From: an uncultured Lachnospiraceae bacterium
GTDB taxonomy: Bacteria; Bacillota; Clostridia; Christensenellales; UBA1242
Assembly (NCBI GenBank): GCA_964416085.1
Contig: CAYQCO010000001.1
Span: 3,424 to 67,423 of the forward strand
Direction of reading: 5' to 3'
Length of the DNA stretch: 64,000 bases
This document shows positions 1-64,000 of this stretch, piece after piece. Under the pieces are notes generated by a model that saw only the letters and a program-made list of their open reading frames with translations, did no database searches and had not been told where the DNA came from. A program made the position numbers and the translations under genes. Each line of letters begins with the position of its first letter. The stretch's first letter is position 1.

Positions 1-2980
1 GCATATAGAAGATATCTTCTTGGTTCTTTGTTCCATAATTGTAATCTGTTGCTTCTATGTCTATTTTTACATTGTCGACATATTGGATAAGGACTTTGTG
101 GTCTGACTCCCCAACAAAAGCATTGCCCACAATTCCACCAACATTGGTGTTGCCTGCAATTTTGATTGTTGTGTTGGTTGTGGTGCTAGACTCATTGCCA
201 GTTTCGTTGCCTGAATCACCTGAGCCACCCGAACTGCTTGCACCGTCATTTTCGTTTGTTGTTCCACCACCAATTGCTTGTGTGGTAGGAATATCTTCCT
301 GAGTAGCCGAATCTTCTTCCGGCTTTGGCTTGGTTACATAAATCTCTGCTTTGGTTTCATTAACCAGTCCAATATATCCACCAACATTGACAACACCAGT
401 GAGTTGTCCAATATTTGTCTTGACATTGGATATTATAACGTTCTTGTTTTCCACCTGACCAATATATCCGCCAACATTTATTCTTCCTTCAACTGTTGCG
501 TTGACTGAGATAGAAATTTCTTCATCAGTTTCTGAACTCTCAGACGTCTTTTCTTTTGTCTCCATTTTGAGTTCTGCTGCCAAATATCCAAAATATCCAC
601 CGACATTGTTGACACCTGTGATTGTGCCACCAATTTCGTTTTCACCCTCAAACTCGTGGACGGATTTGTCATAACTAAACAAGCCCATAAGTCCGCCGAC
701 ACCCTCATATCCTTTGACTGTGCCAGTGTTGGACACTTCTTTGAATGTTACAGATGATGTTGCTCCCGCCTCAAATGTGCCCACAATTCCACCAACGTTT
801 TGTAGATATATGGTTTTTGTTTTGCCAATCTCTTCATTTTTTGCGCTTGCTGGGTTTGATATATCAAGAGACCCAACAGAGCCTTCGTTTTTGCCCAAAA
901 TGTTGATTGATTGAGTAAGACCTGCAATTCCGCCAACATTTTTGATTTCCACACCTTTCCACTCGCTGTCACTCTTCTCAGCCAAGACTGAGTTGCGGTT
1001 GACAAATGGATAGATTTTTTGTTGTTCTTTGTTTTCGTCATTTGCTGTGTTGTCTGTGGTTGTTTTGTCTATCTTTGCATAGCCCAAAGTCCCAGAACAA
1101 TAATATCCAAACAATCCACCAAAATTCATAGCATCTTGACTTGTAGTCTTATTGCGTGGTCCAACTACACTTGCAAATGCGTTGGCTCCTGATTCGCCTG
1201 TCGCTTTTGCTTTGTCGTTTTCTGTTTCTTCTTCACCCAACAGTTTGCTCAGTTGTGTGCCCAAAACAAGATATGAATCATTGATATATTGTCCTGCAAA
1301 GCCACCTACGTTGTTTGTTCCTATCACTGTCAATCCAGAAATAGACATCTCTGCATCAGCAAGTTCGTTGATGCTATTGGTTTTTAACACACCAAACAAT
1401 CCACCAACATTTGATAATTTGCCGTCTGACACAATTTTCATTGTTTCTACTGTCAAATTGCCAAGAGTAATTGCTCCATTGACAACACCTATCAAACCAC
1501 CGAGACCGTCATTTTCAGAACTTGACTGACCACCTGATGCTAGGGTTGGTATTGACAATACGATATTGCCAAATGTTCCGCCGTCTGCCACACCTGCAAT
1601 TCCGCCAACTTGTTTTGACGCATCAAGAGTAATGCTACCAGATGTTGAAATCTCCATTGCAACAACATCCGTCTGAGCGTTGTCTGCCGAATCAGTTGTG
1701 CAACCGATATTGCCGGACTTGATGTATCCAACAACTCCACCAAAGCCACTTGCATAGTCAACATCAGTGTCGTCGTCACCAACTGTTGCACTGACACCCA
1801 CTACTGTGCCGGCTTCCATATATCCAATCACACCGCCAGCATATCCAGATGACTTGTTGGCTCTGATTTGTGATACTGTTACGCTTTCGCCATTGCCATT
1901 GATATAACCTTGCACCATATGGCCGACAACACCGCCAGTATATGTTGCAACTCTGTCACCGCCTGCAAGTTCGATACCAAATTCAAACTCAAATCCTGAA
2001 CTTTGAGCACTTTCATTGGACAATGTTGCTGTGCTGGTTGACTCGTTGATAGTTATGTTTCCGTTTTCCATTGTTCCAACCAAGCCACCCATAGCACCAG
2101 CGCTGGTTGTTCCAAATTCAGCAGTAATTCCTGTTGATGTAATTGTCAAGTTTCCACTCGTCATCACACCAACCAATCCACCGACATTGCTTTGTCCTAC
2201 GATTTGCACATTTGTTAGTTTTGAAGAAGTTACACTTACGCTTCCGCTTGTGAGTTTTCCTATCAAGCCACCGACATTGGCTGGAACATTGCTTAGTTTG
2301 TTGCTGTCTCCTTTGAAAGCATATTGACCTTTTTCCATTGTAATATTTTGAGCAATCAAGTTGCCTTCAACTTCACCAATCAATCCACCAAATGAATCTT
2401 GGGTCAAGCATACGACTTCTTTCATTGCAATATTTGCCAAAGTTGCTTTTGATTTTAATCTTCCTGCAACCAAACCATTTGCGCCAGAGTTGGTCAAATT
2501 GAATGTGCCTTCGAAATTTATGTTGCTGATAGCTGCCGCTCCTTCGATTGAAGATACGAGTATGCCACCAGTTGCAACTTTTGCCTTTTCGTCATCAGTC
2601 ACAAACTCTATTCCTTGAATATTTGCTCCAAGAATTGTGTTGAATAGGCTGTTGCCGTTGAGGTTTTTGATTTGTCGCATTGGAACTTTGCCGTCTGTGT
2701 CTTCTGTGCTCGACAAACTAGACTTTATCCAATCCGCCTTAAATCTGTCTCCGCCAGCAAAATATCCTGCAAAGTTGCCAGTCAATCCATTTTGGAAATA
2801 GTCGCCCGAGTTGGAACCTTGACCGATACCTACCCAGTTTTTCATAATTCCAACACCCTTTTGGCTATCAAAAGCGATATCGCAAATCAATCTAAAATGT
2901 ATGTCGCTTGTGTCAGTAAACATATTGATTGATTCCAATGTGCCAGCATTGACAATCAAATATGGATTTGCTTCTGTTCC
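1..2980 (-). repeat. GLUG module 6 of giant gene (densest motif run; continues past window edge)
   Basis: Entry is GTEANPYLIVNAGTLESINMF..FRLICDIAF. More than 20 GG motifs follow, for example SFGGLIGEVEGN, NVGGLIGKLTSGS, NVGGLVGVMTSGN, AMGGLVGTMENGN, YTGGVVGHM, YAGGVIGYMEAG, GFGGVVGYIKSGN, QVGGIAGVADGG, GLGGLIGVVNGA, NVGGLFGVL, NVGGFAGQY, NFGGLFGYY, NVGGIAGL, NVGGIVGTF, GVGGLMGLF, NVGGYFGYL, NVGGYIGQV, NVGGYIGLV, NVGGIVGNA. An S/G/T/N-rich linker lies at about 164-333. Confidence 0.6.
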
Positions 2981-5900
2981 ATCGCCTGTCCAGATACCCT
3001 TTTTGCTATCCAATCTTAGTTTGTTGTCGCTATTGCTATCATACCAAGTTTGTTCAATGACATAAATTGGATAACCATAGTTGAAATAGTTTAGTTTTGT
3101 TTGAGTATAACTTGGAGTTTCGTTATTTTCGTCTGTCTCATCTTTCGTTATTGAACACATTGGATAGTTGGTCCAATTTCCAAGCAATTTGCTAGAATAA
3201 CCTGTCTGCAACTCTTTTGTTGAAAGTGCTTTTGCCAATATCTTGTTGTCACTATCTTTCAAAGTCACATCTTCGTTGTTGACATACATATCATAATAGC
3301 AATTTGCCACATAACCAGTGTTTTCCTTAAACAATGAGATTGGAGTGTTGTCTTGTTTAGATGTCGACACACTCACCGCTGAGAAGCAGTTGTAAACCGT
3401 TCCTGAGTTGTTTGACACAAGCCCAGCAGAGTCACTGCTAGACCCGCCTGTCAAAATTCCTACCGCACCAGAAGAATAGATAAATCCGCTGTTGTCTTTG
3501 GCAATTCCTGAGAAATTGATTGTTCCTGCATTTTCGATTGAACCAGTCGAATAGCAATACAAGATGTTTCCTTCATTGACTCCTGCAATTCCACCGCCAC
3601 TAGCATTGCTGCTGTTGTCTTTGTCTAGTGCAAAATAGAAGTCTACTTGACAATTAAAGATTGTTCCGTTGTTTGTCGTTGCAACAACTCCACTTCCAGT
3701 GCTATCTGTAAATTTGTTGTTGTTGAGTTGAATGTTTAAGTTGCTCACAACAGAAGACTTTCCAACAATTATTCCGGCTTCACTTGTTGCAATAGTTTTG
3801 CCATTGCCCAAAATAAATCCGTTGAGTTCTCCTGTAAGGTTGATTTCATTACAAGATGTTGTTTGTTGTGTGCTGTCAACATAACTTGACTTGGTGTTTT
3901 TACCTTCAATCAAATAATACGTGTAACTTTCTGTATTGATAGTTTGGTCAGTTGTGATTGACTTTGGTGCCATTTGAGTGCCAGCATCTTTCTCAAACTT
4001 ATCAAGCACATCAACCTTTTTCATCAAATCGCTTAATGAAGCGATATATGGAAGATGTCCTGTTGCTTTTGTCCAACTATTGTCAAAATACTCGTCTTGT
4101 GTGGCGTCTCTAAGCAATACATCTGCCACAACATTGTTGATTGTGCCACTGAACACATCTTTTTCTTCCACTGCAAGCACATAGTCGGATGAATATATTA
4201 CATTTGATACACTCAGTTTTTCACTTTCATTCAATTTGTCTGAACTCATTGAAACTTTGCCCACAATTCCGCTCACCGCAAAATCAGTTGCAAAAGTTGA
4301 ATTCAACGTGTTGCCATTGTTGAGTTTGTATTGAGAGTATTCCAAAGCAAATGTTGTGTATACATTTGAAATATGTGATGTCAAAGTGTCGCCATTTTCA
4401 AATGTTATTGTTTCTTGTAATTTACTTGTCCCCCAAGCACCAATCAATCCACCAAGATGCAACTTTCCTGTCTTTTGAGCATCTTTTGAAGCCCAAACTC
4501 CACCATTGGCAACTGCCATATCTATTGAAATTACACAGTTGTTTGAATTTATATATCCTATGAGTCCGCCTGCCATAATATTTTCAGCAGTTACATTAAA
4601 TCCTGTGTTGGACTTTTCGCCTTCTGCATAAGCATAGGCATTGTTGACCACAAGCAAGTTGGCACCTGAACCAACTTGGCCTATCAATCCGCCAAAATAT
4701 GCAAAATTAGTCGACATACTTCCAGAAATGTATGAGACTACATTTTCTATCTTTGCTGTGCTTAAAGTTTCGCCTGCAATTCCGCCAACATAAGCGTTCA
4801 CCACACCTGTATGAGTTAGTATTAGGCGTGCAGAAGAGTTGGATATGTCAGCAGATTTTTCTTTGCTGTCATTCTTGACATAGCCAGAAATTCCACCAAT
4901 ATGAGCATCTGGGTTGGAACTATTAATATTCGCATAAATATCTAATGTGCTCAAATAAGCATTGTGTTGATATCCCACCGCACCGCCGACATATTTGTTG
5001 CTATTGCTTTCGCCTGCAATCAAAAGTTTGGCTGTGCTTGTGTTGATATTTGAGTTTTCGGCATAACCAGCAAGTCCGCCTACATATTCAAAGTTTGTAA
5101 TATCGATACTTTCCAAATTCCTTGTGAATGTGCAATTCATAAACATACTGTTGACATTGGCAGTTGACTCACCTTTTGCATAACCTGTAAGTCCACCAAA
5201 TGCTGATTTGTCGTTGGTGACTGAACCTTCGACACTAAAATTACAGCCGCTCAAATCAACGCTACACGATGTGCAGATTGTGGCATCCGAATCACCAAAC
5301 AAACCACCAAATTGTTGCACTGACTTGCCAGATATTGCACTACTTTTTCCACAAGATATATTGACACCTGTAACTTCACTACCCTTTTCGTCAGAACTGA
5401 GTAGACCGACATAAGTCTTGTTGTGTGTCAAATTCATACTTTGATACTCAAAGTCAATATTGCTAATGTTTGCACCAGTTGTTGCTTTGAAGAAGCCTGC
5501 ACCCGGACGAGTTGTATCGCTGGTTGACTTGATTTTTATGTTGGAAATTTTTGGAAGATTGCCCTGTGAGTCAAGTTTTCCACGCATTGTGCCAGTAAAT
5601 TCTATATTAAGCACATAGTCTTCATAGTCTTTTGACAATGATATATTGCCCATAACTTCAAAGTTGCCATTTGGATGTTGCCTGATGAGTTCCAAATCAC
5701 TTTCTGACTTAATTTGATAGAAATTCAAATCTGGATTGTCTCGAAGTGTTGGAGTAAATTTTTTGTTGTCCTTTTCCCAAATATCGTCATCAAAGTTCAT
5801 AAACAAGTTTTCAAAAGTTTCTAGTTGTTTTTCGTGAGTCAAATCAAACAATGCAGATATATCTCTTGATTCTGTTGAGAGATATTTGTCATCTGTTTGG

Positions 5901-8900
5901 ATTTTTATTACCTTGTTGAAATAACTTTCACTACTCAAATTGCCGTATGACAAATAATATGTGTAGATTGATTTTGCATTGTCGTTCTTTGTTGAAGCAA
6001 TACCTTTTTCGCTATGTCCAACCATATAATCAATGGTCTTTTGGCTTGTTGCATTGTATTCCACTTCAAGTTGACTCTTGTCATAGAAAGATATTGCAAC
6101 AAAGTTGTCTACTTTGCATATTTTGTTGCTGTCTATGATATATTTTAACAACATATCATCGCCAGAAACCTTGTTGTAACCAATCATTCCACCAATATAT
6201 TGTTGTTTGTCTTTGTCTTGGATATCAAAATATGTTTGGCTATAACACGTCTCATATCCACCACCCAAAGTTGTTCCTACAAATCCACCAATATATGATG
6301 CGTTGGCAGAAATTGATGTTTTTGAGTATGAATTTTGAATTGTTCCGTTGTAATTAACTCCGATAAATCCGCCAGCCATATTGTTGGTGTTGTTGGCATC
6401 TGTTGTACTGCGAACAAATGACAAATTGCCAAAGTTTGAATTGCTAGGGATAGGAGTTGATGTTGGAGTTGTTTTGTCAGCCAAAATATAACTTGCAAAA
6501 GCGCTGTCAATAGACTCTTGTTCGCTTGTCGCTGCACTTACTTGGCTGAATGAGATGTTGGCGTAGTTTTCGCCTATCAATCCGCCAGCAATATATGCAC
6601 CAAACACATAAGAATCTGCTCCCACAAAAGACTTCAATCTCTTGGCTGTGACTTGTGGTCCCAAATATCCTGCCACAAATCCTGCAATATCTGCTGTAAC
6701 TTGAACATTGCCGTTTTCACCAACCACAAGTTGGTTTATGTTGGTGAAGTTTTTGTATTCATTGACATCTATTACGCCTGCAATTCCGCCCGCATATGAC
6801 AATGTCTTTAAATACTCTTCATAATTATTTCCAAGCGTTGTTATCTTCTTAAATCTAGTTTCTGAAAGATATTGATTGCTTGTTGATTGTGCTTTTTTCA
6901 CCGCTGTCACGTTTACATCTGCTGACACATTGTATAGTATTGAGTCGCCAGTAACATATCCTGCAATTCCGCCTGCAAAGTTTTGAGCAGTGATTGTTGT
7001 GCTGTTGCCCTTTATTGTCACGTCAACAATGCTACTGTTGTTGATTGTTCCTGCAAGGCCACCAGAATACATCGCTTTGGTTGAAGTATAATCCATTGCA
7101 ACATAATTGACATTCAAACTCTTGACAATTGTGTTGTAGATGTTTCCAAACAATCCCAAAGTTTTAAGTTCGGCTGTCTCATAGTTTTTGATATCCACAC
7201 TAGAAATTGTCATTCCGTTGCCATCAAAGACAGTGATTGTGTTGTTTTTTAAATCCCCCAAATCATATCCTTGTGTGGTGTTGACTGTTTCTGTTGTGCC
7301 ATCATCTTTTGCAAAGTCAATGTCATTGATAAGTCTAATTGACCCACTAATAACATTTGCGTCCGCCGAAGTCTTTATACTAAATATATTATTATATTCT
7401 ATATAATTTCTTATTATATATGGGTTGTTGGCAGTTCCCAAAGCATAACCTTTGCCATATGCAAATTGATTTTTGTCATTGTCTTTTGAAACCAAATATC
7501 TTATGCTTCTTGAAATTTGGTTGGCACTTGTGAGTTCTGGCAAGAAAGTTTTGCCCAAACTAGAAGTCGTATCATTGCTATCCAAATTTGCATAATATGT
7601 CCAAACACCTTGTGTTGCACGTTCATAATTGCCATTGACAAATGCAAAGTTGTTCAAGTTTTCGCTATCCGCAAAGTTGGTGTCGTCAAGTGGGATAGGA
7701 ACATCCATACCTGTTGACTCATAACTGTAATCAAAGTTATCGCCGTCAATTTCTAGATAATAACAGTTGTTCAATTCACCAAATGACAACAATTTGTTGA
7801 GTTCTGTGCCTTCAAGTCCTACACCCACAAAAGCAAGACTTGTTGCGGTTGCGCCACCAGTTTTTGACATAGTTGACAACACAGCACTTGCGCTATAACA
7901 ACGATTGATTGATGCACCAGAATTGTTGCGATAAACAAATCCTGCCACTGCGCTTGCTGATGATGTTACAAATATATTGCTGTATGAGTTTTCAATTATG
8001 CCATTGTTCTCAAACACAAATCCAGCCGCAGTTCCTTTTGAAGAAATCTTTGTTTCTTGTCCACGAACTTGGCTTGAAGTTCTGCCTCTGCTCTTGGTGT
8101 ATGAGTTGTAAATTTTGCCAGTATTCACTGCCACAAATCCAGCAGTTTTGTTGGTGTCGTCACTCATCTCTGTGCTGAGATTTACAAGATTGGCATTTTG
8201 GAAATAACTTGAAGAAATTATTCCGCTGTTTGTTGCTGCAAGTCCACCCATAATTCCATTTGAGTTCAAACTAATTTCCTTGGTTTGATTGGTGCCAGTT
8301 TTTGTAACGTTTCCATTTGAATCAACACTCAAAGCCAAATAGTAAGGTGTCCCAACTCTTGAATTGGTTATGTTGCCTGTGTTTTGTCCAACGAGTCCAC
8401 CAATATAACTATAATTTGATTTGGTTTTTATATTGATTTTCTTTTCATTTTGAGAAGTATTAATCAATTCACTGTTGTAGATTAGTCCTGCATTTTGTCC
8501 TGCAATAAATCCAAAATGTGTAGTTGAAGTTTGTGCATTGTCGTCAGCAAGATTGACAATATAATTGCCGTTGTCGTCCACATTCCCTGCAAAATCACGC
8601 AAGTCTATTGTCAAGTTTTTGATGATACAATTTTCGCCCAAACTTGCAAACAATCCAGCACTAATTTCACTTGCCGTTGCAACACTAAAACTCTTGATGA
8701 AGATACGCTTGCTGTTGCCGTCAAGACTTGCAATTTGCGCTGTCAATGGCACCCAATCTTCAAGTGTCAAATCATTCATAAGAATATAGTTGCCACCTTC
8801 TGTCATTTGAGCCAAATCAGTCGCAGTATAAATTGGTTCTGGTTCTTCTTCGGTTGTTTCCACTCTCAAATCAAGTTTGAATGTGTATTGCAAGATTGTT

Positions 8901-11900
8901 CCAGTTGTTTCGCTATTTAGGGTTACGAATTTTATTTCAAATTTGTCATCAGCATCACTATATTCAAAACCATATTTTACTCCAAAGACTATTGTTACAT
9001 AATCTTCTCCAAGACCTGTGACATACAATTTGTTGTCCTTTGTTTCAAGTTTGTAACTATCACTTGTCCCTTCTGAGTTCTTGTATGTATCACTTTCCCA
9101 CGACTCATAAGTTTGTTGTCCAAATGAATTGTAAGTTGTGCGATAGAAGTATGAAATATAATTTGCTAAACTTGTGTTGATTTGTTCGCTGTCAAGTTCG
9201 CCGTCTTTGTTTTTCCAAACAATATCCAAACTCTTGCTAGAATTGATACCAACTCTAAACACATCGTTGGCCGTTCCGCTCAACAAAACTTCTGTTGGGA
9301 TATAATCAACTGTATAGAGCGTAATCTCTTTGGTCAAAGTGTCAGTCAACATATCTTCATTGACAACACTTATGCTGACACTCGCAACAATAGGGGCCGT
9401 CAAATCCTTTGTTGTCAAGCGCCAAGTCACCAAATAATCCCCATTGGATTGTTGTTGAATTACACTTTGAGAATAAGACACATATTTACTTATATCAGTT
9501 TCGTTTGTATTTTTCCACTCCAATTTCAATTCTGGGTTTTGATTGGTCTTGTAGCCCACAATTCTTGCACTAACTTCATAACTATTTGAAGATTTTTCTA
9601 TCAAATAGACATCATCTGCGCCTACTTTTTTAGGAGTGCCATTTGAAGACACATAAACACCTGGATTAAATTGTGTAACGAGCATTTTTGTGGCTGTTTT
9701 TTGAGTTTTTATTTCGTTTGTCATTGCGCCATTTTCGTCACGCTTGTATTCAGTTGCAACGACTGTCAAAGTGAATGTTTCGTCAAGAGCGACCGCATTT
9801 TCCAAAATTGTTCTAACATACACAACACCTGTGTAGTGCATTGTGCCGTTTTCATCAATATATGTATTTTTTACAAGTCTAAGCGAATTGCTTCCGCTTG
9901 TATAACCTTGATATGACACATAGCACTCTTTCTTTTGGTCATAAAGCATTTGTTGGAAATATATTGTATAAGTTTGACCATTGATAGTCACACTGCTTGA
10001 AGAAATCACAAGTTCATCAACTCTCGCAAAAGTTGGTTCAACATAAATCTTTGCAAGCCCACTCTTGCCTGGAACAATGATTGAAGATTGAGTTTCACTG
10101 CTTGTGTATTCAACTTCTACATTGTTTGTGCCAGTAAGAGTCGCCACACCTGACTTAAAGTTTTCTATTCTCAAAGTTGTGATTGATTGTGGTTCAAAAC
10201 TAACTCTTATGTCTTTGTGCAAAATTGTGTTGGTCTTTGGTGCAAATTCAAACACAAAAGTCTTTTCATCCACAATATCTTTGTATTTGTCTTTTAATTC
10301 AATATTGATATTAAACACATATCCAGTCTTGCTTGAATTGAGTTGATAGATTATGCTTACATTAAACATATCCCAAACAGATGACAAGTTGTAACTAGAC
10401 AAATCTTGGTCTGTTGAAAGTTTTATTTGAAGATTTTCTTTGTTTTCAAGCGTAGTTGTCAAATATTGTCCGTCAATAGCATAACTAGCAATCGCTTCTG
10501 TATCATTTTTGTCAACATAACCAGTAATCACTTCAACTTCTATATCCACTGATTGACTTGTTGCAACCTTTGTATCAGTCAAACTTGACACAATGCTGCT
10601 TGCTTTTTGATATAGTGTAACACTGAGTGTTTGTGAAGCAATTTTGTATTTATAGTTGAACAAATCTTGCAAAGTTTTTTGGTCCACACCTTCACCAGCG
10701 AGAGTATACACAAACTTTGACAAGTCAAGATAGCAATCAATAGTTATCTCGCTATTTTTCCCATTGCCCTCAAAATCTGTAACTTCAAGTTGAATATCGT
10801 CCATTGCATAATAGGTTGTTTCACCAATTGTGGTTTCATTTCCCAAAGGAGTAACTGTTATTGAACTATCTTCGTTGCTATATCCAACATACAAATAGTT
10901 GTTCAAAAGTTGGCTTGTAATATCGCCATATTTTGCCACAAGCGACAAAATCTTGCTGCTGTTGGATGTCATAGAAATATTGTTGCCACCAACAACTTCA
11001 AAACTGTCGATAGGTTCAACAGCAAATATCACCACTCTATCCAAAGCATTTGGATTGAATGTAGACACAAATTCAAGTTCTACTCTGCCAGCCTTTTTGA
11101 ATGTTATGAAGTTGCCCACAAGAGAAATCAAGTCCCCACCAGAAACAACTTCAACATAATAACTCTTGGATGCAATATTTGGCAAAACAGAAATATCCAC
11201 AAGTCCGTCAGCGTTTTTCTTAACCAAATTAAACGTCTTGTAATTTAAGAATACAATAGCAGTAGATGTTGTTCCATTTGTGAAGAATATTCCGTTGTTG
11301 TGAGTATAAACCTTTGTCTCATTTTCTGTTGTTTCTGTGCCAGTTTTGAAATAATCGTCCGCAACATTTGCAATCAAATCTGTTGCCAAAGCAAGCAATG
11401 TTGGTTCACTTTTATACACGATTACTGGAAGTCCAGAGTTGTATTTTTTATACTCATCTGTCCAGCCGTTGCTCTCTGTCCAATTAGGAATAGCAAAATC
11501 TGCAATTTCTGTTGGGTCAACCAAGTTTACTTCGCCGTCCGCTATTGTTGGCTCGCTTGTTGTCCACAATTCTTTTTCTTGTGCTTCGTCATAATAGTAA
11601 TAAGCCTTAACTTCGCCATTATAGAACAATTTGCCATAAGTCTTATCTCCCAACTTATAACCCTTTGCAAGCGAATATGTTGAATCATTTGAGTTGATTG
11701 TGAGATTTGCAAGGTTATCCACATCTGCAATACTTCCAACAAAGAATGAATTTTTGATTTCAACACTTCCGTTTGCAAGAGTTGACACACTACCACTGTC
11801 AGTTGAAATATTAACTTTTGCATAAGAACTTCTAATTTCGCCACCAGCGGCATATCCAACAAGTCCTGCAACAGATTTTTTAGCATCTGCCTTGTTGCTT

Positions 11901-14900
11901 GCAAAATTGCCCACAACACAAGCATTGTCAACAAATCCTTGAACATTGCCAACAGTGATTGTTCCGTCAGCCATTTGACCAACAAGTCCGCCGACACAAT
12001 CAACACCTTTCACAAGTCCAAACTTGTTGCTATTTCTTGAATTTTGCACAAACAAAACATAAACAGTTGTTATATCGCCAGAGTTCAATCCCACAGCGCC
12101 ACCAACGTTTTGGTTGTTGATTTCAGTTTGGTCTATATTGCCGTCATTATAAGGTCGGCCAATTATTTCGCAAGAGAATGTTGCACTATTTATTATTCCA
12201 CCATTCTCATTTCCGTTTTCATCTATTGTGGTTTTGCTTGTATTGTTACCCACAATTCCACCAAGATTTAGGTTGTTGCCTGCACCAGTTATGCTACCTT
12301 TTATGGCAACATTTTTTACCGTTCCATTGTTTGAACCAGCAAATCCACCAATATTTGCTTGATAAGTGGTGGTTATCGTAGAAATTGCAACAAAATCAAT
12401 ATCTGTATAACTTGTCAAATATTCTGTTTCATCTTGATTGAAGTCAGAATAATTGCCCACAACAATTCCTGTGTTGTCACCAATAGCACCACCGACATTT
12501 ATTGCAGTTGTTGAACCAACAGAGTTCAAAGTTACTGTCAATTTTTGGTTGAATTCTGCCATTTGACGATAATTTGAATATTGCTTCAAATCGCTATGTT
12601 GTTGGTCAAAATAATACACATTTCCAGTATTTTTGCCAATCAAAGCACCTACGTTATATGCTTTTGCACTAGTTGTGCTGTTTGTTGCAGCGATGTTGAT
12701 TGTCCCTTCAACATTTATGATTGCTGAGCAGTTGATTATTGTGCCAGCATTTTCTCCCACCAAAGCACCAATGTTTATATCGTCATTGCCAGCACCAATG
12801 TTTATGTTTATGTTGAATTTTACATTGCTCATTACAAGGTTTTGGAGTGTTCCTGAATTCTTTTCAAACAATGACAACAAATCTGTGTTGTTTATGTTCA
12901 AATTTTTGAACAAACTTTGTGTATACATAACTGTCACACCATTGCTTGCGTCATAAGATGTCATAATTCCGTTGATTGAGCCAGTGAATTCACCTTTTAT
13001 GCTTTCTTCCAATCCTGACAAATCAATGTTGTTGGCAAGCACATAGTGTTTGCTCATTGCATTAGTGATATTTTTCACATCATCCGAATCATACAAATAG
13101 AATGGATTGCCAAGTTCACCATCGCTAATATTCACAACCACATATTCAAAAATTGTATAATCTTTTTGAGTGTCGCTATATGAATCAACTGCAACAACAC
13201 GCAAAACAAATTTGCCACCTGTTTCACCAGTTGCTTTCAATTTGAATTGTTGAGAAGAATATTCTACACGCAACACACTGTCAGATATTATTCTATCACC
13301 CAAATAATCGCCGTCCGCATTGTCTTGGTCAAGTTCATAAAGTTGATAGTCAAGAAGTTTGTATGTAGCATCTGTGTTGCTTACATACGCACTAAATTCG
13401 CCAGACCTTCTTGCATCACTTTGCAGGCTTAAATTGATATTGTTGTTTTTATTGAGTCCGCGAAGTTCAATTCCTGTGGAATTTTTAAAGTCAACAACTC
13501 TAATTGTGGCAGTTACAGTCTTTGAAATGCCAAGTCCATAATATCTTAATGTAAACACCACATTGATAGCATTGATATTGTCCAAAGATTTGGTGAGTCT
13601 AAAACCATAAGTTTTTGACTCCATATCCAAATATGTCCCATTATACAAATACAATGATTCTATGCCCATTTGTGCGCCAGTGTTTTCATTGCTCACACTG
13701 ACATAATATAGGGATTTTATTTTTGAGTTTAAACTAGAATTTACACTATTTTCAATATCCTTGTCACTAAAACTGAGATAAGTTGAAGCATTGCTGTTGA
13801 AACTCAATGTAATTTCACTTGTCGCCTTGTCAGTAATCAAACTGTTGACATAATACACTTCTGAATTGCTGACAGAAAGTTGAATATTTGATACAGGTAT
13901 AAAACTTGCGATTTCAAGATACAAAACAGTTGTGTTTTCTGTGATTGAATAATTGCTTCCTGTGTTATATTTGATTGTCACTTTGAGTGCAGATGTCAAA
14001 TTGGCTGATATTGCTTGTAGATTGAATGAATAACTATTGAGCATTGTTGTCTTGAATACGTCTGCCCCATATTGACTTATTCCTGCTTTGGTTGACAGAC
14101 TCACGACACTCAATTTTGAAATTCCCACAAACTTGTTGGCGCTGTCACCATAAGCCACCACAAAGTCAGCCGAAGAATTGAATTGCATTGCATAAAAGTT
14201 GGCTTGATTGCCTGCATCATCATAATCACTCACACTACCCAAAGAAACAACATTTGAGTCGTTGGTTTTTATGGCAAAACGAGGCAATTCATCAGTTGTA
14301 ACTGACACAAAACTTATTTTTCTTGATACAACTTGCAATCCTAGCGGAGTAGTGATTGTCAGTTGTCCTGACTTGCCAGTTGCACCTTTGATATACAATT
14401 TTTTGTTGACCAAAGTTCCGCAATCAACTTCCTTTTTAAAATTAATATTGTCGCTTGACAACAAGATATCATCATTGTTGGATGAGATTTTTGTGCCCGA
14501 ATATGTTACAGTTGTTCCTTGTGAGTTTGACAATCTAACATACATCTCAACACTTTTGTCTGCTTGAATAGTTTGTGTCAAATTTTTGTCATCAAACAAA
14601 TTGTTGATAGTTGCATCCGCATTGCTTGAAGATGACACTGTGTCAATTTTTCCAATAGTGTTTAAGGTCAATGTAACTGTGATATATTTTCGGTCACTCT
14701 CTTTTGTTTCCTGCCCCTCAAAATATGCAGGAGTCGCAAGCACTTCAAAATCAATATACGCAATCTCTGGACAAGTGCCACTGCCATATTTCAAATATAT
14801 TGTGTTACTCACATTATTAAGCACCACACCAGCCCCAGCCGAGCCAAGTTGTTGGCCGTTGTGAGAATAAACATTAAGTGCGGTTTTGCTTTCGTCATAT

Positions 14901-16276
14901 TTCTTGTCATTGCTAGTATACGCTTTCATCACAATTTTGGTTGTGTCATTAGTTTTGGTACCCGAATTTATAGTCAGTTGCAAACCACTTTTGTTTTCAT
15001 AATTGTTGTAAATATTCATTGAAAGACTATCTTTGTCAACATACGCTTCTTCATTTATACGAATAAACCTTGGCAATTCTTGTCTTTTCACTTCAAAACT
15101 ATATCTCAACACGCTTGTGTCAATATTATAGTCCTTTGTTCCAGTAAATTTGTAATTTTTAAATCCAACCACAAACTCAACAATGTTGCTGTCTGTCTTC
15201 ATATATGTTTCAGCAGAGACAACCCATTGTTGTTGAGTTGCTTTTGATTCAGTCTTGCTAATCACAAGCCCATTGTAAGCACTAACACTCTCTGTCACAT
15301 CTTTGCCGTCAACAAAAACTCTTGTTTCAATCTCTTCGCTGTCAAAATTGTATATTGAATTGCTGTTGAACAATCCTGACAAAATAATGTTGGAACTGTT
15401 ATATGTTGCCAAATTTGGATATAACTCCATTTGTGTTATTTTGTTTTGCTTGTCATTTTCTGACGAGCCTGTCATATTAGATTTATAATTAGCCAAAAAA
15501 CTTGACTGGTCAATATTGTCAACAACCTTTATAGTTACATTGCACGAAATATCCTCAAAATAAACTGATGTGGCCGTCAAATTGATAGTATCGCCCGAAA
15601 ATTCTCTTGACACAGTCAATCTGTTGACATTATTGTCCGTTTCAAGAGTTACACCGTCAACTTCATCAATAGAATACACAACACCAAGTTGATTGGTTGT
15701 CATTTCGTTTTTGCCAGAATAAACTATCAAGTCGGTCAACTTGTTGAGTTCCAATGTTCCACCTTTTACAACCGCAGGAGTGTATGTATCATTTTGTGCA
15801 ATCCCCCCCAATTCAGCATAAAGGTTTATTGGGAAAGTTATCGCCTTTTTGTCACTCTTGATACTTGGTGTAAAAGACAAATTAGCACTACCAGTTGTCC
15901 AAACTTTGATTTCAAATGCTTCACCACTTGACACTGTCTTTTTTTCCAACTGCAAAGATGGTGACCCTGTGCAAGAAACAGATATGTAGTCAACGTCCTT
16001 TTTTGTTCCCTTAACATTCACCCTTATCCTTAGCGAATAATAAGGCTTTCCGCTGCCGTCTGTTTTTAAACTGTTTTCATTCAAAACAAAGTCAAGACCC
16101 TTTTCTGTATCAACCTTGGTCCACTGACTTGAACTTCCTTCATTGTCATTGTTTGACCAAAGAACATACTCGACTTCTAGATACATATTTTTGTAGTCAT
16201 CGCCGCACGCAACAAGCACCACGCTTGAAGCAATGGCCAACACCAACAAACTTAAAATTGAAAATAGTTTTTTCAT
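1..16276 (-). CDS. giant surface lipoprotein, 3' end beyond window (>5,425 codons); Ig-like repeat arrays plus six GLUG-motif modules
   Basis: Hand translation of the reverse strand from ATG 16276-16274 stays open to position 2. SD AGGGGAG is the complement of 16284-16290. The gene is absent from the ORF track because no stop lies inside the window. All six listed minus ORFs in 1-16276 end at coordinates divisible by 3, which is a different frame. N-terminus is MKKLFSILSLLVLAIASSVVLVAC|GDD. Dozens of GG[LFIV]xG..G.I.N[SC]Y motifs. Confidence 0.9.
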   Translation of the reverse strand, partial: MKKLFSILSLLVLAIASSVVLVACGDDYKNMYLEVEYVLWSNNDNEGSSSQWTKVDTEKGLDFVLNENSLKTDGSGKPYYSLRIRVNVKGTKKDVDYISVSCTGSPSLQLEKKTVSSGEAFEIKVWTTGSANLSFTPSIKSDKKAITFPINLYAELGGIAQNDTYTPAVVKGGTLELNKLTDLIVYSGKNEMTTNQLGVVYSIDEVDGVTLETDNNVNRLTVSREFSGDTINLTATSVYFEDISCNVTIKVVDNIDQSSFLANYKSNMTGSSENDKQNKITQMELYPNLATYNSSNIILSGLFNSNSIYNFDSEEIETRVFVDGKDVTESVSAYNGLVISKTESKATQQQWVVSAETYMKTDSNIVEFVVGFKNYKFTGTKDYNIDTSVLRYSFEVKRQELPRFIRINEEAYVDKDSLSMNIYNNYENKSGLQLTINSGTKTNDTTKIVMKAYTSNDKKYDESKTALNVYSHNGQQLGSAGAGVVLNNVSNTIYLKYGSGTCPEIAYIDFEVLATPAYFEGQETKESDRKYITVTLTLNTIGKIDTVSSSSNADATINNLFDDKNLTQTIQADKSVEMYVRLSNSQGTTVTYSGTKISSNNDDILLSSDNINFKKEVDCGTLVNKKLYIKGATGKSGQLTITTPLGLQVVSRKISFVSVTTDELPRFAIKTNDSNVVSLGSVSDYDDAGNQANFYAMQFNSSADFVVAYGDSANKFVGISKLSVVSLSTKAGISQYGADVFKTTMLNSYSFNLQAISANLTSALKVTIKYNTGSNYSITENTTVLYLEIASFIPVSNIQLSVSNSEVYYVNSLITDKATSEITLSFNSNASTYLSFSDKDIENSVNSSLNSKIKSLYYVSVSNENTGAQMGIESLYLYNGTYLDMESKTYGFRLTKSLDNINAINVVFTLRYYGLGISKTVTATIRVVDFKNSTGIELRGLNKNNNINLSLQSDARRSGEFSAYVSNTDATYKLLDYQLYELDQDNADGDYLGDRIISDSVLRVEYSSQQFKLKATGETGGKFVLRVVAVDSYSDTQKDYTIFEYVVVNISDGELGNPFYLYDSDDVKNITNAMSKHYVLANNIDLSGLEESIKGEFTGSINGIMTSYDASNGVTVMYTQSLFKNLNINNTDLLSLFEKNSGTLQNLVMSNVKFNININIGAGNDDINIGALVGENAGTIINCSAIINVEGTINIAATNSTTSAKAYNVGALIGKNTGNVYYFDQQHSDLKQYSNYRQMAEFNQKLTVTLNSVGSTTAINVGGAIGDNTGIVVGNYSDFNQDETEYLTSYTDIDFVAISTITTTYQANIGGFAGSNNGTVKNVAIKGSITGAGNNLNLGGIVGNNTSKTTIDENGNENGGIINSATFSCEIIGRPYNDGNIDQTEINNQNVGGAVGLNSGDITTVYVLFVQNSRNSNKFGLVKGVDCVGGLVGQMADGTITVGNVQGFVDNACVVGNFASNKADAKKSVAGLVGYAAGGEIRSSYAKVNISTDSGSVSTLANGSVEIKNSFFVGSIADVDNLANLTINSNDSTYSLAKGYKLGDKTYGKLFYNGEVKAYYYYDEAQEKELWTTSEPTIADGEVNLVDPTEIADFAIPNWTESNGWTDEYKKYNSGLPVIVYKSEPTLLALATDLIANVADDYFKTGTETTENETKVYTHNNGIFFTNGTTSTAIVFLNYKTFNLVKKNADGLVDISVLPNIASKSYYVEVVSGGDLISLVGNFITFKKAGRVELEFVSTFNPNALDRVVIFAVEPIDSFEVVGGNNISMTSNSSKILSLVAKYGDITSQLLNNYLYVGYSNEDSSITVTPLGNETTIGETTYYAMDDIQLEVTDFEGNGKNSEITIDCYLDLSKFVYTLAGEGVDQKTLQDLFNYKYKIASQTLSVTLYQKASSIVSSLTDTKVATSQSVDIEVEVITGYVDKNDTEAIASYAIDGQYLTTTLENKENLQIKLSTDQDLSSYNLSSVWDMFNVSIIYQLNSSKTGYVFNINIELKDKYKDIVDEKTFVFEFAPKTNTILHKDIRVSFEPQSITTLRIENFKSGVATLTGTNNVEVEYTSSETQSSIIVPGKSGLAKIYVEPTFARVDELVISSSSVTINGQTYTIYFQQMLYDQKKECYVSYQGYTSGSNSLRLVKNTYIDENGTMHYTGVVYVRTILENAVALDETFTLTVVATEYKRDENGAMTNEIKTQKTATKMLVTQFNPGVYVSSNGTPKKVGADDVYLIEKSSNSYEVSARIVGYKTNQNPELKLEWKNTNETDISKYVSYSQSVIQQQSNGDYLVTWRLTTKDLTAPIVASVSISVVNEDMLTDTLTKEITLYTVDYIPTEVLLSGTANDVFRVGINSSKSLDIVWKNKDGELDSEQINTSLANYISYFYRTTYNSFGQQTYESWESDTYKNSEGTSDSYKLETKDNKLYVTGLGEDYVTIVFGVKYGFEYSDADDKFEIKFVTLNSETTGTILQYTFKLDLRVETTEEEPEPIYTATDLAQMTEGGNYILMNDLTLEDWVPLTAQIASLDGNSKRIFIKSFSVATASEISAGLFASLGENCIIKNLTIDLRDFAGNVDDNGNYIVNLADDNAQTSTTHFGFIAGQNAGLIYNSELINTSQNEKKINIKTKSNYSYIGGLVGQNTGNITNSRVGTPYYLALSVDSNGNVTKTGTNQTKEISLNSNGIMGGLAATNSGIISSSYFQNANLVNLSTEMSDDTNKTAGFVAVNTGKIYNSYTKSRGRTSSQVRGQETKISSKGTAAGFVFENNGIIENSYSNIFVTSSASAVAGFVYRNNSGASINRCYSASAVLSTMSKTGGATATSLAFVGVGLEGTELNKLLSFGELNNCYYLEIDGDNFDYSYESTGMDVPIPLDDTNFADSENLNNFAFVNGNYERATQGVWTYYANLDSNDTTSSLGKTFLPELTSANQISRSIRYLVSKDNDKNQFAYGKGYALGTANNPYIIRNYIEYNNIFSIKTSADANVISGSIRLINDIDFAKDDGTTETVNTTQGYDLGDLKNNTITVFDGNGMTISSVDIKNYETAELKTLGLFGNIYNTIVKSLNVNYVAMDYTSTKAMYSGGLAGTINNSSIVDVTIKGNSTTITAQNFAGGIAGYVTGDSILYNVSADVNVTAVKKAQSTSNQYLSETRFKKITTLGNNYEEYLKTLSYAGGIAGVIDVNEYKNFTNINQLVVGENGNVQVTADIAGFVAGYLGPQVTAKRLKSFVGADSYVFGAYIAGGLIGENYANISFSQVSAATSEQESIDSAFASYILADKTTPTSTPIPSNSNFGNLSFVRSTTDANNTNNMAGGFIGVNYNGTIQNSYSKTSISANASYIGGFVGTTLGGGYETCYSQTYFDIQDKDKQQYIGGMIGYNKVSGDDMLLKYIIDSNKICKVDNFVAISFYDKSQLEVEYNATSQKTIDYMVGHSEKGIASTKNDNAKSIYTYYLSYGNLSSESYFNKVIKIQTDDKYLSTESRDISALFDLTHEKQLETFENLFMNFDDDIWEKDNKKFTPTLRDNPDLNFYQIKSESDLELIRQHPNGNFEVMGNISLSKDYEDYVLNIEFTGTMRGKLDSQGNLPKISNIKIKSTSDTTRPGAGFFKATTGANISNIDFEYQSMNLTHNKTYVGLLSSDEKGSEVTGVNISCGKSSAISGKSVQQFGGLFGDSDATICTSCSVDLSGCNFSVEGSVTNDKSAFGGLTGYAKGESTANVNSMFMNCTFTRNLESIDITNFEYVGGLAGYAENSNINTSTAKLLIAGESNSNKYVGGAVGYQHNAYLSTLDIYANINSSNPDAHIGGISGYVKNDSKEKSADISNSSARLILTHTGVVNAYVGGIAGETLSTAKIENVVSYISGSMSTNFAYFGGLIGQVGSGANLLVVNNAYAYAEGEKSNTGFNVTAENIMAGGLIGYINSNNCVISIDMAVANGGVWASKDAQKTGKLHLGGLIGAWGTSKLQETITFENGDTLTSHISNVYTTFALEYSQYKLNNGNTLNSTFATDFAVSGIVGKVSMSSDKLNESEKLSVSNVIYSSDYVLAVEEKDVFSGTINNVVADVLLRDATQDEYFDNSWTKATGHLPYIASLSDLMKKVDVLDKFEKDAGTQMAPKSITTDQTINTESYTYYLIEGKNTKSSYVDSTQQTTSCNEINLTGELNGFILGNGKTIATSEAGIIVGKSSVVSNLNIQLNNNKFTDSTGSGVVATTNNGTIFNCQVDFYFALDKDNSSNASGGGIAGVNEGNILYCYSTGSIENAGTINFSGIAKDNSGFIYSSGAVGILTGGSSSDSAGLVSNNSGTVYNCFSAVSVSTSKQDNTPISLFKENTGYVANCYYDMYVNNEDVTLKDSDNKILAKALSTKELQTGYSSKLLGNWTNYPMCSITKDETDENNETPSYTQTKLNYFNYGYPIYVIEQTWYDSNSDNKLRLDSKKGIWTGDGTEANPYLIVNAGTLESINMFTDTSDIHFRLICDIAFDSQKGVGIMKNWVGIGQGSNSGDYFQNGLTGNFAGYFAGGDRFKADWIKSSLSSTEDTDGKVPMRQIKNLNGNSLFNTILGANIQGIEFVTDDEKAKVATGGILVSSIEGAAAISNINFEGTFNLTNSGANGLVAGRLKSKATLANIAMKEVVCLTQDSFGGLIGEVEGNLIAQNITMEKGQYAFKGDSNKLSNVPANVGGLIGKLTSGSVSVTSSKLTNVQIVGQSNVGGLVGVMTSGNLTITSTGITAEFGTTSAGAMGGLVGTMENGNITINESTSTATLSNESAQSSGFEFEFGIELAGGDRVATYTGGVVGHMVQGYINGNGESVTVSQIRANKSSGYAGGVIGYMEAGTVVGVSATVGDDDTDVDYASGFGGVVGYIKSGNIGCTTDSADNAQTDVVAMEISTSGSITLDASKQVGGIAGVADGGTFGNIVLSIPTLASGGQSSSENDGLGGLIGVVNGAITLGNLTVETMKIVSDGKLSNVGGLFGVLKTNSINELADAEMSISGLTVIGTNNVGGFAGQYINDSYLVLGTQLSKLLGEEETENDKAKATGESGANAFASVVGPRNKTTSQDAMNFGGLFGYYCSGTLGYAKIDKTTTDNTANDENKEQQKIYPFVNRNSVLAEKSDSEWKGVEIKNVGGIAGLTQSINILGKNEGSVGSLDISNPASAKNEEIGKTKTIYLQNVGGIVGTFEAGATSSVTFKEVSNTGTVKGYEGVGGLMGLFSYDKSVHEFEGENEIGGTITGVNNVGGYFGYLAAELKMETKEKTSESSETDEEISISVNATVEGRINVGGYIGQVENKNVIISNVKTNIGQLTGVVNVGGYIGLVNETKAEIYVTKPKPEEDSATQEDIPTTQAIGGGTTNENDGASSSGGSGDSGNETGNESSTTTNTTIKIAGNTNVGGIVGNAFVGESDHKVLIQYVDNVKIDIEATDYNYGTKNQEDIFYM
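3038..4033 (-). repeat. GLUG module 5 of giant gene (shorter, atypical entry)
   Basis: Contains NLTGELNGFILGNGKTI..., ASGGGIAGVNEGNILYCYS, SAGLVSNNSGTVYNCFS. Exit is LLGNWTNYPM...NYGYPIYVIEQTWYD. Confidence 0.5.
4034..5728 (-). repeat. GLUG module 4 of giant gene
   Basis: Entry is LNFYQIKSESDLELIRQHPNGNFEVMGNISL. Motifs include QFGGLFGDSDATI, AFGGLTGYAKGES, YVGGLAGYAENSNI, YVGGAVGYQHNAYL, HIGGISGYVKND, YVGGIAGETLS, YFGGLIGQVGSG, MAGGLIGYINSNNC, HLGGLIGAWG. Exit is DEYFDNSWTKATGHLPYIASL. Confidence 0.6.
5729..7440 (-). repeat. GLUG module 3 of giant gene
   Basis: Entry is GTANNPYIIRNYIEYNNIF...IRLINDIDF...FDGNGMTISSVDI. Motifs include YSGGLAGTINNSSI, FAGGIAGYVTGDS, YAGGIAGVID, IAGFVAGYLG, YIAGGLIGENYANISFS, MAGGFIGVNYNGTIQNSYS, YIGGFVGTTLGGGYETCYS, YIGGMIGYN. 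Exit is FDDDIWEKDNKKFTPTLRDNP. Confidence 0.6.
7520..8840 (-). repeat. GLUG module 2 of giant gene
   Basis: Entry is EPIYTATDLAQMTEGGNYILMNDLTLEDWVPL..LDGNSKRIFIKSF. Motifs include YIGGLVGQNTGNITNS, IMGGLAATNSGIISSSY, TAGFVAVNTGKIYNSY, AAGFVFENNGIIENSYS, VAGFVYRNNSGASINRCYS. Exit is GVWTYYANLD...FLPELTS. Confidence 0.6.
8841..11410 (-). repeat. second Ig-like repeat array within giant gene
   Basis: Translation between modules 1 and 2 lacks GG motifs and reads as beta-rich repeats. Examples: ...RVELEFVSTFNPNALDRVVIFAVEPIDSFEVVGG..., ...TLRIENFKSGVATLTGTNNVEVEYTSSETQSSIIVPGKSGLAKIYVEP... Boundaries are approximate. Confidence 0.4.
11411..13125 (-). repeat. GLUG module 1 of giant gene
   Basis: Entry is GELGNPFYLYDSDDVKNITNAMSKHYVLANNIDLSG. 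Motif run includes NIGALVGENAGTIINCS, NVGALIGKNTGNV, NVGGAIGDNTGIV, NIGGFAGSNNGTVKNV, NLGGIVGNNT, NVGGAVGLNSGDI, CVGGLVGQMADGT, VAGLVGYAAGGEIRSSY. Exit is ELWTTSEP...NWTESNGWTDEYKKYNSGLPVIVYK. Confidence 0.6.
13125..16204 (-). repeat. N-terminal array of roughly 90-100 aa beta-rich (Ig-like) repeats within the giant gene
   Basis: Hand translation shows successive segments with alternating hydrophobic/polar strand patterns. Examples: ...ITVTLTLNTIGKIDTV..., ...QLTITTPLGLQVVSRKISFVSV..., ...KFVLRVVAVDSYSDTQKDYTIFEYVVVNISDG. Boundaries are approximate. Confidence 0.4.
16205..16276 (-). other. lipoprotein signal peptide with lipobox LVAC (Cys24)
   Basis: MKK- positive N-region, hydrophobic core LFSILSLLVLAIASSVV, then L-V-A-C followed by GDD. 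Confidence 0.75.
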
Positions 16277-16330
16277 AAAAACTCTCCCCTTTCTTCTTGT
16301 GTCTAATATTTAAAATATTATTTCTTATAT

Positions 16331-16360
16331 ATTATAAAATATACAAATAAGATAAGTCAA
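16331..16360 (-). promoter_or_regulatory. sigma-A-type promoter of the giant gene (TTGACT-18-TATAAT)
   Basis: The -35 is the complement of 16355-16360 (agtcaa). The -10 is the complement of 16331-16336 (attata). It lies about 55 nt upstream of ATG 16276. Confidence 0.5.
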
Positions 16361-16561
16361 AGAAAAAAACAATTTTTGACAAAATTCCGCAAAAAATATT
16401 TAAAAATAATTTTTAAATAATTAATTAAAAATAATTTAAATTAAAATATTTTCAAAAAATAAAAATAATTAGAAAAAATAAAAAAATACGCAAATATAGT
16501 GTATTTTTGCATATTTTTGTTGATTTTTGATTAATTTTTATTTATTTTAAATTTTTTTAAT

Positions 16562-17350
16562 TTATTTTTTAGTTAATTTATAAACTGAATTTAATTTATT
16601 TTGATAATTAATTCCTATTTTTATATTTTTGTCTACAATTATTCCACGGCTTTCGAGATAATTTTTTATTGTATTATATGCAAGATATGGAGTGTTGGAA
16701 TTTTCGCTTATGTGCGACAAGACAACAAGTTTTGTCCCCGTCTTTGACAACCACTCAATTATTTTGGCTGAATCCAAATTTGACAAGTGTCCGCGGTTGG
16801 ACAAAATTCTCTTCTTCAAAAACATTGGATATGAGCAAGCAAAGAGCATATCTGGGTCATAGTTTGCTTCCAAAAAAACAAGGCTAGATGATTCAATAAC
16901 TTTTGTGGCATAATCTGGCAAATATCCTGTGTCCGTCACAAAACTTGCACTGCCAGTTTCGTCCGTCATTCTATACCCAAAACAAGACGTTGAATCGTGC
17001 GACAATTCAAAAGGAAAAATCTTTATGTCACCTATTTCAAAATTTGAGTCAAAAGCATTTATTCTTGCAATACAACTTGGCATTTGATTGCACAAAACAT
17101 TGTATAGTGATTTGTGGCAAAAAATTGGAGTGTCAAATTTTTTTGAAAATGCTTCAACACCCTTTATGTGGTCGCTATGTTCGTGAGTGATTATTATTGC
17201 ATCAACGTTTGACGGATTTACTTCCAGTTTTGAAAAACAATCCAAAACGTGTTTTGTCGTAACACCCACATCAAGCAAAATCTTTGCTCCGTCTGACTCA
17301 ATATACGCACAATTACCTTTGCTTCCGCTTGAAAAACTACATACTTTCAT
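16562..17350 (-). CDS. MBL-fold metallo-hydrolase (YycJ/WalJ-like)
   Basis: HxHxDH motif in IIITHEHSDHIKG. Start trimmed to ATG 17350 (MKVCSFSSGSKGNCAYIESDG...), the typical N-terminus of this family. Confidence 0.8.
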   Translation of the reverse strand: MKVCSFSSGSKGNCAYIESDGAKILLDVGVTTKHVLDCFSKLEVNPSNVDAIIITHEHSDHIKGVEAFSKKFDTPIFCHKSLYNVLCNQMPSCIARINAFDSNFEIGDIKIFPFELSHDSTSCFGYRMTDETGSASFVTDTGYLPDYATKVIESSSLVFLEANYDPDMLFACSYPMFLKKRILSNRGHLSNLDSAKIIEWLSKTGTKLVVLSHISENSNTPYLAYNTIKNYLESRGIIVDKNIKIGINYQNKLNSVYKLTKK

Positions 17351-17357
17351 AAAGCAA

Positions 17358-17386
17358 AGTTTAGCAAAAAAAATTGGAATTGTAAA
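17358..17386 (-). promoter_or_regulatory. promoter abutting the MBL start (TTTACA-17-TAAACT, then 7 nt, then ATG); leaderless configuration
   Basis: The -35 is the complement of 17381-17386 and the -10 is the complement of 17358-17363. No SD between the -10 and ATG 17350. Confidence 0.45.
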
Positions 17387-17426
17387 GCATATTTCCCAAA
17401 ACAAATGTTTGAAACATCAATTTTAG

Positions 17427-17455
17427 TTGCCAAATATTTATTTTTAATTTATAAT
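17427..17455 (+). promoter_or_regulatory. promoter abutting recD2 start (TTGCCA-17-TATAAT, then 7 nt, then ATG); leaderless configuration
   Basis: TTGCCA at 17427-17432, TATAAT at 17450-17455, ATG at 17463. No SD. Confidence 0.5.
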
Positions 17456-17462
17456 ACATATT

Positions 17463-19685
17463 ATGAAGTTAATCGGAAGTATTGAAAGCGTAATATATAG
17501 GAATGATGACAACAATTATACTGTCCTTGCCGTAAAGAGCGAAAGCAAGCGTGTGGTGGTCGTTGGCAAACTCCCACAAATAAGTGTCGGTGAAGGGATT
17601 GAAGCAGAAGGCGAAATGGTGCACAACTCAAAATATGGCGACCAGTTTAACGCCAAAGAAGTGACAATATTGAAGCCTAGCAATGCACTTGCAATAGAGA
17701 GATATTTGGCAAGTGGAATAATCCGCGGAATTGGTCCTGCAACGGCCAAAAAAATTGTGGACCATTTTGGAAGCGACACATTGACAATCTTGGAATTTAA
17801 TCCTATTAGGCTTAGTGAAGTTAGGGGCATTAGCAAAAACAAGGCGGCAGAAATCGGCGAAGCATATCTTGATTGCAAAGTTATGCAAGAGGCGGTTATG
17901 TTTTTGCAAAGCCACGGCATCACAACCAATATGGCCTTGAAAATTTTTGACACTTACAAACAAAACACCATAAAGCAAGTCAAAGAAAACCCATATAGAC
18001 TTGTGGAAGATATTGACGGAATCGGTTTTGCGACCGCCGACACCATTGCACAAAAAACTGGCGTAGACCCTTTTAGCGAAGACAGAATTAAGGCCGGAAT
18101 TCTTCACACCTTAAAGCAAGCAAGTGACAAAGAAGGCCACACATATTTAATTCTATCAAACCTTATTGACAACAGTATAAATTTGCTAAACTTCACACCA
18201 GAAGACGAAAGCAAAATCAAATATGTGCTTGACTTTATGGTGCTGGAAGCAAGTATAAAATCATTCAATTATAAGGGCGAAGATATTGTCTGTCTTAGCA
18301 AATTTTATTATCAAGAACTTTATGTCGCAAGAAAACTATGTGCATTGTCGCAAAATATTTTTGACAACAATTTTGACTACTCTTCGGCCATAGAACACTA
18401 TCAACAACTAAACAAAATTACATTAAACAGCGAACAAATTTCTGCAATAACTAGCGCCTTAAAAAATGGTGTAAGTATAATTACCGGCGGTCCCGGAACG
18501 GGAAAAACCACTATTTTGAAGTGTATTTTGAGTATTTTGGAACAGAACAACAAAAAAGTCACTCTTTGCGCCCCAACTGGCCGAGCATCCAAGCGAATGA
18601 GCGAAAGCACAGGCAAACCTGCCAAAACAATTCACAGAGCACTCGAAATGATGTCGACCGAAAACAACGGCAATATTTTTCACAAAAATGAAAGCAACCC
18701 AATAGACACAGATGTTATGATTATTGACGAAATGTCAATGGTTGACGTGTCATTGTTTTATCACCTACTCAAAGCCCTAAAAACAACCACAAGAATTATA
18801 CTTGTTGGCGACAAAGACCAACTTCAATCTGTTGGCGCTGGCAATGTTTTGCGTGATATGATTGAGAGCGAAAAGTTGTCCACAACTTTCTTGCAAAAAA
18901 TTTATAGGCAAGGCAACGACAGTCTTATCATTTACAATGCACACCTAATCAACAACGGCAAAATGCCAGAAATTGACAATTCGAGCAAGGATTTCTTTTA
19001 TGAAAACGAAAAAGATTTGGAAAAATGCAGCGAAAAAATTGTTGACCTAGTAAGCACTCGTATCCCAAATTATTTTCATATTGAAACAGACAAAATTCAA
19101 GTGCTTGCCCCTATGAAAGCCGGTGTTTGTGGAATTGACAATCTTAATAAGAAACTCCAAATGGTGTTAAATCCACAATTTAAAAGCAACAACACAAACA
19201 GCGATTTTGTGCGCTTTCAAGTTGGCGACAAAGTTATGCAAATTGTCAACAACTATGACATAGAATACAAGCGCAACGGAAAATACGGCGACACACAGGA
19301 AGGCAAAGGTGTATACAACGGCGATATTGGAAAAATCATAAATATAGAACCGAATAGTTATGAAGTAACCATTGAATTTGATGACGGCAAAGTGTGTGTT
19401 TATCCAAAAAATGAACTTCACCAAATCACCCTCGCCTATGCTATCACAATCCACAAAAGTCAAGGTAGTGAATTTGATGCAGTCGTCATTCCACTTGTGC
19501 CAGGCGCCCCTATGATTATTACACGAAATTTACTTTATACAGCAATCACTCGTGCCAAAAAAGTTGTGGTCTTGATTGGTCCAAAACAACACCTTGCAAG
19601 AATGATTTATAACAACTACACAACCAAAAGATGGACAATGTTAAAAAATTATATCCAAGACGAATATGCAAAATTTTGCGAATAA
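17463..19685 (+). CDS. recD2: ATP-dependent RecD2-like DNA helicase (RecD/TraA family)
   Basis: 740 aa. Walker A is ITGGPGTGKTT and Walker B is MIIDEMSMVD. C-terminal motif is YAITIHKSQGSEF. The N-terminal domain arrangement is typical of Firmicute RecD2. Confidence 0.85.
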   Translation: MKLIGSIESVIYRNDDNNYTVLAVKSESKRVVVVGKLPQISVGEGIEAEGEMVHNSKYGDQFNAKEVTILKPSNALAIERYLASGIIRGIGPATAKKIVDHFGSDTLTILEFNPIRLSEVRGISKNKAAEIGEAYLDCKVMQEAVMFLQSHGITTNMALKIFDTYKQNTIKQVKENPYRLVEDIDGIGFATADTIAQKTGVDPFSEDRIKAGILHTLKQASDKEGHTYLILSNLIDNSINLLNFTPEDESKIKYVLDFMVLEASIKSFNYKGEDIVCLSKFYYQELYVARKLCALSQNIFDNNFDYSSAIEHYQQLNKITLNSEQISAITSALKNGVSIITGGPGTGKTTILKCILSILEQNNKKVTLCAPTGRASKRMSESTGKPAKTIHRALEMMSTENNGNIFHKNESNPIDTDVMIIDEMSMVDVSLFYHLLKALKTTTRIILVGDKDQLQSVGAGNVLRDMIESEKLSTTFLQKIYRQGNDSLIIYNAHLINNGKMPEIDNSSKDFFYENEKDLEKCSEKIVDLVSTRIPNYFHIETDKIQVLAPMKAGVCGIDNLNKKLQMVLNPQFKSNNTNSDFVRFQVGDKVMQIVNNYDIEYKRNGKYGDTQEGKGVYNGDIGKIINIEPNSYEVTIEFDDGKVCVYPKNELHQITLAYAITIHKSQGSEFDAVVIPLVPGAPMIITRNLLYTAITRAKKVVVLIGPKQHLARMIYNNYTTKRWTMLKNYIQDEYAKFCE

Positions 19686-20028
19686 AATTATTTATATTTT
19701 GCAAAAAATTAAAAATAAATTACAGCAAAGTTCAAATTAAAATAAAAGTAATAAATTGAAATAAAAAAAATAATAAATAAAACAAATAATAATTGTAAAA
19801 AATTATGATTTAAAAATAAAAAATATTAGAAATTAATAATAAAAACATCAAAATAATTGATTTTTATGCTATTTTTAAGCATTTTCGCAAATTTTAAATA
19901 TTTTATATTTAATTTTATTTTGAATTTATTTAATATTTTATTTATTTGCAATTTTAAGTATTTAATTAATTTTAAATATTCAACATTTAATTTTAATTAT
20001 TCAATATTAATTTTGATAAGGAGATGTT

Positions 20029-20763
20029 ATGAAAATATTTGGCGGAATAAAAAATAGAATTTTAAATTCAATTTTTCCAGACAATATCAAGTGTATTTTT
20101 TGTGATGAAGAATTGCCTAGCCCTACACCTTTTGACACTTGCGACAAATGTATGGAATTGTTGCCATTTCTCGAAAAAGATTTTTGTCCACGATGCGGTG
20201 GAAAGTTGGAAGAAGACCAAATAGGTGTTTGCTTCAACTGCAAGAAAAACAATTTTGATTTTTCTTATGCTCGTTCAGTTTTTGTTTATGATGATTTTAT
20301 CCGTCCAATTGTTCACAAATTTAAGTTCGGCAGCGGAAAATATCTTGCAAAGCCACTCGCAAATTTTATGGCCGAAAAACTCAAATCTTTGGATTGGAAT
20401 ATTGACATAATCACTTATGTCCCAATGTTTAAGAAACGTGAAAAGCAACGCGGATTTAATCAAGCAAGAGAACTTGCCAACGAAATTGGCAAAATTTTGA
20501 ACATCCCAGTGCAAGACATTTTCGAAAAGAAAGTTGACACTCACGAGCAAGCAAGACTCAACAGTATGTCTAGACGAAAAAATTTGAAAGACGCTTTCAA
20601 AGTGATTGGCCGAAATCTAAAAGACAAAACAATCCTTATTGTTGATGATATTTATACAACTGGTGCCACGTGTAGCGAACTGAGTAGCATCATCAAAGAT
20701 AGATGTCAAGAGACATTTGTCTTGACACTTGCCCACACACAACTTGACGAAAAAGACGTGTAA
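20029..20763 (+). CDS. comFC: ComF family protein (ComFC-like phosphoribosyltransferase-fold)
   Basis: SD AAGGAG lies before the ATG. N-terminal Cys pairs are CIFC..CDKC and CPRCGG..CFNC. PRTase motif is ILIVDDIYTTGAT. Confidence 0.8.
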   Translation: MKIFGGIKNRILNSIFPDNIKCIFCDEELPSPTPFDTCDKCMELLPFLEKDFCPRCGGKLEEDQIGVCFNCKKNNFDFSYARSVFVYDDFIRPIVHKFKFGSGKYLAKPLANFMAEKLKSLDWNIDIITYVPMFKKREKQRGFNQARELANEIGKILNIPVQDIFEKKVDTHEQARLNSMSRRKNLKDAFKVIGRNLKDKTILIVDDIYTTGATCSELSSIIKDRCQETFVLTLAHTQLDEKDV

Positions 20764-20818
20764 AGCCCAAACAAAAAATGTGTATAAAATCTATTGTCAA
20801 TGTTGAATTATACAAAAA

Positions 20819-20841
20819 AGTTGGAGAATATCTCTCCAACT
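20819..20841. terminator. bidirectional rho-independent terminator (comFC / spoIIID convergent)
   Basis: Perfect 9-bp stem agttggaga / tctccaact with loop atatc. An A-run lies upstream and a T-run downstream. Confidence 0.8.
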
Positions 20842-20850
20842 TTTTGTTTG

Positions 20851-21114
20851 TTATAATGTGCGCTCGTGCTCGTGAAGATATTTTTGACGAGTTGACTCGC
20901 CCCCACGAATATGTTTTTCTTGAAAGTTTTTGTCCAAAATTATTTTCACTTGTTCATACAATCTAAAATTGTAGTGCGGCAAGCGATATTTCAAATCTGC
21001 GTGGACACTACTTTTTGACACACCAAAATGTTTGGCGCAAGCACGTATTGTAGTTTCATTGTCAATAATGTAATAAGCATAATTTAAAATTCTATCTTGA
21101 ATTTCTGTATACAT
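20851..21114 (-). CDS. spoIIID: sporulation transcriptional regulator SpoIIID
   Basis: 87-aa HTH protein: MYTEIQDRILNYAYYIIDNETTIRACAKHFGVSKSSVHADL...GGESTRQKY. SD AAAGGAG. Confidence 0.8.
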   Translation of the reverse strand: MYTEIQDRILNYAYYIIDNETTIRACAKHFGVSKSSVHADLKYRLPHYNFRLYEQVKIILDKNFQEKHIRGGESTRQKYLHEHERTL

Positions 21115-21229
21115 AATTCACTCCTTTGTGAAATATGTATATGACTATTTTCGACAAATAATGACAAATGCTTATCTAAACTTTTTTTAATTAAAATGTA
21201 TTTGTGCAAAAAATTTTCAACCCAAAATT

Positions 21230-21940
21230 CTATTCTTTGTCTAGCAAATTGTAGTTTTCCGCATCCAAAATTGCAGTTTCAATACGTTTTTTGCTGTTTG
21301 GAATTATTTTGTTGATATCTTCAATCAGTTTTTCCACATCTTGACGTTTGCTATCTTTGTCGGCTGGACAAATACTTTTTTTGACCGGAAAATCTTTGCT
21401 TACAGTTTTTATTGTCTTTTCACTTGTCAAATACAATGGGCGAATTAGAGTCACTTTGGTTTTTGACATAAAGGATTTTGGCTTCATTGTGGAAAGTCGG
21501 CCTTCATACAACAATGACAAAAAGAATGTTTCTATCACATCTTGCAGGTGGTGACCAAGGGCCAGTTTGTTGCAGCCTAGCCTGTTGCAAGCACTGTTTA
21601 ATGCTCCTCTACGCATCTTTGCACACAGACTGCACGGATTGGATTCTTTTCTTATTTCAAAAACAACATCGTGGATATCCGTCTTTTCAACAACAAACTC
21701 AACACCAAGTTCATCGCAAAAGTTTTTTAGGTGAGAATAGTCTTCTCTTCCAGAATAAATATCCACAGTTATCGCCACCAAATCAAAATGGACGGGCGAA
21801 AATCTTTGATACATTTTTAGCGCCTTTAAAAGAACAAGACTATCCTTGCCACCGCTTAGGCCAACCGCAATTTTGTCGTTTTCATCAATTAGGTGATATT
21901 TTTCCACCGCTTTTCTTAATGTGCTCAATATCCTTTGCAT
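21230..21940 (-). CDS. PP-loop ATPase, tRNA 2-thiocytidine biosynthesis TtcA-like
   Basis: SGGKDS PP-loop and CSLCAKMRRG. Start trimmed to ATG 21940, which is preceded by GGTGGAG. Confidence 0.75.
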   Translation of the reverse strand: MQRILSTLRKAVEKYHLIDENDKIAVGLSGGKDSLVLLKALKMYQRFSPVHFDLVAITVDIYSGREDYSHLKNFCDELGVEFVVEKTDIHDVVFEIRKESNPCSLCAKMRRGALNSACNRLGCNKLALGHHLQDVIETFFLSLLYEGRLSTMKPKSFMSKTKVTLIRPLYLTSEKTIKTVSKDFPVKKSICPADKDSKRQDVEKLIEDINKIIPNSKKRIETAILDAENYNLLDKE

Positions 21941-22089
21941 AATTTTCTCCACCAATAGATTAACACAATGTGCAATTTTTTTCAACATTTGTGTGAAAAT
22001 TTTGCAAAAAAATAAATATTTTTGTAAAAAATTCAAAAATGTTTGGTTTTTGTAAAAAAATATTGTATAATAAAGCAAAGGAACAAAAT

Positions 22090-22803
22090 ATGTGTATCAA
22101 CAGACATATTCTGTTGGTTTCTAAACGAAGAGATCTCAACAACATAAAAGAAGTTTGCATTGACAAAAGTTTGATTGTCACCCACGCAACAAATTTTTGT
22201 GATACAATCGAATCTTTGGTTACGAACAGATTTAGCATTATTTTTATTAGCAAGGATGATTTCCCAATTACAAATGATTTTTTTGATTTGATAAAGAGAA
22301 ATTGCTTTTTTGTGCCATTTGCCGTTATTTTGAGCGAAACACCTATGCAAATTGACCGCGAAAATACTTTTTGGCTTAATCCAGATGACATTGAAAAGGC
22401 ATCTGAGATTATTGACTTTTGCAAAACCAACAACAAAAGTCAAAATTATTTGTATACTGATTCATATTTGAAAAACGCTGTGGACAAAAGCCTTGCATCG
22501 TTGGGATTTTCACCAAAATACAAGGGTTACACTTATCTCTCGACTGTAATTTTTCGCGTAATGACTAGCGCCAACAGCATAATTAACTTGCAAAATTCGG
22601 CTTATCCTTTTGTTGCATCGCTATTTGGCGTGAGCGTGGCAAGTGTCGAAAGAGATGTGCGTAATTTGATTAGCCACACCATCCCAAAACTTGCAGACGA
22701 CAGTCTTTTGAAAACCAAACTTGAAAACCGCCGTCCGTCTTGCAAAAATGTTATTCATATTGCCTGCACTGAATTGAAAGAAATGTTGAAGATTGAAGAA
22801 TAG
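22090..22803 (+). CDS. Spo0A C-terminal-domain protein with a degenerate receiver-like N-terminus
   Basis: The C-terminal segment GFSPKYKGYTYLSTVIFRVMTS...AYPFVASLFGVSVASVERDVRNLISHT resembles the Spo0A DNA-binding domain. The N-terminus has HILLVSKRRD and FSIIFISKDDFP where a receiver would have DD and the phospho-Asp. Start chosen at ATG 22090, after AAAGGAA. Confidence 0.6.
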   Translation: MCINRHILLVSKRRDLNNIKEVCIDKSLIVTHATNFCDTIESLVTNRFSIIFISKDDFPITNDFFDLIKRNCFFVPFAVILSETPMQIDRENTFWLNPDDIEKASEIIDFCKTNNKSQNYLYTDSYLKNAVDKSLASLGFSPKYKGYTYLSTVIFRVMTSANSIINLQNSAYPFVASLFGVSVASVERDVRNLISHTIPKLADDSLLKTKLENRRPSCKNVIHIACTELKEMLKIEE

Positions 22804-23502
22804 TTATTCTTTGCTCTTTTTTTCTAGCCTTTTTTCCATAAACTTTGAAAGTTTGGTCAAAAGATAAACATCAATTACGGCCAAGTTTGCCAACATTATC
22901 CATTCAACGACTGTCAAACTTTTCCAATCAATAACACTTCCACCCATAAAGCAAATTGCAACAATTTCTATTGAGCGGACTAGCAATGTCACAACAAAAA
23001 AATATGCAAAATTGATTTTGTTTATCCCAGAAGTTACACACAAAATGTCGTGCGGAAAAAGTGGAATAAGATACAAAAACGGAAGAGTAAGAGCGCTCTT
23101 TATTTCACTCTTTTTTTGCACATCTTCAAGTTCTTTTTTGTCAACAAACTTTTGTGCAAGTTTTATCCCAAACTTATTGCCACAAAAATATAAAATTGAC
23201 GACACCAAAATCATTCCTATTGCACTCAACAAAAAACCAATCTTTGCCCCAAACAAAATTATTGAAAGTGTCACCCACAACTCGTCTTCAAATGGCACGA
23301 CAAAAATTGGCACAGACAAAACAATCTGTGTGAGCAAAAATACCGCCCACGCGCCACCACTAAATTTTGCAATAAAATCCCTTAATGTTGAAATGCTTGT
23401 AATATTAAATTTTTTGAGCAAAAAATACACCAAAAATGACAGCAAGCATATCACTGCCACAACACACACAATCAAAACAATCCGCTTTTTCTTTTTATCC
23501 AT
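22804..23502 (-). CDS. TVP38/TMEM64 (DedA-related) family membrane protein
   Basis: 232 aa and polytopic. The pattern ...LPFLYLIPLFPHDILCVTSGINKINF... is typical of SNARE-associated/TVP38 proteins. Confidence 0.6.
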   Translation of the reverse strand: MDKKKKRIVLIVCVVAVICLLSFLVYFLLKKFNITSISTLRDFIAKFSGGAWAVFLLTQIVLSVPIFVVPFEDELWVTLSIILFGAKIGFLLSAIGMILVSSILYFCGNKFGIKLAQKFVDKKELEDVQKKSEIKSALTLPFLYLIPLFPHDILCVTSGINKINFAYFFVVTLLVRSIEIVAICFMGGSVIDWKSLTVVEWIMLANLAVIDVYLLTKLSKFMEKRLEKKSKE

Positions 23503-23507
23503 ACTTC

Positions 23508-23537
23508 ATAATATGGAAGAAAAAAATAAATGTTCAA
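23508..23537 (-). promoter_or_regulatory. promoter abutting TVP38 start (TTGAAC-18-TATTAT, then 5 nt, then ATG)
   Basis: The -35 is the complement of 23532-23537 and the -10 is the complement of 23508-23513. ATG is at 23502 and there is no SD. Confidence 0.4.
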
Positions 23538-23555
23538 CTTATCCCCACCCTAAAC

Positions 23556-23589
23556 AAAAAAAGTCCTCAAAACTAAAAAGGACTTTTTA
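23556..23589 (-). terminator. rho-independent terminator after the 178-aa gene
   Basis: Stem aaagtcct / aggacttt (23560-23567 / 23579-23586). A T7 run follows on the minus strand (A-run 23556-23562 on plus). Confidence 0.7.
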
Positions 23590-23623
23590 TCTTAAAACAA
23601 ACAGACACCTAAGTGTATTGATA

Positions 23624-24160
23624 TCAAATCTTTAACAAAAAATATTTTAAATTGTTTTTATAATCCACCCAATGAACAGAATAATGATTTTTGTATAAAA
23701 TTTCTCCTGCACTTCTAAAAATTGCATTGTTGCTGTCCGATTGATAATTGCCTTTGTAAAAACCATACTCTGTTGCATCTATAAAGGTCAAAACAAAGCC
23801 ACCTTTAAAATCCAAATTAAATTTTAATTCTTCGATAAAGTCAATATCTTTTAAGAATGAATCCATTCTTTTACCATATGCTTTTTTGCGTGGATATTTT
23901 AATTCAATAGCATAACTTTCATTTTTGACTTCATCGTAGATAACTATATCTATTTCGTGCTTTGTAAATTTTGTATTGTCAAAAGTTTCTTTGTTAGAGC
24001 AAAAGTTGTTTATATTTCTTTCGAATTCCACTTTGTAATTTTTCAATTTCTCCTTTAAAAAGTAACCTAGTTCAAATTGTAGCGAAATTTCATTATAAAT
24101 AGATTTAAAATTATTACTAATTAAAAATTGATTTATTAGTTCTTCAATTTTTGATATCAC
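23624..24160 (-). CDS. hypothetical protein with PD-(D/E)XK nuclease-like motif
   Basis: 178 aa with a GTG start after AAAGGAAAC. Motif order ...FELGYFL...HEIDIVIYDEVKNESYAIELKYPRK fits E...D-x13-E-x-K. Confidence 0.5.
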   Translation of the reverse strand: MISKIEELINQFLISNNFKSIYNEISLQFELGYFLKEKLKNYKVEFERNINNFCSNKETFDNTKFTKHEIDIVIYDEVKNESYAIELKYPRKKAYGKRMDSFLKDIDFIEELKFNLDFKGGFVLTFIDATEYGFYKGNYQSDSNNAIFRSAGEILYKNHYSVHWVDYKNNLKYFLLKI

Positions 24161-24331
24161 TTTTACGTTTCCTTTTAATTATGTCTCTTATATATTTGTT
24201 TTACTATTTTTTATTGTATAAATATCAAATCTATTAATTCAACTTTTTGATATAATTACGCAATTGTCTTTAATGTTTTATGAAATAGATAATCATTATT
24301 GGAGGGTGGCGATGTTTTTATTTCTTAAATT

Positions 24332-24574
24332 TTATTCGCAAATAATTGCCTTAATGTCTGCTCCCCAACTTTTTTCTCTTAATTTTACATCTTCACCATA
24401 TGTAACAATTTTAATTTTTATAGTTTTAGATGCGGAACCAGAATTAACTTTTTGATAAGTTATATCTTCACCCCAATTAACTATTTTAACTTTTGCCTCT
24501 TCACCATAATCAACAACTTGTAATTTTACCGTTTGTCCTTTTAACATTTTAAAATCAGCTTTTGAATATCTCAT
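24332..24574 (-). CDS. 80-aa protein of five degenerate 11-12-aa repeats ([YW]-[GS]-x-[ED]-[DE]-hydrophobic-K)
   Basis: SD AAAGGAG. Repeats are YSKADFKMLK / DYGEEAKVKIV / NWGEDITYQKV / TYGEDVKLREK / SWGADIKAIICE. Confidence 0.65.
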   Translation of the reverse strand: MRYSKADFKMLKGQTVKLQVVDYGEEAKVKIVNWGEDITYQKVNSGSASKTIKIKIVTYGEDVKLREKSWGADIKAIICE

Positions 24575-24714
24575 AACTTTTCTCCTTTAATAATTTATTT
24601 TTTAATTTTGTTTTTATAGACTTTCTTTAAGCAATTCCTTTAAGTTTTCACTTAAATACTTGCTATTTCATTCCGTAGTTTTCGCCACACTATCAAATTT
24701 CATTATCTATCCCC

Positions 24715-24776
24715 CAAGTCTTTTGACCTGATTACATTATACTAGGTTTTTTGACCTAAGTCAAGTCTTTTGACCT
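24715..24776. promoter_or_regulatory. direct-repeat operator candidates in the divergent promoter region
   Basis: A perfect 15-nt repeat caagtcttttgacct occurs at 24715-24729 and 24762-24776. A third TTTTGACCT copy lies at 24749-24757. Confidence 0.5.
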
Positions 24777-24797
24777 ATATTGAGATAAAATATTTGT

Positions 24798-24995
24798 ATG
24801 GAATTTCAAGAAATTATACAAGATATTTTGTTACAAAACAATTTAAGTCAAGAAAAGTTGGGAAAAATTCTAGGCGTCAATCAAACAACAGTCAGTCAAT
24901 GGCTATTGGGCAAGAAAAAACCATCTTTTGATAGTATTAATGCAATATATAAAAATTTTAAAATCACACCAAATGAATTATTTGGTATAAAATAA
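24798..24995 (+). CDS. XRE-family helix-turn-helix transcriptional regulator
   Basis: 65 aa. LSQEKLGKILGVNQTTVSQWLLGKKKPS is a classic Cro/CI HTH. No SD; TAAAAT lies 6 nt before the ATG. Confidence 0.75.
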   Translation: MEFQEIIQDILLQNNLSQEKLGKILGVNQTTVSQWLLGKKKPSFDSINAIYKNFKITPNELFGIK

Positions 24996-25020
24996 AAAAG
25001 GTCTTTATTGACCTTTAATT
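24996..25020. terminator. bidirectional terminator (XRE gene / recR convergent)
   Basis: Stem aaaggtc / gaccttt (24997-25003 / 25010-25016) with loop tttatt. A and T runs on both sides. Confidence 0.75.
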
Positions 25021-25033
25021 TTTATTTTAATCA

Positions 25034-25630
25034 TTACATTTCTGTTCGGTTGTCGATTGCTTTGTTTAAGGTGACAACATCAGCAAATTCAAGTTCGCTA
25101 CCCATTGCAATACCTTGCGCAAGTCGGCTAACTTTTATACCAAGGGGTTTTAAAAGTGTAGAAATATACATCGCAGTCGCTTCACCTTCAACATCTGGGT
25201 TGGTGGCGATAATAACTTCTTGAATATTTTCGTTTTTTACTCTTTCAAGTAGAGACCTAAGATTTATGTCATTTGGCCCCTTGTTGTCAAGTGGACTAAT
25301 TACTCCGTGCAAAACGTGAAAAGACCCACGAAAATCAGACACCCCTTCAAGAGCGGTGACATCTTTTGGCTCCTTGACCACACAAATAATTGGGTCAAGA
25401 TTGGGCTTTTGACAGTTGTCGCAAAGTTCTTTGTCAGTAAAATTGCCACATCTTGCGCAATAGTGTATATTTTTTTTTGCATCAATAATTGCTTGCGCCA
25501 AACTTTCGGCATAATCCATACTTCCGTTGATGATATGATAGGCATATCTTTGAGCGGTCTTTTTGCCCACACCTGGAAGTTTTGAAAACTCGTTGGTCAA
25601 CACTTCCATTGACTCAATAATGTTGGACAT
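25034..25630 (-). CDS. recR: recombination protein RecR
   Basis: HhH N-terminus LPGVGKKTAQR, C4 finger CARCGNFTDKELCDNC, and a Toprim region with EGEATA. Confidence 0.9.
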   Translation of the reverse strand: MSNIIESMEVLTNEFSKLPGVGKKTAQRYAYHIINGSMDYAESLAQAIIDAKKNIHYCARCGNFTDKELCDNCQKPNLDPIICVVKEPKDVTALEGVSDFRGSFHVLHGVISPLDNKGPNDINLRSLLERVKNENIQEVIIATNPDVEGEATAMYISTLLKPLGIKVSRLAQGIAMGSELEFADVVTLNKAIDNRTEM

Positions 25631-25959
25631 TAAAACATACCCCCAAGGTTGCCAAATGCACCCATTTTTTCTGCACTTAGTTCTTCTGCTTTTGAATTTG
25701 CATCCAAAATTGCCGCCTTGATTAAGTCTTCAAGCATTTCCACATCGTCTGGGTCAACTGCTTCTTTTTTTAGGCTAATACCCACAAATTCTTTGTTGCC
25801 TTTGAGAGTAACAGTCACCATTCCACCACCGCTTGTGCCGGTCACTTCTGTATTTTTTAATTCTTCTTGTGCTCTTTGCAAATCTTCTTGCATTTTTTGT
25901 GCTTGGCGCATAATATTTTGCATATTTCCACCGCCAAATCCGCCTCTAAATCCGTTCAT
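25630..25959 (-). CDS. ybaB: YbaB/EbfC nucleoid-associated protein
   Basis: 109 aa, ...MQNIMRQAQKMQEDLQRAQEELKN...GGGMVTVTLKGN... Conserved dnaX-ybaB-recR order. Confidence 0.9.
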   Translation of the reverse strand: MNGFRGGFGGGNMQNIMRQAQKMQEDLQRAQEELKNTEVTGTSGGGMVTVTLKGNKEFVGISLKKEAVDPDDVEMLEDLIKAAILDANSKAEELSAEKMGAFGNLGGMF

Positions 25960-25968
25960 AATATCTCC

Positions 25969-27516
25969 TTATTCCTTAATTTTTATTTTGTCCATAAAAG
26001 TATCTTTTAAGTTTTTGATAATATCTTGCTTGCTTTTGTTGCTTTCGTCATATTCGATTTGAACAAAATCAAAATCATTGGATACTTCTTTTAAGATACT
26101 CAATATTACACTTTTTTTGTCCGCTGTGTCAATCAATTCATAAACACTTTTGTCATTTGTTTTTAAAATCAATGTCTTGCCAGTGCTCGTCACTCCATAA
26201 ATATTTTTTAGGCTCGCTGAAAGCGCAAACATATTTTTTTCTTTTACACGTCTCAACACTTCGCCCCAAATTCTTTCCACATCAGTATTTGATTGAAGGG
26301 CAGGTTTTTCTTGTGGAGCAGGTGTTGGAGTTATTTCATTTTGCGCTGGCGCAACCACCTTTGGTGCAGCTGTTTGAGTTGGAGCAGTTGTTTTTGGTGA
26401 CACAACAGGTTGTGTATTTTGAGTTGATGATACACTTGGTGTTGTGTTTATTAGTCCCACGCACACTGACTCCAAAAGATTTTTGGGGTTCATACTAAAC
26501 TTCAAATCAAGTTCAATTCTGCTTAGTCTTTCAAAGGCAGTTTTTAGTTGTGCGGTATCAAACTTTGACGCTAGATTTTTGTAAGTTTCCAAATCAGTTG
26601 GCATAATTCCCAAAGTTTTGAAATCGGTTACATTTTGGTTAATCAAAATAAGGTTTTTGAAAAACTCAGTGAGTTCTTTGCAAAGGGTAGAAATATTTTT
26701 GCCATATTCAAGAGATTTTTCTATTGAATTGAAAACTTCGCCCACATCTTGACTTGCAATCGCTTGTATTATGTGCGCAATTTGGTCTATTGAACTAAGC
26801 CCCAAAACTTCCAAAGTCTTTTTGGCAGTTATTTCGCCATCACTATATGCAAGCACGCTGTCGGCAATGGACAATGTGTCACGAGAACTGCCTTCGCCTT
26901 GCTTTGCAATCATATAAAGGCTTTCGTCATCATATTTGATTTGTCTTGCATCAAAGACTTTTTTGAGTTGACCAATAAGTTCTTCAACTGACAAAAGTCT
27001 AAAATCAAATCTTGTGCATCTTGACAGAATGGTTGCAGGAAGTTTGTGCACTTCTGTGGTTGCCAAAATAAACACTACATATCTTGGTGGCTCTTCCAAA
27101 GTCTTTAACAAAGCATTGAATGCGCTCTCTGTTAGCATATGAACTTCGTCAATAATATATACTTTTTTCTTGCCCACAACTGGTGGATATTTTATGCGCT
27201 CTCTAAGTTCCCTAATTTCATCAACTCGGTTGTTGGATGCAGCGTCAATTTCCAAAACATCTGTGTTGACTTCGTTTAATGCTTTGCACACTTCACACTC
27301 GCCACAAGGTGAGCCATTTTGTGGATTTAAACAATTTATGGCCTTGCTAAAAATCTTGGCACAACTTGTTTTTCCTGTCCCCCTTGGACCAGTAAACAAA
27401 TATGCGTGAGTGGTTGTGTTGTTTTTTATTTGATTGACAAGTGTTTTGGTGATATGTGTTTGTCCAACCACATCGTCAAAAGTTTTTGGTCTAAATTCTC
27501 TATATAAAGCAATCAT
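25969..27516 (-). CDS. dnaX: DNA polymerase III subunit gamma/tau
   Basis: Walker A GPRGTGKTS, zinc module CGECEVC, Walker B YIIDEVHML, sensor SRC. SD AGGAGA. Confidence 0.9.
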   Translation of the reverse strand: MIALYREFRPKTFDDVVGQTHITKTLVNQIKNNTTTHAYLFTGPRGTGKTSCAKIFSKAINCLNPQNGSPCGECEVCKALNEVNTDVLEIDAASNNRVDEIRELRERIKYPPVVGKKKVYIIDEVHMLTESAFNALLKTLEEPPRYVVFILATTEVHKLPATILSRCTRFDFRLLSVEELIGQLKKVFDARQIKYDDESLYMIAKQGEGSSRDTLSIADSVLAYSDGEITAKKTLEVLGLSSIDQIAHIIQAIASQDVGEVFNSIEKSLEYGKNISTLCKELTEFFKNLILINQNVTDFKTLGIMPTDLETYKNLASKFDTAQLKTAFERLSRIELDLKFSMNPKNLLESVCVGLINTTPSVSSTQNTQPVVSPKTTAPTQTAAPKVVAPAQNEITPTPAPQEKPALQSNTDVERIWGEVLRRVKEKNMFALSASLKNIYGVTSTGKTLILKTNDKSVYELIDTADKKSVILSILKEVSNDFDFVQIEYDESNKSKQDIIKNLKDTFMDKIKIKE

Positions 27517-27579
27517 ATATTTCTCCTATTATTTTTGGATTTTTGTATTCTTAATATCTATATTTATATATTAATTATA

Positions 27580-28173
27580 TCATATATCAAAAGTGGTGCT
27601 TTTCAACTTTCGTTTTATCGCTTGGATAATATTGTCAACTTTTTTTGCTTTTTCGTCAATAATTGATGCTATCTCATTGTAACTATACCCATTGAGATAA
27701 TACAACAGGACTTTAAATTGCTGTTCGTTTAATATTTCCTTTATTTTGGCAATAATATTTGAGTTTTGTTCTTTTGCAAGTGATATTTTTTCGGCCACTC
27801 TATCTTTGGTGACAAGAATGATTTGTGGCTTTTCGCTGTCGCTCTCAATCTCGCCGTCTGTGGATATAGAATAATATTCGTTTAGCGGGATGTTCTTTTT
27901 GGAATTGGCAACTTTTATGGCTGACAAAATTTGCCTATGAATACACAAACTCGCAAATCGTGCAAAATTGTCATTTTTGGTTTCGTCATAAGTTTGGATT
28001 GCCTTGTATAATCCTATCATCCCTTCTTGCAAAATATCGTCAAAGTCACTCCCAACAAGAAAATATTCTCTGCAAATCGCATTGACTTTGGGCTTGAAAG
28101 ATTTGAGTATGAGTTCCATACTCTCGCTGTCTCCTTGTTGTGCAGATTTTAAGATTGTTGAGATATTGAGCAT
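27580..28173 (-). CDS. sigH: sigma-70 family sigma factor, SigH-like
   Basis: Region 2 is DILQEGMIGLYKAIQTYD and the region 4 HTH is YSYNEIASIIDEKAKKVDNIIQAIKRKL. The mrnC-rlmB-sigH order matches B. subtilis. Confidence 0.75.
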   Translation of the reverse strand: MLNISTILKSAQQGDSESMELILKSFKPKVNAICREYFLVGSDFDDILQEGMIGLYKAIQTYDETKNDNFARFASLCIHRQILSAIKVANSKKNIPLNEYYSISTDGEIESDSEKPQIILVTKDRVAEKISLAKEQNSNIIAKIKEILNEQQFKVLLYYLNGYSYNEIASIIDEKAKKVDNIIQAIKRKLKSTTFDI

Positions 28174-28898
28174 TATTTCTTCCTATTTTGTCTAATTACT
28201 TCATACATTGCAATAGCGGCCGCATTGGATGCGTTTAGGCTGTTGATTTGGCCAAACATTGGGATAGATAGTGTTCCGTCACAAGTCTTTGCGACAAGCC
28301 TAGACACTCCAAAACCTTCACTTCCAACAACAAGCAAAACTCCGCCAGTAAGGTCTGCTTGGTCAAGTTTTGTGTTGCCTGCTTCCAAAGCGTAGCACCA
28401 AATATTTTTCTTTTTTAATTTTTCGATTGTTTGGCTGAGATTGACAACTTGTGCAACTTTTGTGTGTGCAATTGCACCTGCGCTTGTCTTAAAAACTGTT
28501 TCATTAATTTCGCACGCTCTGTTTTGTCCAATAATCACACCATCTACACCCATACATTCGCAAGTTCTAATTATTGCTCCAACATTGTGTGGGTCTTCAA
28601 TTCCGTCAAGCATAACCAAAAATGGTTGTTTGTCTTTTTGTTCACAATCTTTTAAGATTTCTTCCAAAAAAACATATCTATAACTTGGCACAAATGCCAC
28701 AATCCCTTGATTGTGGTCTGTTTTTGCAAGTTTGTTGATTGTCTTTCTTTCAACTATCTCATATTTAACTTTTTTGTTGGCACAGAGCGATAAAATTTCG
28801 GCAATCTTTGGATTGGAAGATTGTTCCAAAACAACTTTTTCCACCCCATAATCCGATTTTAACAACTCTTGTATGCAATTTATCCCTTCTACTATCAT
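28173..28898 (-). CDS. rlmB: 23S rRNA 2'-O-methyltransferase, TrmH/SpoU family (RlmB/YacO-like)
   Basis: SpoU motifs are MLDGIEDPHNVGAIIRT, LVVGSEGFGVS and IPMFGQINSLNASNAAAI. Confidence 0.8.
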   Translation of the reverse strand: MIVEGINCIQELLKSDYGVEKVVLEQSSNPKIAEILSLCANKKVKYEIVERKTINKLAKTDHNQGIVAFVPSYRYVFLEEILKDCEQKDKQPFLVMLDGIEDPHNVGAIIRTCECMGVDGVIIGQNRACEINETVFKTSAGAIAHTKVAQVVNLSQTIEKLKKKNIWCYALEAGNTKLDQADLTGGVLLVVGSEGFGVSRLVAKTCDGTLSIPMFGQINSLNASNAAAIAMYEVIRQNRKK

Positions 28899-28905
28899 AA
28901 TTCTC

Positions 28906-29280
28906 CTAATCTATTGCAAGATTTAATATCTTGTCAAGTTTTTGCTTGTCGCCTGTCAAATAAATATATCCCAAAACCGCTTCAAATTGTGTGGCTAGGC
29001 TATATTCTTGAAAAGTGCTGTTTTTTGCCTTGTTGTTGATATGAGCATTTCTGGCACGCAGGGCAATATCTTTTTCTTCTTCATCAAGAAGGTCAAAAAT
29101 CTTGTTCATAAGTTCGGCCTGATTTTTTGCACAGACGATTGAATTGACCTTTTTGTTTAAGACACTATTTTTCATATCAGTGTTGGCAACATAATGCTCT
29201 CTCACAAACAATGAAAACACCGCATCTCCCACATAAGCAAGTTTTATTGAGTTCATTTGATAATATTTGTTGTCTTTCAT
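28906..29280 (-). CDS. mrnC: mini-ribonuclease 3
   Basis: 124 aa. RNase III-like signature is LAYVGDAVFSLFVREH, and ...FEAVLGYIYL follows. Confidence 0.8.
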   Translation of the reverse strand: MKDNKYYQMNSIKLAYVGDAVFSLFVREHYVANTDMKNSVLNKKVNSIVCAKNQAELMNKIFDLLDEEEKDIALRARNAHINNKAKNSTFQEYSLATQFEAVLGYIYLTGDKQKLDKILNLAID

Positions 29281-29387
29281 ACGTTTATTTTAGCACATAA
29301 TGTTTTTTTTGTAAAGAATGTTTAAAAATTATTTGACAAACAAACTCGCAAATTGGTATACTTTGTGTAAACATATAAGGAGATATT

Positions 29388-30149
29388 ATGGAATTTATCA
29401 AACGAAGGAAAACAAGAGAGTTTATTGAATTGGGGTTGAAGGCTCTCGCAAGCGTTTTGGCTGTGCTTATGTTGGCCATTTTGCTTGAAGCAATGATTTA
29501 CTCAATATTTATGAAAAAAATTGACGACCACAAAAGCAGTTCTTATGGTCCAGGCACATACAATTTGTATATTGCAGAGACTGACGACAACACTTACAAT
29601 GTCTATATCCGCAGTTGGTTGACAGGTCAAGACGAATGGACAAGATATATGTCAGAAGTTTCACAAGAAACTTTGAATGAGTTTATGAGAGACGCAGGCG
29701 TTATGTATAACAAGAGTTACAACTTGTATAAAATTGTTGCCACAAAGACATCTGACAACTCAACAACAGATTATATAGGTGAAGAAGGACAAACTGCATT
29801 TGAAAAAATTGAAACCGCTTTGGCAGAGACCAAAGACGAATACACTTTTGCAATCTATTTTAAAGATAGCGCAGAAGCAGACTATTCAACAACCGCAACA
29901 AAGTCTAACTTGACTTATGCTCAACTCAAAAAGGAAAACGAAAACGCAGACAAAACAAAGCGTGAAGCAGCGCATATCTATTGGCGTGCACCAAACTGCT
30001 TTGAAATCTATATGAACGGATGGCATTATGCTATTTTGGTTTTGGCAGAGTTGATTGTTTTGGGTATTTGGGGATGGGTTGCAGTGTTGACCGCCAAAGA
30101 ATATCAAAAAATCGAAAAGAGATTTAAAAAGACTGGCAAAGTATTTTAA
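29388..30149 (+). CDS. hypothetical membrane protein (N- and C-terminal TM helices, exposed central domain)
   Basis: SD AAGGAG. TM segments are LKALASVLAVLMLAILLEAMIYSIF and HYAILVLAELIVLGIWGWVAVL. Confidence 0.55.
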   Translation: MEFIKRRKTREFIELGLKALASVLAVLMLAILLEAMIYSIFMKKIDDHKSSSYGPGTYNLYIAETDDNTYNVYIRSWLTGQDEWTRYMSEVSQETLNEFMRDAGVMYNKSYNLYKIVATKTSDNSTTDYIGEEGQTAFEKIETALAETKDEYTFAIYFKDSAEADYSTTATKSNLTYAQLKKENENADKTKREAAHIYWRAPNCFEIYMNGWHYAILVLAELIVLGIWGWVAVLTAKEYQKIEKRFKKTGKVF

Positions 30150-30160
30150 CAACCAAGCAG

Positions 30161-30189
30161 GAGCAAATTTGATTTGCTCTTGTTTTTTT
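30161..30189 (+). terminator. rho-independent terminator
   Basis: Stem gagcaaa / tttgctc with loop tttga, followed by a T-run at 30183-30189. Confidence 0.65.
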
Positions 30190-30212
30190 GTCAAATTTTC
30201 AAAATTTGGGTA

Positions 30213-30240
30213 TTGACAAATGTCAATTTTAGTGTATAAT
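30213..30240 (+). promoter_or_regulatory. consensus sigma-A promoter with extended -10 (TTGACA-16-TGTATAAT)
   Basis: TTGACA at 30213-30218, TG at 30233-30234, TATAAT at 30235-30240. SD AGGGGG lies before ATG 30269. Confidence 0.65.
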
Positions 30241-30268
30241 ATTCTCGTTAAGACATTTAGGGGGTATT

Positions 30269-33200
30269 ATGAAAAAATTTCTAGTTTTCCTTGTATCTAT
30301 TATTGTGGTCATTTGTTTGGGAATGACATTTTATTATTTTGCAAAAGATGAAGAAGTGATAAAATTCAACACTTCTACTGTTTACATAAACGCTGGTGAG
30401 TCAATCTCGCTTGAAGATTTGGGCTTTTCTCACACTGGCAAAAAGAAAGAAACTAAAATCAACTTCAATGCCGCAGATGACAGTTCAAAGTCAATTATTT
30501 CTTACAACTCATCTTTGGGCAGATATGTTTCTACCACAAAAGGTGGCAATGCAACTATTGTCATCACCACAAACAACTACAAATTCAAACGTTTTGAAAT
30601 AAAGGTTACTGTGGGCAACGGAAGCAAAGAAACACCTTATCAAATTTATAGCGAAGATGACTTGTTTGCAATCGGAACATCAAAATTCGACACAACTCCT
30701 GACAACGGAGAAAACGAAGCATTGACCGCTCACTATGTTTTGATGAACGACATTGTTGTAACAACTCCACACTTGCCTATTGGCAGAACAGAAGACGATT
30801 GTGACAACTTTGACGGATATTTCAATGGAAATTATTACACAATCCACAACTTACAAAACCAAGCAAATGAATATGGCGGATTGTTTGCAGTTTTGGGCAA
30901 CAAGTCAACTGTTGTCAACCTAAACCTTAAAAATGCAAATATTTCTGGTTCGTTTGATTATGCAGGAGTCCTTGCTGGTGTTGCAAATGGTTATATTGAC
31001 CGTATTCAAGTTTTGGATTCTACTGTCAACAACACAAAATCTGGCTCAACAACTGGTGGCCTTGCAGGAAAAATTGAAACATCTATTGTTGGCGATGAAA
31101 CAAATATCGCAACAGTATATAGAGTTGCTATCGAATCAACCAACAAAAACAACATCACAGGAACAACTTATGTTGGCGGAATTGCTGGCCAAATAATCAA
31201 AGCCAATTTGGAAGGAATAAAAACATCAACAACAATCACTTCTACATCAAAAGCATCTGCTTATGCTGGCGGATTTGCTGGAAAAATTGAACTTGACACA
31301 TTCAATGGCTATGTTCGTGAATCTTATTCTTTGAGCAATGTTGTTGCCAACTCTTCAAATGCAACCAAAGGTGCATTGTTTGGAGCAATCCAATTTGACG
31401 ATATTGCCGAAAACAACTCACTTTTGGGTTTATATTTTGACGGAACAAAAACTGGTTGTGATTATGAATATGGATATGGTGTGGCTAGTGGAGATATTTC
31501 TTCTCTTGACAATGCTAGCAAAAACACCACAGAATTGACACAAAATTCAACATATATCTTCTATTATGATGACGACCACAATCCTGTTAGTTGGAGAACA
31601 AGTGTCTGGAAATTGGTTGACGGACAATATCCAGTGTTGAGATATCTTGAAAATGCAATCCCTGACAATATTGACACAACTCCTAGCAATCCTAGTGACC
31701 CTGTTGACCCTATTATCCCTATTGACCCTATTACCCCTGACGACCCAGACGACAGCGACATAATTGAAATTTCTTCAAAAGACGACCTATTGCAAATCAC
31801 TTCATTTGTGGCAGGAAAAACTTACAAAATTATGTCAGACATTGACCTTGGTGGAACAACTTGGACAGCAAAACAACTCAAACAAGCAAACTTTGTTGCA
31901 GAAAGTCCAAAGACAATCTCAAACTTCAAAATTACAAGTAGCACAAATTATTGCGGGTTCTTCTCATCTATCGTAAACGGCAGTGTTGAAAATATAACAT
32001 TCAGCAATGCAAAAGTTGAAAATAGTTCAACCAAATATCAATACGTTGGAATTGTGGCTGGTGTTGTCAATGCTGGATATATCTCCAACGTTGATGTAAC
32101 TGGTGCAAAAATTAACCTCACATATTCAACTTATCACCCAGATTATGTTGGCGGACTTGTTGGTGCTTGTGAAAATAGTTACAACACAATTACAAATTGT
32201 TCAGTGTCAGCCGACATTGATGGACAAATAAAAAATGCTGGCGGATTTGTCGGAATGACTGGCGCCAACACAAAAATTGACAACTCAACCTTTGTTGGAA
32301 GATTGACTGCTAGCGAATATTTGGGCGGATTTGTTGCAGAAAACAGCGGTGTTATTACCGACTCAAATGCAGAAGTTGAACTTGAAGTATCATCTACTTC
32401 AAGCAAAAATAGTTATGTTGGTGGATTTATTGGACCTAACTTCAACACTGTTGAAAATTGCCAACTTGTCCTAGTTAATATTTCAATCAACAACTATGAC
32501 AATTTGCACACAATCTACGTTGGTGGATTTGCAGCATATTCAGGCTCTTCAAATACTATTGCAAACTGTGTTGTAAAAGGCAAAACTACTAGTTCATCTA
32601 TCAAAATTGTTGCAAACAACGGAACAATCAATCTTGGCGGATTTGTGTCTTACAACTTGGGTACAATTTTAAATTGTAAAAACGAATTGACAGGAATTGG
32701 TGCAGAAATGACTGGCGTTTATGCTGGTGGAATTGTCTGCCACAACCAAAACGGAACAATCGAAAACTGTGTTGCTTATTCAAATGTTTATGGCGACAGA
32801 GTTGGCGGAATTGCATACAACACAACAGGCAATTCAATCATCCGCACATCATCTATTGGTTACGACCAACGTGTGCTTTTGAAAGGAAATTATGTCGCAG
32901 GATTGTCTTGCTATCTTGCTGGCGGAGATGTTAGCGATTGCTTGATACTTACAACATCTTATGGCTTGTCAAGTCAAAGCATTTTGGGTGGCGTAGTTCT
33001 TGACTTCCCAGTGTCTACCAACGGAAGATATGCAACAGTTGAGCACTGCATTATCTCAAACGAATTTGCAGGGCTTGGCGACAAATACTTGCTCACACCT
33101 GCTGCAATATTTGCTTCAAATCGTAGCACAGGAACAATAAAAAATTGCATAATTGACACAAGTTGCACAGGAACAACTGGCGCAAACGAGCCAAGTTATG

Positions 33201-33391
33201 ACAAAAACTTGTTCAACCAAACAAAACCTGCTGCATCAAATTCAAATTATACAAAAGCAAATTCTACAACTTTGTATCAAATTGCAACTTATACAAATTG
33301 TGGATTTAAGATTGCAACAGACAAATCTACAACTTGGTATTATGTTTCTTCTGGCAACAATATCCCAAGAATTGTAAACCTTGAAAAATAA
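30269..33391 (+). CDS. membrane-anchored surface protein with one Ig-like domain and two GLUG modules (paralog of the giant gene)
   Basis: N-terminal TM is FLVFLVSIIVVICLGMTFYYF. Entries are ETPYQIYSEDDLFAIG...YVLMNDI and IIEISSKDDLLQI...YKIMSDIDLGG. About 18 motifs, for example YVGGIAGQI, YAGGFAGKI, YVGGLVGACENSYNTITNCS, NAGGFVGMTG, YAGGIVCHNQNGTIENCVAYS. Exits are SVWKLVDGQYPVLRYLE and TTWYYVSSGNNIPRIVNL. Confidence 0.8.
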   Translation: MKKFLVFLVSIIVVICLGMTFYYFAKDEEVIKFNTSTVYINAGESISLEDLGFSHTGKKKETKINFNAADDSSKSIISYNSSLGRYVSTTKGGNATIVITTNNYKFKRFEIKVTVGNGSKETPYQIYSEDDLFAIGTSKFDTTPDNGENEALTAHYVLMNDIVVTTPHLPIGRTEDDCDNFDGYFNGNYYTIHNLQNQANEYGGLFAVLGNKSTVVNLNLKNANISGSFDYAGVLAGVANGYIDRIQVLDSTVNNTKSGSTTGGLAGKIETSIVGDETNIATVYRVAIESTNKNNITGTTYVGGIAGQIIKANLEGIKTSTTITSTSKASAYAGGFAGKIELDTFNGYVRESYSLSNVVANSSNATKGALFGAIQFDDIAENNSLLGLYFDGTKTGCDYEYGYGVASGDISSLDNASKNTTELTQNSTYIFYYDDDHNPVSWRTSVWKLVDGQYPVLRYLENAIPDNIDTTPSNPSDPVDPIIPIDPITPDDPDDSDIIEISSKDDLLQITSFVAGKTYKIMSDIDLGGTTWTAKQLKQANFVAESPKTISNFKITSSTNYCGFFSSIVNGSVENITFSNAKVENSSTKYQYVGIVAGVVNAGYISNVDVTGAKINLTYSTYHPDYVGGLVGACENSYNTITNCSVSADIDGQIKNAGGFVGMTGANTKIDNSTFVGRLTASEYLGGFVAENSGVITDSNAEVELEVSSTSSKNSYVGGFIGPNFNTVENCQLVLVNISINNYDNLHTIYVGGFAAYSGSSNTIANCVVKGKTTSSSIKIVANNGTINLGGFVSYNLGTILNCKNELTGIGAEMTGVYAGGIVCHNQNGTIENCVAYSNVYGDRVGGIAYNTTGNSIIRTSSIGYDQRVLLKGNYVAGLSCYLAGGDVSDCLILTTSYGLSSQSILGGVVLDFPVSTNGRYATVEHCIISNEFAGLGDKYLLTPAAIFASNRSTGTIKNCIIDTSCTGTTGANEPSYDKNLFNQTKPAASNSNYTKANSTTLYQIATYTNCGFKIATDKSTTWYYVSSGNNIPRIVNLEK

Positions 33392-33396
33392 AAAAA

Positions 33397-33425
33397 AGAA
33401 GTTGGATTTCTCCAACTTCTTTTTT
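33397..33425. terminator. bidirectional terminator
   Basis: Perfect 10-bp stem agaagttgga / tccaacttct with loop tttc. Flanked by A7 and T5 runs. Confidence 0.85.
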
Positions 33426-33432
33426 GTTTGGA

Positions 33433-33984
33433 TTAATTTTCTTTATTAAGCCAAAATTCAACAATTTGAAGGAGCAAAATAACTCCCAAAAATCCTAGCC
33501 AAATTACGCCCATCATTGTTAGTTTGAGACTTGTGATTAAATATGTCGCACACACCATTCCCGCAAGTGCACCCACTACTCCCAAAAAGTTGCAAAGCAC
33601 AAACACACAGTTTGATTTTACTGTCTTGCCATATCTAATGTTGATGATGCTAGACAAGAACACAACTGACAATCCGACTAAAAGCCAAACAGCCATATTT
33701 TTGACAACTCCTGTCTCCAACAAAAACTCTACAAACTTGATTTTTACATCTGTGTTGGTTGTGTTGTAATGTTTGCTATACATTGCAAGCATAAAGAAGC
33801 AAGCGATTGCTACTCCTGACAAAACAAACAATATTGTCGCCAAAAACTTTGCATTTTTGTATTCTTTTTCTGGTTTTGGTGGCATAGGTCTAGGTCTTGC
33901 CGGTTGCACATTTTGAGGTGCTGGTCTAGGGCCTTGATTTGAACGTTTGTTTATCATTGAATCTTGATTTTCAAAATTATTCAT
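33433..33984 (-). CDS. hypothetical membrane protein with Pro-rich cytoplasmic N-terminus
   Basis: Start trimmed to ATG 33984, after AAGGGGGA. Sequence GPRPAPQNVQPARPRPMPPKP is followed by four predicted TM helices. Confidence 0.55.
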   Translation of the reverse strand: MNNFENQDSMINKRSNQGPRPAPQNVQPARPRPMPPKPEKEYKNAKFLATILFVLSGVAIACFFMLAMYSKHYNTTNTDVKIKFVEFLLETGVVKNMAVWLLVGLSVVFLSSIINIRYGKTVKSNCVFVLCNFLGVVGALAGMVCATYLITSLKLTMMGVIWLGFLGVILLLQIVEFWLNKEN

Positions 33985-34097
33985 AAAATTTCCCCCTTTA
34001 ATATTAAAAAGATAGCACAATTTGTTGTCATATGTCAAACAAAAATTGCATTTTATATATTTTTGATTTTCCCCAACAAATATTTTTTATTCACACA

Positions 34098-34126
34098 TTG
34101 CTCTTTTTTTATTATTATGCTATAAT
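34098..34126 (+). promoter_or_regulatory. promoter abutting addB start (TTGCTC-17-TGcTATAAT, then 6 nt, then ATG); leaderless configuration
   Basis: TTGCTC at 34098-34103, TG at 34118-34119, TATAAT at 34121-34126, ATG at 34133. No SD. Confidence 0.5.
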
Positions 34127-34132
34127 TTTTGT

Positions 34133-37100
34133 ATGAAATTTAAATTACTCAAAACACCAAACTTAAAGTCTTCTATGTCCACAGTTTTTGATGAAATAAA
34201 AAAAACTAGTGGAAGCATTTGTTTGGTTGTTCCTGACAAGTTGACTGTAACTGCCGAAAAGCAGTTGTTTGAACATCTCAACATAGAAAGTTGCTTTGAT
34301 ATCAACATCACCACACTCACACGTCTTAGCCAAAAAATTCTTGCCGACATTGGCGTTGAGTATACTCCCATAAGCAAAATTGGAAGCATTGTGTTGCTCA
34401 AAAAAATATTGAACGAACGAAGAAATGATTTGAAACTGTTTTCTTCGCCTAGTTTTTCTTACAACTACACAGACTTGCTTTTCCGCACAATCACTCAATT
34501 TAAGGCAAGTTCCATAACTCCTAACGAAATGATTGTTGATGAAAAAAAGCCTGTTCCACTTCAAGACAAAATCCACGACTTAAAAATCGTGTATCAAGAA
34601 TATGAAAACGGAAAAGCGGGACTTGTTGACCCTACTGACCGACTCACAATTTTTGCACGTGAAATAAAGTCTAGTGAATACATAAAAAACACAACATTTT
34701 TCTTCCTTGGGTTTGACGACTTCACCAATCAAGGCTACACTTTGATTGAACAACTCATCCGCCACTCACAAGGTGTCAATATCTCAGTTTATTCTTCCAA
34801 AAAGGGCAACAAAAATATTTATCCACAAGAAATGTTTGACCGACTTGTTGCTCTTTGCTACAATCAAGGCCTGCCACTCGACATTCAAGAATCAGGCAAC
34901 ACTCTTGACACTCTTCACCAAAATCTGTCTGACAATATTTTTTCGTTTAACACAAATGTTTTGGACACTGACCAAATTGAAATAAAAAACTTTAAAAACA
35001 TTGAGCAAGAAATTGAATATGTTGCGCGCGACATTAGGCAAAATATTTTGTCTGGCAAGCATTTTTATGAGTTTGGGGTTGCTGTTTTTGACCTAGAAAC
35101 TCACAAGACAAAAATCAAAAATGCTTTTGACAAATATGACATCAACTATTATCTTGACAGTTCTGCAAAACTTTCTTCAACATTTTATTTTAATTTCTTT
35201 TTGAATTATCTAAAAATTTTTTCCAACAACTTCAAAAAGGAAAATATTATTGAATTTGTCAACAGTCCATTTGTAGATTTTGCTAGCAGCACAAAGACCA
35301 AATTTGTAAACTTTCTGCAAGAAATTAGTTTTTCTGGAAACCTTGCAAAACTAAAAGTTGATGACGACCTAGTCGAATTAAAAAATTGTTTGATTACAAT
35401 TTTTGATACATTCGCTATCAAAAAAACCGACCATATTGAAGATATTGAAATTACTCTCAACAATTTGAAGCAATCGCTTGACCTTGAAAGCAAACTCAAC
35501 AATATTGTCGACAGCACAAATAGTCTTTATGACAAAAAAATCCTTGTGCAATCACCTAGCCAATTTGAGTCTTTGATGACTGAAATCAAGAAGTTTTATG
35601 CCAATGCTCCGCTTGAAGAAATTGTGGACATTTTGGAGTCAAGTGCCAACAACCAAAAAATTATGCCAATCCCTATGTCGCTTGATTGTGTGCAAGTGCT
35701 TGACGCAAGCGAAGTTATGACCGATTTTGAGCACATATATTTTGTCAATGTCAACAACTCGACCGCTCCAAGCATAATTCAAGATATAGGAATAATTTTG
35801 GACAAAGATATTGCCAACCTTAACTTTAAAAACAAGTTGTCACCTACTATCAACCACTTGAACAAACTTGCCAAATTTAAACTCTTCAACTCAATTTTGA
35901 TGTTCAATCAAAATTTGACTATCACTTCTTCAATATTTAATGACAGCGAAGCAAGTCCGCTTGTTTCTTCTATTCAAAATATTGTAAAAAACAACATTAG
36001 TGAAAATGTCAACTCTCAATCTCACAAAATTTTGAGCAAATGGGATTTGATAGAATTTTTGTCAAACAGTTGCGACCAACAATTTGATGATTTGTTGGAT
36101 GTTTATGGCGTAAAAAAGTTTTCCCCTATCAAATATCTGCCCGAAAATTTGGCGAACAAATTAAACTTTGACGAAATATCTTGCTCTGCTCTTGAAAATT
36201 ATTTTAAATGCCCTATGATGTTCTTTTTAAATCATACGCTAAAAATCAAGCAAGAACGTGAACAAGGAATTGCAAAAGTTGATGTGGGAAATATGCTTCA
36301 CCAGTTAGCAGAAGACTATTTCCGCGCAAAAGGAATGGTGGACATTCCACAATTTGTGACAATTCAAATTGCCAAATATATGGAAAACGACCCAAAACTT
36401 GCCAACTTTATTTCCACTCCAATATATTTCAACCTACTAAAAGAAGGTGCAAGATTTTTGTTTCACCTAAAATATCTCAATGAAAACAGCCAGTTTAGGC
36501 AAGCATTTGCTGAATATAATTTTGGTCTAAAATCCAACAAGACCATTCCGCTTGCAGACAATGTATATTTGAAAGGCAAAATTGACCGCGTGGATTTTTG
36601 GGAAGATTTTGTGCGCATAATTGACTACAAAACAGGAAATGCGGATGCAAGTCTTGACGAATTGTATTATGGCAAAAAATTGCAACTATTTTTGTATGGG
36701 CGACTATCTGAAAAGATTTTTGGCAAAAAACTTGCCGGAAGTTTTTATCTCCCTATCAAAAACTCTATTGTTTCAGACGAAAAAGCCAAGCAATACAAAC
36801 TTAATGGTTTTTATGTCGCCAACAACGACCTTATTCTTGCTTGGGACAAACGTCTTGAAACAATGAACAACACCGACCTTATGAGTTTGAGTCTAAACAA
36901 AGACAGACTCATTCGTGTGGACTCTCGCTCAACCAAAGTGCTCAATCCAAACGATTTTGACAACCTGCTTGACTATTCGTTGAAAGTCGCAAAACAGGCT
37001 ATTGAAGAAATCAAGTCTGGATATATTGCGACATCGCCTATGAAATTTGGTGAGCAAAGCACAAGTTGTGACTATTGTCCATATCTTGCAATTTGCCGAA

Positions 37101-37174
37101 AAAATAGTTGCAATATTGCAATGCGCAACAAAAAAGATGTAAATTTGTCATCATTTGGAGGTAACAATGAGTAA
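34133..37174 (+). CDS. addB: helicase-nuclease AddAB/RexAB subunit B
   Basis: 1,013 aa. C-terminal nuclease motif is RIIDYKTG, with a Cys cluster CDYCPYLAIC plus an upstream CPMMF. No Walker A is recognisable at the N-terminus (RexB-like). Overlaps addA by 20 nt. Confidence 0.8.
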   Translation: MKFKLLKTPNLKSSMSTVFDEIKKTSGSICLVVPDKLTVTAEKQLFEHLNIESCFDINITTLTRLSQKILADIGVEYTPISKIGSIVLLKKILNERRNDLKLFSSPSFSYNYTDLLFRTITQFKASSITPNEMIVDEKKPVPLQDKIHDLKIVYQEYENGKAGLVDPTDRLTIFAREIKSSEYIKNTTFFFLGFDDFTNQGYTLIEQLIRHSQGVNISVYSSKKGNKNIYPQEMFDRLVALCYNQGLPLDIQESGNTLDTLHQNLSDNIFSFNTNVLDTDQIEIKNFKNIEQEIEYVARDIRQNILSGKHFYEFGVAVFDLETHKTKIKNAFDKYDINYYLDSSAKLSSTFYFNFFLNYLKIFSNNFKKENIIEFVNSPFVDFASSTKTKFVNFLQEISFSGNLAKLKVDDDLVELKNCLITIFDTFAIKKTDHIEDIEITLNNLKQSLDLESKLNNIVDSTNSLYDKKILVQSPSQFESLMTEIKKFYANAPLEEIVDILESSANNQKIMPIPMSLDCVQVLDASEVMTDFEHIYFVNVNNSTAPSIIQDIGIILDKDIANLNFKNKLSPTINHLNKLAKFKLFNSILMFNQNLTITSSIFNDSEASPLVSSIQNIVKNNISENVNSQSHKILSKWDLIEFLSNSCDQQFDDLLDVYGVKKFSPIKYLPENLANKLNFDEISCSALENYFKCPMMFFLNHTLKIKQEREQGIAKVDVGNMLHQLAEDYFRAKGMVDIPQFVTIQIAKYMENDPKLANFISTPIYFNLLKEGARFLFHLKYLNENSQFRQAFAEYNFGLKSNKTIPLADNVYLKGKIDRVDFWEDFVRIIDYKTGNADASLDELYYGKKLQLFLYGRLSEKIFGKKLAGSFYLPIKNSIVSDEKAKQYKLNGFYVANNDLILAWDKRLETMNNTDLMSLSLNKDRLIRVDSRSTKVLNPNDFDNLLDYSLKVAKQAIEEIKSGYIATSPMKFGEQSTSCDYCPYLAICRKNSCNIAMRNKKDVNLSSFGGNNE

Positions 37175-40100
37175 AACTTTTGACCCAAAACAACAAGCAG
37201 TGCTGGACTGCGTGGAAGAAAAGCAACTTGTTAGTGCTGGCGCTGGCAGTGGCAAAACTACTGTAATGATAAAAAAAATTGCTGACCTTTTACTTGACGA
37301 AAAAGTCAAGCCAAGTGAAATTGTGGTTTTGACGTTTACTGTGCTTGCATCTCACGAAATGAAACAAAGACTAATAAAAATTGTAAACGAAGAACTTCAA
37401 AAATCGCAAAACCCAACCCAAACAGAAAAAATCTCTCGCATTTTGGCCGACCTAGAAACAGCATCAATAGACACGATTGACGGATTTTGCTCAAAAATGT
37501 GCAAAAAATATTTTTACGCTCTAAACCTTTCACCCGAAACATCCATTGCAACCGGACTCTCGCTGGACTATTATGTAGAAAACTCATTGAAAGATACAAT
37601 CAAGCAAGCGCTTGCAACTGATAGGGATGAAGTTGTATCCCTTGCCGATTGCTTTGAAAAAAATGCCCGCAATCTTGATGCTCTAAAACAAAATTTGCTA
37701 AATGCTTTCAACTTTATTATGGCGCAAAAAGATTATGAAAAATTTTTAAGTCTTAGCGAAAACGAATATTTGGGGCAAAAAAATTCGGCCGATTTTCTCA
37801 ACAAATATTTGCTCACAACAATCCAAAAGCACGCTTTTGCAATAGAACAATTGTTGCCAGATATTGCCAGCGCACAAAATTTGCACAATGCCCTTTCATC
37901 ATATCTAGAAGTGCTAAAAACTTTGAGCGACAAAAACGACCTTGTCACAAATCAAAAGCAATTTGCATTTTTGCCAGTTGTTAGATTTTCAAAAGTCTCA
38001 GACGACCTAAAAGATGATGTCGCAATAATAAAATCACATTTCCAAGAAATTAAAAATGTGGTGGAAGATTTTGAATTTTTGTCTTATATCTCCCAATCCG
38101 ATTTGGAAGTTGGCAATCCGCATTTCAAAACTTTTGTAAAATTGTTGAAATTGTTTATCACCAATTATCAAAACACCAAAGAAAAATACAAGGTTGTAGA
38201 CTTTCTTGATTTGGAAAGAAAATTTTTGTCACTTCTCTCAAATCCAGAGATAAAAAACGAGTTGTTTTTGCAATACAAATATATTTTTGTTGACGAATAT
38301 CAAGACATAAACCCTATGCAAGATGAAATAATTATGCACCTAAAAAGCGGAAATGCAAAGATATTTTTTGTAGGCGATGCCAAGCAAAGTATTTATGGAT
38401 TTAGACAATCCACACCAGAATTGTTTTTGGAAAAATACAAAGAATACAAAACGACTGAAAAAAGCAAGTCGTTTGATATGAATATCAATTTTAGGTCCAA
38501 TCCTGTAATTTTAAATTTTAACAATGAAATCTTTTCAGTCCTTATGACAGAAGAAGCAACAGATATTGACTATAAAAATGACGCCCAATTTGACCCAAAA
38601 CGAACAGACTTTCCACAAAATGCGACCGATGTTGAAATAGCGACATTTGATGAAGTGCAAAATGAAGAAGAAGTTGCAACTGGCATATATAGTGTATGTA
38701 ATGACAATAATACACAAGATATATGCGATAGCGAAATCAACTTCGTTGTTGACAAAATCAAGAATTTGGTTGGACAAGACTTTTTTGACTCTTCGATTGG
38801 GCAAAATAGAACAATGGAATACAGCGATATTGCAATACTGTCTAGGTCAATAAATGACAGCAAGACCAAAAAACTTTTGGAAGCGCTAAAACTCCACCAC
38901 ATCCCTATCAATATTTCAAACAAAATTGAAATAAAAAACTGTGAGAGTGTGCGTCTTGTTTACAACATTTTGAAAGTTGTCAACAACAACTATGACGATG
39001 TTGCACTTTTGACTTATCTTGTGTCAAACCTTGGGCAAATGACTTTGGATGAAATTTTTTTGGCGACAGAAAATCTTGACGGAAATTTGGCAGAGAAACT
39101 CTTGACCTATCAAGCGCAAAACAACAATCAACTTTCATCAAAAATCAAATATGCTTTTGACCTGATTGAAGAGATAAAATTTGCATTTCTTACCAGCAAC
39201 AATTTGGAAAAGATTAATATATTGCTCAACACTTATCACTTGAAACAATACATTTTGAACAGTGAAAATGGTGAAAACGAACTTGACACTCTCAACAACT
39301 TTTTGTCATCTCTTTCAGGCAAAGAAGCGGACAAAAGTTTGACAGAATTTGTGCAATTTTTAAAAGACAATATGGATAGCGACACCCCTACCAACCTAAG
39401 TGATGGTGTCAATGCCATAACAATCCAAACAATCCACGCTAGCAAAGGGCTTGAATATCCAGTTGTAATTTTGTTCAATGCTTCAAAAACTTTTAAGCCA
39501 AACAACTATCGTGACGACATAAACTTTGACAGCGAACTTGGGATTGGAATGTGCTATTATGACTTGGATGCACGAAAAAAATTTGACTCTATCCCCCACT
39601 TTGCAATAACCACAAAAAACAAAATAAAATGCTACAAAGAAGAGTTGCGTTTGCTCTATGTTGCAACCACTCGTCCAAAAAACAAGTTGATAATAACTGG
39701 TGAAGCCAACTTCACACACCTAAAAGAAAAGAAGGTTGCAAAAAACAATTTTCTTGAACTCATTTATTCTGTATATATGGACAGATTGGATGTGGATGAT
39801 GAAGTTACGATTTTTAAGAATTGCACAATTTATCACTTCGCTAGTTTTGTTGTGGACAAAACGACACACAACTCTCAGCAAGAAAAAAGTATAAATATCA
39901 ATGGCAAAAATATCGACTTTGTCTATCCTTATTCTCAACTGCAAGCAATTTCTTTGAAAAACAATGTTACAGCCATTTCACGTGAGCAAAATGCTGAATA
40001 TAACATTTTGCCAAACAAATTGAACATCAAAGAAAATCTCAATGCCACTACTCCGTCAAGTGCAGAAATTGGAACACTTTATCACAAAGCGTTGTCCGAA

Positions 40101-40493
40101 ATTGACTTTTTGTCTAGTTACAAATCGCCACAAACTATTGTGCCTGATGAAAATCTCTTGCGACTTGCACATCAAAAAATCTTTGCACTCACTCGTGGAG
40201 CAACCAAAATCCACCACGAAGCACAATTTATGATGTATCTGCCTTACAACCAAATTTATACTGACAGCGAAATTGAAAACAAAGTGCTTGTTCAAGGAGT
40301 TGTGGACTTGATGATTGAATTTGATGACCGAATTATCCTTGTAGATTTTAAATATTCAAAATCAAATATCGACACTTTGACAGAAAAATACGCGACACAA
40401 CTTAGACTGTATAAACTCGCAATCGAAAAAGCCAAACACAAAAAAGTAACCGAAAGTTATATTTATCAAATCAACACTGGCGAATTGAAATAA
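37155..40493 (+). CDS. addA: helicase-nuclease AddAB subunit A (UvrD-like helicase plus nuclease)
   Basis: Walker A GAGSGKTT, then FVDEYQD, TIHASKGLEYPVV, and the C-terminal nuclease VVDLMIEF...LVDFKYSK. Confidence 0.9.
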   Translation: MEVTMSKTFDPKQQAVLDCVEEKQLVSAGAGSGKTTVMIKKIADLLLDEKVKPSEIVVLTFTVLASHEMKQRLIKIVNEELQKSQNPTQTEKISRILADLETASIDTIDGFCSKMCKKYFYALNLSPETSIATGLSLDYYVENSLKDTIKQALATDRDEVVSLADCFEKNARNLDALKQNLLNAFNFIMAQKDYEKFLSLSENEYLGQKNSADFLNKYLLTTIQKHAFAIEQLLPDIASAQNLHNALSSYLEVLKTLSDKNDLVTNQKQFAFLPVVRFSKVSDDLKDDVAIIKSHFQEIKNVVEDFEFLSYISQSDLEVGNPHFKTFVKLLKLFITNYQNTKEKYKVVDFLDLERKFLSLLSNPEIKNELFLQYKYIFVDEYQDINPMQDEIIMHLKSGNAKIFFVGDAKQSIYGFRQSTPELFLEKYKEYKTTEKSKSFDMNINFRSNPVILNFNNEIFSVLMTEEATDIDYKNDAQFDPKRTDFPQNATDVEIATFDEVQNEEEVATGIYSVCNDNNTQDICDSEINFVVDKIKNLVGQDFFDSSIGQNRTMEYSDIAILSRSINDSKTKKLLEALKLHHIPINISNKIEIKNCESVRLVYNILKVVNNNYDDVALLTYLVSNLGQMTLDEIFLATENLDGNLAEKLLTYQAQNNNQLSSKIKYAFDLIEEIKFAFLTSNNLEKINILLNTYHLKQYILNSENGENELDTLNNFLSSLSGKEADKSLTEFVQFLKDNMDSDTPTNLSDGVNAITIQTIHASKGLEYPVVILFNASKTFKPNNYRDDINFDSELGIGMCYYDLDARKKFDSIPHFAITTKNKIKCYKEELRLLYVATTRPKNKLIITGEANFTHLKEKKVAKNNFLELIYSVYMDRLDVDDEVTIFKNCTIYHFASFVVDKTTHNSQQEKSININGKNIDFVYPYSQLQAISLKNNVTAISREQNAEYNILPNKLNIKENLNATTPSSAEIGTLYHKALSEIDFLSSYKSPQTIVPDENLLRLAHQKIFALTRGATKIHHEAQFMMYLPYNQIYTDSEIENKVLVQGVVDLMIEFDDRIILVDFKYSKSNIDTLTEKYATQLRLYKLAIEKAKHKKVTESYIYQINTGELK

Positions 40494-40547
40494 CACACAA
40501 AAATAAATATTAATTAATAAACAATCAACTTTTGCACAAAATAAAGA

Positions 40548-40766
40548 ATGAGTTATTTCAATTATCACGCACAGTGCAAAAAACTTATTCAATCCAAACA
40601 TTTTTTGGGTGCAACAATTCTGCCCAGTTACAAACATATTTCTCCTGCATTAGTTTTTTATTTTGACAACCACAAGCCAATGCCAATCAGAGAATATCGC
40701 TGGACGGAATATTTTGATTTGCTAAAAAAATTAAATATTTCAATTAATAATATAAATAATAATTAA
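40548..40766 (+). CDS. hypothetical small protein (72 aa)
   Basis: This is the only ORF in the addA-downstream spacer. The body is non-low-complexity (YHAQCKKLIQSKHFLGATILPSYKHISPALVFYFDNHKPMPIREYRWTEYF) with an N-rich tail. No clear SD. Confidence 0.4.
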   Translation: MSYFNYHAQCKKLIQSKHFLGATILPSYKHISPALVFYFDNHKPMPIREYRWTEYFDLLKKLNISINNINNN

Positions 40767-40898
40767 AAAAATAATAAATATTATTAAAAAATAATAAAAA
40801 ATTAAAAAATATCATCTTTTTGCATTATTTTAATGTTTTTTGAAAAAATAAAATTTTATGGGTGGTTTAATTAAAAATAAATTGTCCATAATTTTTTT

Positions 40899-41315
40899 AT
40901 GAAAAAAATATTGATATTTATCATTTTGTTGATTATTGTAATTTTTAATTGTGCGTATATAAAAAAAGATTTTAGCCTAAGTGATTATTTTCCAGAAGGG
41001 CAAATCACAATTTATTCCAACATTAAAGATTGCGACAGCCAAGAAATTGTTCAAGATGTTTACATAACTCAAAACAGAAATTCTGTTATTGGCGAAAGCG
41101 TGTTTTTAAGAAATTTTGAGACAGGCCAAATATTAGATATTTTGGATGCAAAAGTTTTGTCTGTTGAATATCTGGACGACTTGACAATTTTGTTTTGCAA
41201 GACTGACAAAATCAACAAACAAGTTAAGCATAACAACCAAAAAATCAATTTGCAAATTGCAACCTGTGAAGAATATACAGTGGTTGGCTGGCCTATGATT
41301 TTGGGTGGGTTTTAA
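40899..41315 (+). CDS. hypothetical membrane-anchored protein (possibly YwmB-like)
   Basis: N-terminal TM is ILIFIILLIIVIF. The C-terminal pattern NLQIATCEEYTVVGWPMILGGF recalls YwmB-type proteins. Assignment is tentative. Confidence 0.45.
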   Translation: MKKILIFIILLIIVIFNCAYIKKDFSLSDYFPEGQITIYSNIKDCDSQEIVQDVYITQNRNSVIGESVFLRNFETGQILDILDAKVLSVEYLDDLTILFCKTDKINKQVKHNNQKINLQIATCEEYTVVGWPMILGGF

Positions 41316-41379
41316 AAAAAATAAATTTTATGTTTATATTGCAAAAACTTGTCAATTATTAAGTTGAGGAGAAAAAATT

Positions 41380-41985
41380 ATGACAAGAACACAAAAAGTT
41401 TTTACCAACGAAGAAAATTTTAAAGACCAAAGAAAAAAGAAAATAAAAAATACAAGTTATGCAATCGCTTTGGTGTGTAGCATTGTTTTGGGAGCGACTT
41501 TGGTGGCTGTCAACATCGACAACAACAATGACACAACAGCAATAATCCAAACTGCAACCAATCAAACAACATACACCTGTCCTATTTCAGATTGCACAGT
41601 GCAAAAAGATTATAATGCTGACGAGTTGCAATATAATGATACATTAAAACAATGGGAAATCCACAAAGCAGTGGACCTTGTGACAGAAAATGCAACCAAC
41701 GTTGTCGCAATCGCCAACGGAACGGTCACAAATCTTTATACCAACCGACTTGAAGGCACAGTGATTGAGATTAGTCACAACAATGGTTTTACTTCAATTT
41801 ACAAGTCACTTGACAGCAATGTAAAGGTCAAACTTGGAGACTATGTAAAACAAGGTCAAATATTGGGAACAACATCTTCATCAATGGCAAGAGAGCAAAA
41901 CTCAGGCATCCATTTGCACTTTGAACTTTTGCTCAACAAATCATATGTAAATCCAAACGAATATATTGACTTCTCAAAAAAATAA
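41380..41985 (+). CDS. M23/LytM-domain membrane protein (SpoIIQ-like)
   Basis: SD GAGGAG. N-terminal TM is YAIALVCSIVLGATLVAV. LytM motifs are HKAVD, NGFTSIYKSL and IHLHFEL. Confidence 0.7.
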   Translation: MTRTQKVFTNEENFKDQRKKKIKNTSYAIALVCSIVLGATLVAVNIDNNNDTTAIIQTATNQTTYTCPISDCTVQKDYNADELQYNDTLKQWEIHKAVDLVTENATNVVAIANGTVTNLYTNRLEGTVIEISHNNGFTSIYKSLDSNVKVKLGDYVKQGQILGTTSSSMAREQNSGIHLHFELLLNKSYVNPNEYIDFSKK

Positions 41986-42016
41986 CAAAAAAACAACCTA
42001 AGGGTTGTTTTTTTGG
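41986..42016. terminator. bidirectional terminator
   Basis: Stem aaacaacc / ggttgttt with loop taag. An A-run precedes it and a T-run follows. Confidence 0.75.
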
Positions 42017-42613
42017 TTATTCAGTTACTGGGGCATAAGTTGTTAGCCATTCTTCTGGGGCTGTTGTCCAGACGTTACGTGCCGCATTGTTGGCTTCTTG
42101 AATTGCTTCTACCACCACACTTACTGTAAACACTTTGTTGGCGTCTTCGTTGGTCAGTGTTGTGGGCACAGTGATTTTTGACACAAATTCTATTGCATCG
42201 CTAGACTTTGCGACTCCGTTGTAATAGTAATAATCGTCATCACCTTCTGTCCAATTGTTTGTAGTGGTTGCAAGCACTTTTGTTGTGTCACCGTCTGTCT
42301 CTGTCAACTGAATTTTGGCTCTGAGCAAAGCGTTTGATGTGTTGGCCGGAACAGAAATTCCAATCGGCTGACTATAAACACTACCCGGCATAGCAGTTCC
42401 GTCAAAAGTCAAAGTTGACACACTTGCCCCGCCTTGTGTAATGTTGATATTGACCGGATTGCCAAGAGTAATCGTTCCTGTCACATCCTGATTTGCGCTA
42501 AAATACGCCAAAGTTGCTCCAAATATCACACTCGCAAGCAACAAGACACTCAGCACAATAATTGCTATTGTTGCTGGTGTTGTCTTTTTTCTAACAATAA
42601 TTTGATTGTCCAT
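42017..42613 (-). CDS. TasA/camelysin-like secreted protein with SipW-type signal peptide
   Basis: SD AAAGGAG. The signal anchor ends ...SVIFGATLAYFSANQDVTG, which is the hallmark of this class. The C-terminus is VVVEAIQEANN. Confidence 0.65.
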   Translation of the reverse strand: MDNQIIVRKKTTPATIAIIVLSVLLLASVIFGATLAYFSANQDVTGTITLGNPVNINITQGGASVSTLTFDGTAMPGSVYSQPIGISVPANTSNALLRAKIQLTETDGDTTKVLATTTNNWTEGDDDYYYYNGVAKSSDAIEFVSKITVPTTLTNEDANKVFTVSVVVEAIQEANNAARNVWTTAPEEWLTTYAPVTE

Positions 42614-42664
42614 ACATACTCCTTTTGATAAGAGTATTGTGTGTGAAAAACCAAATCTTATTCA

Positions 42665-43870
42665 TCAATCTTTGTTTTTTTGTATTCTTTTGCGATATTT
42701 TCTGTTGCCATAAGAATAATCATAAATTACAATACATATTCCAATAATCAAATATATATAATATGTCAAAACTCTCCAAATAATCAAGGCCCAGAACACC
42801 AAACTCTTGTCTATCAAAAGTGTAAACACGGCATAGAATGAGAGTTCAGCAACACCTGTTCCGCCTGGGATTGGGTTGACACCAAAAGACAGTTGAATAA
42901 TAACTGCAATTGACAATAATTGCCAAAAAATTGAGATATCAAATGGTTTGAAGATAAAATAAATACAAGCAGGAATACAACATTGAATTAAATATATCAT
43001 CAAAGAGAACAACAATGTCAGCAATGCAAATTTTCTAGATGTAAAGAAGATTTTCATTTTGTGCTGGAAGGACAAAGCCGGACGCATAATTTTGAAATAC
43101 ATCTTCTTCCTATCTTTTACAATTTTTAGTTTGTATAATATCTTGATAATAAATGCCACCAAGTTGCTGGCAATTTTTTTGTTGACGCACACCAAGATTA
43201 CAAATGTCAAGAATATTGACATAAATCCAAGCGATACACCAGCAAGTATCATTGTAATTTGGAATGCTGACCCGCTCATATTTTTTACAAGTGAGTTGGT
43301 TCCAATTGTCGCCATCATAAACAATGCCACAAACCAATACACCAATTTTTGTGAAACATAGTTGCAACTAACAGTTGTGATTGCATTGTTGGCTTTTATG
43401 CCGTGGCGGTTTAGGACATAAACTTGGAATGGTTGCCCCCCCACTGCAAATGGTGTGATTTTGGAATAATATTGACAGACAAATTCGCTCTTTAAACACC
43501 CTTCAAAACTCGACTTTTTGTTAAACTTTTTTGACAAAATATAAAGTCTAATAGCAATACAAAATTCTGCGACCAAAAAGCAAGCGATTGCAAGGACAAA
43601 AAACACCATATGATGCTCATTGTTGAACACGTTGGAAATTGAACTTACACCCTCTTCCGAATTGACTTGTATGCCCAGCACAACTCCCACAGCGATAATG
43701 TTTACAATAAAAAATAAAAGTGACCAGATTTTTGATTTTTTGTTTTGGACTTGTGGCTTTATTTTTTTTGTCTTGGTGTTTAGTCCATAAAAAAACCAAA
43801 TGCGATTTTCTTCTGTCGCATTATTATGATACACTTTTCCCTTATAAACTTTCTTTATCACAATAACCAC
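42665..43870 (-). CDS. flippase-like / lysylphosphatidylglycerol-synthase TM-region family membrane protein
   Basis: Polytopic, with the motif NPIPGGTGVAELSF. The GTG start directly abuts a TTGCAT-17-TGtTATAAT promoter, so the exact start is uncertain. Confidence 0.6.
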   Translation of the reverse strand: MVIVIKKVYKGKVYHNNATEENRIWFFYGLNTKTKKIKPQVQNKKSKIWSLLFFIVNIIAVGVVLGIQVNSEEGVSSISNVFNNEHHMVFFVLAIACFLVAEFCIAIRLYILSKKFNKKSSFEGCLKSEFVCQYYSKITPFAVGGQPFQVYVLNRHGIKANNAITTVSCNYVSQKLVYWFVALFMMATIGTNSLVKNMSGSAFQITMILAGVSLGFMSIFLTFVILVCVNKKIASNLVAFIIKILYKLKIVKDRKKMYFKIMRPALSFQHKMKIFFTSRKFALLTLLFSLMIYLIQCCIPACIYFIFKPFDISIFWQLLSIAVIIQLSFGVNPIPGGTGVAELSFYAVFTLLIDKSLVFWALIIWRVLTYYIYLIIGICIVIYDYSYGNRKYRKRIQKNKD

Positions 43871-43927
43871 ATTATAACAAAAATCTCCAAGTTATGCAAT
43901 GGTTTTTTATGATTTAAGCAAGAAAAA

Positions 43928-43951
43928 ACTCTCAAAATTAAATTTGAGAGT
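43928..43951 (-). terminator. rho-independent terminator after the PrsA-like gene
   Basis: 9-bp stem actctcaaa / tttgagagt. A T-run follows on the minus strand (A-run 43923-43927 on plus). Confidence 0.7.
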
Positions 43952-43958
43952 TTATTTT

Positions 43959-45707
43959 TTACAAAACATCAAGTGTATTGTTTAATTTTGTGGAATAAAT
44001 TGTCACATTGCTGCCTTTCAAACTTGCCACAATTTGCTCTTCATAATCAGTATAACCATTTGAAGAAGCATAAACTGAACCAGTTGAAGCAGGATAAACA
44101 AGGTCAAACAAAACATCAAAATATGTCTTGCCAGTGAGTTCGTTTGACAATGTATAATACAAGTTGTTTGTTTGTGAATTGTCTCTTGAAATAACCACTG
44201 CATTTCTGTCAGCATAATTGAAGTCTGCTTTTACTTCGCCAACGCAATACAACAAATGCACACCATATTGGGTAACGATGTATTCGTTTGACTCAGTTTT
44301 TGTAAGGTTATTTTTCAAAAGTCTAATTGCTTCGTCAGTAAACTCTTCAACCATAGAACTATATTCTGTGTCGCCGTCATAACCAATTACATAAGGCTTG
44401 TCAGCAGTCAAAGTTGCAGTGTCGCTTGTGTATCTAAACATAAAGTCAACAAAGTCATCAAGACTCTTTACGCCGTTTTTGTATTCTTGCAAAATTTCTT
44501 CTATTGTCTTGTCGCCATCAATCAATTCACCAGTTTCAGTATCTCTTTCTTGGTGAGTTTGGCTCAAAATTGTTGAAGTTTTGTAATTTGCAAATTGTTC
44601 TTCGTCATAAATACCTGTTTCTTCTTTCTCGTCAAGTGCAGTAAACACATCTTCATCAACTGGAAGCAACACGTGCAAGAAATATCCAAATTTGCCAGTT
44701 GCATTTTCTGGTGTGTAATACACCATTTCCGCATCTGAACCAACAGTTTTTAGATAATTGTAATAATCTGTTAAAGAATTGGTGTATTTTGCGTGGTCAG
44801 TTTCCACCAACTCAACATATTTGTTCAACAATTTGCTTGTAGAAAGTGTTTCGTGTGCAACATAATAATCTTCAAAATTTGAGATATATGCAGTTTGAAC
44901 TTGGTTGTCATACAATCTTTCAATAAGTCTCTTTATCAAACTTTCAGTGTCAGTAGAATACTTGTTGCCGTCAGCATCTCTCAAATAATATTCATAATTG
45001 ATAAGGTTTTTTGACAACAAACTCAATGCCTTGTTGGATAGCACGTCATAATTTTCTTCAAGATATTTGTTGTAGTTTATATTTTCCATAAATTTGGCGT
45101 ATATCTTGCCAACAATTTCGCTCTTTTTCTTTGAAGAATAATTTGCAACATAGTCGTGGTCCAAAGCATATTCTGTGATTGTTTCGTCTTTTTCGTCAAG
45201 ATATTTGATTATGTCGCTGCCATATTCAAGTTCTGCTCTTTTTGAATATTGATAGTCTGTTTTTTTGTATACAGTTGACTCTTCCTCATCTTCTGTTTCT
45301 TCTGGCTCGTCAACGTTATACATTTCTCGTGCAGTTGTCAAATAACTATCAAAACTAGATTGAAGTGAATCCAGCACTTCTTGATAAATCTCGTTGATAT
45401 CATATTCTGTCAAAGCATATCTGTCGTCTTGCTTGATATAGTCAGCCAAAAGACGTCTGTCAATCATAAGATTTAATGTGGATTTTAGTGCTTCTTCTTG
45501 GCTCTTGCCTTGTTGACTCACATAATAACTATATCCATAATTGTTGTAAGAATTAATCAATTCGTGTCTAGTGATTTCATAGCCGTTGACTTCGGCTACG
45601 ACTTCATTGTAATATTTTACATAATCCACTTTGAATGTGGAGCAACCAGCAAAGCAACAAGTCACAACCATAAGCAAAGTCATAAGTAATACGGTAATTT
45701 TTTTCAT
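43959..45707 (-). CDS. lipoprotein, SurA-N/PrsA-like foldase family
   Basis: Lipobox is CCFAGC|S. The N-terminal segment is VAEVNGYEITRHELINSY and a PPIase-like remnant is YIVTQYGVHLLY. It sits after mfd, as in Clostridia. Confidence 0.55.
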   Translation of the reverse strand: MKKITVLLMTLLMVVTCCFAGCSTFKVDYVKYYNEVVAEVNGYEITRHELINSYNNYGYSYYVSQQGKSQEEALKSTLNLMIDRRLLADYIKQDDRYALTEYDINEIYQEVLDSLQSSFDSYLTTAREMYNVDEPEETEDEEESTVYKKTDYQYSKRAELEYGSDIIKYLDEKDETITEYALDHDYVANYSSKKKSEIVGKIYAKFMENINYNKYLEENYDVLSNKALSLLSKNLINYEYYLRDADGNKYSTDTESLIKRLIERLYDNQVQTAYISNFEDYYVAHETLSTSKLLNKYVELVETDHAKYTNSLTDYYNYLKTVGSDAEMVYYTPENATGKFGYFLHVLLPVDEDVFTALDEKEETGIYDEEQFANYKTSTILSQTHQERDTETGELIDGDKTIEEILQEYKNGVKSLDDFVDFMFRYTSDTATLTADKPYVIGYDGDTEYSSMVEEFTDEAIRLLKNNLTKTESNEYIVTQYGVHLLYCVGEVKADFNYADRNAVVISRDNSQTNNLYYTLSNELTGKTYFDVLFDLVYPASTGSVYASSNGYTDYEEQIVASLKGSNVTIYSTKLNNTLDVL

Positions 45708-45749
45708 TCAGCCTTTCTCCTTAAAATGTTTCCCCATACATTCTCGTAT

Positions 45750-45778
45750 ATTATAATAGAAAATAATCAAAAAATCAA
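45750..45778 (-). promoter_or_regulatory. sigma-A promoter TTGATT-17-TATAAT for the PrsA-like gene
   Basis: The -35 is the complement of 45773-45778 and the -10 is the complement of 45750-45755. The SD-containing leader (AAGGAGAAAGG) follows. Confidence 0.55.
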
Positions 45779-45787
45779 CTAATTTGA

Positions 45788-48700
45788 CTATATTTGTGCG
45801 GATAAAAATTCCACAAAATAACCTTGTGCTGTATCGGGTGAAAATTCGTTTGTCTTCAACCTAATTGTTGGCAATTCTGTATTTAATAAACTAATTTTGC
45901 CAAATTTGTTGATAGTTGAAAGCAATTTGCCGCTGTCAAAGTCTTCTTTGTAGAACACGATTGAATAGTTGTTTTTGTTGATTGTGATATGTTTTGCCCC
46001 AACTTTTTGCGCAAGGGCTTTGATTAGTGCCACATTTGTAAGTTGCAACACTTCTTTTGGAAGTCTGCCATAACTATTTTTGAGTTCTCCAACAACTTGT
46101 TTTTGACTTTCTATGCTGTCAATGTTGGAAATTTTTGAATAAATACGCAGCTTTTCTGCTTCGTCTGCAACAAAATCATTTGGAATTTTGGCAGAAATTG
46201 CAATGTCAAGTTTGACTTCTCTCTTTTCTTCCACCTTTTCGCCTTTGAGTCTTTTTGTCGCTTCTTCAAGCAATCTAACATACATATCATAACCAACTTT
46301 TATCATATGTCCGTGTTGCTCACGTCCCAAAAGTTCGCCTGCACCCCTAAGTTGCAAGTCACGCATAGCAATCTTAAACCCACTGCCAAGGTCAGTGTTT
46401 TCTGCCAATGCTTCAAGCCTATTGGTAGCGTCAATCGTAATAGTTTTGTGCTTTGGATAAGTAAAGTAAGCATATGCCTGTTCATTGCTTCGGCCAACTC
46501 TTCCCCTAAGTTGATAGAGTTGAGACAGCCCCAAATTTTGACTATCCAAAACAATCAAGGTGTTGGCTTTTGGAAGATCAATTCCGTTTTCTATCAAGAT
46601 CGTTGACACAAAGACGTTTGTTTTGCCGTCATAAAGCCTTTTTATTGCATTTTCAAGTTCAACTTTTGCCATTTTGCCGTGTGCGACATCAAACCTGCAT
46701 CTCTCATCATTCAATTCATCCATAAGATTTTTTGCAAAAGTAAAAATCTTTTCTATATCATTGTATACAATCAAAACTTGACCGCCGCGGTCTATTTCGT
46801 TTTTCACAACTTCGGCACAAGTCGTCATATCAAATGGGGTCACATAAGTCTTGACTGGGAGTCGATTTTTTGGTGGCGTGTTGATAATGCTAATATCTCT
46901 CAACGTTAGCATTGCCATATTGAGTGTCCTTGGTATTGGTGTAGCCGACATTGTGATAACATTGACATTGTTTTTTATCCCTTTGAGTTTTTCTTTGGCC
47001 TTAACACCAAATCTTTGCTCTTCATCCAACACCAAAAGTCCCAAATCTTTAAACTCTACTCCGTCTGCAAGAATTGCGTGCGTAGCACAAATTACATCAA
47101 TTTGACCGTTTTTGAGTTTATTTAGTATTTCTTTCTTTTCTTTGGCGGTTTTAAATCTGTTGAGCATTTCAACTCTAACACCAAAATCCTTAAATCTCTT
47201 TGAAAAAGTCATAAAATGTTGCAGGCTCAAAATTGTTGTCGGAGCCAAAAGTGCTGTCTGCTTGCCATCAAGGAATGTCTTAAAAATCGCACGCATTGCA
47301 ACTTCTGTCTTGCCATATCCCACATCGCCACAAACAAGACGGTCCATAACTTTTCCGCTCATCATATCGTTTTTTATGTCTTGAATTGCAAGGGATTGGT
47401 CAGGGGTCTCTGTCCATTCAAAAGAGTTTTCAAACTCAGCCATTAGATAGTTGTCTGGTGAATACTTAAACCCTTTTGCCTGAGAACGTTTGGCATAAAG
47501 TTCCAAAAGTTCTTTGGCCATTTCTTCAACCGCTTTTTCTGTTCGCTTTTTGGTTTGGGCAAATTCTTTTCCGCCAAGTCTATTGAGTCTAACTTCACCA
47601 CTGCCCATATAGAGCGACAAATAATCCGTATTTTCAGTTGGAACGTATAGCACGTCACCTTTTTGATACACAATCTTAAAAAAGTCTTTGTCTGCACCCA
47701 AAACTTTTAACGTCACAACACCTTCACAAAGACCTATTCCGTGAATTTCGTGAACGACATATTCGCCCGCTTTTGGCAAAAATTTTAGTTTGCTTGCTGT
47801 CTTTTTTGCTACTTCTTTTTTCTTGGCAAAATTGCTCCCACCAACATAAAAAACATCTTCATCTTTCAAGCAAATATTGTAAGGAATATTTGAGTCGGTA
47901 AGAATAAAACCATTGCTATTTTCATTGGTTGAAAAAGGAATGTTTTGTTTAAACAAAATTTCTTTTATTGAATTTTTTGTAAATTCGTCATTTAAGCATA
48001 ATTTAATTTTTTTATTTTTTAATTCTTCAATAGAAAAATCATTTTTTAATAAATTTAAATTATTTAAATAATTGTTTAATATTTTTGAATTAAAATCAAA
48101 AAAATTGTCATTTTGATTAAAAATACTGCCATTTTCAATAAAAATATGCTTATTTTTGCTATTTTCTAAATTTTTTGAAATTTTTTCAATTAATTTTTTA
48201 TTAATTAATTTATTTTTTATTTTATTGTTTATTTTTGCAACTTTTTCATTATTTAATTTTTCGTTTTCTGTATTTAATGTCAACACATTTTGAAGAACAA
48301 TTATTGGATTTTTTAAATAATCAACAAGGTGAAAATTTTCAATATCAAAGCAAGGCAAAAGTTCGGTTGGGATATTGTCTTTGTCAATTCCAAGGTCAAA
48401 AAAGTCACCTTCAAGAGTAGAAGAAAAATCTTTTAGATTTTGCTCAACAATTTGTTGTTCTTGCTCGTTTAACAAAACAATTTTGTTGGGCAATATTTTT
48501 ATTTCATCAAGGCTTTTTATCCTTGCAAGATTGATGTTGTCATAATAAATTATGCTCTCAATTTCGTCATCAAAAAAGTTTATTCGCACCAAATAATCGT
48601 GCGAGCAGGTCATAATGTCAACAATGTCTCCGCGGACAGAAAACTCGCCAATTGCATCAACAAAATCCACACGTTTGTATCCAATTTCCACAAGCATTTT

Positions 48701-49105
48701 GGACAAACTGGACAAATCATAACTCTTGCCACATTCAAGTTGGATTGTTGAGTTTTTAAAGTTTTTTGGGCTTGTCAAATTTGTTTTGAGTCCAGCCAAA
48801 GTTGTAACGACTGTATCCACATTGCCCATCACGCATTCATTCAAAGCATTGATGATTTTATATGTATTGTCCTTGCTTTGAAATTTTGAAAAAACAAATT
48901 CACTGTCAAAACTGTCAATCAAGACGTTTTCTTTTCCAAGTGCGGTCAACTGCTCGCTAATCTTAAAAGCATTTTCCACACTTGAAGCGACAAAAAATAT
49001 AGGCGAGTTTATTTTTGACAAAAAATATCCCTGCTCGCCAATTCCAGCGCCACTCAAATATATGTCGCTTGTCTTTAATTTTTCTAGTGCTTGCTCAACA
49101 ATCAT
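45788..49105 (-). CDS. mfd: transcription-repair coupling factor Mfd
   Basis: Walker A GDVGYGKTEVA, then LVLDEEQRFG, QLRGRVGR, and the RNAP-interaction region GDYVVHEIHGIG. An N/K-rich low-complexity segment is encoded at about 47950-48270. Confidence 0.9.
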   Translation of the reverse strand: MIVEQALEKLKTSDIYLSGAGIGEQGYFLSKINSPIFFVASSVENAFKISEQLTALGKENVLIDSFDSEFVFSKFQSKDNTYKIINALNECVMGNVDTVVTTLAGLKTNLTSPKNFKNSTIQLECGKSYDLSSLSKMLVEIGYKRVDFVDAIGEFSVRGDIVDIMTCSHDYLVRINFFDDEIESIIYYDNINLARIKSLDEIKILPNKIVLLNEQEQQIVEQNLKDFSSTLEGDFFDLGIDKDNIPTELLPCFDIENFHLVDYLKNPIIVLQNVLTLNTENEKLNNEKVAKINNKIKNKLINKKLIEKISKNLENSKNKHIFIENGSIFNQNDNFFDFNSKILNNYLNNLNLLKNDFSIEELKNKKIKLCLNDEFTKNSIKEILFKQNIPFSTNENSNGFILTDSNIPYNICLKDEDVFYVGGSNFAKKKEVAKKTASKLKFLPKAGEYVVHEIHGIGLCEGVVTLKVLGADKDFFKIVYQKGDVLYVPTENTDYLSLYMGSGEVRLNRLGGKEFAQTKKRTEKAVEEMAKELLELYAKRSQAKGFKYSPDNYLMAEFENSFEWTETPDQSLAIQDIKNDMMSGKVMDRLVCGDVGYGKTEVAMRAIFKTFLDGKQTALLAPTTILSLQHFMTFSKRFKDFGVRVEMLNRFKTAKEKKEILNKLKNGQIDVICATHAILADGVEFKDLGLLVLDEEQRFGVKAKEKLKGIKNNVNVITMSATPIPRTLNMAMLTLRDISIINTPPKNRLPVKTYVTPFDMTTCAEVVKNEIDRGGQVLIVYNDIEKIFTFAKNLMDELNDERCRFDVAHGKMAKVELENAIKRLYDGKTNVFVSTILIENGIDLPKANTLIVLDSQNLGLSQLYQLRGRVGRSNEQAYAYFTYPKHKTITIDATNRLEALAENTDLGSGFKIAMRDLQLRGAGELLGREQHGHMIKVGYDMYVRLLEEATKRLKGEKVEEKREVKLDIAISAKIPNDFVADEAEKLRIYSKISNIDSIESQKQVVGELKNSYGRLPKEVLQLTNVALIKALAQKVGAKHITINKNNYSIVFYKEDFDSGKLLSTINKFGKISLLNTELPTIRLKTNEFSPDTAQGYFVEFLSAQI

Positions 49106-49611
49106 TAGGCTTCCACCATTTCCTTGATTTTTTCTATTGCCATATCAATCGCTTTGTCAATTTCCTCTTTTGACATCATATCAATGTTGGACAAAACATA
49201 ATCAGCAAGACCCATTCCGTCTGGTTTGCCAATGCCTATTCTTATCCTTGGAGTCTCGCCAACTTTTTTTACAATATCCCTAAGTCCATTGTGAGTACCA
49301 GCGCTTCCGCCTTCTCTAAAACGCATTGCACCTTTTGGCAAATCTATATCATCCAAAACAATCAATATGTCTTGATTGGAGACTTTGAAATATTTTTTAA
49401 GTTCAGCGACCGCATCCCCTGACAAATTCATAAAAGTCAAAGGCTTGGCCAAAATTATATCGCCCAACTTGGCAATTTCGCATTTGCATTTTTTCTTTGA
49501 AAAATCTATCCCCCACAATTTTGCAAGCCTGTCAACCGCCATATAGCCAATATTGTGATAAGTCTTCGCATACAATCCGCCCGGATTGCCCAATCCAACA
49601 ACAATTTTCAT
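49105..49611 (-). CDS. pth: peptidyl-tRNA hydrolase
   Basis: MKIVVGLGNPG..Y..TYHNIGY...GTHNGL. Its stop overlaps the mfd start. Confidence 0.9.
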   Translation of the reverse strand: MKIVVGLGNPGGLYAKTYHNIGYMAVDRLAKLWGIDFSKKKCKCEIAKLGDIILAKPLTFMNLSGDAVAELKKYFKVSNQDILIVLDDIDLPKGAMRFREGGSAGTHNGLRDIVKKVGETPRIRIGIGKPDGMGLADYVLSNIDMMSKEEIDKAIDMAIEKIKEMVEA

Positions 49612-49684
49612 AAATACCTCGTCATCATTTTATCACAATTTTTCAAAAAAATAAATAGGTTGACCAAATTTCTCATATTATTAT

Positions 49685-49713
49685 TTGATTTATTTGCCAA
49701 TTTTTATTATACT
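49685..49713 (+). promoter_or_regulatory. promoter abutting CPBP start (TTGATT-17-TATACT, then 6 nt, then ATG); leaderless configuration
   Basis: TTGATT at 49685-49690, TATACT at 49708-49713, ATG at 49720. No SD. Confidence 0.45.
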
Positions 49714-49719
49714 TTATAT

Positions 49720-50661
49720 ATGAGTGACAAAAAATTTGATGCAAAAAAGTCCGCGCTAGTATTTTTACTGGCATTTTTGTTAGCACAAATTGTTATGGCG
49801 ATTTGGCAAATTGTTTTGTTGTCAATACTCAAAGCGTGCGGTTATCACAATGTCGACAATTTTTTGTCCAACCCATATTTGTATTGTGTATATAGTTTGG
49901 GGCAATTTGCTGTGTTTGTGTCAATATTTGTGATTTGTTACAAAAAATTTGGCTTAAAAGACGAAATCAAACAAGAAAAACTTGACATAAAATGGTTGTT
50001 GGTTTTCCTTGCACTTGGTGTTGTAACTATGTTTGCATTGTCAAGTTTTGTCAACTATTTCACCACAGCGCTCAATCTTATGGGTCAACCGTCCAATGTT
50101 TTGCAATATTCAATAGACAGTTGGCAAAGTTATTTAATCTCATTGATTAGTCTTGCAGTTCTGCCTGCCGTTGGAGAAGAGTTGTTGTTTAGGGCAACCA
50201 TATTCAATGGATTAAAACAAAAAGGCAAATTGTTCGCGGTTGTTTTGTCAAGTGTTATGTTTGCGATTTTCCATTTTAGCCTGTCTCAGTTGTATTATCC
50301 GTTGTTGTTCGGAATGTTGTTGGGGCTAGCCTATGCCTACACAGACAACTTGTGGGTGCCAATCAGTATGCACTTTTTGAACAATGCACTCAACCTTACC
50401 CTACAATTTGTGTCAAGCTCAAACACAATCTCCACCCCAAAATTGTGGATAGTAATAATTGGTGTTGTTGTATATTTGCTGATATTATTCTTCTCTCTCT
50501 TGCTTCTCAACAAAAAAGAAAGCAACACACCAGAACAAGTTACAGACAACAATAAAACCAACGACAAAAAAGAAAACTTTTTTGAAAGCGATACATTCAA
50601 AATTTCTTGGCCGATTGCGGTTATGGTTGTTTTGTATATATTGTTGGTATTTCTAACATAA
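49720..50661 (+). CDS. CPBP family intramembrane glutamic endopeptidase
   Basis: Motifs are GEELLFR, FAIFH and HFLNN. Start trimmed to ATG 49720 (MSDKKF...). Confidence 0.75.
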   Translation: MSDKKFDAKKSALVFLLAFLLAQIVMAIWQIVLLSILKACGYHNVDNFLSNPYLYCVYSLGQFAVFVSIFVICYKKFGLKDEIKQEKLDIKWLLVFLALGVVTMFALSSFVNYFTTALNLMGQPSNVLQYSIDSWQSYLISLISLAVLPAVGEELLFRATIFNGLKQKGKLFAVVLSSVMFAIFHFSLSQLYYPLLFGMLLGLAYAYTDNLWVPISMHFLNNALNLTLQFVSSSNTISTPKLWIVIIGVVVYLLILFFSLLLLNKKESNTPEQVTDNNKTNDKKENFFESDTFKISWPIAVMVVLYILLVFLT

Positions 50662-50690
50662 TAAATTTTTAAGGAGCATAAGATAGAAAA

Positions 50691-51722
50691 GTGAAAGACA
50701 AAAAATTATTTTTAATCAATCTCATATATTATTTGGCAATGATACTTGTTGCCATAATTTTTGTGATCGGAAGCGCTGGATATTTGACGAGCGAATGGTT
50801 GTCAACATTTTTAATTCAAATTGTTGTTGTCGCCGGAATTCCTATTTTGATGTATTCTTTGTGCGTAACCAAAAGTGTAAAGAAAACATTTGCCAATTTT
50901 GGATTTAAAAAGATGTCAGGCAAACTGGTTTTGTTGTCAATCGCAGTTGCTGTGACACTTTATTTACTCAACATTTTTGTGGCGGACAGTTTTGCAACCA
51001 TAATTGTTTTGCTTGGTTACGAGTCATCAATCCCAGCACTTTCTATCAACTACACATCAATGCTCAGCGACTTCTTTTTGACCGCTTGTTTGCCCGGACT
51101 TTGTGAAGAAATTTTGCACAGAGGCCTAATTTTGAATGGCTGCAAAAAAGAAGGTTATACAAGATATGGACTAATCTGTTCTTCAATCCTTTTTGGACTT
51201 TTGCACCTAAACATTTTGCAATTCTTCTATGCGACAATTTTGGGATTTTGTATGGGCCTTGCAGTGCTGGCTACCGACAGCATTTGGACAGGAATTATCT
51301 GTCACTTCACCAACAATTTTTTGAGTGTGTATTTTAGTTATGACACTGGGCTCCCTATCCAAAGGCTTTACAACTATTTGTTTGACAAAATTATCAACCT
51401 TTCACCAATCCTATTGATAGGATTTTGTGCTGGCGCAATGCTTGGACTTGTGTATTTGTTCAAATGGCTATTAAAATTAATCAAAAAACAACGGTTGAAA
51501 GAATCTGTCGACAAACTGACTCGCGAACTAAAACTTGACAATCTGGACAGCATTGAGGCCGAAGCAAAAATCAATGAAGTCAACGAGTTGTTGAAAAACA
51601 AAAAAGACACTCGTCTCACCAACAAACAAAAACCAAGTTTTGTTGACAACCTATTCCTAATTTGCTCAATAATTTTGGGAGCAGTTGCCACAATATTTAC
51701 TTTTGTTGTAGGTATAATTTAA
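50691..51722 (+). CDS. CPBP family intramembrane glutamic endopeptidase (second, divergent copy)
   Basis: Motifs are CEEILHRG, FGLLH and HFTNN. GTG start. The tail is C-terminal coiled-coil-like with a final TM. Confidence 0.7.
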   Translation: MKDKKLFLINLIYYLAMILVAIIFVIGSAGYLTSEWLSTFLIQIVVVAGIPILMYSLCVTKSVKKTFANFGFKKMSGKLVLLSIAVAVTLYLLNIFVADSFATIIVLLGYESSIPALSINYTSMLSDFFLTACLPGLCEEILHRGLILNGCKKEGYTRYGLICSSILFGLLHLNILQFFYATILGFCMGLAVLATDSIWTGIICHFTNNFLSVYFSYDTGLPIQRLYNYLFDKIINLSPILLIGFCAGAMLGLVYLFKWLLKLIKKQRLKESVDKLTRELKLDNLDSIEAEAKINEVNELLKNKKDTRLTNKQKPSFVDNLFLICSIILGAVATIFTFVVGII

Positions 51723-51725
51723 AAG

Positions 51726-51747
51726 TGCTCTAATTAGAGCATTTTTT
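51726..51747 (+). terminator. rho-independent terminator
   Basis: Palindrome tgctcta-at-tagagca followed by T6. Confidence 0.7.
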
Positions 51748-51790
51748 AACACAAAAAATTCTCCTTGCATAAATAGACTTAGGAGAAAAT

Positions 51791-52723
51791 ATGAACTTTC
51801 AAGACCTTTTAAACAGAATTGTCAGCCTTCAAGATGAAGGGTTGGAACTTTTTAACATTGGCAAAAGCACATTAAACAAAAATATCCTTGCCACACACCT
51901 AGGGAGTTTTGACGGCACACAAATAATTATTCAAGGGGGTATCCACTCGCGCGAATACATATCTACGCTTTTGATGATTGAGCAAGCAAGATATCTCTAT
52001 GTCAACGATTTGGTGAAAGACGGCGGAATATATTTTGTGTTTTTGACCAATCCAGACGGAACAGAAATTGCGCTTGACGGAATAGGCAACATTCCTTGCG
52101 AAATCACCAAACAATATTTGACTTTGGGCAACAACAATAGTGACGATTTTTCACTATTCAAGGCAAATGTAAATTTGGTCGACCTAAACACAAATTTTGA
52201 TGCAGACTGGGGCGAAGGAAGTCAAAATGTTTTTTGCCCTAGCAGTGAAAACTTTGTGGGATTTTATCCAAATAGTGAAAGAGAAGTGCAAAATTTAATC
52301 ACCTTTACACAAAGAATAAAACCAAGTTTGACAATTTCCTATCACTCAAAAGGCGAAGTAATATATTATGGTTTTGCTGGTGAGAGCGAGCAAGATATTG
52401 TGAGAGACCGCAATATTGGTGAACAACTGTCTGCTCTCACAGGATACCCATTGATTTTTACCGAAAACAGCACTGGCGGATACAAAGATTGGTGCATAAA
52501 AAATCTGCAAATTCCGTCTTACACAATCGAAGTTGGCTCCAATCTTTTGTCCCACCCAATAGGCGAAGAAAACTTGCCAGAAATCTTTGAGCAAAACAAA
52601 GACGTTCCGCTCCTTGCATTAAATCTCGCCATAATGTATCAAAACGAAATCAACACATTGTTTAATCGACCCAATCAAAAAATCCAAAAAAACTTGTTCG
52701 AAAAAATTAAATCTTTAAAATAG
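51791..52723 (+). CDS. M14 family zinc carboxypeptidase (gamma-D-glutamyl-meso-diaminopimelate peptidase-like)
   Basis: SD AGGAGA. Zinc motif is GGIHSREY, followed by ...NPDG... and ISYHSKGEVIYY. Confidence 0.7.
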   Translation: MNFQDLLNRIVSLQDEGLELFNIGKSTLNKNILATHLGSFDGTQIIIQGGIHSREYISTLLMIEQARYLYVNDLVKDGGIYFVFLTNPDGTEIALDGIGNIPCEITKQYLTLGNNNSDDFSLFKANVNLVDLNTNFDADWGEGSQNVFCPSSENFVGFYPNSEREVQNLITFTQRIKPSLTISYHSKGEVIYYGFAGESEQDIVRDRNIGEQLSALTGYPLIFTENSTGGYKDWCIKNLQIPSYTIEVGSNLLSHPIGEENLPEIFEQNKDVPLLALNLAIMYQNEINTLFNRPNQKIQKNLFEKIKSLK

Positions 52724-52760
52724 AAACCATTTATTAGCAACTCAGCCACATTTTAAAAGA

Positions 52761-52788
52761 CAAATCCAATTATAGATTTGCCTTTTTT
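52761..52788 (+). terminator. rho-independent terminator
   Basis: Stem caaatc / gatttg (52761-52766 / 52775-52780), then a T6 run at 52783-52788. Confidence 0.6.
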
Positions 52789-52804
52789 AATAGTTATATT
52801 ACAT

Positions 52805-53047
52805 CTAATCCATATTTAGATTATCATATTCAAATAATTGCGAATTTAAAAACTCAGACACGCTCATATTAAAACCATCAGCAATCGCTATTATGGTTTT
52901 CAGGTTAACCCCTTTTGTTTTTCCTTTCATAATACTTTTTATTGTTTCGTGAGACAAACAAGCATTGCGCTCCAATCTATATTGCGAAATATTCTTTTCT
53001 TTTAATAATTCTAATATTCTTACTGATACCGCTTGACTAATATCCAT
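52805..53047 (-). CDS. XRE-family helix-turn-helix transcriptional regulator
   Basis: 80 aa. ISQYRLERNACLSHETIKSIMKGK is the HTH. SD AGGAG. Confidence 0.75.
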   Translation of the reverse strand: MDISQAVSVRILELLKEKNISQYRLERNACLSHETIKSIMKGKTKGVNLKTIIAIADGFNMSVSEFLNSQLFEYDNLNMD

Positions 53048-53106
53048 ACTAACTCCTAAGGGGTATTTTTCACATATTAGTTTAAATCAATACAATTTAA
53101 TTTTAT

Positions 53107-53122
53107 GGGTTAAATTTAACCT
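53107..53122. promoter_or_regulatory. palindromic operator candidate
   Basis: A perfect 14-bp palindrome ggttaaatttaacc lies at 53108-53121, just upstream of the -35. A related half-site ttttaaccc at 53178-53186 lies just downstream of the -10. Confidence 0.5.
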
Positions 53123-53128
53123 AAACAG

Positions 53129-53157
53129 TTGACATCAATATTTATTTATTATATAAT
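53129..53157 (+). promoter_or_regulatory. perfect consensus sigma-A promoter TTGACA-17-TATAAT
   Basis: TTGACA at 53129-53134 and TATAAT at 53152-53157. SD AGGAGA lies before ATG 53203. Confidence 0.7.
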
Positions 53158-53202
53158 ACAATTATATTAGGGGTGTATTTTAACCCTATGTAGGAGAATT
53201 AT

Positions 53203-53826
53203 ATGAAAAAGGGCACAAAAATATTGGTTATTTGGGTAGTGGTATTAGCATTTATTATTCCGCTTGCAACATTGGTTTTTAGCAGTATCGATATGCAAGA
53301 TAATACACAAGAACAACAATTAGTGACTGAATTGGCCGAAAATTTTAGCATAACAAATAGCAAGTATGCTAAAAAATTGGAAAACGCATATCAGCAATAT
53401 CCTAATAACGAAGAAATATGCGCAATCTATTGTTATTACAATGCATTATATTATCAACAAAAAAACAATCAGTATGACGAAACCATTGACTACACTATTT
53501 ACTCTCAATTATATTTACGACAAATCAATTCATCGTATTCGGGTGTAATGTCCGCACAAATTTACAGTTTTGGCATATCGTTATTTGGTTCAAAAACAAA
53601 ATGGGATAATGAAACGGTATACTTTAAAGCCAAATACAACACATTATCACAGACAGACAAAAAGACAATAATTAAATGGATAAAAAATCGTTATTCTTAT
53701 TATGGGAATAAAGAAGATTATTCACAAGAAGTCTTTAATGATGCGGCAACTTATTTTGGTTTATTATATGAAGAAATTGATATGTTGTGGAGTGAATATA
53801 GTCTCAATCCTTATCCGTTATATTAA
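53203..53826 (+). CDS. hypothetical membrane-anchored protein (Tyr/Asn-rich ectodomain)
   Basis: N-terminal TM is ILVIWVVVLAFIIPLATLVF. No recognisable motifs. Confidence 0.55.
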   Translation: MKKGTKILVIWVVVLAFIIPLATLVFSSIDMQDNTQEQQLVTELAENFSITNSKYAKKLENAYQQYPNNEEICAIYCYYNALYYQQKNNQYDETIDYTIYSQLYLRQINSSYSGVMSAQIYSFGISLFGSKTKWDNETVYFKAKYNTLSQTDKKTIIKWIKNRYSYYGNKEDYSQEVFNDAATYFGLLYEEIDMLWSEYSLNPYPLY

Positions 53827-53862
53827 TATTGCTTGTTAGAAAAACAATTAAAAGGAGGAAAT

Positions 53863-54096
53863 ATGGCATTAATTAATTGTCCTGAATGTGGACATCAAGT
53901 ATCAAACACTGCAAAAAGTTGTCCAAATTGCGGAACCCCAATCGACACCGCAATGCACTGTCCAAAATGCGGAAGCACTAATGTCAAAACTATTAGCGGT
54001 GCAAGCAAAGTGGTTTCTATTTGGGCTTGGGGAATATTCTCCGCCAACAAAGTTTTGAGTAAATTCCAATGCAAAGATTGCAAATTTAAATTTTAA
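53863..54096 (+). CDS. zinc-ribbon domain protein
   Basis: Strong SD AAGGAGG lies before ATG 53863. There are three CxxC-type pairs: CPECG..CPNCG, CPKCG and CKDC. Confidence 0.65.
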   Translation: MALINCPECGHQVSNTAKSCPNCGTPIDTAMHCPKCGSTNVKTISGASKVVSIWAWGIFSANKVLSKFQCKDCKFKF

Positions 54097-54143
54097 AACT
54101 TAAAACATCTTTTCAAATTGAATTTTGTGTGATATAATAAGGT

Positions 54144-54587
54144 ATGAATTATATTGAAGAATGTATTAAGGAAGCGGAAAAAGCAGGCAAAAAAAATGAA
54201 GTGCCAATCGGAGCCATAATTGTAAAAAACGGCAAAATTATTGCACGTGGACACAACAAGCGAGAGCATAGTCAAAATGCACTTCATCACGCTGAGATTG
54301 TGGCTATCAACAAGGCGTGTAGAAAACTTAAAAGTTGGCGACTTGACGGATGTGAGATGTTTGTAAGTCTTGAACCTTGCCCAATGTGTGCAGGCGCAAT
54401 TTTAAACTCACGACTTGAAAAAGTGACAGTGCTGTGTCTTGACGAAAATCACGGAGCAGTGTTTAGCAAATATCACCTGCTTTCTGACAATGTATTAAAT
54501 CACACAACACAGATTGAATTGGTTGAAAACAGCCAAGCAAAAAGTCTTGTTCAATCATTTTTTAAAAATATTCGAAAAAAGAAATAA
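54144..54587 (+). CDS. tadA: tRNA-specific adenosine deaminase
   Basis: HAEIVAI and PCPMCAGA deaminase motifs. TGaTATAAT at 54130-54138 lies 5 nt before the ATG. Confidence 0.85.
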   Translation: MNYIEECIKEAEKAGKKNEVPIGAIIVKNGKIIARGHNKREHSQNALHHAEIVAINKACRKLKSWRLDGCEMFVSLEPCPMCAGAILNSRLEKVTVLCLDENHGAVFSKYHLLSDNVLNHTTQIELVENSQAKSLVQSFFKNIRKKK

Positions 54588-54623
54588 TATTTAAAGAATT
54601 AAAAAAATTGATAAGCAAAGTTG

Positions 54624-54654
54624 AAAAAATAGGAAGAAAAATCTTCCTATTTTT
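54624..54654. terminator. bidirectional terminator (tadA / glycosyl-phosphate transferase convergent)
   Basis: 9-bp stem ataggaaga / tcttcctat with loop aaaa. Flanked by A and T runs. Confidence 0.75.
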
Positions 54655-56182
54655 ATTTTGCACCATCACGTTTTAAGACAACTGCAATAGTTTTGAAAAA
54701 TATTTTTATATCAAGTTTTATGCTTGCATTTTGCGGATAATAAATATACATCTTTTGTCTTTCGCCTGACAAGAATGTCACATTGCTTCGACCATATGCT
54801 TGCCAATAACCAGTTAGACCTGGCTGCATACTATCCAGCAGTTTCTTTTGTTCGTCATCAAAATATGTATCATATTCAAGTTTGCTCAGTGGTCGGTTGC
54901 CAACTATTGACAAATCGCCCTTCAAAATATTGAATAATTGTGGCAGTTCGTCAAGACTTGTTTTTCTAATAAACTTGCCAACTTTGGTTATTCTTGGGTC
55001 ATTGTCGACCTTACGTTCTTTTTTCCACATTTCGAGTTGTTCTTTGGTGAGATATTGTTCAAGCCTTGCTTCTGCATCCTGATACATTGACCTAAACTTT
55101 AAGACAGTGATTGTTTTTCCGTCTTTTCCTATTCGCTTGTCTTTAAAGAACACTGGACCTTTGGAAGTGGTTTTTATCAAAATCGCAACCACAATCATAG
55201 GAACTGACGCCACAACAAGACCAATCAACGACACAACGACATCAAACATTCTCTTCAAAATCAAATAATATCCAAACTTCAACTTGTCCTTGTCATCCAA
55301 ATGCTCAACAGTCAAATTGTCGCCACTAGACAACACTCCAAATGCGAGCAACAAGCCTGCTGGGATAAACTCAACAAAGGCCGACAACAAAATTGCAGCC
55401 GCCAAAATCCAATAATTTCTGTTGACATTTTGCTTGAACATATTTTTCAACAATCCCAGCAACAACAAAACTGCAATCGCAATCCCCACAAGTCCAAAAT
55501 TGCACAACAACATTATATACAAGTTGTCCGTTTCAACTCCTGAATGTTGTCCAAACACCAATCTAGGAATGGTCGAAAATGCTTTTTTGAGTTGGTCAAC
55601 AAAGTCTAGCCCAGAAATTTTTATTACATAAAAGTCTTCAAAAATAGACCTTAGCGACCCATTCAACATTTCTGTCAACCTAAACACACACAGCAAAACC
55701 GCTGACAAGACAAAACCACAAACTATATATGTTGCAAGTTTTTTTAGATTGATTTTGCCATAAGAAAATCCAACAAACACAACCGCACAGAGCAATGCAA
55801 GGATAGTAAAATAAATCGCTGGATAAAATGCCTTAAACACAATAGATTTTATGAGTGGTGCGACAACTGCATACAAAATTGAAAATACAACAAATAGTTT
55901 CATCCAACCGCCAGGTCGCCTTTCACTCAAAGCAAATACCTTGACCGACAAAACAAACATTGCCAAAAAATATGCAAAAGCGGTCAGCCAACTATATTCA
56001 AAAAGATGTGCAAAACACAGAGAAAATGCTATAAAAATAAATCCGTCTTGTGTGCTCAACAAAACTGCTGCAAATATCAAAAAGACCATCGCAACGATTT
56101 TCATTGGAGTGTTTAACACCGCCAAAATCGACAATGCCAAAAATATTATTGACAAGCACAACAGTTTATTCTTTTGTCTCAT
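54653..56182 (-). CDS. polyprenyl-phosphate sugar phosphotransferase fused to a large polytopic N-terminal domain
   Basis: The C-terminal bacterial sugar-transferase domain reads KRMFDVVVSLIGL..., VLKFRSM, DPRITKVGKFIRKTSLDELPQLFNILKGDLSIVGNRP. About 300 N-terminal residues form many TM helices. Start trimmed to ATG 56182, after GAAGGTGA. Confidence 0.75.
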   Translation of the reverse strand: MRQKNKLLCLSIIFLALSILAVLNTPMKIVAMVFLIFAAVLLSTQDGFIFIAFSLCFAHLFEYSWLTAFAYFLAMFVLSVKVFALSERRPGGWMKLFVVFSILYAVVAPLIKSIVFKAFYPAIYFTILALLCAVVFVGFSYGKINLKKLATYIVCGFVLSAVLLCVFRLTEMLNGSLRSIFEDFYVIKISGLDFVDQLKKAFSTIPRLVFGQHSGVETDNLYIMLLCNFGLVGIAIAVLLLLGLLKNMFKQNVNRNYWILAAAILLSAFVEFIPAGLLLAFGVLSSGDNLTVEHLDDKDKLKFGYYLILKRMFDVVVSLIGLVVASVPMIVVAILIKTTSKGPVFFKDKRIGKDGKTITVLKFRSMYQDAEARLEQYLTKEQLEMWKKERKVDNDPRITKVGKFIRKTSLDELPQLFNILKGDLSIVGNRPLSKLEYDTYFDDEQKKLLDSMQPGLTGYWQAYGRSNVTFLSGERQKMYIYYPQNASIKLDIKIFFKTIAVVLKRDGAK

Positions 56183-56236
56183 AATTTCACCTTCGCTCAA
56201 TTATACCAAGAGTTGGCTGTTTAGTCAATATTAAAT

Positions 56237-57751
56237 CTAGTTTTTGGCCGAAATTAAGGATTTTATTTCTTTTTTATCAAAGATTTTGGTCTTGACAAGC
56301 ACTAGCAAATACACCACAATCGACAACATCGCAATCAAAACAAAAGTCAAATTGTTGAGACCAACCAATGCGAGCACAAGTGACAAAGCAAGCGAAATTG
56401 TTGAAGCGAGCAAAATTTTTAGGACATCCAACAGTTTTATGAGTTTGATATTTTCTCTTGTCAACACATAAAAATTCAATATCATAATCGCCAAATTTCC
56501 CAAAACGGAAGATAGCCCAAATGACACAATATTCAAACTTGGATACGGAATAAAAATTGTTTCCAAAACGAGTTTGATGACAGCACCAAAAACACTATTC
56601 ATAATTGGCAAATATCTCACATTTCTGGATTGCAAGCACATTGCAAAAAGCGTAGCCAGACAAGAAAACACAATATTGGCCGATGACACAATCAAAAGTT
56701 TTGAAGAAATAACTTGTCCGTTCATATTAAAAGCATTGAGATTTCCGCCATAAATCAGCCCTATTATATTTTGCGGATAAACAATCAAAAACAAAACGCA
56801 AGGAATTGTGATTGCCAAAACACACTTGAATGCAAGTTGAAATTTCCTTTCGAATGACCTTTCATTTCCGCCAGCAAAATCTTTTGTAAGACTTGGCACC
56901 AGCACACTCACTATTGCAAAAGTTATTGTCGCAGGCAAATTACACAATGTTCCCACCACTCCTGTTTGCAGACCATACAAATAGACCGATTCGCTTGGCG
57001 AAAAAGTCTTGTTGAGCAGTCTCACCACCAAAAAACTGTCAATAAGATTGGTGAGTGGCAACACAAGACCAGTAAGCATTATGGGTAAAACATTTTTGAC
57101 CAATTTTTGAAAATAAAACTTTATATCGACAAATGTTATGGAGCCAGCAGTTCCCCCTTTTTTCATATTCCTTAAAACTACAAATGCAACCAACTCGCCA
57201 ACCACTATTGCCAAAATTGCAAATATTATTTGCCAAAACGAAGCGCTCACAAACAGTGCAATTATTCCAATACCAACCACAATTTTTGCAATTTGTTCAA
57301 GGATATTTGAAATTGCGGTAGGCTTGAAATTTCCAACAGCTTGAAAATATCCTTTGTATACAGCCGAAAGAGATGACAGCACAACTGCTGGTGTAAGTAG
57401 AATATAAACTACCCAATATCTTCCGTTGCCGTGCCCATTGGCAAAGACTTTTGATAGTAATGCAAGCATACTTGCCAGCACACAAGAATAGACCAAAAAA
57501 ATAATTTTGGTTGATTTAAAAGCCTTTTCCTTGTCGTCAATATTGGCAAGCATTTTGCTCACCCCCAAAGGCACTCCAACACTTGTCAGGACAATCACAA
57601 AAGAATACACAGGCAACAGTTGTTGATAAACGCCAATATTTTGTCCACCAATAATATTCGTTAAAATTATTTTGTAAATCCCACCAAACAACTTAGCAAC
57701 CAAATTGCCAACCGCCAGCCAAGTAAAACCTTTTAAAAAACTATTTTTCAT
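56237..57751 (-). CDS. MOP-superfamily polysaccharide/lipid II flippase (SpoVB/YabM/MurJ-like)
   Basis: 504 aa with about 14 TM helices. The N-terminus FLKGFTWLAVGNLVAKLFGGIYKIILTNIIG is typical of the family. Confidence 0.65.
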   Translation of the reverse strand: MKNSFLKGFTWLAVGNLVAKLFGGIYKIILTNIIGGQNIGVYQQLLPVYSFVIVLTSVGVPLGVSKMLANIDDKEKAFKSTKIIFLVYSCVLASMLALLSKVFANGHGNGRYWVVYILLTPAVVLSSLSAVYKGYFQAVGNFKPTAISNILEQIAKIVVGIGIIALFVSASFWQIIFAILAIVVGELVAFVVLRNMKKGGTAGSITFVDIKFYFQKLVKNVLPIMLTGLVLPLTNLIDSFLVVRLLNKTFSPSESVYLYGLQTGVVGTLCNLPATITFAIVSVLVPSLTKDFAGGNERSFERKFQLAFKCVLAITIPCVLFLIVYPQNIIGLIYGGNLNAFNMNGQVISSKLLIVSSANIVFSCLATLFAMCLQSRNVRYLPIMNSVFGAVIKLVLETIFIPYPSLNIVSFGLSSVLGNLAIMILNFYVLTRENIKLIKLLDVLKILLASTISLALSLVLALVGLNNLTFVLIAMLSIVVYLLVLVKTKIFDKKEIKSLISAKN

Positions 57752-58113
57752 TTTTGTTCACCCATTATATATTTTTTATTAAAATTAAATTTTTATTTAA
57801 AAAATAATTAATTTTATTACAAAATACTATTTTTAAGTGTTTTTATTAATTAAAATATTTAAATAATATTTTTTGATTTATTTTTAATTAATTTTTTGTT
57901 TAATTAAATTTATACAATTTATTTTTTAATTTTATTAATAATATTTTAATTATTTTTGTTTTTAATTATTTTGAGTGATATATTATTGATTAGTTTTAAT
58001 TTTATCAATTTATTTTGTTTGATTATTTTTGTAAATTTTATCAAAACTATTTTTTGCAATTTGCTTTATTTTATTTATTAGATTATAATACTAATATAAT
58101 AATTGGAGAAAAA

Positions 58114-59040
58114 ATGAAAAAATTATTTGACAAATTTGTTATTGCATTAGCACCTATGGCAGGAGTTACGGATTTCGCTTTTAGAAAAATCTGTGCCGAC
58201 TTTGGTGCAGATATGGTTGTGACCGAAATGATTAGTGCCAAGGCATTTGAGCACGACAGCAAAAAGACAATCAAAATGCTTTTTGAAGCAAAGCACAATG
58301 CAAAAAAATGCGTGCAACTTTTTGGGCACGAAATTGAGCCTATTGAAAACATAATAAAAAGCGGTGCGCTTGATGACTTTGATATTATTGACCTAAATTG
58401 CGGTTGTCCAGCGCCAAAGATAGTAAAAAATCACGAAGGCAGTTTTTTGATGCAAGACATTGACAATGCAGAAAAAATCATCACAGCAATTAGAAATGCG
58501 ACTAACAAGCCTATCTCGGTAAAATTTAGGCTTGGAATTAACGGACACAACAACTATATTGAATTTGGCAAAATGTGTGAAAGATGTGGTGTGGATTTTG
58601 TCACTCTTCACGCTAGGACTCGTGAACAACAATACGCTGGAACGGTCGACAAATCCGCCTACAAACAATTGGTAGATAGCCTTAATATTCCAGTCTTTTG
58701 GAGCGGAGATATTTTGACAAAAGAAGATGTTGAATACGCCAAATCCGTTGGTTGTGCTGGGGTTATGATTGCACGTGGGGCTTTGGGCTCACCAGAAATT
58801 TTTGCCAACTTAAAGGGACAAAAATTGCCTTATTCAAAAAAAGAAGCGGTCAAACTCCACTTCAATTTGATGAGAGAATATTTAAAAAACGACAAGGTGT
58901 GTTTCAATTATTTCAAAAAACACCTTGCTTGGTATATGAAAAATCTAAAAAATGCCAGTGAACTAAAACGTCAAGCGGTCAGTGTCACCAGCATTGAAGA
59001 AACAATGAATTTGATAGACAATTTGCCAGAAGATTTGTAA
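58114..59040 (+). CDS. dusB: tRNA-dihydrouridine synthase
   Basis: SD GGAGAA. LAPMAGVTDFAFR and DLNCGCPAPKI motifs. Start trimmed to ATG 58114. Confidence 0.85.
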   Translation: MKKLFDKFVIALAPMAGVTDFAFRKICADFGADMVVTEMISAKAFEHDSKKTIKMLFEAKHNAKKCVQLFGHEIEPIENIIKSGALDDFDIIDLNCGCPAPKIVKNHEGSFLMQDIDNAEKIITAIRNATNKPISVKFRLGINGHNNYIEFGKMCERCGVDFVTLHARTREQQYAGTVDKSAYKQLVDSLNIPVFWSGDILTKEDVEYAKSVGCAGVMIARGALGSPEIFANLKGQKLPYSKKEAVKLHFNLMREYLKNDKVCFNYFKKHLAWYMKNLKNASELKRQAVSVTSIEETMNLIDNLPEDL

Positions 59041-59087
59041 GATTTTGTTTTTTCAATCGCATTATTCTACCTTGTCACATCGAAATT

Positions 59088-59345
59088 TTGTGCAACAAAA
59101 TTGAGTATGTCTGGCCTGTGGTTTATTATCGCACATTTTATTGATTGTATCAAACTATCAGCCAGATACACTCGCTTTGCTCGGTATGACACCCCACTTT
59201 GTCATACCAACGGTTGACCTTGCGAAGCACGTCAACTGTTGTGTATCTGGTTTATGATTTGGCAAGTGCATTTTGAATAGACTTGCTAAACTTTCAGCCA
59301 GATACGCAACATTTTGCTAACCGCAAAATATTGGTATGACAAATT
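59088..59345. other. structured non-coding element with nested inverted and direct repeats (candidate MITE, recombination site or ncRNA)
   Basis: The GCCAGATAC motif occurs four times in alternating orientation: 59107-59117 (reverse, 1-nt insertion), 59161-59169 (forward), 59242-59250 (reverse, as gtatctggt, one mismatch) and 59297-59305 (forward). ggtatgaca occurs at 59183 and 59333. A three-way junction is predicted at 59151-59260. Confidence 0.45.
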
Positions 59346-59355
59346 GGTTGCAAGT

Positions 59356-59883
59356 TCATTTTATTACGCAAGTAATAAAGTGCGCAAAGGCCTTACAGAT
59401 TTTTGACACATCATCGTCAAAGCATTTGTTTTCGGTCGCAAGCACAATAATTGAGCCAAGCAAATCTTCTTCTTTGACAATAGGAGCAATAAGTTGACAA
59501 CAAAAATCCGTTTCCAAGTCGTCAAAAATATCAACCATTGTGCTGCCGTCGTCAATCTTTTTTATCACAATATCTCGCTTGTAAACCAGTTCTATTGTGC
59601 TGGGATTTAAACTTTTGGCGAGATATTTTTTCTTGGTCGAAGCGATGACTTTTTCCTTGTCGCAAAGGATAATGTCGTGCTCAATCACACTAGAAAGCGC
59701 GGACATAATGCAAGCACCCCATTCACGCAAAGTGCTCATTGGAGAGTATTTGGTGAAAGTTATTTTTTCTTTTTCTACCCCTAGTTCCACTTTTTCGCCT
59801 TCTTTAATATTCAACATTTTTCTTATTTCTCTTGGGATTGCAACTCGCCCAAGGTTGTCAATACTCAAAATTAAATCATCCAT
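59356..59883 (-). CDS. spoVT: stage V sporulation protein T (AbrB-type N-terminus plus GAF-like C-terminus)
   Basis: IDNLGRVAIPREIRKMLNIKEGEKVEL is the AbrB swapped-hairpin segment. KYSPMSTL...IILCDKEKVIAS...LIAPIV..EDLLGSIIVL parallels B. subtilis SpoVT. Confidence 0.8.
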   Translation of the reverse strand: MDDLILSIDNLGRVAIPREIRKMLNIKEGEKVELGVEKEKITFTKYSPMSTLREWGACIMSALSSVIEHDIILCDKEKVIASTKKKYLAKSLNPSTIELVYKRDIVIKKIDDGSTMVDIFDDLETDFCCQLIAPIVKEEDLLGSIIVLATENKCFDDDVSKICKAFAHFITCVIK

Positions 59884-59926
59884 AAAAAAACCTCTTAACT
59901 AAGTTTTTCCAGTTAAGAGATTTTTA
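59884..59926 (-). terminator. rho-independent terminator after the VirB4-like gene, overlapping the spoVT SD
   Basis: Perfect 9-bp stem ctcttaact / agttaagag (59892-59900 / 59911-59919). On the minus strand the 3' arm contains AAGAGG and is followed by T7, then ATG 59883. Confidence 0.75.
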
Positions 59927-59932
59927 TTCTTG

Positions 59933-62656
59933 CTAGCCTTCGCCCATCAAATAACGGACATTTGGAAGTGCTTGAATGTCCACAAATTGCCTTGATGTAG
60001 GCCCAGTGATAAGGAAGCATCGGCCGGTTGGAGCAGTGACAATTCCGTCTTGCTCTTGTTGGTTGATACCGCCGGCTGATGAATAAAGTTTCAACAAGTC
60101 GCTCATATCATTTGGCGCAAGTTGGAAAATCAAACTATATTGGCTTGCGTTGATAATTGCGGCTGACCTACGCTGAATTTCCACCGTTCCCAAAAAGTCT
60201 TTGATGTTTTGTGTAATAACGATTTGCATTCCTTGATATTTACGGATACGCTTGGCCATTTCTGCCATAAAGTTAAGCGCGACAGGATAATCTGGGTCAA
60301 TAAACATATGCGCTTCGTCAACCGCCAAAACAACTTGACGTTTGATGTCGATGCCATATTCTTTTTTATACATTTCATTAAACTTTTTGTTGTTGATGAT
60401 TTCGTTGGTCAAATATTTAAAGACCAAAATCATTTGTGCATTGGCAAGACGGTCGTTTTTTGCTGCAAACAATGTTTGGAAGTTGAACGTAATCAAGTTT
60501 TCGTCAGTTGCAATAGTTGTTGGGCCGTTCCAAAGGTCTGAGTTTCGTCCGCCTGTTGCAAATTTTTGAATATAGGTTTGAAGCATTTGAAGATTTTGAC
60601 GATAATATGCGTCTTTTTCTTTTTTGAGTCTGTCACAGATAAGATTGTAAAGGTCATCAAAAATTGGATAATCTTCTGCTTTGAGTTTTATTAGGTCAGT
60701 GTTTTGGTCAATGCCTTTTTCGTGATAAAGGTCAACAATCAAAGTGTTGAGCATTTCAAACGCGTCAGAACTGATACCTTCAAGAATAACTCTAAAAAAC
60801 TGTTCCAAGAATTGCAGATAAGTGAAGAATGTCTTGTTGGATGATGCTTTTACCACATCGTCAATATTAAACTCGTCATTGGCGTCTTGGTTGACAGCAT
60901 CAAGGTCTTCAAGTGACATCATTATGTGGAATGGATTGATAATACCCATTGTGTTGGTTCCTACGTCAATAATCTTTCCACCAAGATTTCTTGTCATTGT
61001 TTCATACTCGCTTTCTGGGTCAAGAATAAACATTTTTGTTCTGTCGGCAGCAAGGTTTGTAAGCATTGTTTTTGTTGCATAGGATTTTCCTGAACCGGAT
61101 TTTCCAATAATCATCATATTACTGTTGATACGTCCAGCACGTCTGTCACGAGCAAAGAAGTCAGCAAAGACAGGATATCCCGAACTTGACGAGCCCAAAT
61201 AAAATCCATTTGGGTCTTGCATATATGATGCAACAAACGGGAAAGACGCAGCAATAGTGGTTGTTGGCATATTTCTTGACAAGTTTTTCAACTTTTCAAG
61301 ACTAGACACGTTGGAACTAACAAAAGCATCAACTTGTCGCCCAAACATATCGCTTGACCTAAACCCATTTTGTTTAAGGATTGTTTTCAACTCTTTTCTT
61401 TGTTCAGCAAGCACAGTAAAGTGAATGTTAACATCGTATAGTTGCTCATTGTTGGCTTTCAATTCTTGCAAAAGAATACGCAAACTGTCCAAATCTTGTT
61501 GCTGTTCAAGACGTTTGGATTCTGTATATGTTCTTTCAAGTTTTAGTTCTCTTTCCATAATAACTTTGTCAATGGTTCGCTCGCCCTTTTCTTTGTCAAT
61601 AGGGGTCATTTTCATACAAACCCTTGTGCCAGGGAGAGAGAATATATTGGCAGCCCAAGCATTGCCAACTGCCACTGGATAATCAGTTATGGACACTTGC
61701 TTAAACTCATTTTTGTTCAAAATCATTTTGGACACACCAAACTCAATTTTGCTTGGATAAATCCAGTTCATATAACTTGATTGTGGCATATTGTCAACTT
61801 CTTTTTCGTCAAAGACTTCGTCATAGTTAGACTTCAAGAATGACACCAAATCTCCACCTTCAAGCACATTGGCAATAATAGTTGTTTGCCCACTGCCAAG
61901 GTCACTCACAATTCCTTTTGCAGTGTCTTCAAGCCCTTGCTTGTCCGTTCCGCAAATAAGCATATAAAAGTGGTCTTGCAAAACAGGTTCGGCCTTGATA
62001 GCATTTTGAAGAGCAGCAACACGCTCCCTAAAAATCTCACTACGAGAATTCATCTCATCGTCAGTGTATTGCCCACGAGCATAAAGTTGGTTCAAAAGTT
62101 CAAATTTTTTGTCATCACTTTGAAGAAAGATGTCGAAACGCATTGGCTTTCTGGTCTTGATTATGGATATGGTTTGATAAGGTGTAAGTCGTCTAAGCGC
62201 ATTGGCAACAGTGTTGATACACCTGTCTTGTGCCTCAACTTGCATAAGTTCCAGCGCAATAGGTTGAACTTCAACAACCATACCAGAATAAGTTTGAAAA
62301 TTGATATATTTTCCCAATTCGATACCAACAAATGGCATAATTTCTTGCATTGGTCGATATTTTTTGGTCTTTTTGTTGGTCTTGCCTTTGATGTATTTTT
62401 TTCTGTAAGCAGCAAACTTAATAAGCAAAATCAAACTGCTATACACTCTCAGTCCGTCTTCAATAGGAATAAACAAACTGATACAAACAGACGCCCAGCC
62501 AATCAGCCACCACCATTTGTAAGAACCAAACAAGTTGCTAAAAAGTATGACAGCCCCAACAACAAGCCCCAAAAAGATCATAAGAATATCGCCAAGAGTG
62601 ATATTCTTGGCAAATTCAACTTTTATTCTTGTTTTGCTAGGTATATACCTAATCAT
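59933..62656 (-). CDS. type IV secretion/conjugation ATPase, VirB4/TrsE family with N-terminal VirB3/PrgI-like TM domain
   Basis: 907 aa. The N-terminus has two TM helices. Walker A is IIGKSGSGKSYATK and Walker B is VVLAVDEAHMFIDP. SD AGGAGA. Confidence 0.75.
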   Translation of the reverse strand: MIRYIPSKTRIKVEFAKNITLGDILMIFLGLVVGAVILFSNLFGSYKWWWLIGWASVCISLFIPIEDGLRVYSSLILLIKFAAYRKKYIKGKTNKKTKKYRPMQEIMPFVGIELGKYINFQTYSGMVVEVQPIALELMQVEAQDRCINTVANALRRLTPYQTISIIKTRKPMRFDIFLQSDDKKFELLNQLYARGQYTDDEMNSRSEIFRERVAALQNAIKAEPVLQDHFYMLICGTDKQGLEDTAKGIVSDLGSGQTTIIANVLEGGDLVSFLKSNYDEVFDEKEVDNMPQSSYMNWIYPSKIEFGVSKMILNKNEFKQVSITDYPVAVGNAWAANIFSLPGTRVCMKMTPIDKEKGERTIDKVIMERELKLERTYTESKRLEQQQDLDSLRILLQELKANNEQLYDVNIHFTVLAEQRKELKTILKQNGFRSSDMFGRQVDAFVSSNVSSLEKLKNLSRNMPTTTIAASFPFVASYMQDPNGFYLGSSSSGYPVFADFFARDRRAGRINSNMMIIGKSGSGKSYATKTMLTNLAADRTKMFILDPESEYETMTRNLGGKIIDVGTNTMGIINPFHIMMSLEDLDAVNQDANDEFNIDDVVKASSNKTFFTYLQFLEQFFRVILEGISSDAFEMLNTLIVDLYHEKGIDQNTDLIKLKAEDYPIFDDLYNLICDRLKKEKDAYYRQNLQMLQTYIQKFATGGRNSDLWNGPTTIATDENLITFNFQTLFAAKNDRLANAQMILVFKYLTNEIINNKKFNEMYKKEYGIDIKRQVVLAVDEAHMFIDPDYPVALNFMAEMAKRIRKYQGMQIVITQNIKDFLGTVEIQRRSAAIINASQYSLIFQLAPNDMSDLLKLYSSAGGINQQEQDGIVTAPTGRCFLITGPTSRQFVDIQALPNVRYLMGEG

Positions 62657-62680
62657 ATTTTATCTCCTATTTTATTGGGT

Positions 62681-64000: not shown

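Follow-up and report, generated by a model that had tools for sequence, protein, structure and literature searches.

The short non-coding repeats that most resemble the element described here are Correia/CREE of Neisseria, ERIC/IRU of enterobacteria, RUP of S. pneumoniae and bcr1 of the Bacillus cereus group. They belong to the bacterial MITEs with long-hairpin folds, which, according to a review of their shared features (PMC3184786), are non-coding, intergenic, 100–200 nt long and built of terminal inverted repeats around a core. The whole unit forms a long stem-loop or a cruciform (in bcr1, there are two separate stem-loops), internal insertions give rise to size variants, presence or absence varies between close strains, and the repeats are sometimes far better conserved than the neutral DNA around them. 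The same properties recur in the units that we analyzed within a 64-kb stretch of DNA (hereafter, the window). On the other hand, the present units differ from these families in several respects. No target-site duplication was detected, there are apparently one or two copies per genome rather than tens to hundreds, and the units carry an extra, inner pair of conserved inverted repeats. Moreover, they have no sequence similarity to those MITEs and no identified partner IS, and their host is an uncultured Christensenellales-like lineage.

Two other kinds of system deserve comparison. REP/BIME sequences (RAYT/TnpA_REP) and the PATEs derived from IS200/IS605 are biased to the gaps between convergent genes (PMC3184786). 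Like the present units, they are palindromic, lie in convergent-gene gaps and show no target duplication on insertion, and single-stranded DNA hairpins are part of their mechanism. However, REPs are 20–40 nt long, GC-rich and very abundant, whereas the present units have 120–144 nt, 38–40% GC and apparently few copies. The ends of IS200/605 elements consist of two unlike subterminal hairpins rather than terminal inverted repeats, an arrangement that is not seen in the present units, and neither an HUH transposase nor a RAYT was seen. Tandem IS dimers and circle junctions with abutted inverted repeats are known from the IS30, IS21, IS256 and IS3 families. They resemble the junction between the two units of our locus, where a right and a left end stand 8 nt apart in inverted orientation; in contrast to IS dimers, this junction comes with no transposase, its spacer has no matching flanking duplication, and single units elsewhere lack it.

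An atypical gap between convergent genes

The element fills a non-coding gap of 315 bp (59041–59355) between two convergent genes:

58114–59040, + strand: dus, tRNA-dihydrouridine synthase, 308 aa (Pfam Dus, 3.5e-72)
59356–59883, − strand: SpoVT/AbrB-family regulator, 175 aa, convergent with dus (Pfam SpoVT_C, 2.2e-15, and MazE_antitoxin)

The real start of dus is the ATG at 58114, preceded by GGAGA, and homologues of its product have 308–309 residues. The TAA stop codon ends at 59040, and the insert starts directly 3′ of it. The spoVT-like gene scored under the cutoff of the TIGR02851 model. Exact look-ups of the Dus and SpoVT proteins of the window retrieved no record, and a genome scan with Dus peptides revealed no relative.

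The initial annotation had singled out this gap as not AT-rich, unlike every other spacer. This proved accurate: its GC content is 38.4%, compared to 35.5% in the window overall and to less than 20% in each of the 16 other low-GC troughs. The longest open reading frame within the gap corresponds to 41 aa. The six-frame translation of the element, concatenated into a protein query aimed at spurious ORFs over the copies, found no homologue, and a tRNA/tmRNA scan detected no gene.

The dense self-complementarity ascribed to the gap was likewise confirmed. Fold z-scores of the whole gap are −8.0 for the + strand RNA, −6.3 for the − strand RNA and −8.6 with DNA parameters, which makes DNA and RNA folds equally extreme. 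Among 638 sliding 300-nt windows of the 64 kb, the gap stands out most by its fold (−6 SD), and the runner-up among unrelated windows reaches −2.25. A search of 59041–59355 for an intrinsic terminator (a GC-rich hairpin with a U tract) revealed no terminator-like site on either strand, and no promoter or terminator signature was consistent or shared.

The motif GCCAGATAC occurs in the 64 kb as an exact match only at 59161–59169 and 59297–59305 (2 observed versus 0.16 expected), and its inverted copies are GTATGTCTGGC at 59105–59115, with a 1-nt insertion, and GTATCTGGT at 59243–51. The four alternating copies reported initially are therefore real, their inverted members lying 1–2 nt away from the positions first given. 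A second motif, GGTATGACA, is found in the window only at 59183, 59200 (− strand) and 59333 (3 observed versus 0.44 expected).

The gap consists of two tandem units

The gap is composed of two tandem homologous units of one repeat of about 120–145 nt. Unit 1 (59072–59191) and unit 2 (59199–59342) are 74% identical and have the same order of boxes. This tandem layout, overlooked in the initial annotation, explains all four "alternating" motifs as well as both alternative folds. The parts of the insert are listed below; bit scores refer to R1, a covariance model derived from five units, which it scores at 104–126 bits.

59041–59071, no strand: left spacer, in the inserted segment but outside the inverted repeats; fast-evolving, 71% identical to its L014 orthologue
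59072–59191, + strand: unit 1, 120 nt (R1 125.9 bits; fold −36.3 kcal/mol, z −4.0)
59072–83: left terminal repeat of unit 1, TTGTCACATCGA
59084–59102: hairpin P1a of unit 1
59103–15: P2 left arm of unit 1, GAGTATGTCTGGC
59116–60: variable tip of unit 1
59152–71: conserved box of unit 1, AAACTATCAGCCAGATACAC
59161–73: P2 right arm of unit 1
59181–91: right terminal repeat of unit 1, TCGGTATGACA
59192–59199, no strand: 8-nt junction CCCCACTT, joining unit 1 at its right end to unit 2 at its left end, read from the sequence (inverted repeat I8)
59199–59342, + strand: unit 2, 144 nt, four-way junction (R1 108.3 bits; fold −63.2 kcal/mol, z −10; inverted repeats I1, I3 and I6)
59199–59210 and 59331–42: terminal repeats of unit 2, extendable to 17 nt at 59194–59210 and 59331–47
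59212–37: hairpin P1a of unit 2
59238–52 and 59296–59310: P2 arms of unit 2, with a tip hairpin at 59253–95
59311–29: hairpin P3 of unit 2
59343–59355, no strand: right spacer ATTGGTTGCAAGT, up to the spoVT stop codon; 13/13 identical in L039, altered in the L041 scar

In each unit, terminal inverted repeats TTGTCATACCGA / TCGGTATGACA enclose an inner stem, GTATCTGG / CCAGATAC, whose tip is variable. The terminal repeats are present in all five units; they are 11–17 nt long, have the consensus TTGTCATACCGA ... TCGGTATGACAA with termini TG...CA, and can be described by the pattern TTGTCA(C/T)A(T/C)C(G/A)A ... T(C/T)GGTATGACA. Helix 1, which they form, is 92.7% paired across the five units, and in unit 2 the repeats reach 17 nt with 94% complementarity. 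The second, inner inverted-repeat pair is GAGTATCTGG ... CAGCCAGATACAC, and the tip between its arms varies freely. The corresponding long stem follows the pattern G(A/T)GTAT(G)TCTGG ... CAGCCAGATAC(A/G)C, with optional side hairpins. Although all five known units share the overall fold architecture, their junctions differ: the L023 unit is a rod, unit 1 has a three-way and unit 2 a four-way junction. The inserted segment extends about 31 nt to the left and about 13 nt to the right of the terminal repeats, and the ends of the two units abut with the geometry GGTATGACA–8 nt–TGTCATACC.

Most of the pairing proposed at the outset fits this anatomy. Inverted- and direct-repeat analysis recovered the closing stem of about 20 bp (59151–71/59241–61, 21 nt, 81%), the 9-bp hairpin (59183–91/59200–08) and the repeated half-unit (spacings 136 and 150). 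The three-way junction suggested for 59151–59261 is indeed the minimum free energy structure of that sub-sequence (−45.7 kcal/mol, z −8.1), but it represents an alternative pairing between units, whereas the structure of the full element uses pairing within units. The "outer 24-bp inverted repeat" did not hold up, being weak (about 67% complementary, as counted by hand) and merely reflecting the homology between unit 1 and unit 2.

Filled, scarred and empty sites in relatives

Contigs of relatives were reached through homologues of Dus and SpoVT. By nucleotide identity of dus to the window, they fall into outgroups (70–77%) and in-clade relatives (81–87%). The state of the dus–spoVT site in these contigs is as follows:

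L009 (outgroup): gap of 23 nt
L016/L017 (outgroup): gap of 12 nt (L016 1269–1280)
L010–L013 (outgroup): dus and spoVT overlap by 4 nt, a gap of −4 nt (L010 6927–6930)
L003–L008: start of the insert present
L014/L015: unit 1 complete
L039/L040 (spoVT side; same sample series as L014/L015): right half of unit 2, with different sequence before it
L034–L038: empty site TAA-ta-TTA, 2-nt gap (L037 809–810)
L041/L046: 45-nt scar

Inside the clade, three lineages are thus filled (the window, L003 and L014 together with L039), one is scarred (L041) and one is empty (L037). The left spacer is missing from the L037 empty site TAA-ta-TTA and from L009, L016 and L010. Unit 1 matches its orthologue in L014/L015 at 98% identity in the left block, 76–78% in the tip and 94% in the right block, and the right half of unit 2 is identical to that of L039 at 54 of 55 positions. 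Since the sequence that precedes this right half in L039/L040 is a different one, the arrangement in that lineage is unlike the one in the window.

The scar of L041 consists of window positions 59041–47 joined to 59310–55 and retains the P3 hairpin and the right terminal repeat. It is a deletion between ATTTTG microhomologies. We considered the reverse, namely that the 45-nt spacer is ancestral and the remainder was inserted with duplication of ATTTTG. This was rejected, as it would need a pre-existing perfect 17-nt partner of the left end of unit 2.

In a neighbor-joining tree of dus (927 nt, no bootstrap), both the scar and the empty site are nested inside the filled clade, and a single insertion with later, independent deletions is thus the most parsimonious history. 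Taken together, the orthologous sites show that the insert entered a very short convergent gap. By this history it did so a single time, in the common ancestor of a small group of uncultured Christensenellales-like Clostridia, and in different descendants it has since been rearranged, cut to the 45-nt scar or lost completely.

In the outgroups and in L037, the convergent dus and spoVT either overlap or lie 2–23 nt apart, leaving no room for terminators between them.

Copies at unrelated loci

Homologues of the unit were sought with an exact three-box pattern in 185,579 species genomes. Among chance matches, there were two true homologues, one per genome. The first, in an uncultured Eubacteriales MAG (L020), lies a few nucleotides downstream of a DUF6273 gene; over the 5′ two-thirds of unit 2 its identity is 93%, whereas its 3′ end is of the unit-1 type. 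A body of one type with the end of the other suggests recombination between subfamilies. The second copy, in a Ca. Onthoplasma MAG of the Christensenellales (L023), is located between fmt and a radical-SAM gene and is more diverged and rod-like. Because the pattern was built from three of the boxes, their conservation in L020 and L023 was partly imposed by the search, yet the left terminal repeat, the AAACT.T. extension and the GAGTAT arm lie outside the pattern and are conserved in both copies too. The orientation of the element relative to the flanking genes differs among the three loci.

Two initial assignments at L023 had to be withdrawn. The neighboring gene for a 308-aa protein, taken for dus, is fmt, and a similarity between the left spacer and the L023 flank turned out to be, at that locus, the T-rich reverse complement of the ribosome-binding region of the downstream gene.

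Other searches were negative. There is no second locus within the 64-kb window, and an R1 scan of about 350 kb, comprising the window and related loci, detected no further copy. Pattern matches in IMG/VR were chance matches inside coding regions, as checked by reading, blastn and the covariance model. None of the five matches in JGI metagenomes was homologous, and BLASTN against plasmids and phages found no match. Of the extra copies by which the MITE option was to be judged, there were single ones at unrelated loci of two other genomes and none in the rest of the window. Overall, the copy number seems low. Target-site duplications were sought at three independent sites with all boundary offsets, and this revealed only inconsistent 2–4-nt matches.

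Assembly behavior bears on copy number as well. In Logan contigs (k=31) from 5+2+7 samples, breaks occur inside the element at fixed points. The contigs of five samples (L003–L008) end exactly 30 nt after the start of the left terminal repeat, those of two samples (L014/L015) end at the end of unit 1, and two contigs on the other side (L039/L040) end 127 nt from spoVT. For the scar-bearing strain, dus-side and spoVT-side contigs from seven samples overlap by exactly 30 nt but remain unjoined. Because contigs that break at fixed points reflect branching of the de Bruijn graph, we infer that the 30-mers at these points have other sequence contexts in the samples, either further copies or co-existing alleles. 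Multiple copies are thereby supported indirectly.

Three minor features came up in the same analyses. In L020, about 60 nt upstream of the element copy (1885–1945 approximately, − strand reading), there is a GC-rich dyad, gcgaccgcgggg ... ccccgcgaccgc, which could be another repeat or a terminator. At 1799–1830 of the same contig (− strand reading), the left terminal repeat is doubled directly, as TTTTGTCATACCGAAAC and, 25 nt on, TTAGTCATACCAACGG. R1 also gave a weak match (21.5 bits, E 0.009) inside spoVT of the scar-bearing strain (L041 3241–3343, L042 3241–3343 and L043 1933–2035), with no counterpart in spoVT of the window; this match within a coding sequence is probably spurious.

The boxes are conserved beyond the flanking genes

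For an estimate of constraint, the window was compared with the L014/L039 organism. The following identities were obtained:

dus: 82% at all positions, 61% at third codon positions
spoVT: 83% at all positions, 66% at third codon positions
left spacer: 71%
unit-1 tip: 76%
boxes (terminal repeats, P1a, P2 arms, unit 2 right half, right spacer): 140/144 (97%)

Tip and spacer of the element combined are 74% identical, and the boxes differ significantly from these variable parts (Fisher p = 3e-7). At a neutral identity of 0.66, the probability of observing at least 140 of 144 identical positions is 1e-20. The constancy of the boxes stands out, as neutral sites are near saturation at the same divergence. 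The scarred strain provides a second comparison: its 45 nt differ from the window at 8 positions (hand alignment), whereas the same 45 nt in the intact L039 show no difference. Such a pattern points to boxes held constant by selection or by gene conversion with other copies. Box identity of 97% against 61–66% at third positions does not fit a dead transposon copy and is the chief ground for keeping readings of the unit as a functional module in play.

A search of the window against Rfam at the gathering threshold found no match, and at E<=10 the best hits in 58900–59500 were plant miRNA models with 18 bits. In a covariation test of five sequences, 91.7% of cells were paired and two compensatory pairs were observed, a number equaled by 48–81 of 500 shuffles. 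For a strand bias of G-U versus A-C pairs, the alignment offered too few informative columns. The Rfam and covariation checks proposed at the outset therefore yielded the compensatory changes, though not above shuffles, and no known family. Stems are nearly invariant in sequence, whereas loops and junction architecture vary, and the right arms and the box AAACTTTCAGCCAGATAC are better conserved than their partners. Judged from alignment, this combination of conserved stem sequence, free loops and stronger conservation of right than of left arms suggests DNA repeats recognized by a protein.

A MITE-like repeat as the preferred reading

We lean, with moderate confidence, towards a MITE-like, non-autonomous family of mobile palindromic repeats, present here as a tandem dimer. 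The family has no match in Rfam or in plasmid or phage records, and a literature search for the box sequences returned unrelated primers only. The units agree with the description of MITEs in PMC3184786 in size, lack of coding capacity, terminal inverted repeats and hairpin fold. Past mobility, another hallmark, is indicated by filled and empty orthologous sites together with copies at unrelated loci. The hallmark that is missing, at all three independent sites, is the target-site duplication. A MITE was among the options offered initially, next to an ncRNA and a recombination site, ICE end or oriT. Empty sites in the outgroups, decay and loss inside the clade, and homologous units elsewhere all favor it, whereas the ICE end and oriT did not survive.

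How such a repeat would move can be proposed in outline. The window encodes no transposase or integrase. The conserved outer and inner repeats are most likely binding sites for a transposase or recombinase, which another element of the genome would provide in trans; a partner IS or ICE would then carry ends reading TGTCATACCGA. The potential to form hairpins or a cruciform would follow from the nested layout of the inverted repeats. Incidentally, the insert may provide a hairpin, in RNA or DNA, to a convergent gene pair otherwise devoid of terminators. If MITE-like, the element adds a family for a poorly studied, uncultured lineage of gut Clostridia, which is useful for annotation and not surprising. 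It would also account for the recurrent assembly break and for the odd GC-normal spacer.

The picture changes if the conservation of the boxes is due to selection rather than gene conversion, in which case the unit would be a functional RNA or DNA module of unknown type. Broadly stated, the units could form a new class of functional structured modules, either RNA or a protein-bound DNA cruciform or recombination site, under purifying selection for the host or for the resident conjugative element. We regard this as a minority possibility. The active form would then be the dimer, with its units in tandem and their ends abutted.

A more specific proposal, and in our opinion also an unlikely one, is a novel family of structured ncRNA, that is, a multi-stem sRNA of about 120–145 nt or a 3′-UTR element of dus, encoded on the + strand, selected by the host and occasionally moving. 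It would agree with the extreme fold, better on the + strand (z −8.0 versus −6.3) and reaching −10 in unit 2 alone, with boxes 97% identical between lineages whose synonymous sites are at 61–66%, and with a GC content like that of genes, although spacers of this genome otherwise stay below 20%. The 8 changes per 45 nt in the destroyed L041 copy, versus 0 in intact L039, and the two compensatory pairs point the same way. However, there is no Rfam match even at E<=10, and covariation does not exceed that of shuffles (48–81/500). Conserved stem sequences with free loops are the opposite of what is typical for RNA families, and the junction architecture (rod in L023, three-way in unit 1, four-way in unit 2) is not retained. 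Nor is there a consistent promoter or intrinsic terminator, or a consistent orientation to the flanking genes over the three loci. Moreover, close relatives have lost the element twice and can thus do without it, and L039 retains a perfect right half of unit 2 despite lacking the sequence with which it would pair.

Still more doubtful is a DNA module for recombination or protein binding, in which the inverted boxes would be sites for a site-specific or DDE recombinase, for instance of the adjoining Mycoplasma-ICE-like system. The abutted ends GGTATGACA–8 nt–TGTCATACC would then resemble the junction of a circle or the core of a lox-like site. Conservation at the sequence level that is asymmetric, favoring the right arms and the box AAACTTTCAGCCAGATAC, would be expected of such a module, and so would the 11–8–11 geometry of the junction and the fold z of −8.6 with DNA parameters. 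In addition, the neighboring VirB4 is of the Mbov_0397 ICE family (563 bits), through which the conjugative system might be linked to the recombinases of Mycoplasma ICEs. Contrary to this proposal, L020 and L023 carry single units and hence lack a junction of abutted ends, the surroundings of the copies revealed no recombinase gene, and the T4SS-like block is syntenic and fixed whatever the state of the element.

That the element is an ICE end, an attachment site or an oriT bounding the T4SS element, as the initial annotation had ventured, is very improbable. The argument for it is proximity, with a VirB4-like gene one gene away. Relatives with and without the element all have the order dus > < spoVT < VirB4-like < next gene, down to 70% nucleotide identity of dus and at gaps of −4 to 23 nt, including those where dus and spoVT overlap by 4 nt. 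Because gene order is constant irrespective of the insert, the insert does not delimit a mobile T4SS element; the other copies have no T4SS nearby either, one of them lying between the housekeeping genes fmt and radical-SAM. A false lead, that the element marks the boundary of a conjugative element, is thereby removed. Finally, a decayed coding gene, which the initial annotation had named as an alternative and which would explain GC at the coding level, or a purely local palindromic duplication without relatives, is hardly credible at all: there is no ORF longer than 41 aa, the six-frame query found no protein, relatives have just 2–23 nt and no gene at this position, and homologous units exist at unrelated loci.

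Other features of the window

The VirB4-like gene encodes 907 aa and matches NF045975, of the Mycoplasma-ICE family, with 563 bits against a cutoff of 590. The T4SS-like block spans 59933–64000 of the window (− strand), 7713–12801 of L010, 1878–7125 of L016 and 229–2952 of L034. Since the VirB4-like gene and the large gene that follows it are found beside spoVT in every relative, the block seems to be fixed in the chromosome of this Clostridia lineage. The remainder of the window is core chromosome, including recD2, a spo0A-like gene, recR, dnaX, addAB, mfd and pth.

The AT-rich intergenic spacers of the window (16 troughs) have 6–20% GC, compared to about 36% in genes. One of them, the 362-nt divergent spacer between a murJ-like gene and dus (57752–58113), is nearly pure A/T, with 6–10% GC.

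At the start of the window (1–16309, − strand), a frame without stops extends past the edge and comprises more than 5,436 codons. Its N-terminus, MKKLFSILSLLVLAIASSVVLVACGDD, resembles a lipoprotein signal, and the frame is probably the gene of a giant surface protein, which would account for the fact that no ORF of at least 100 aa was listed in this region.
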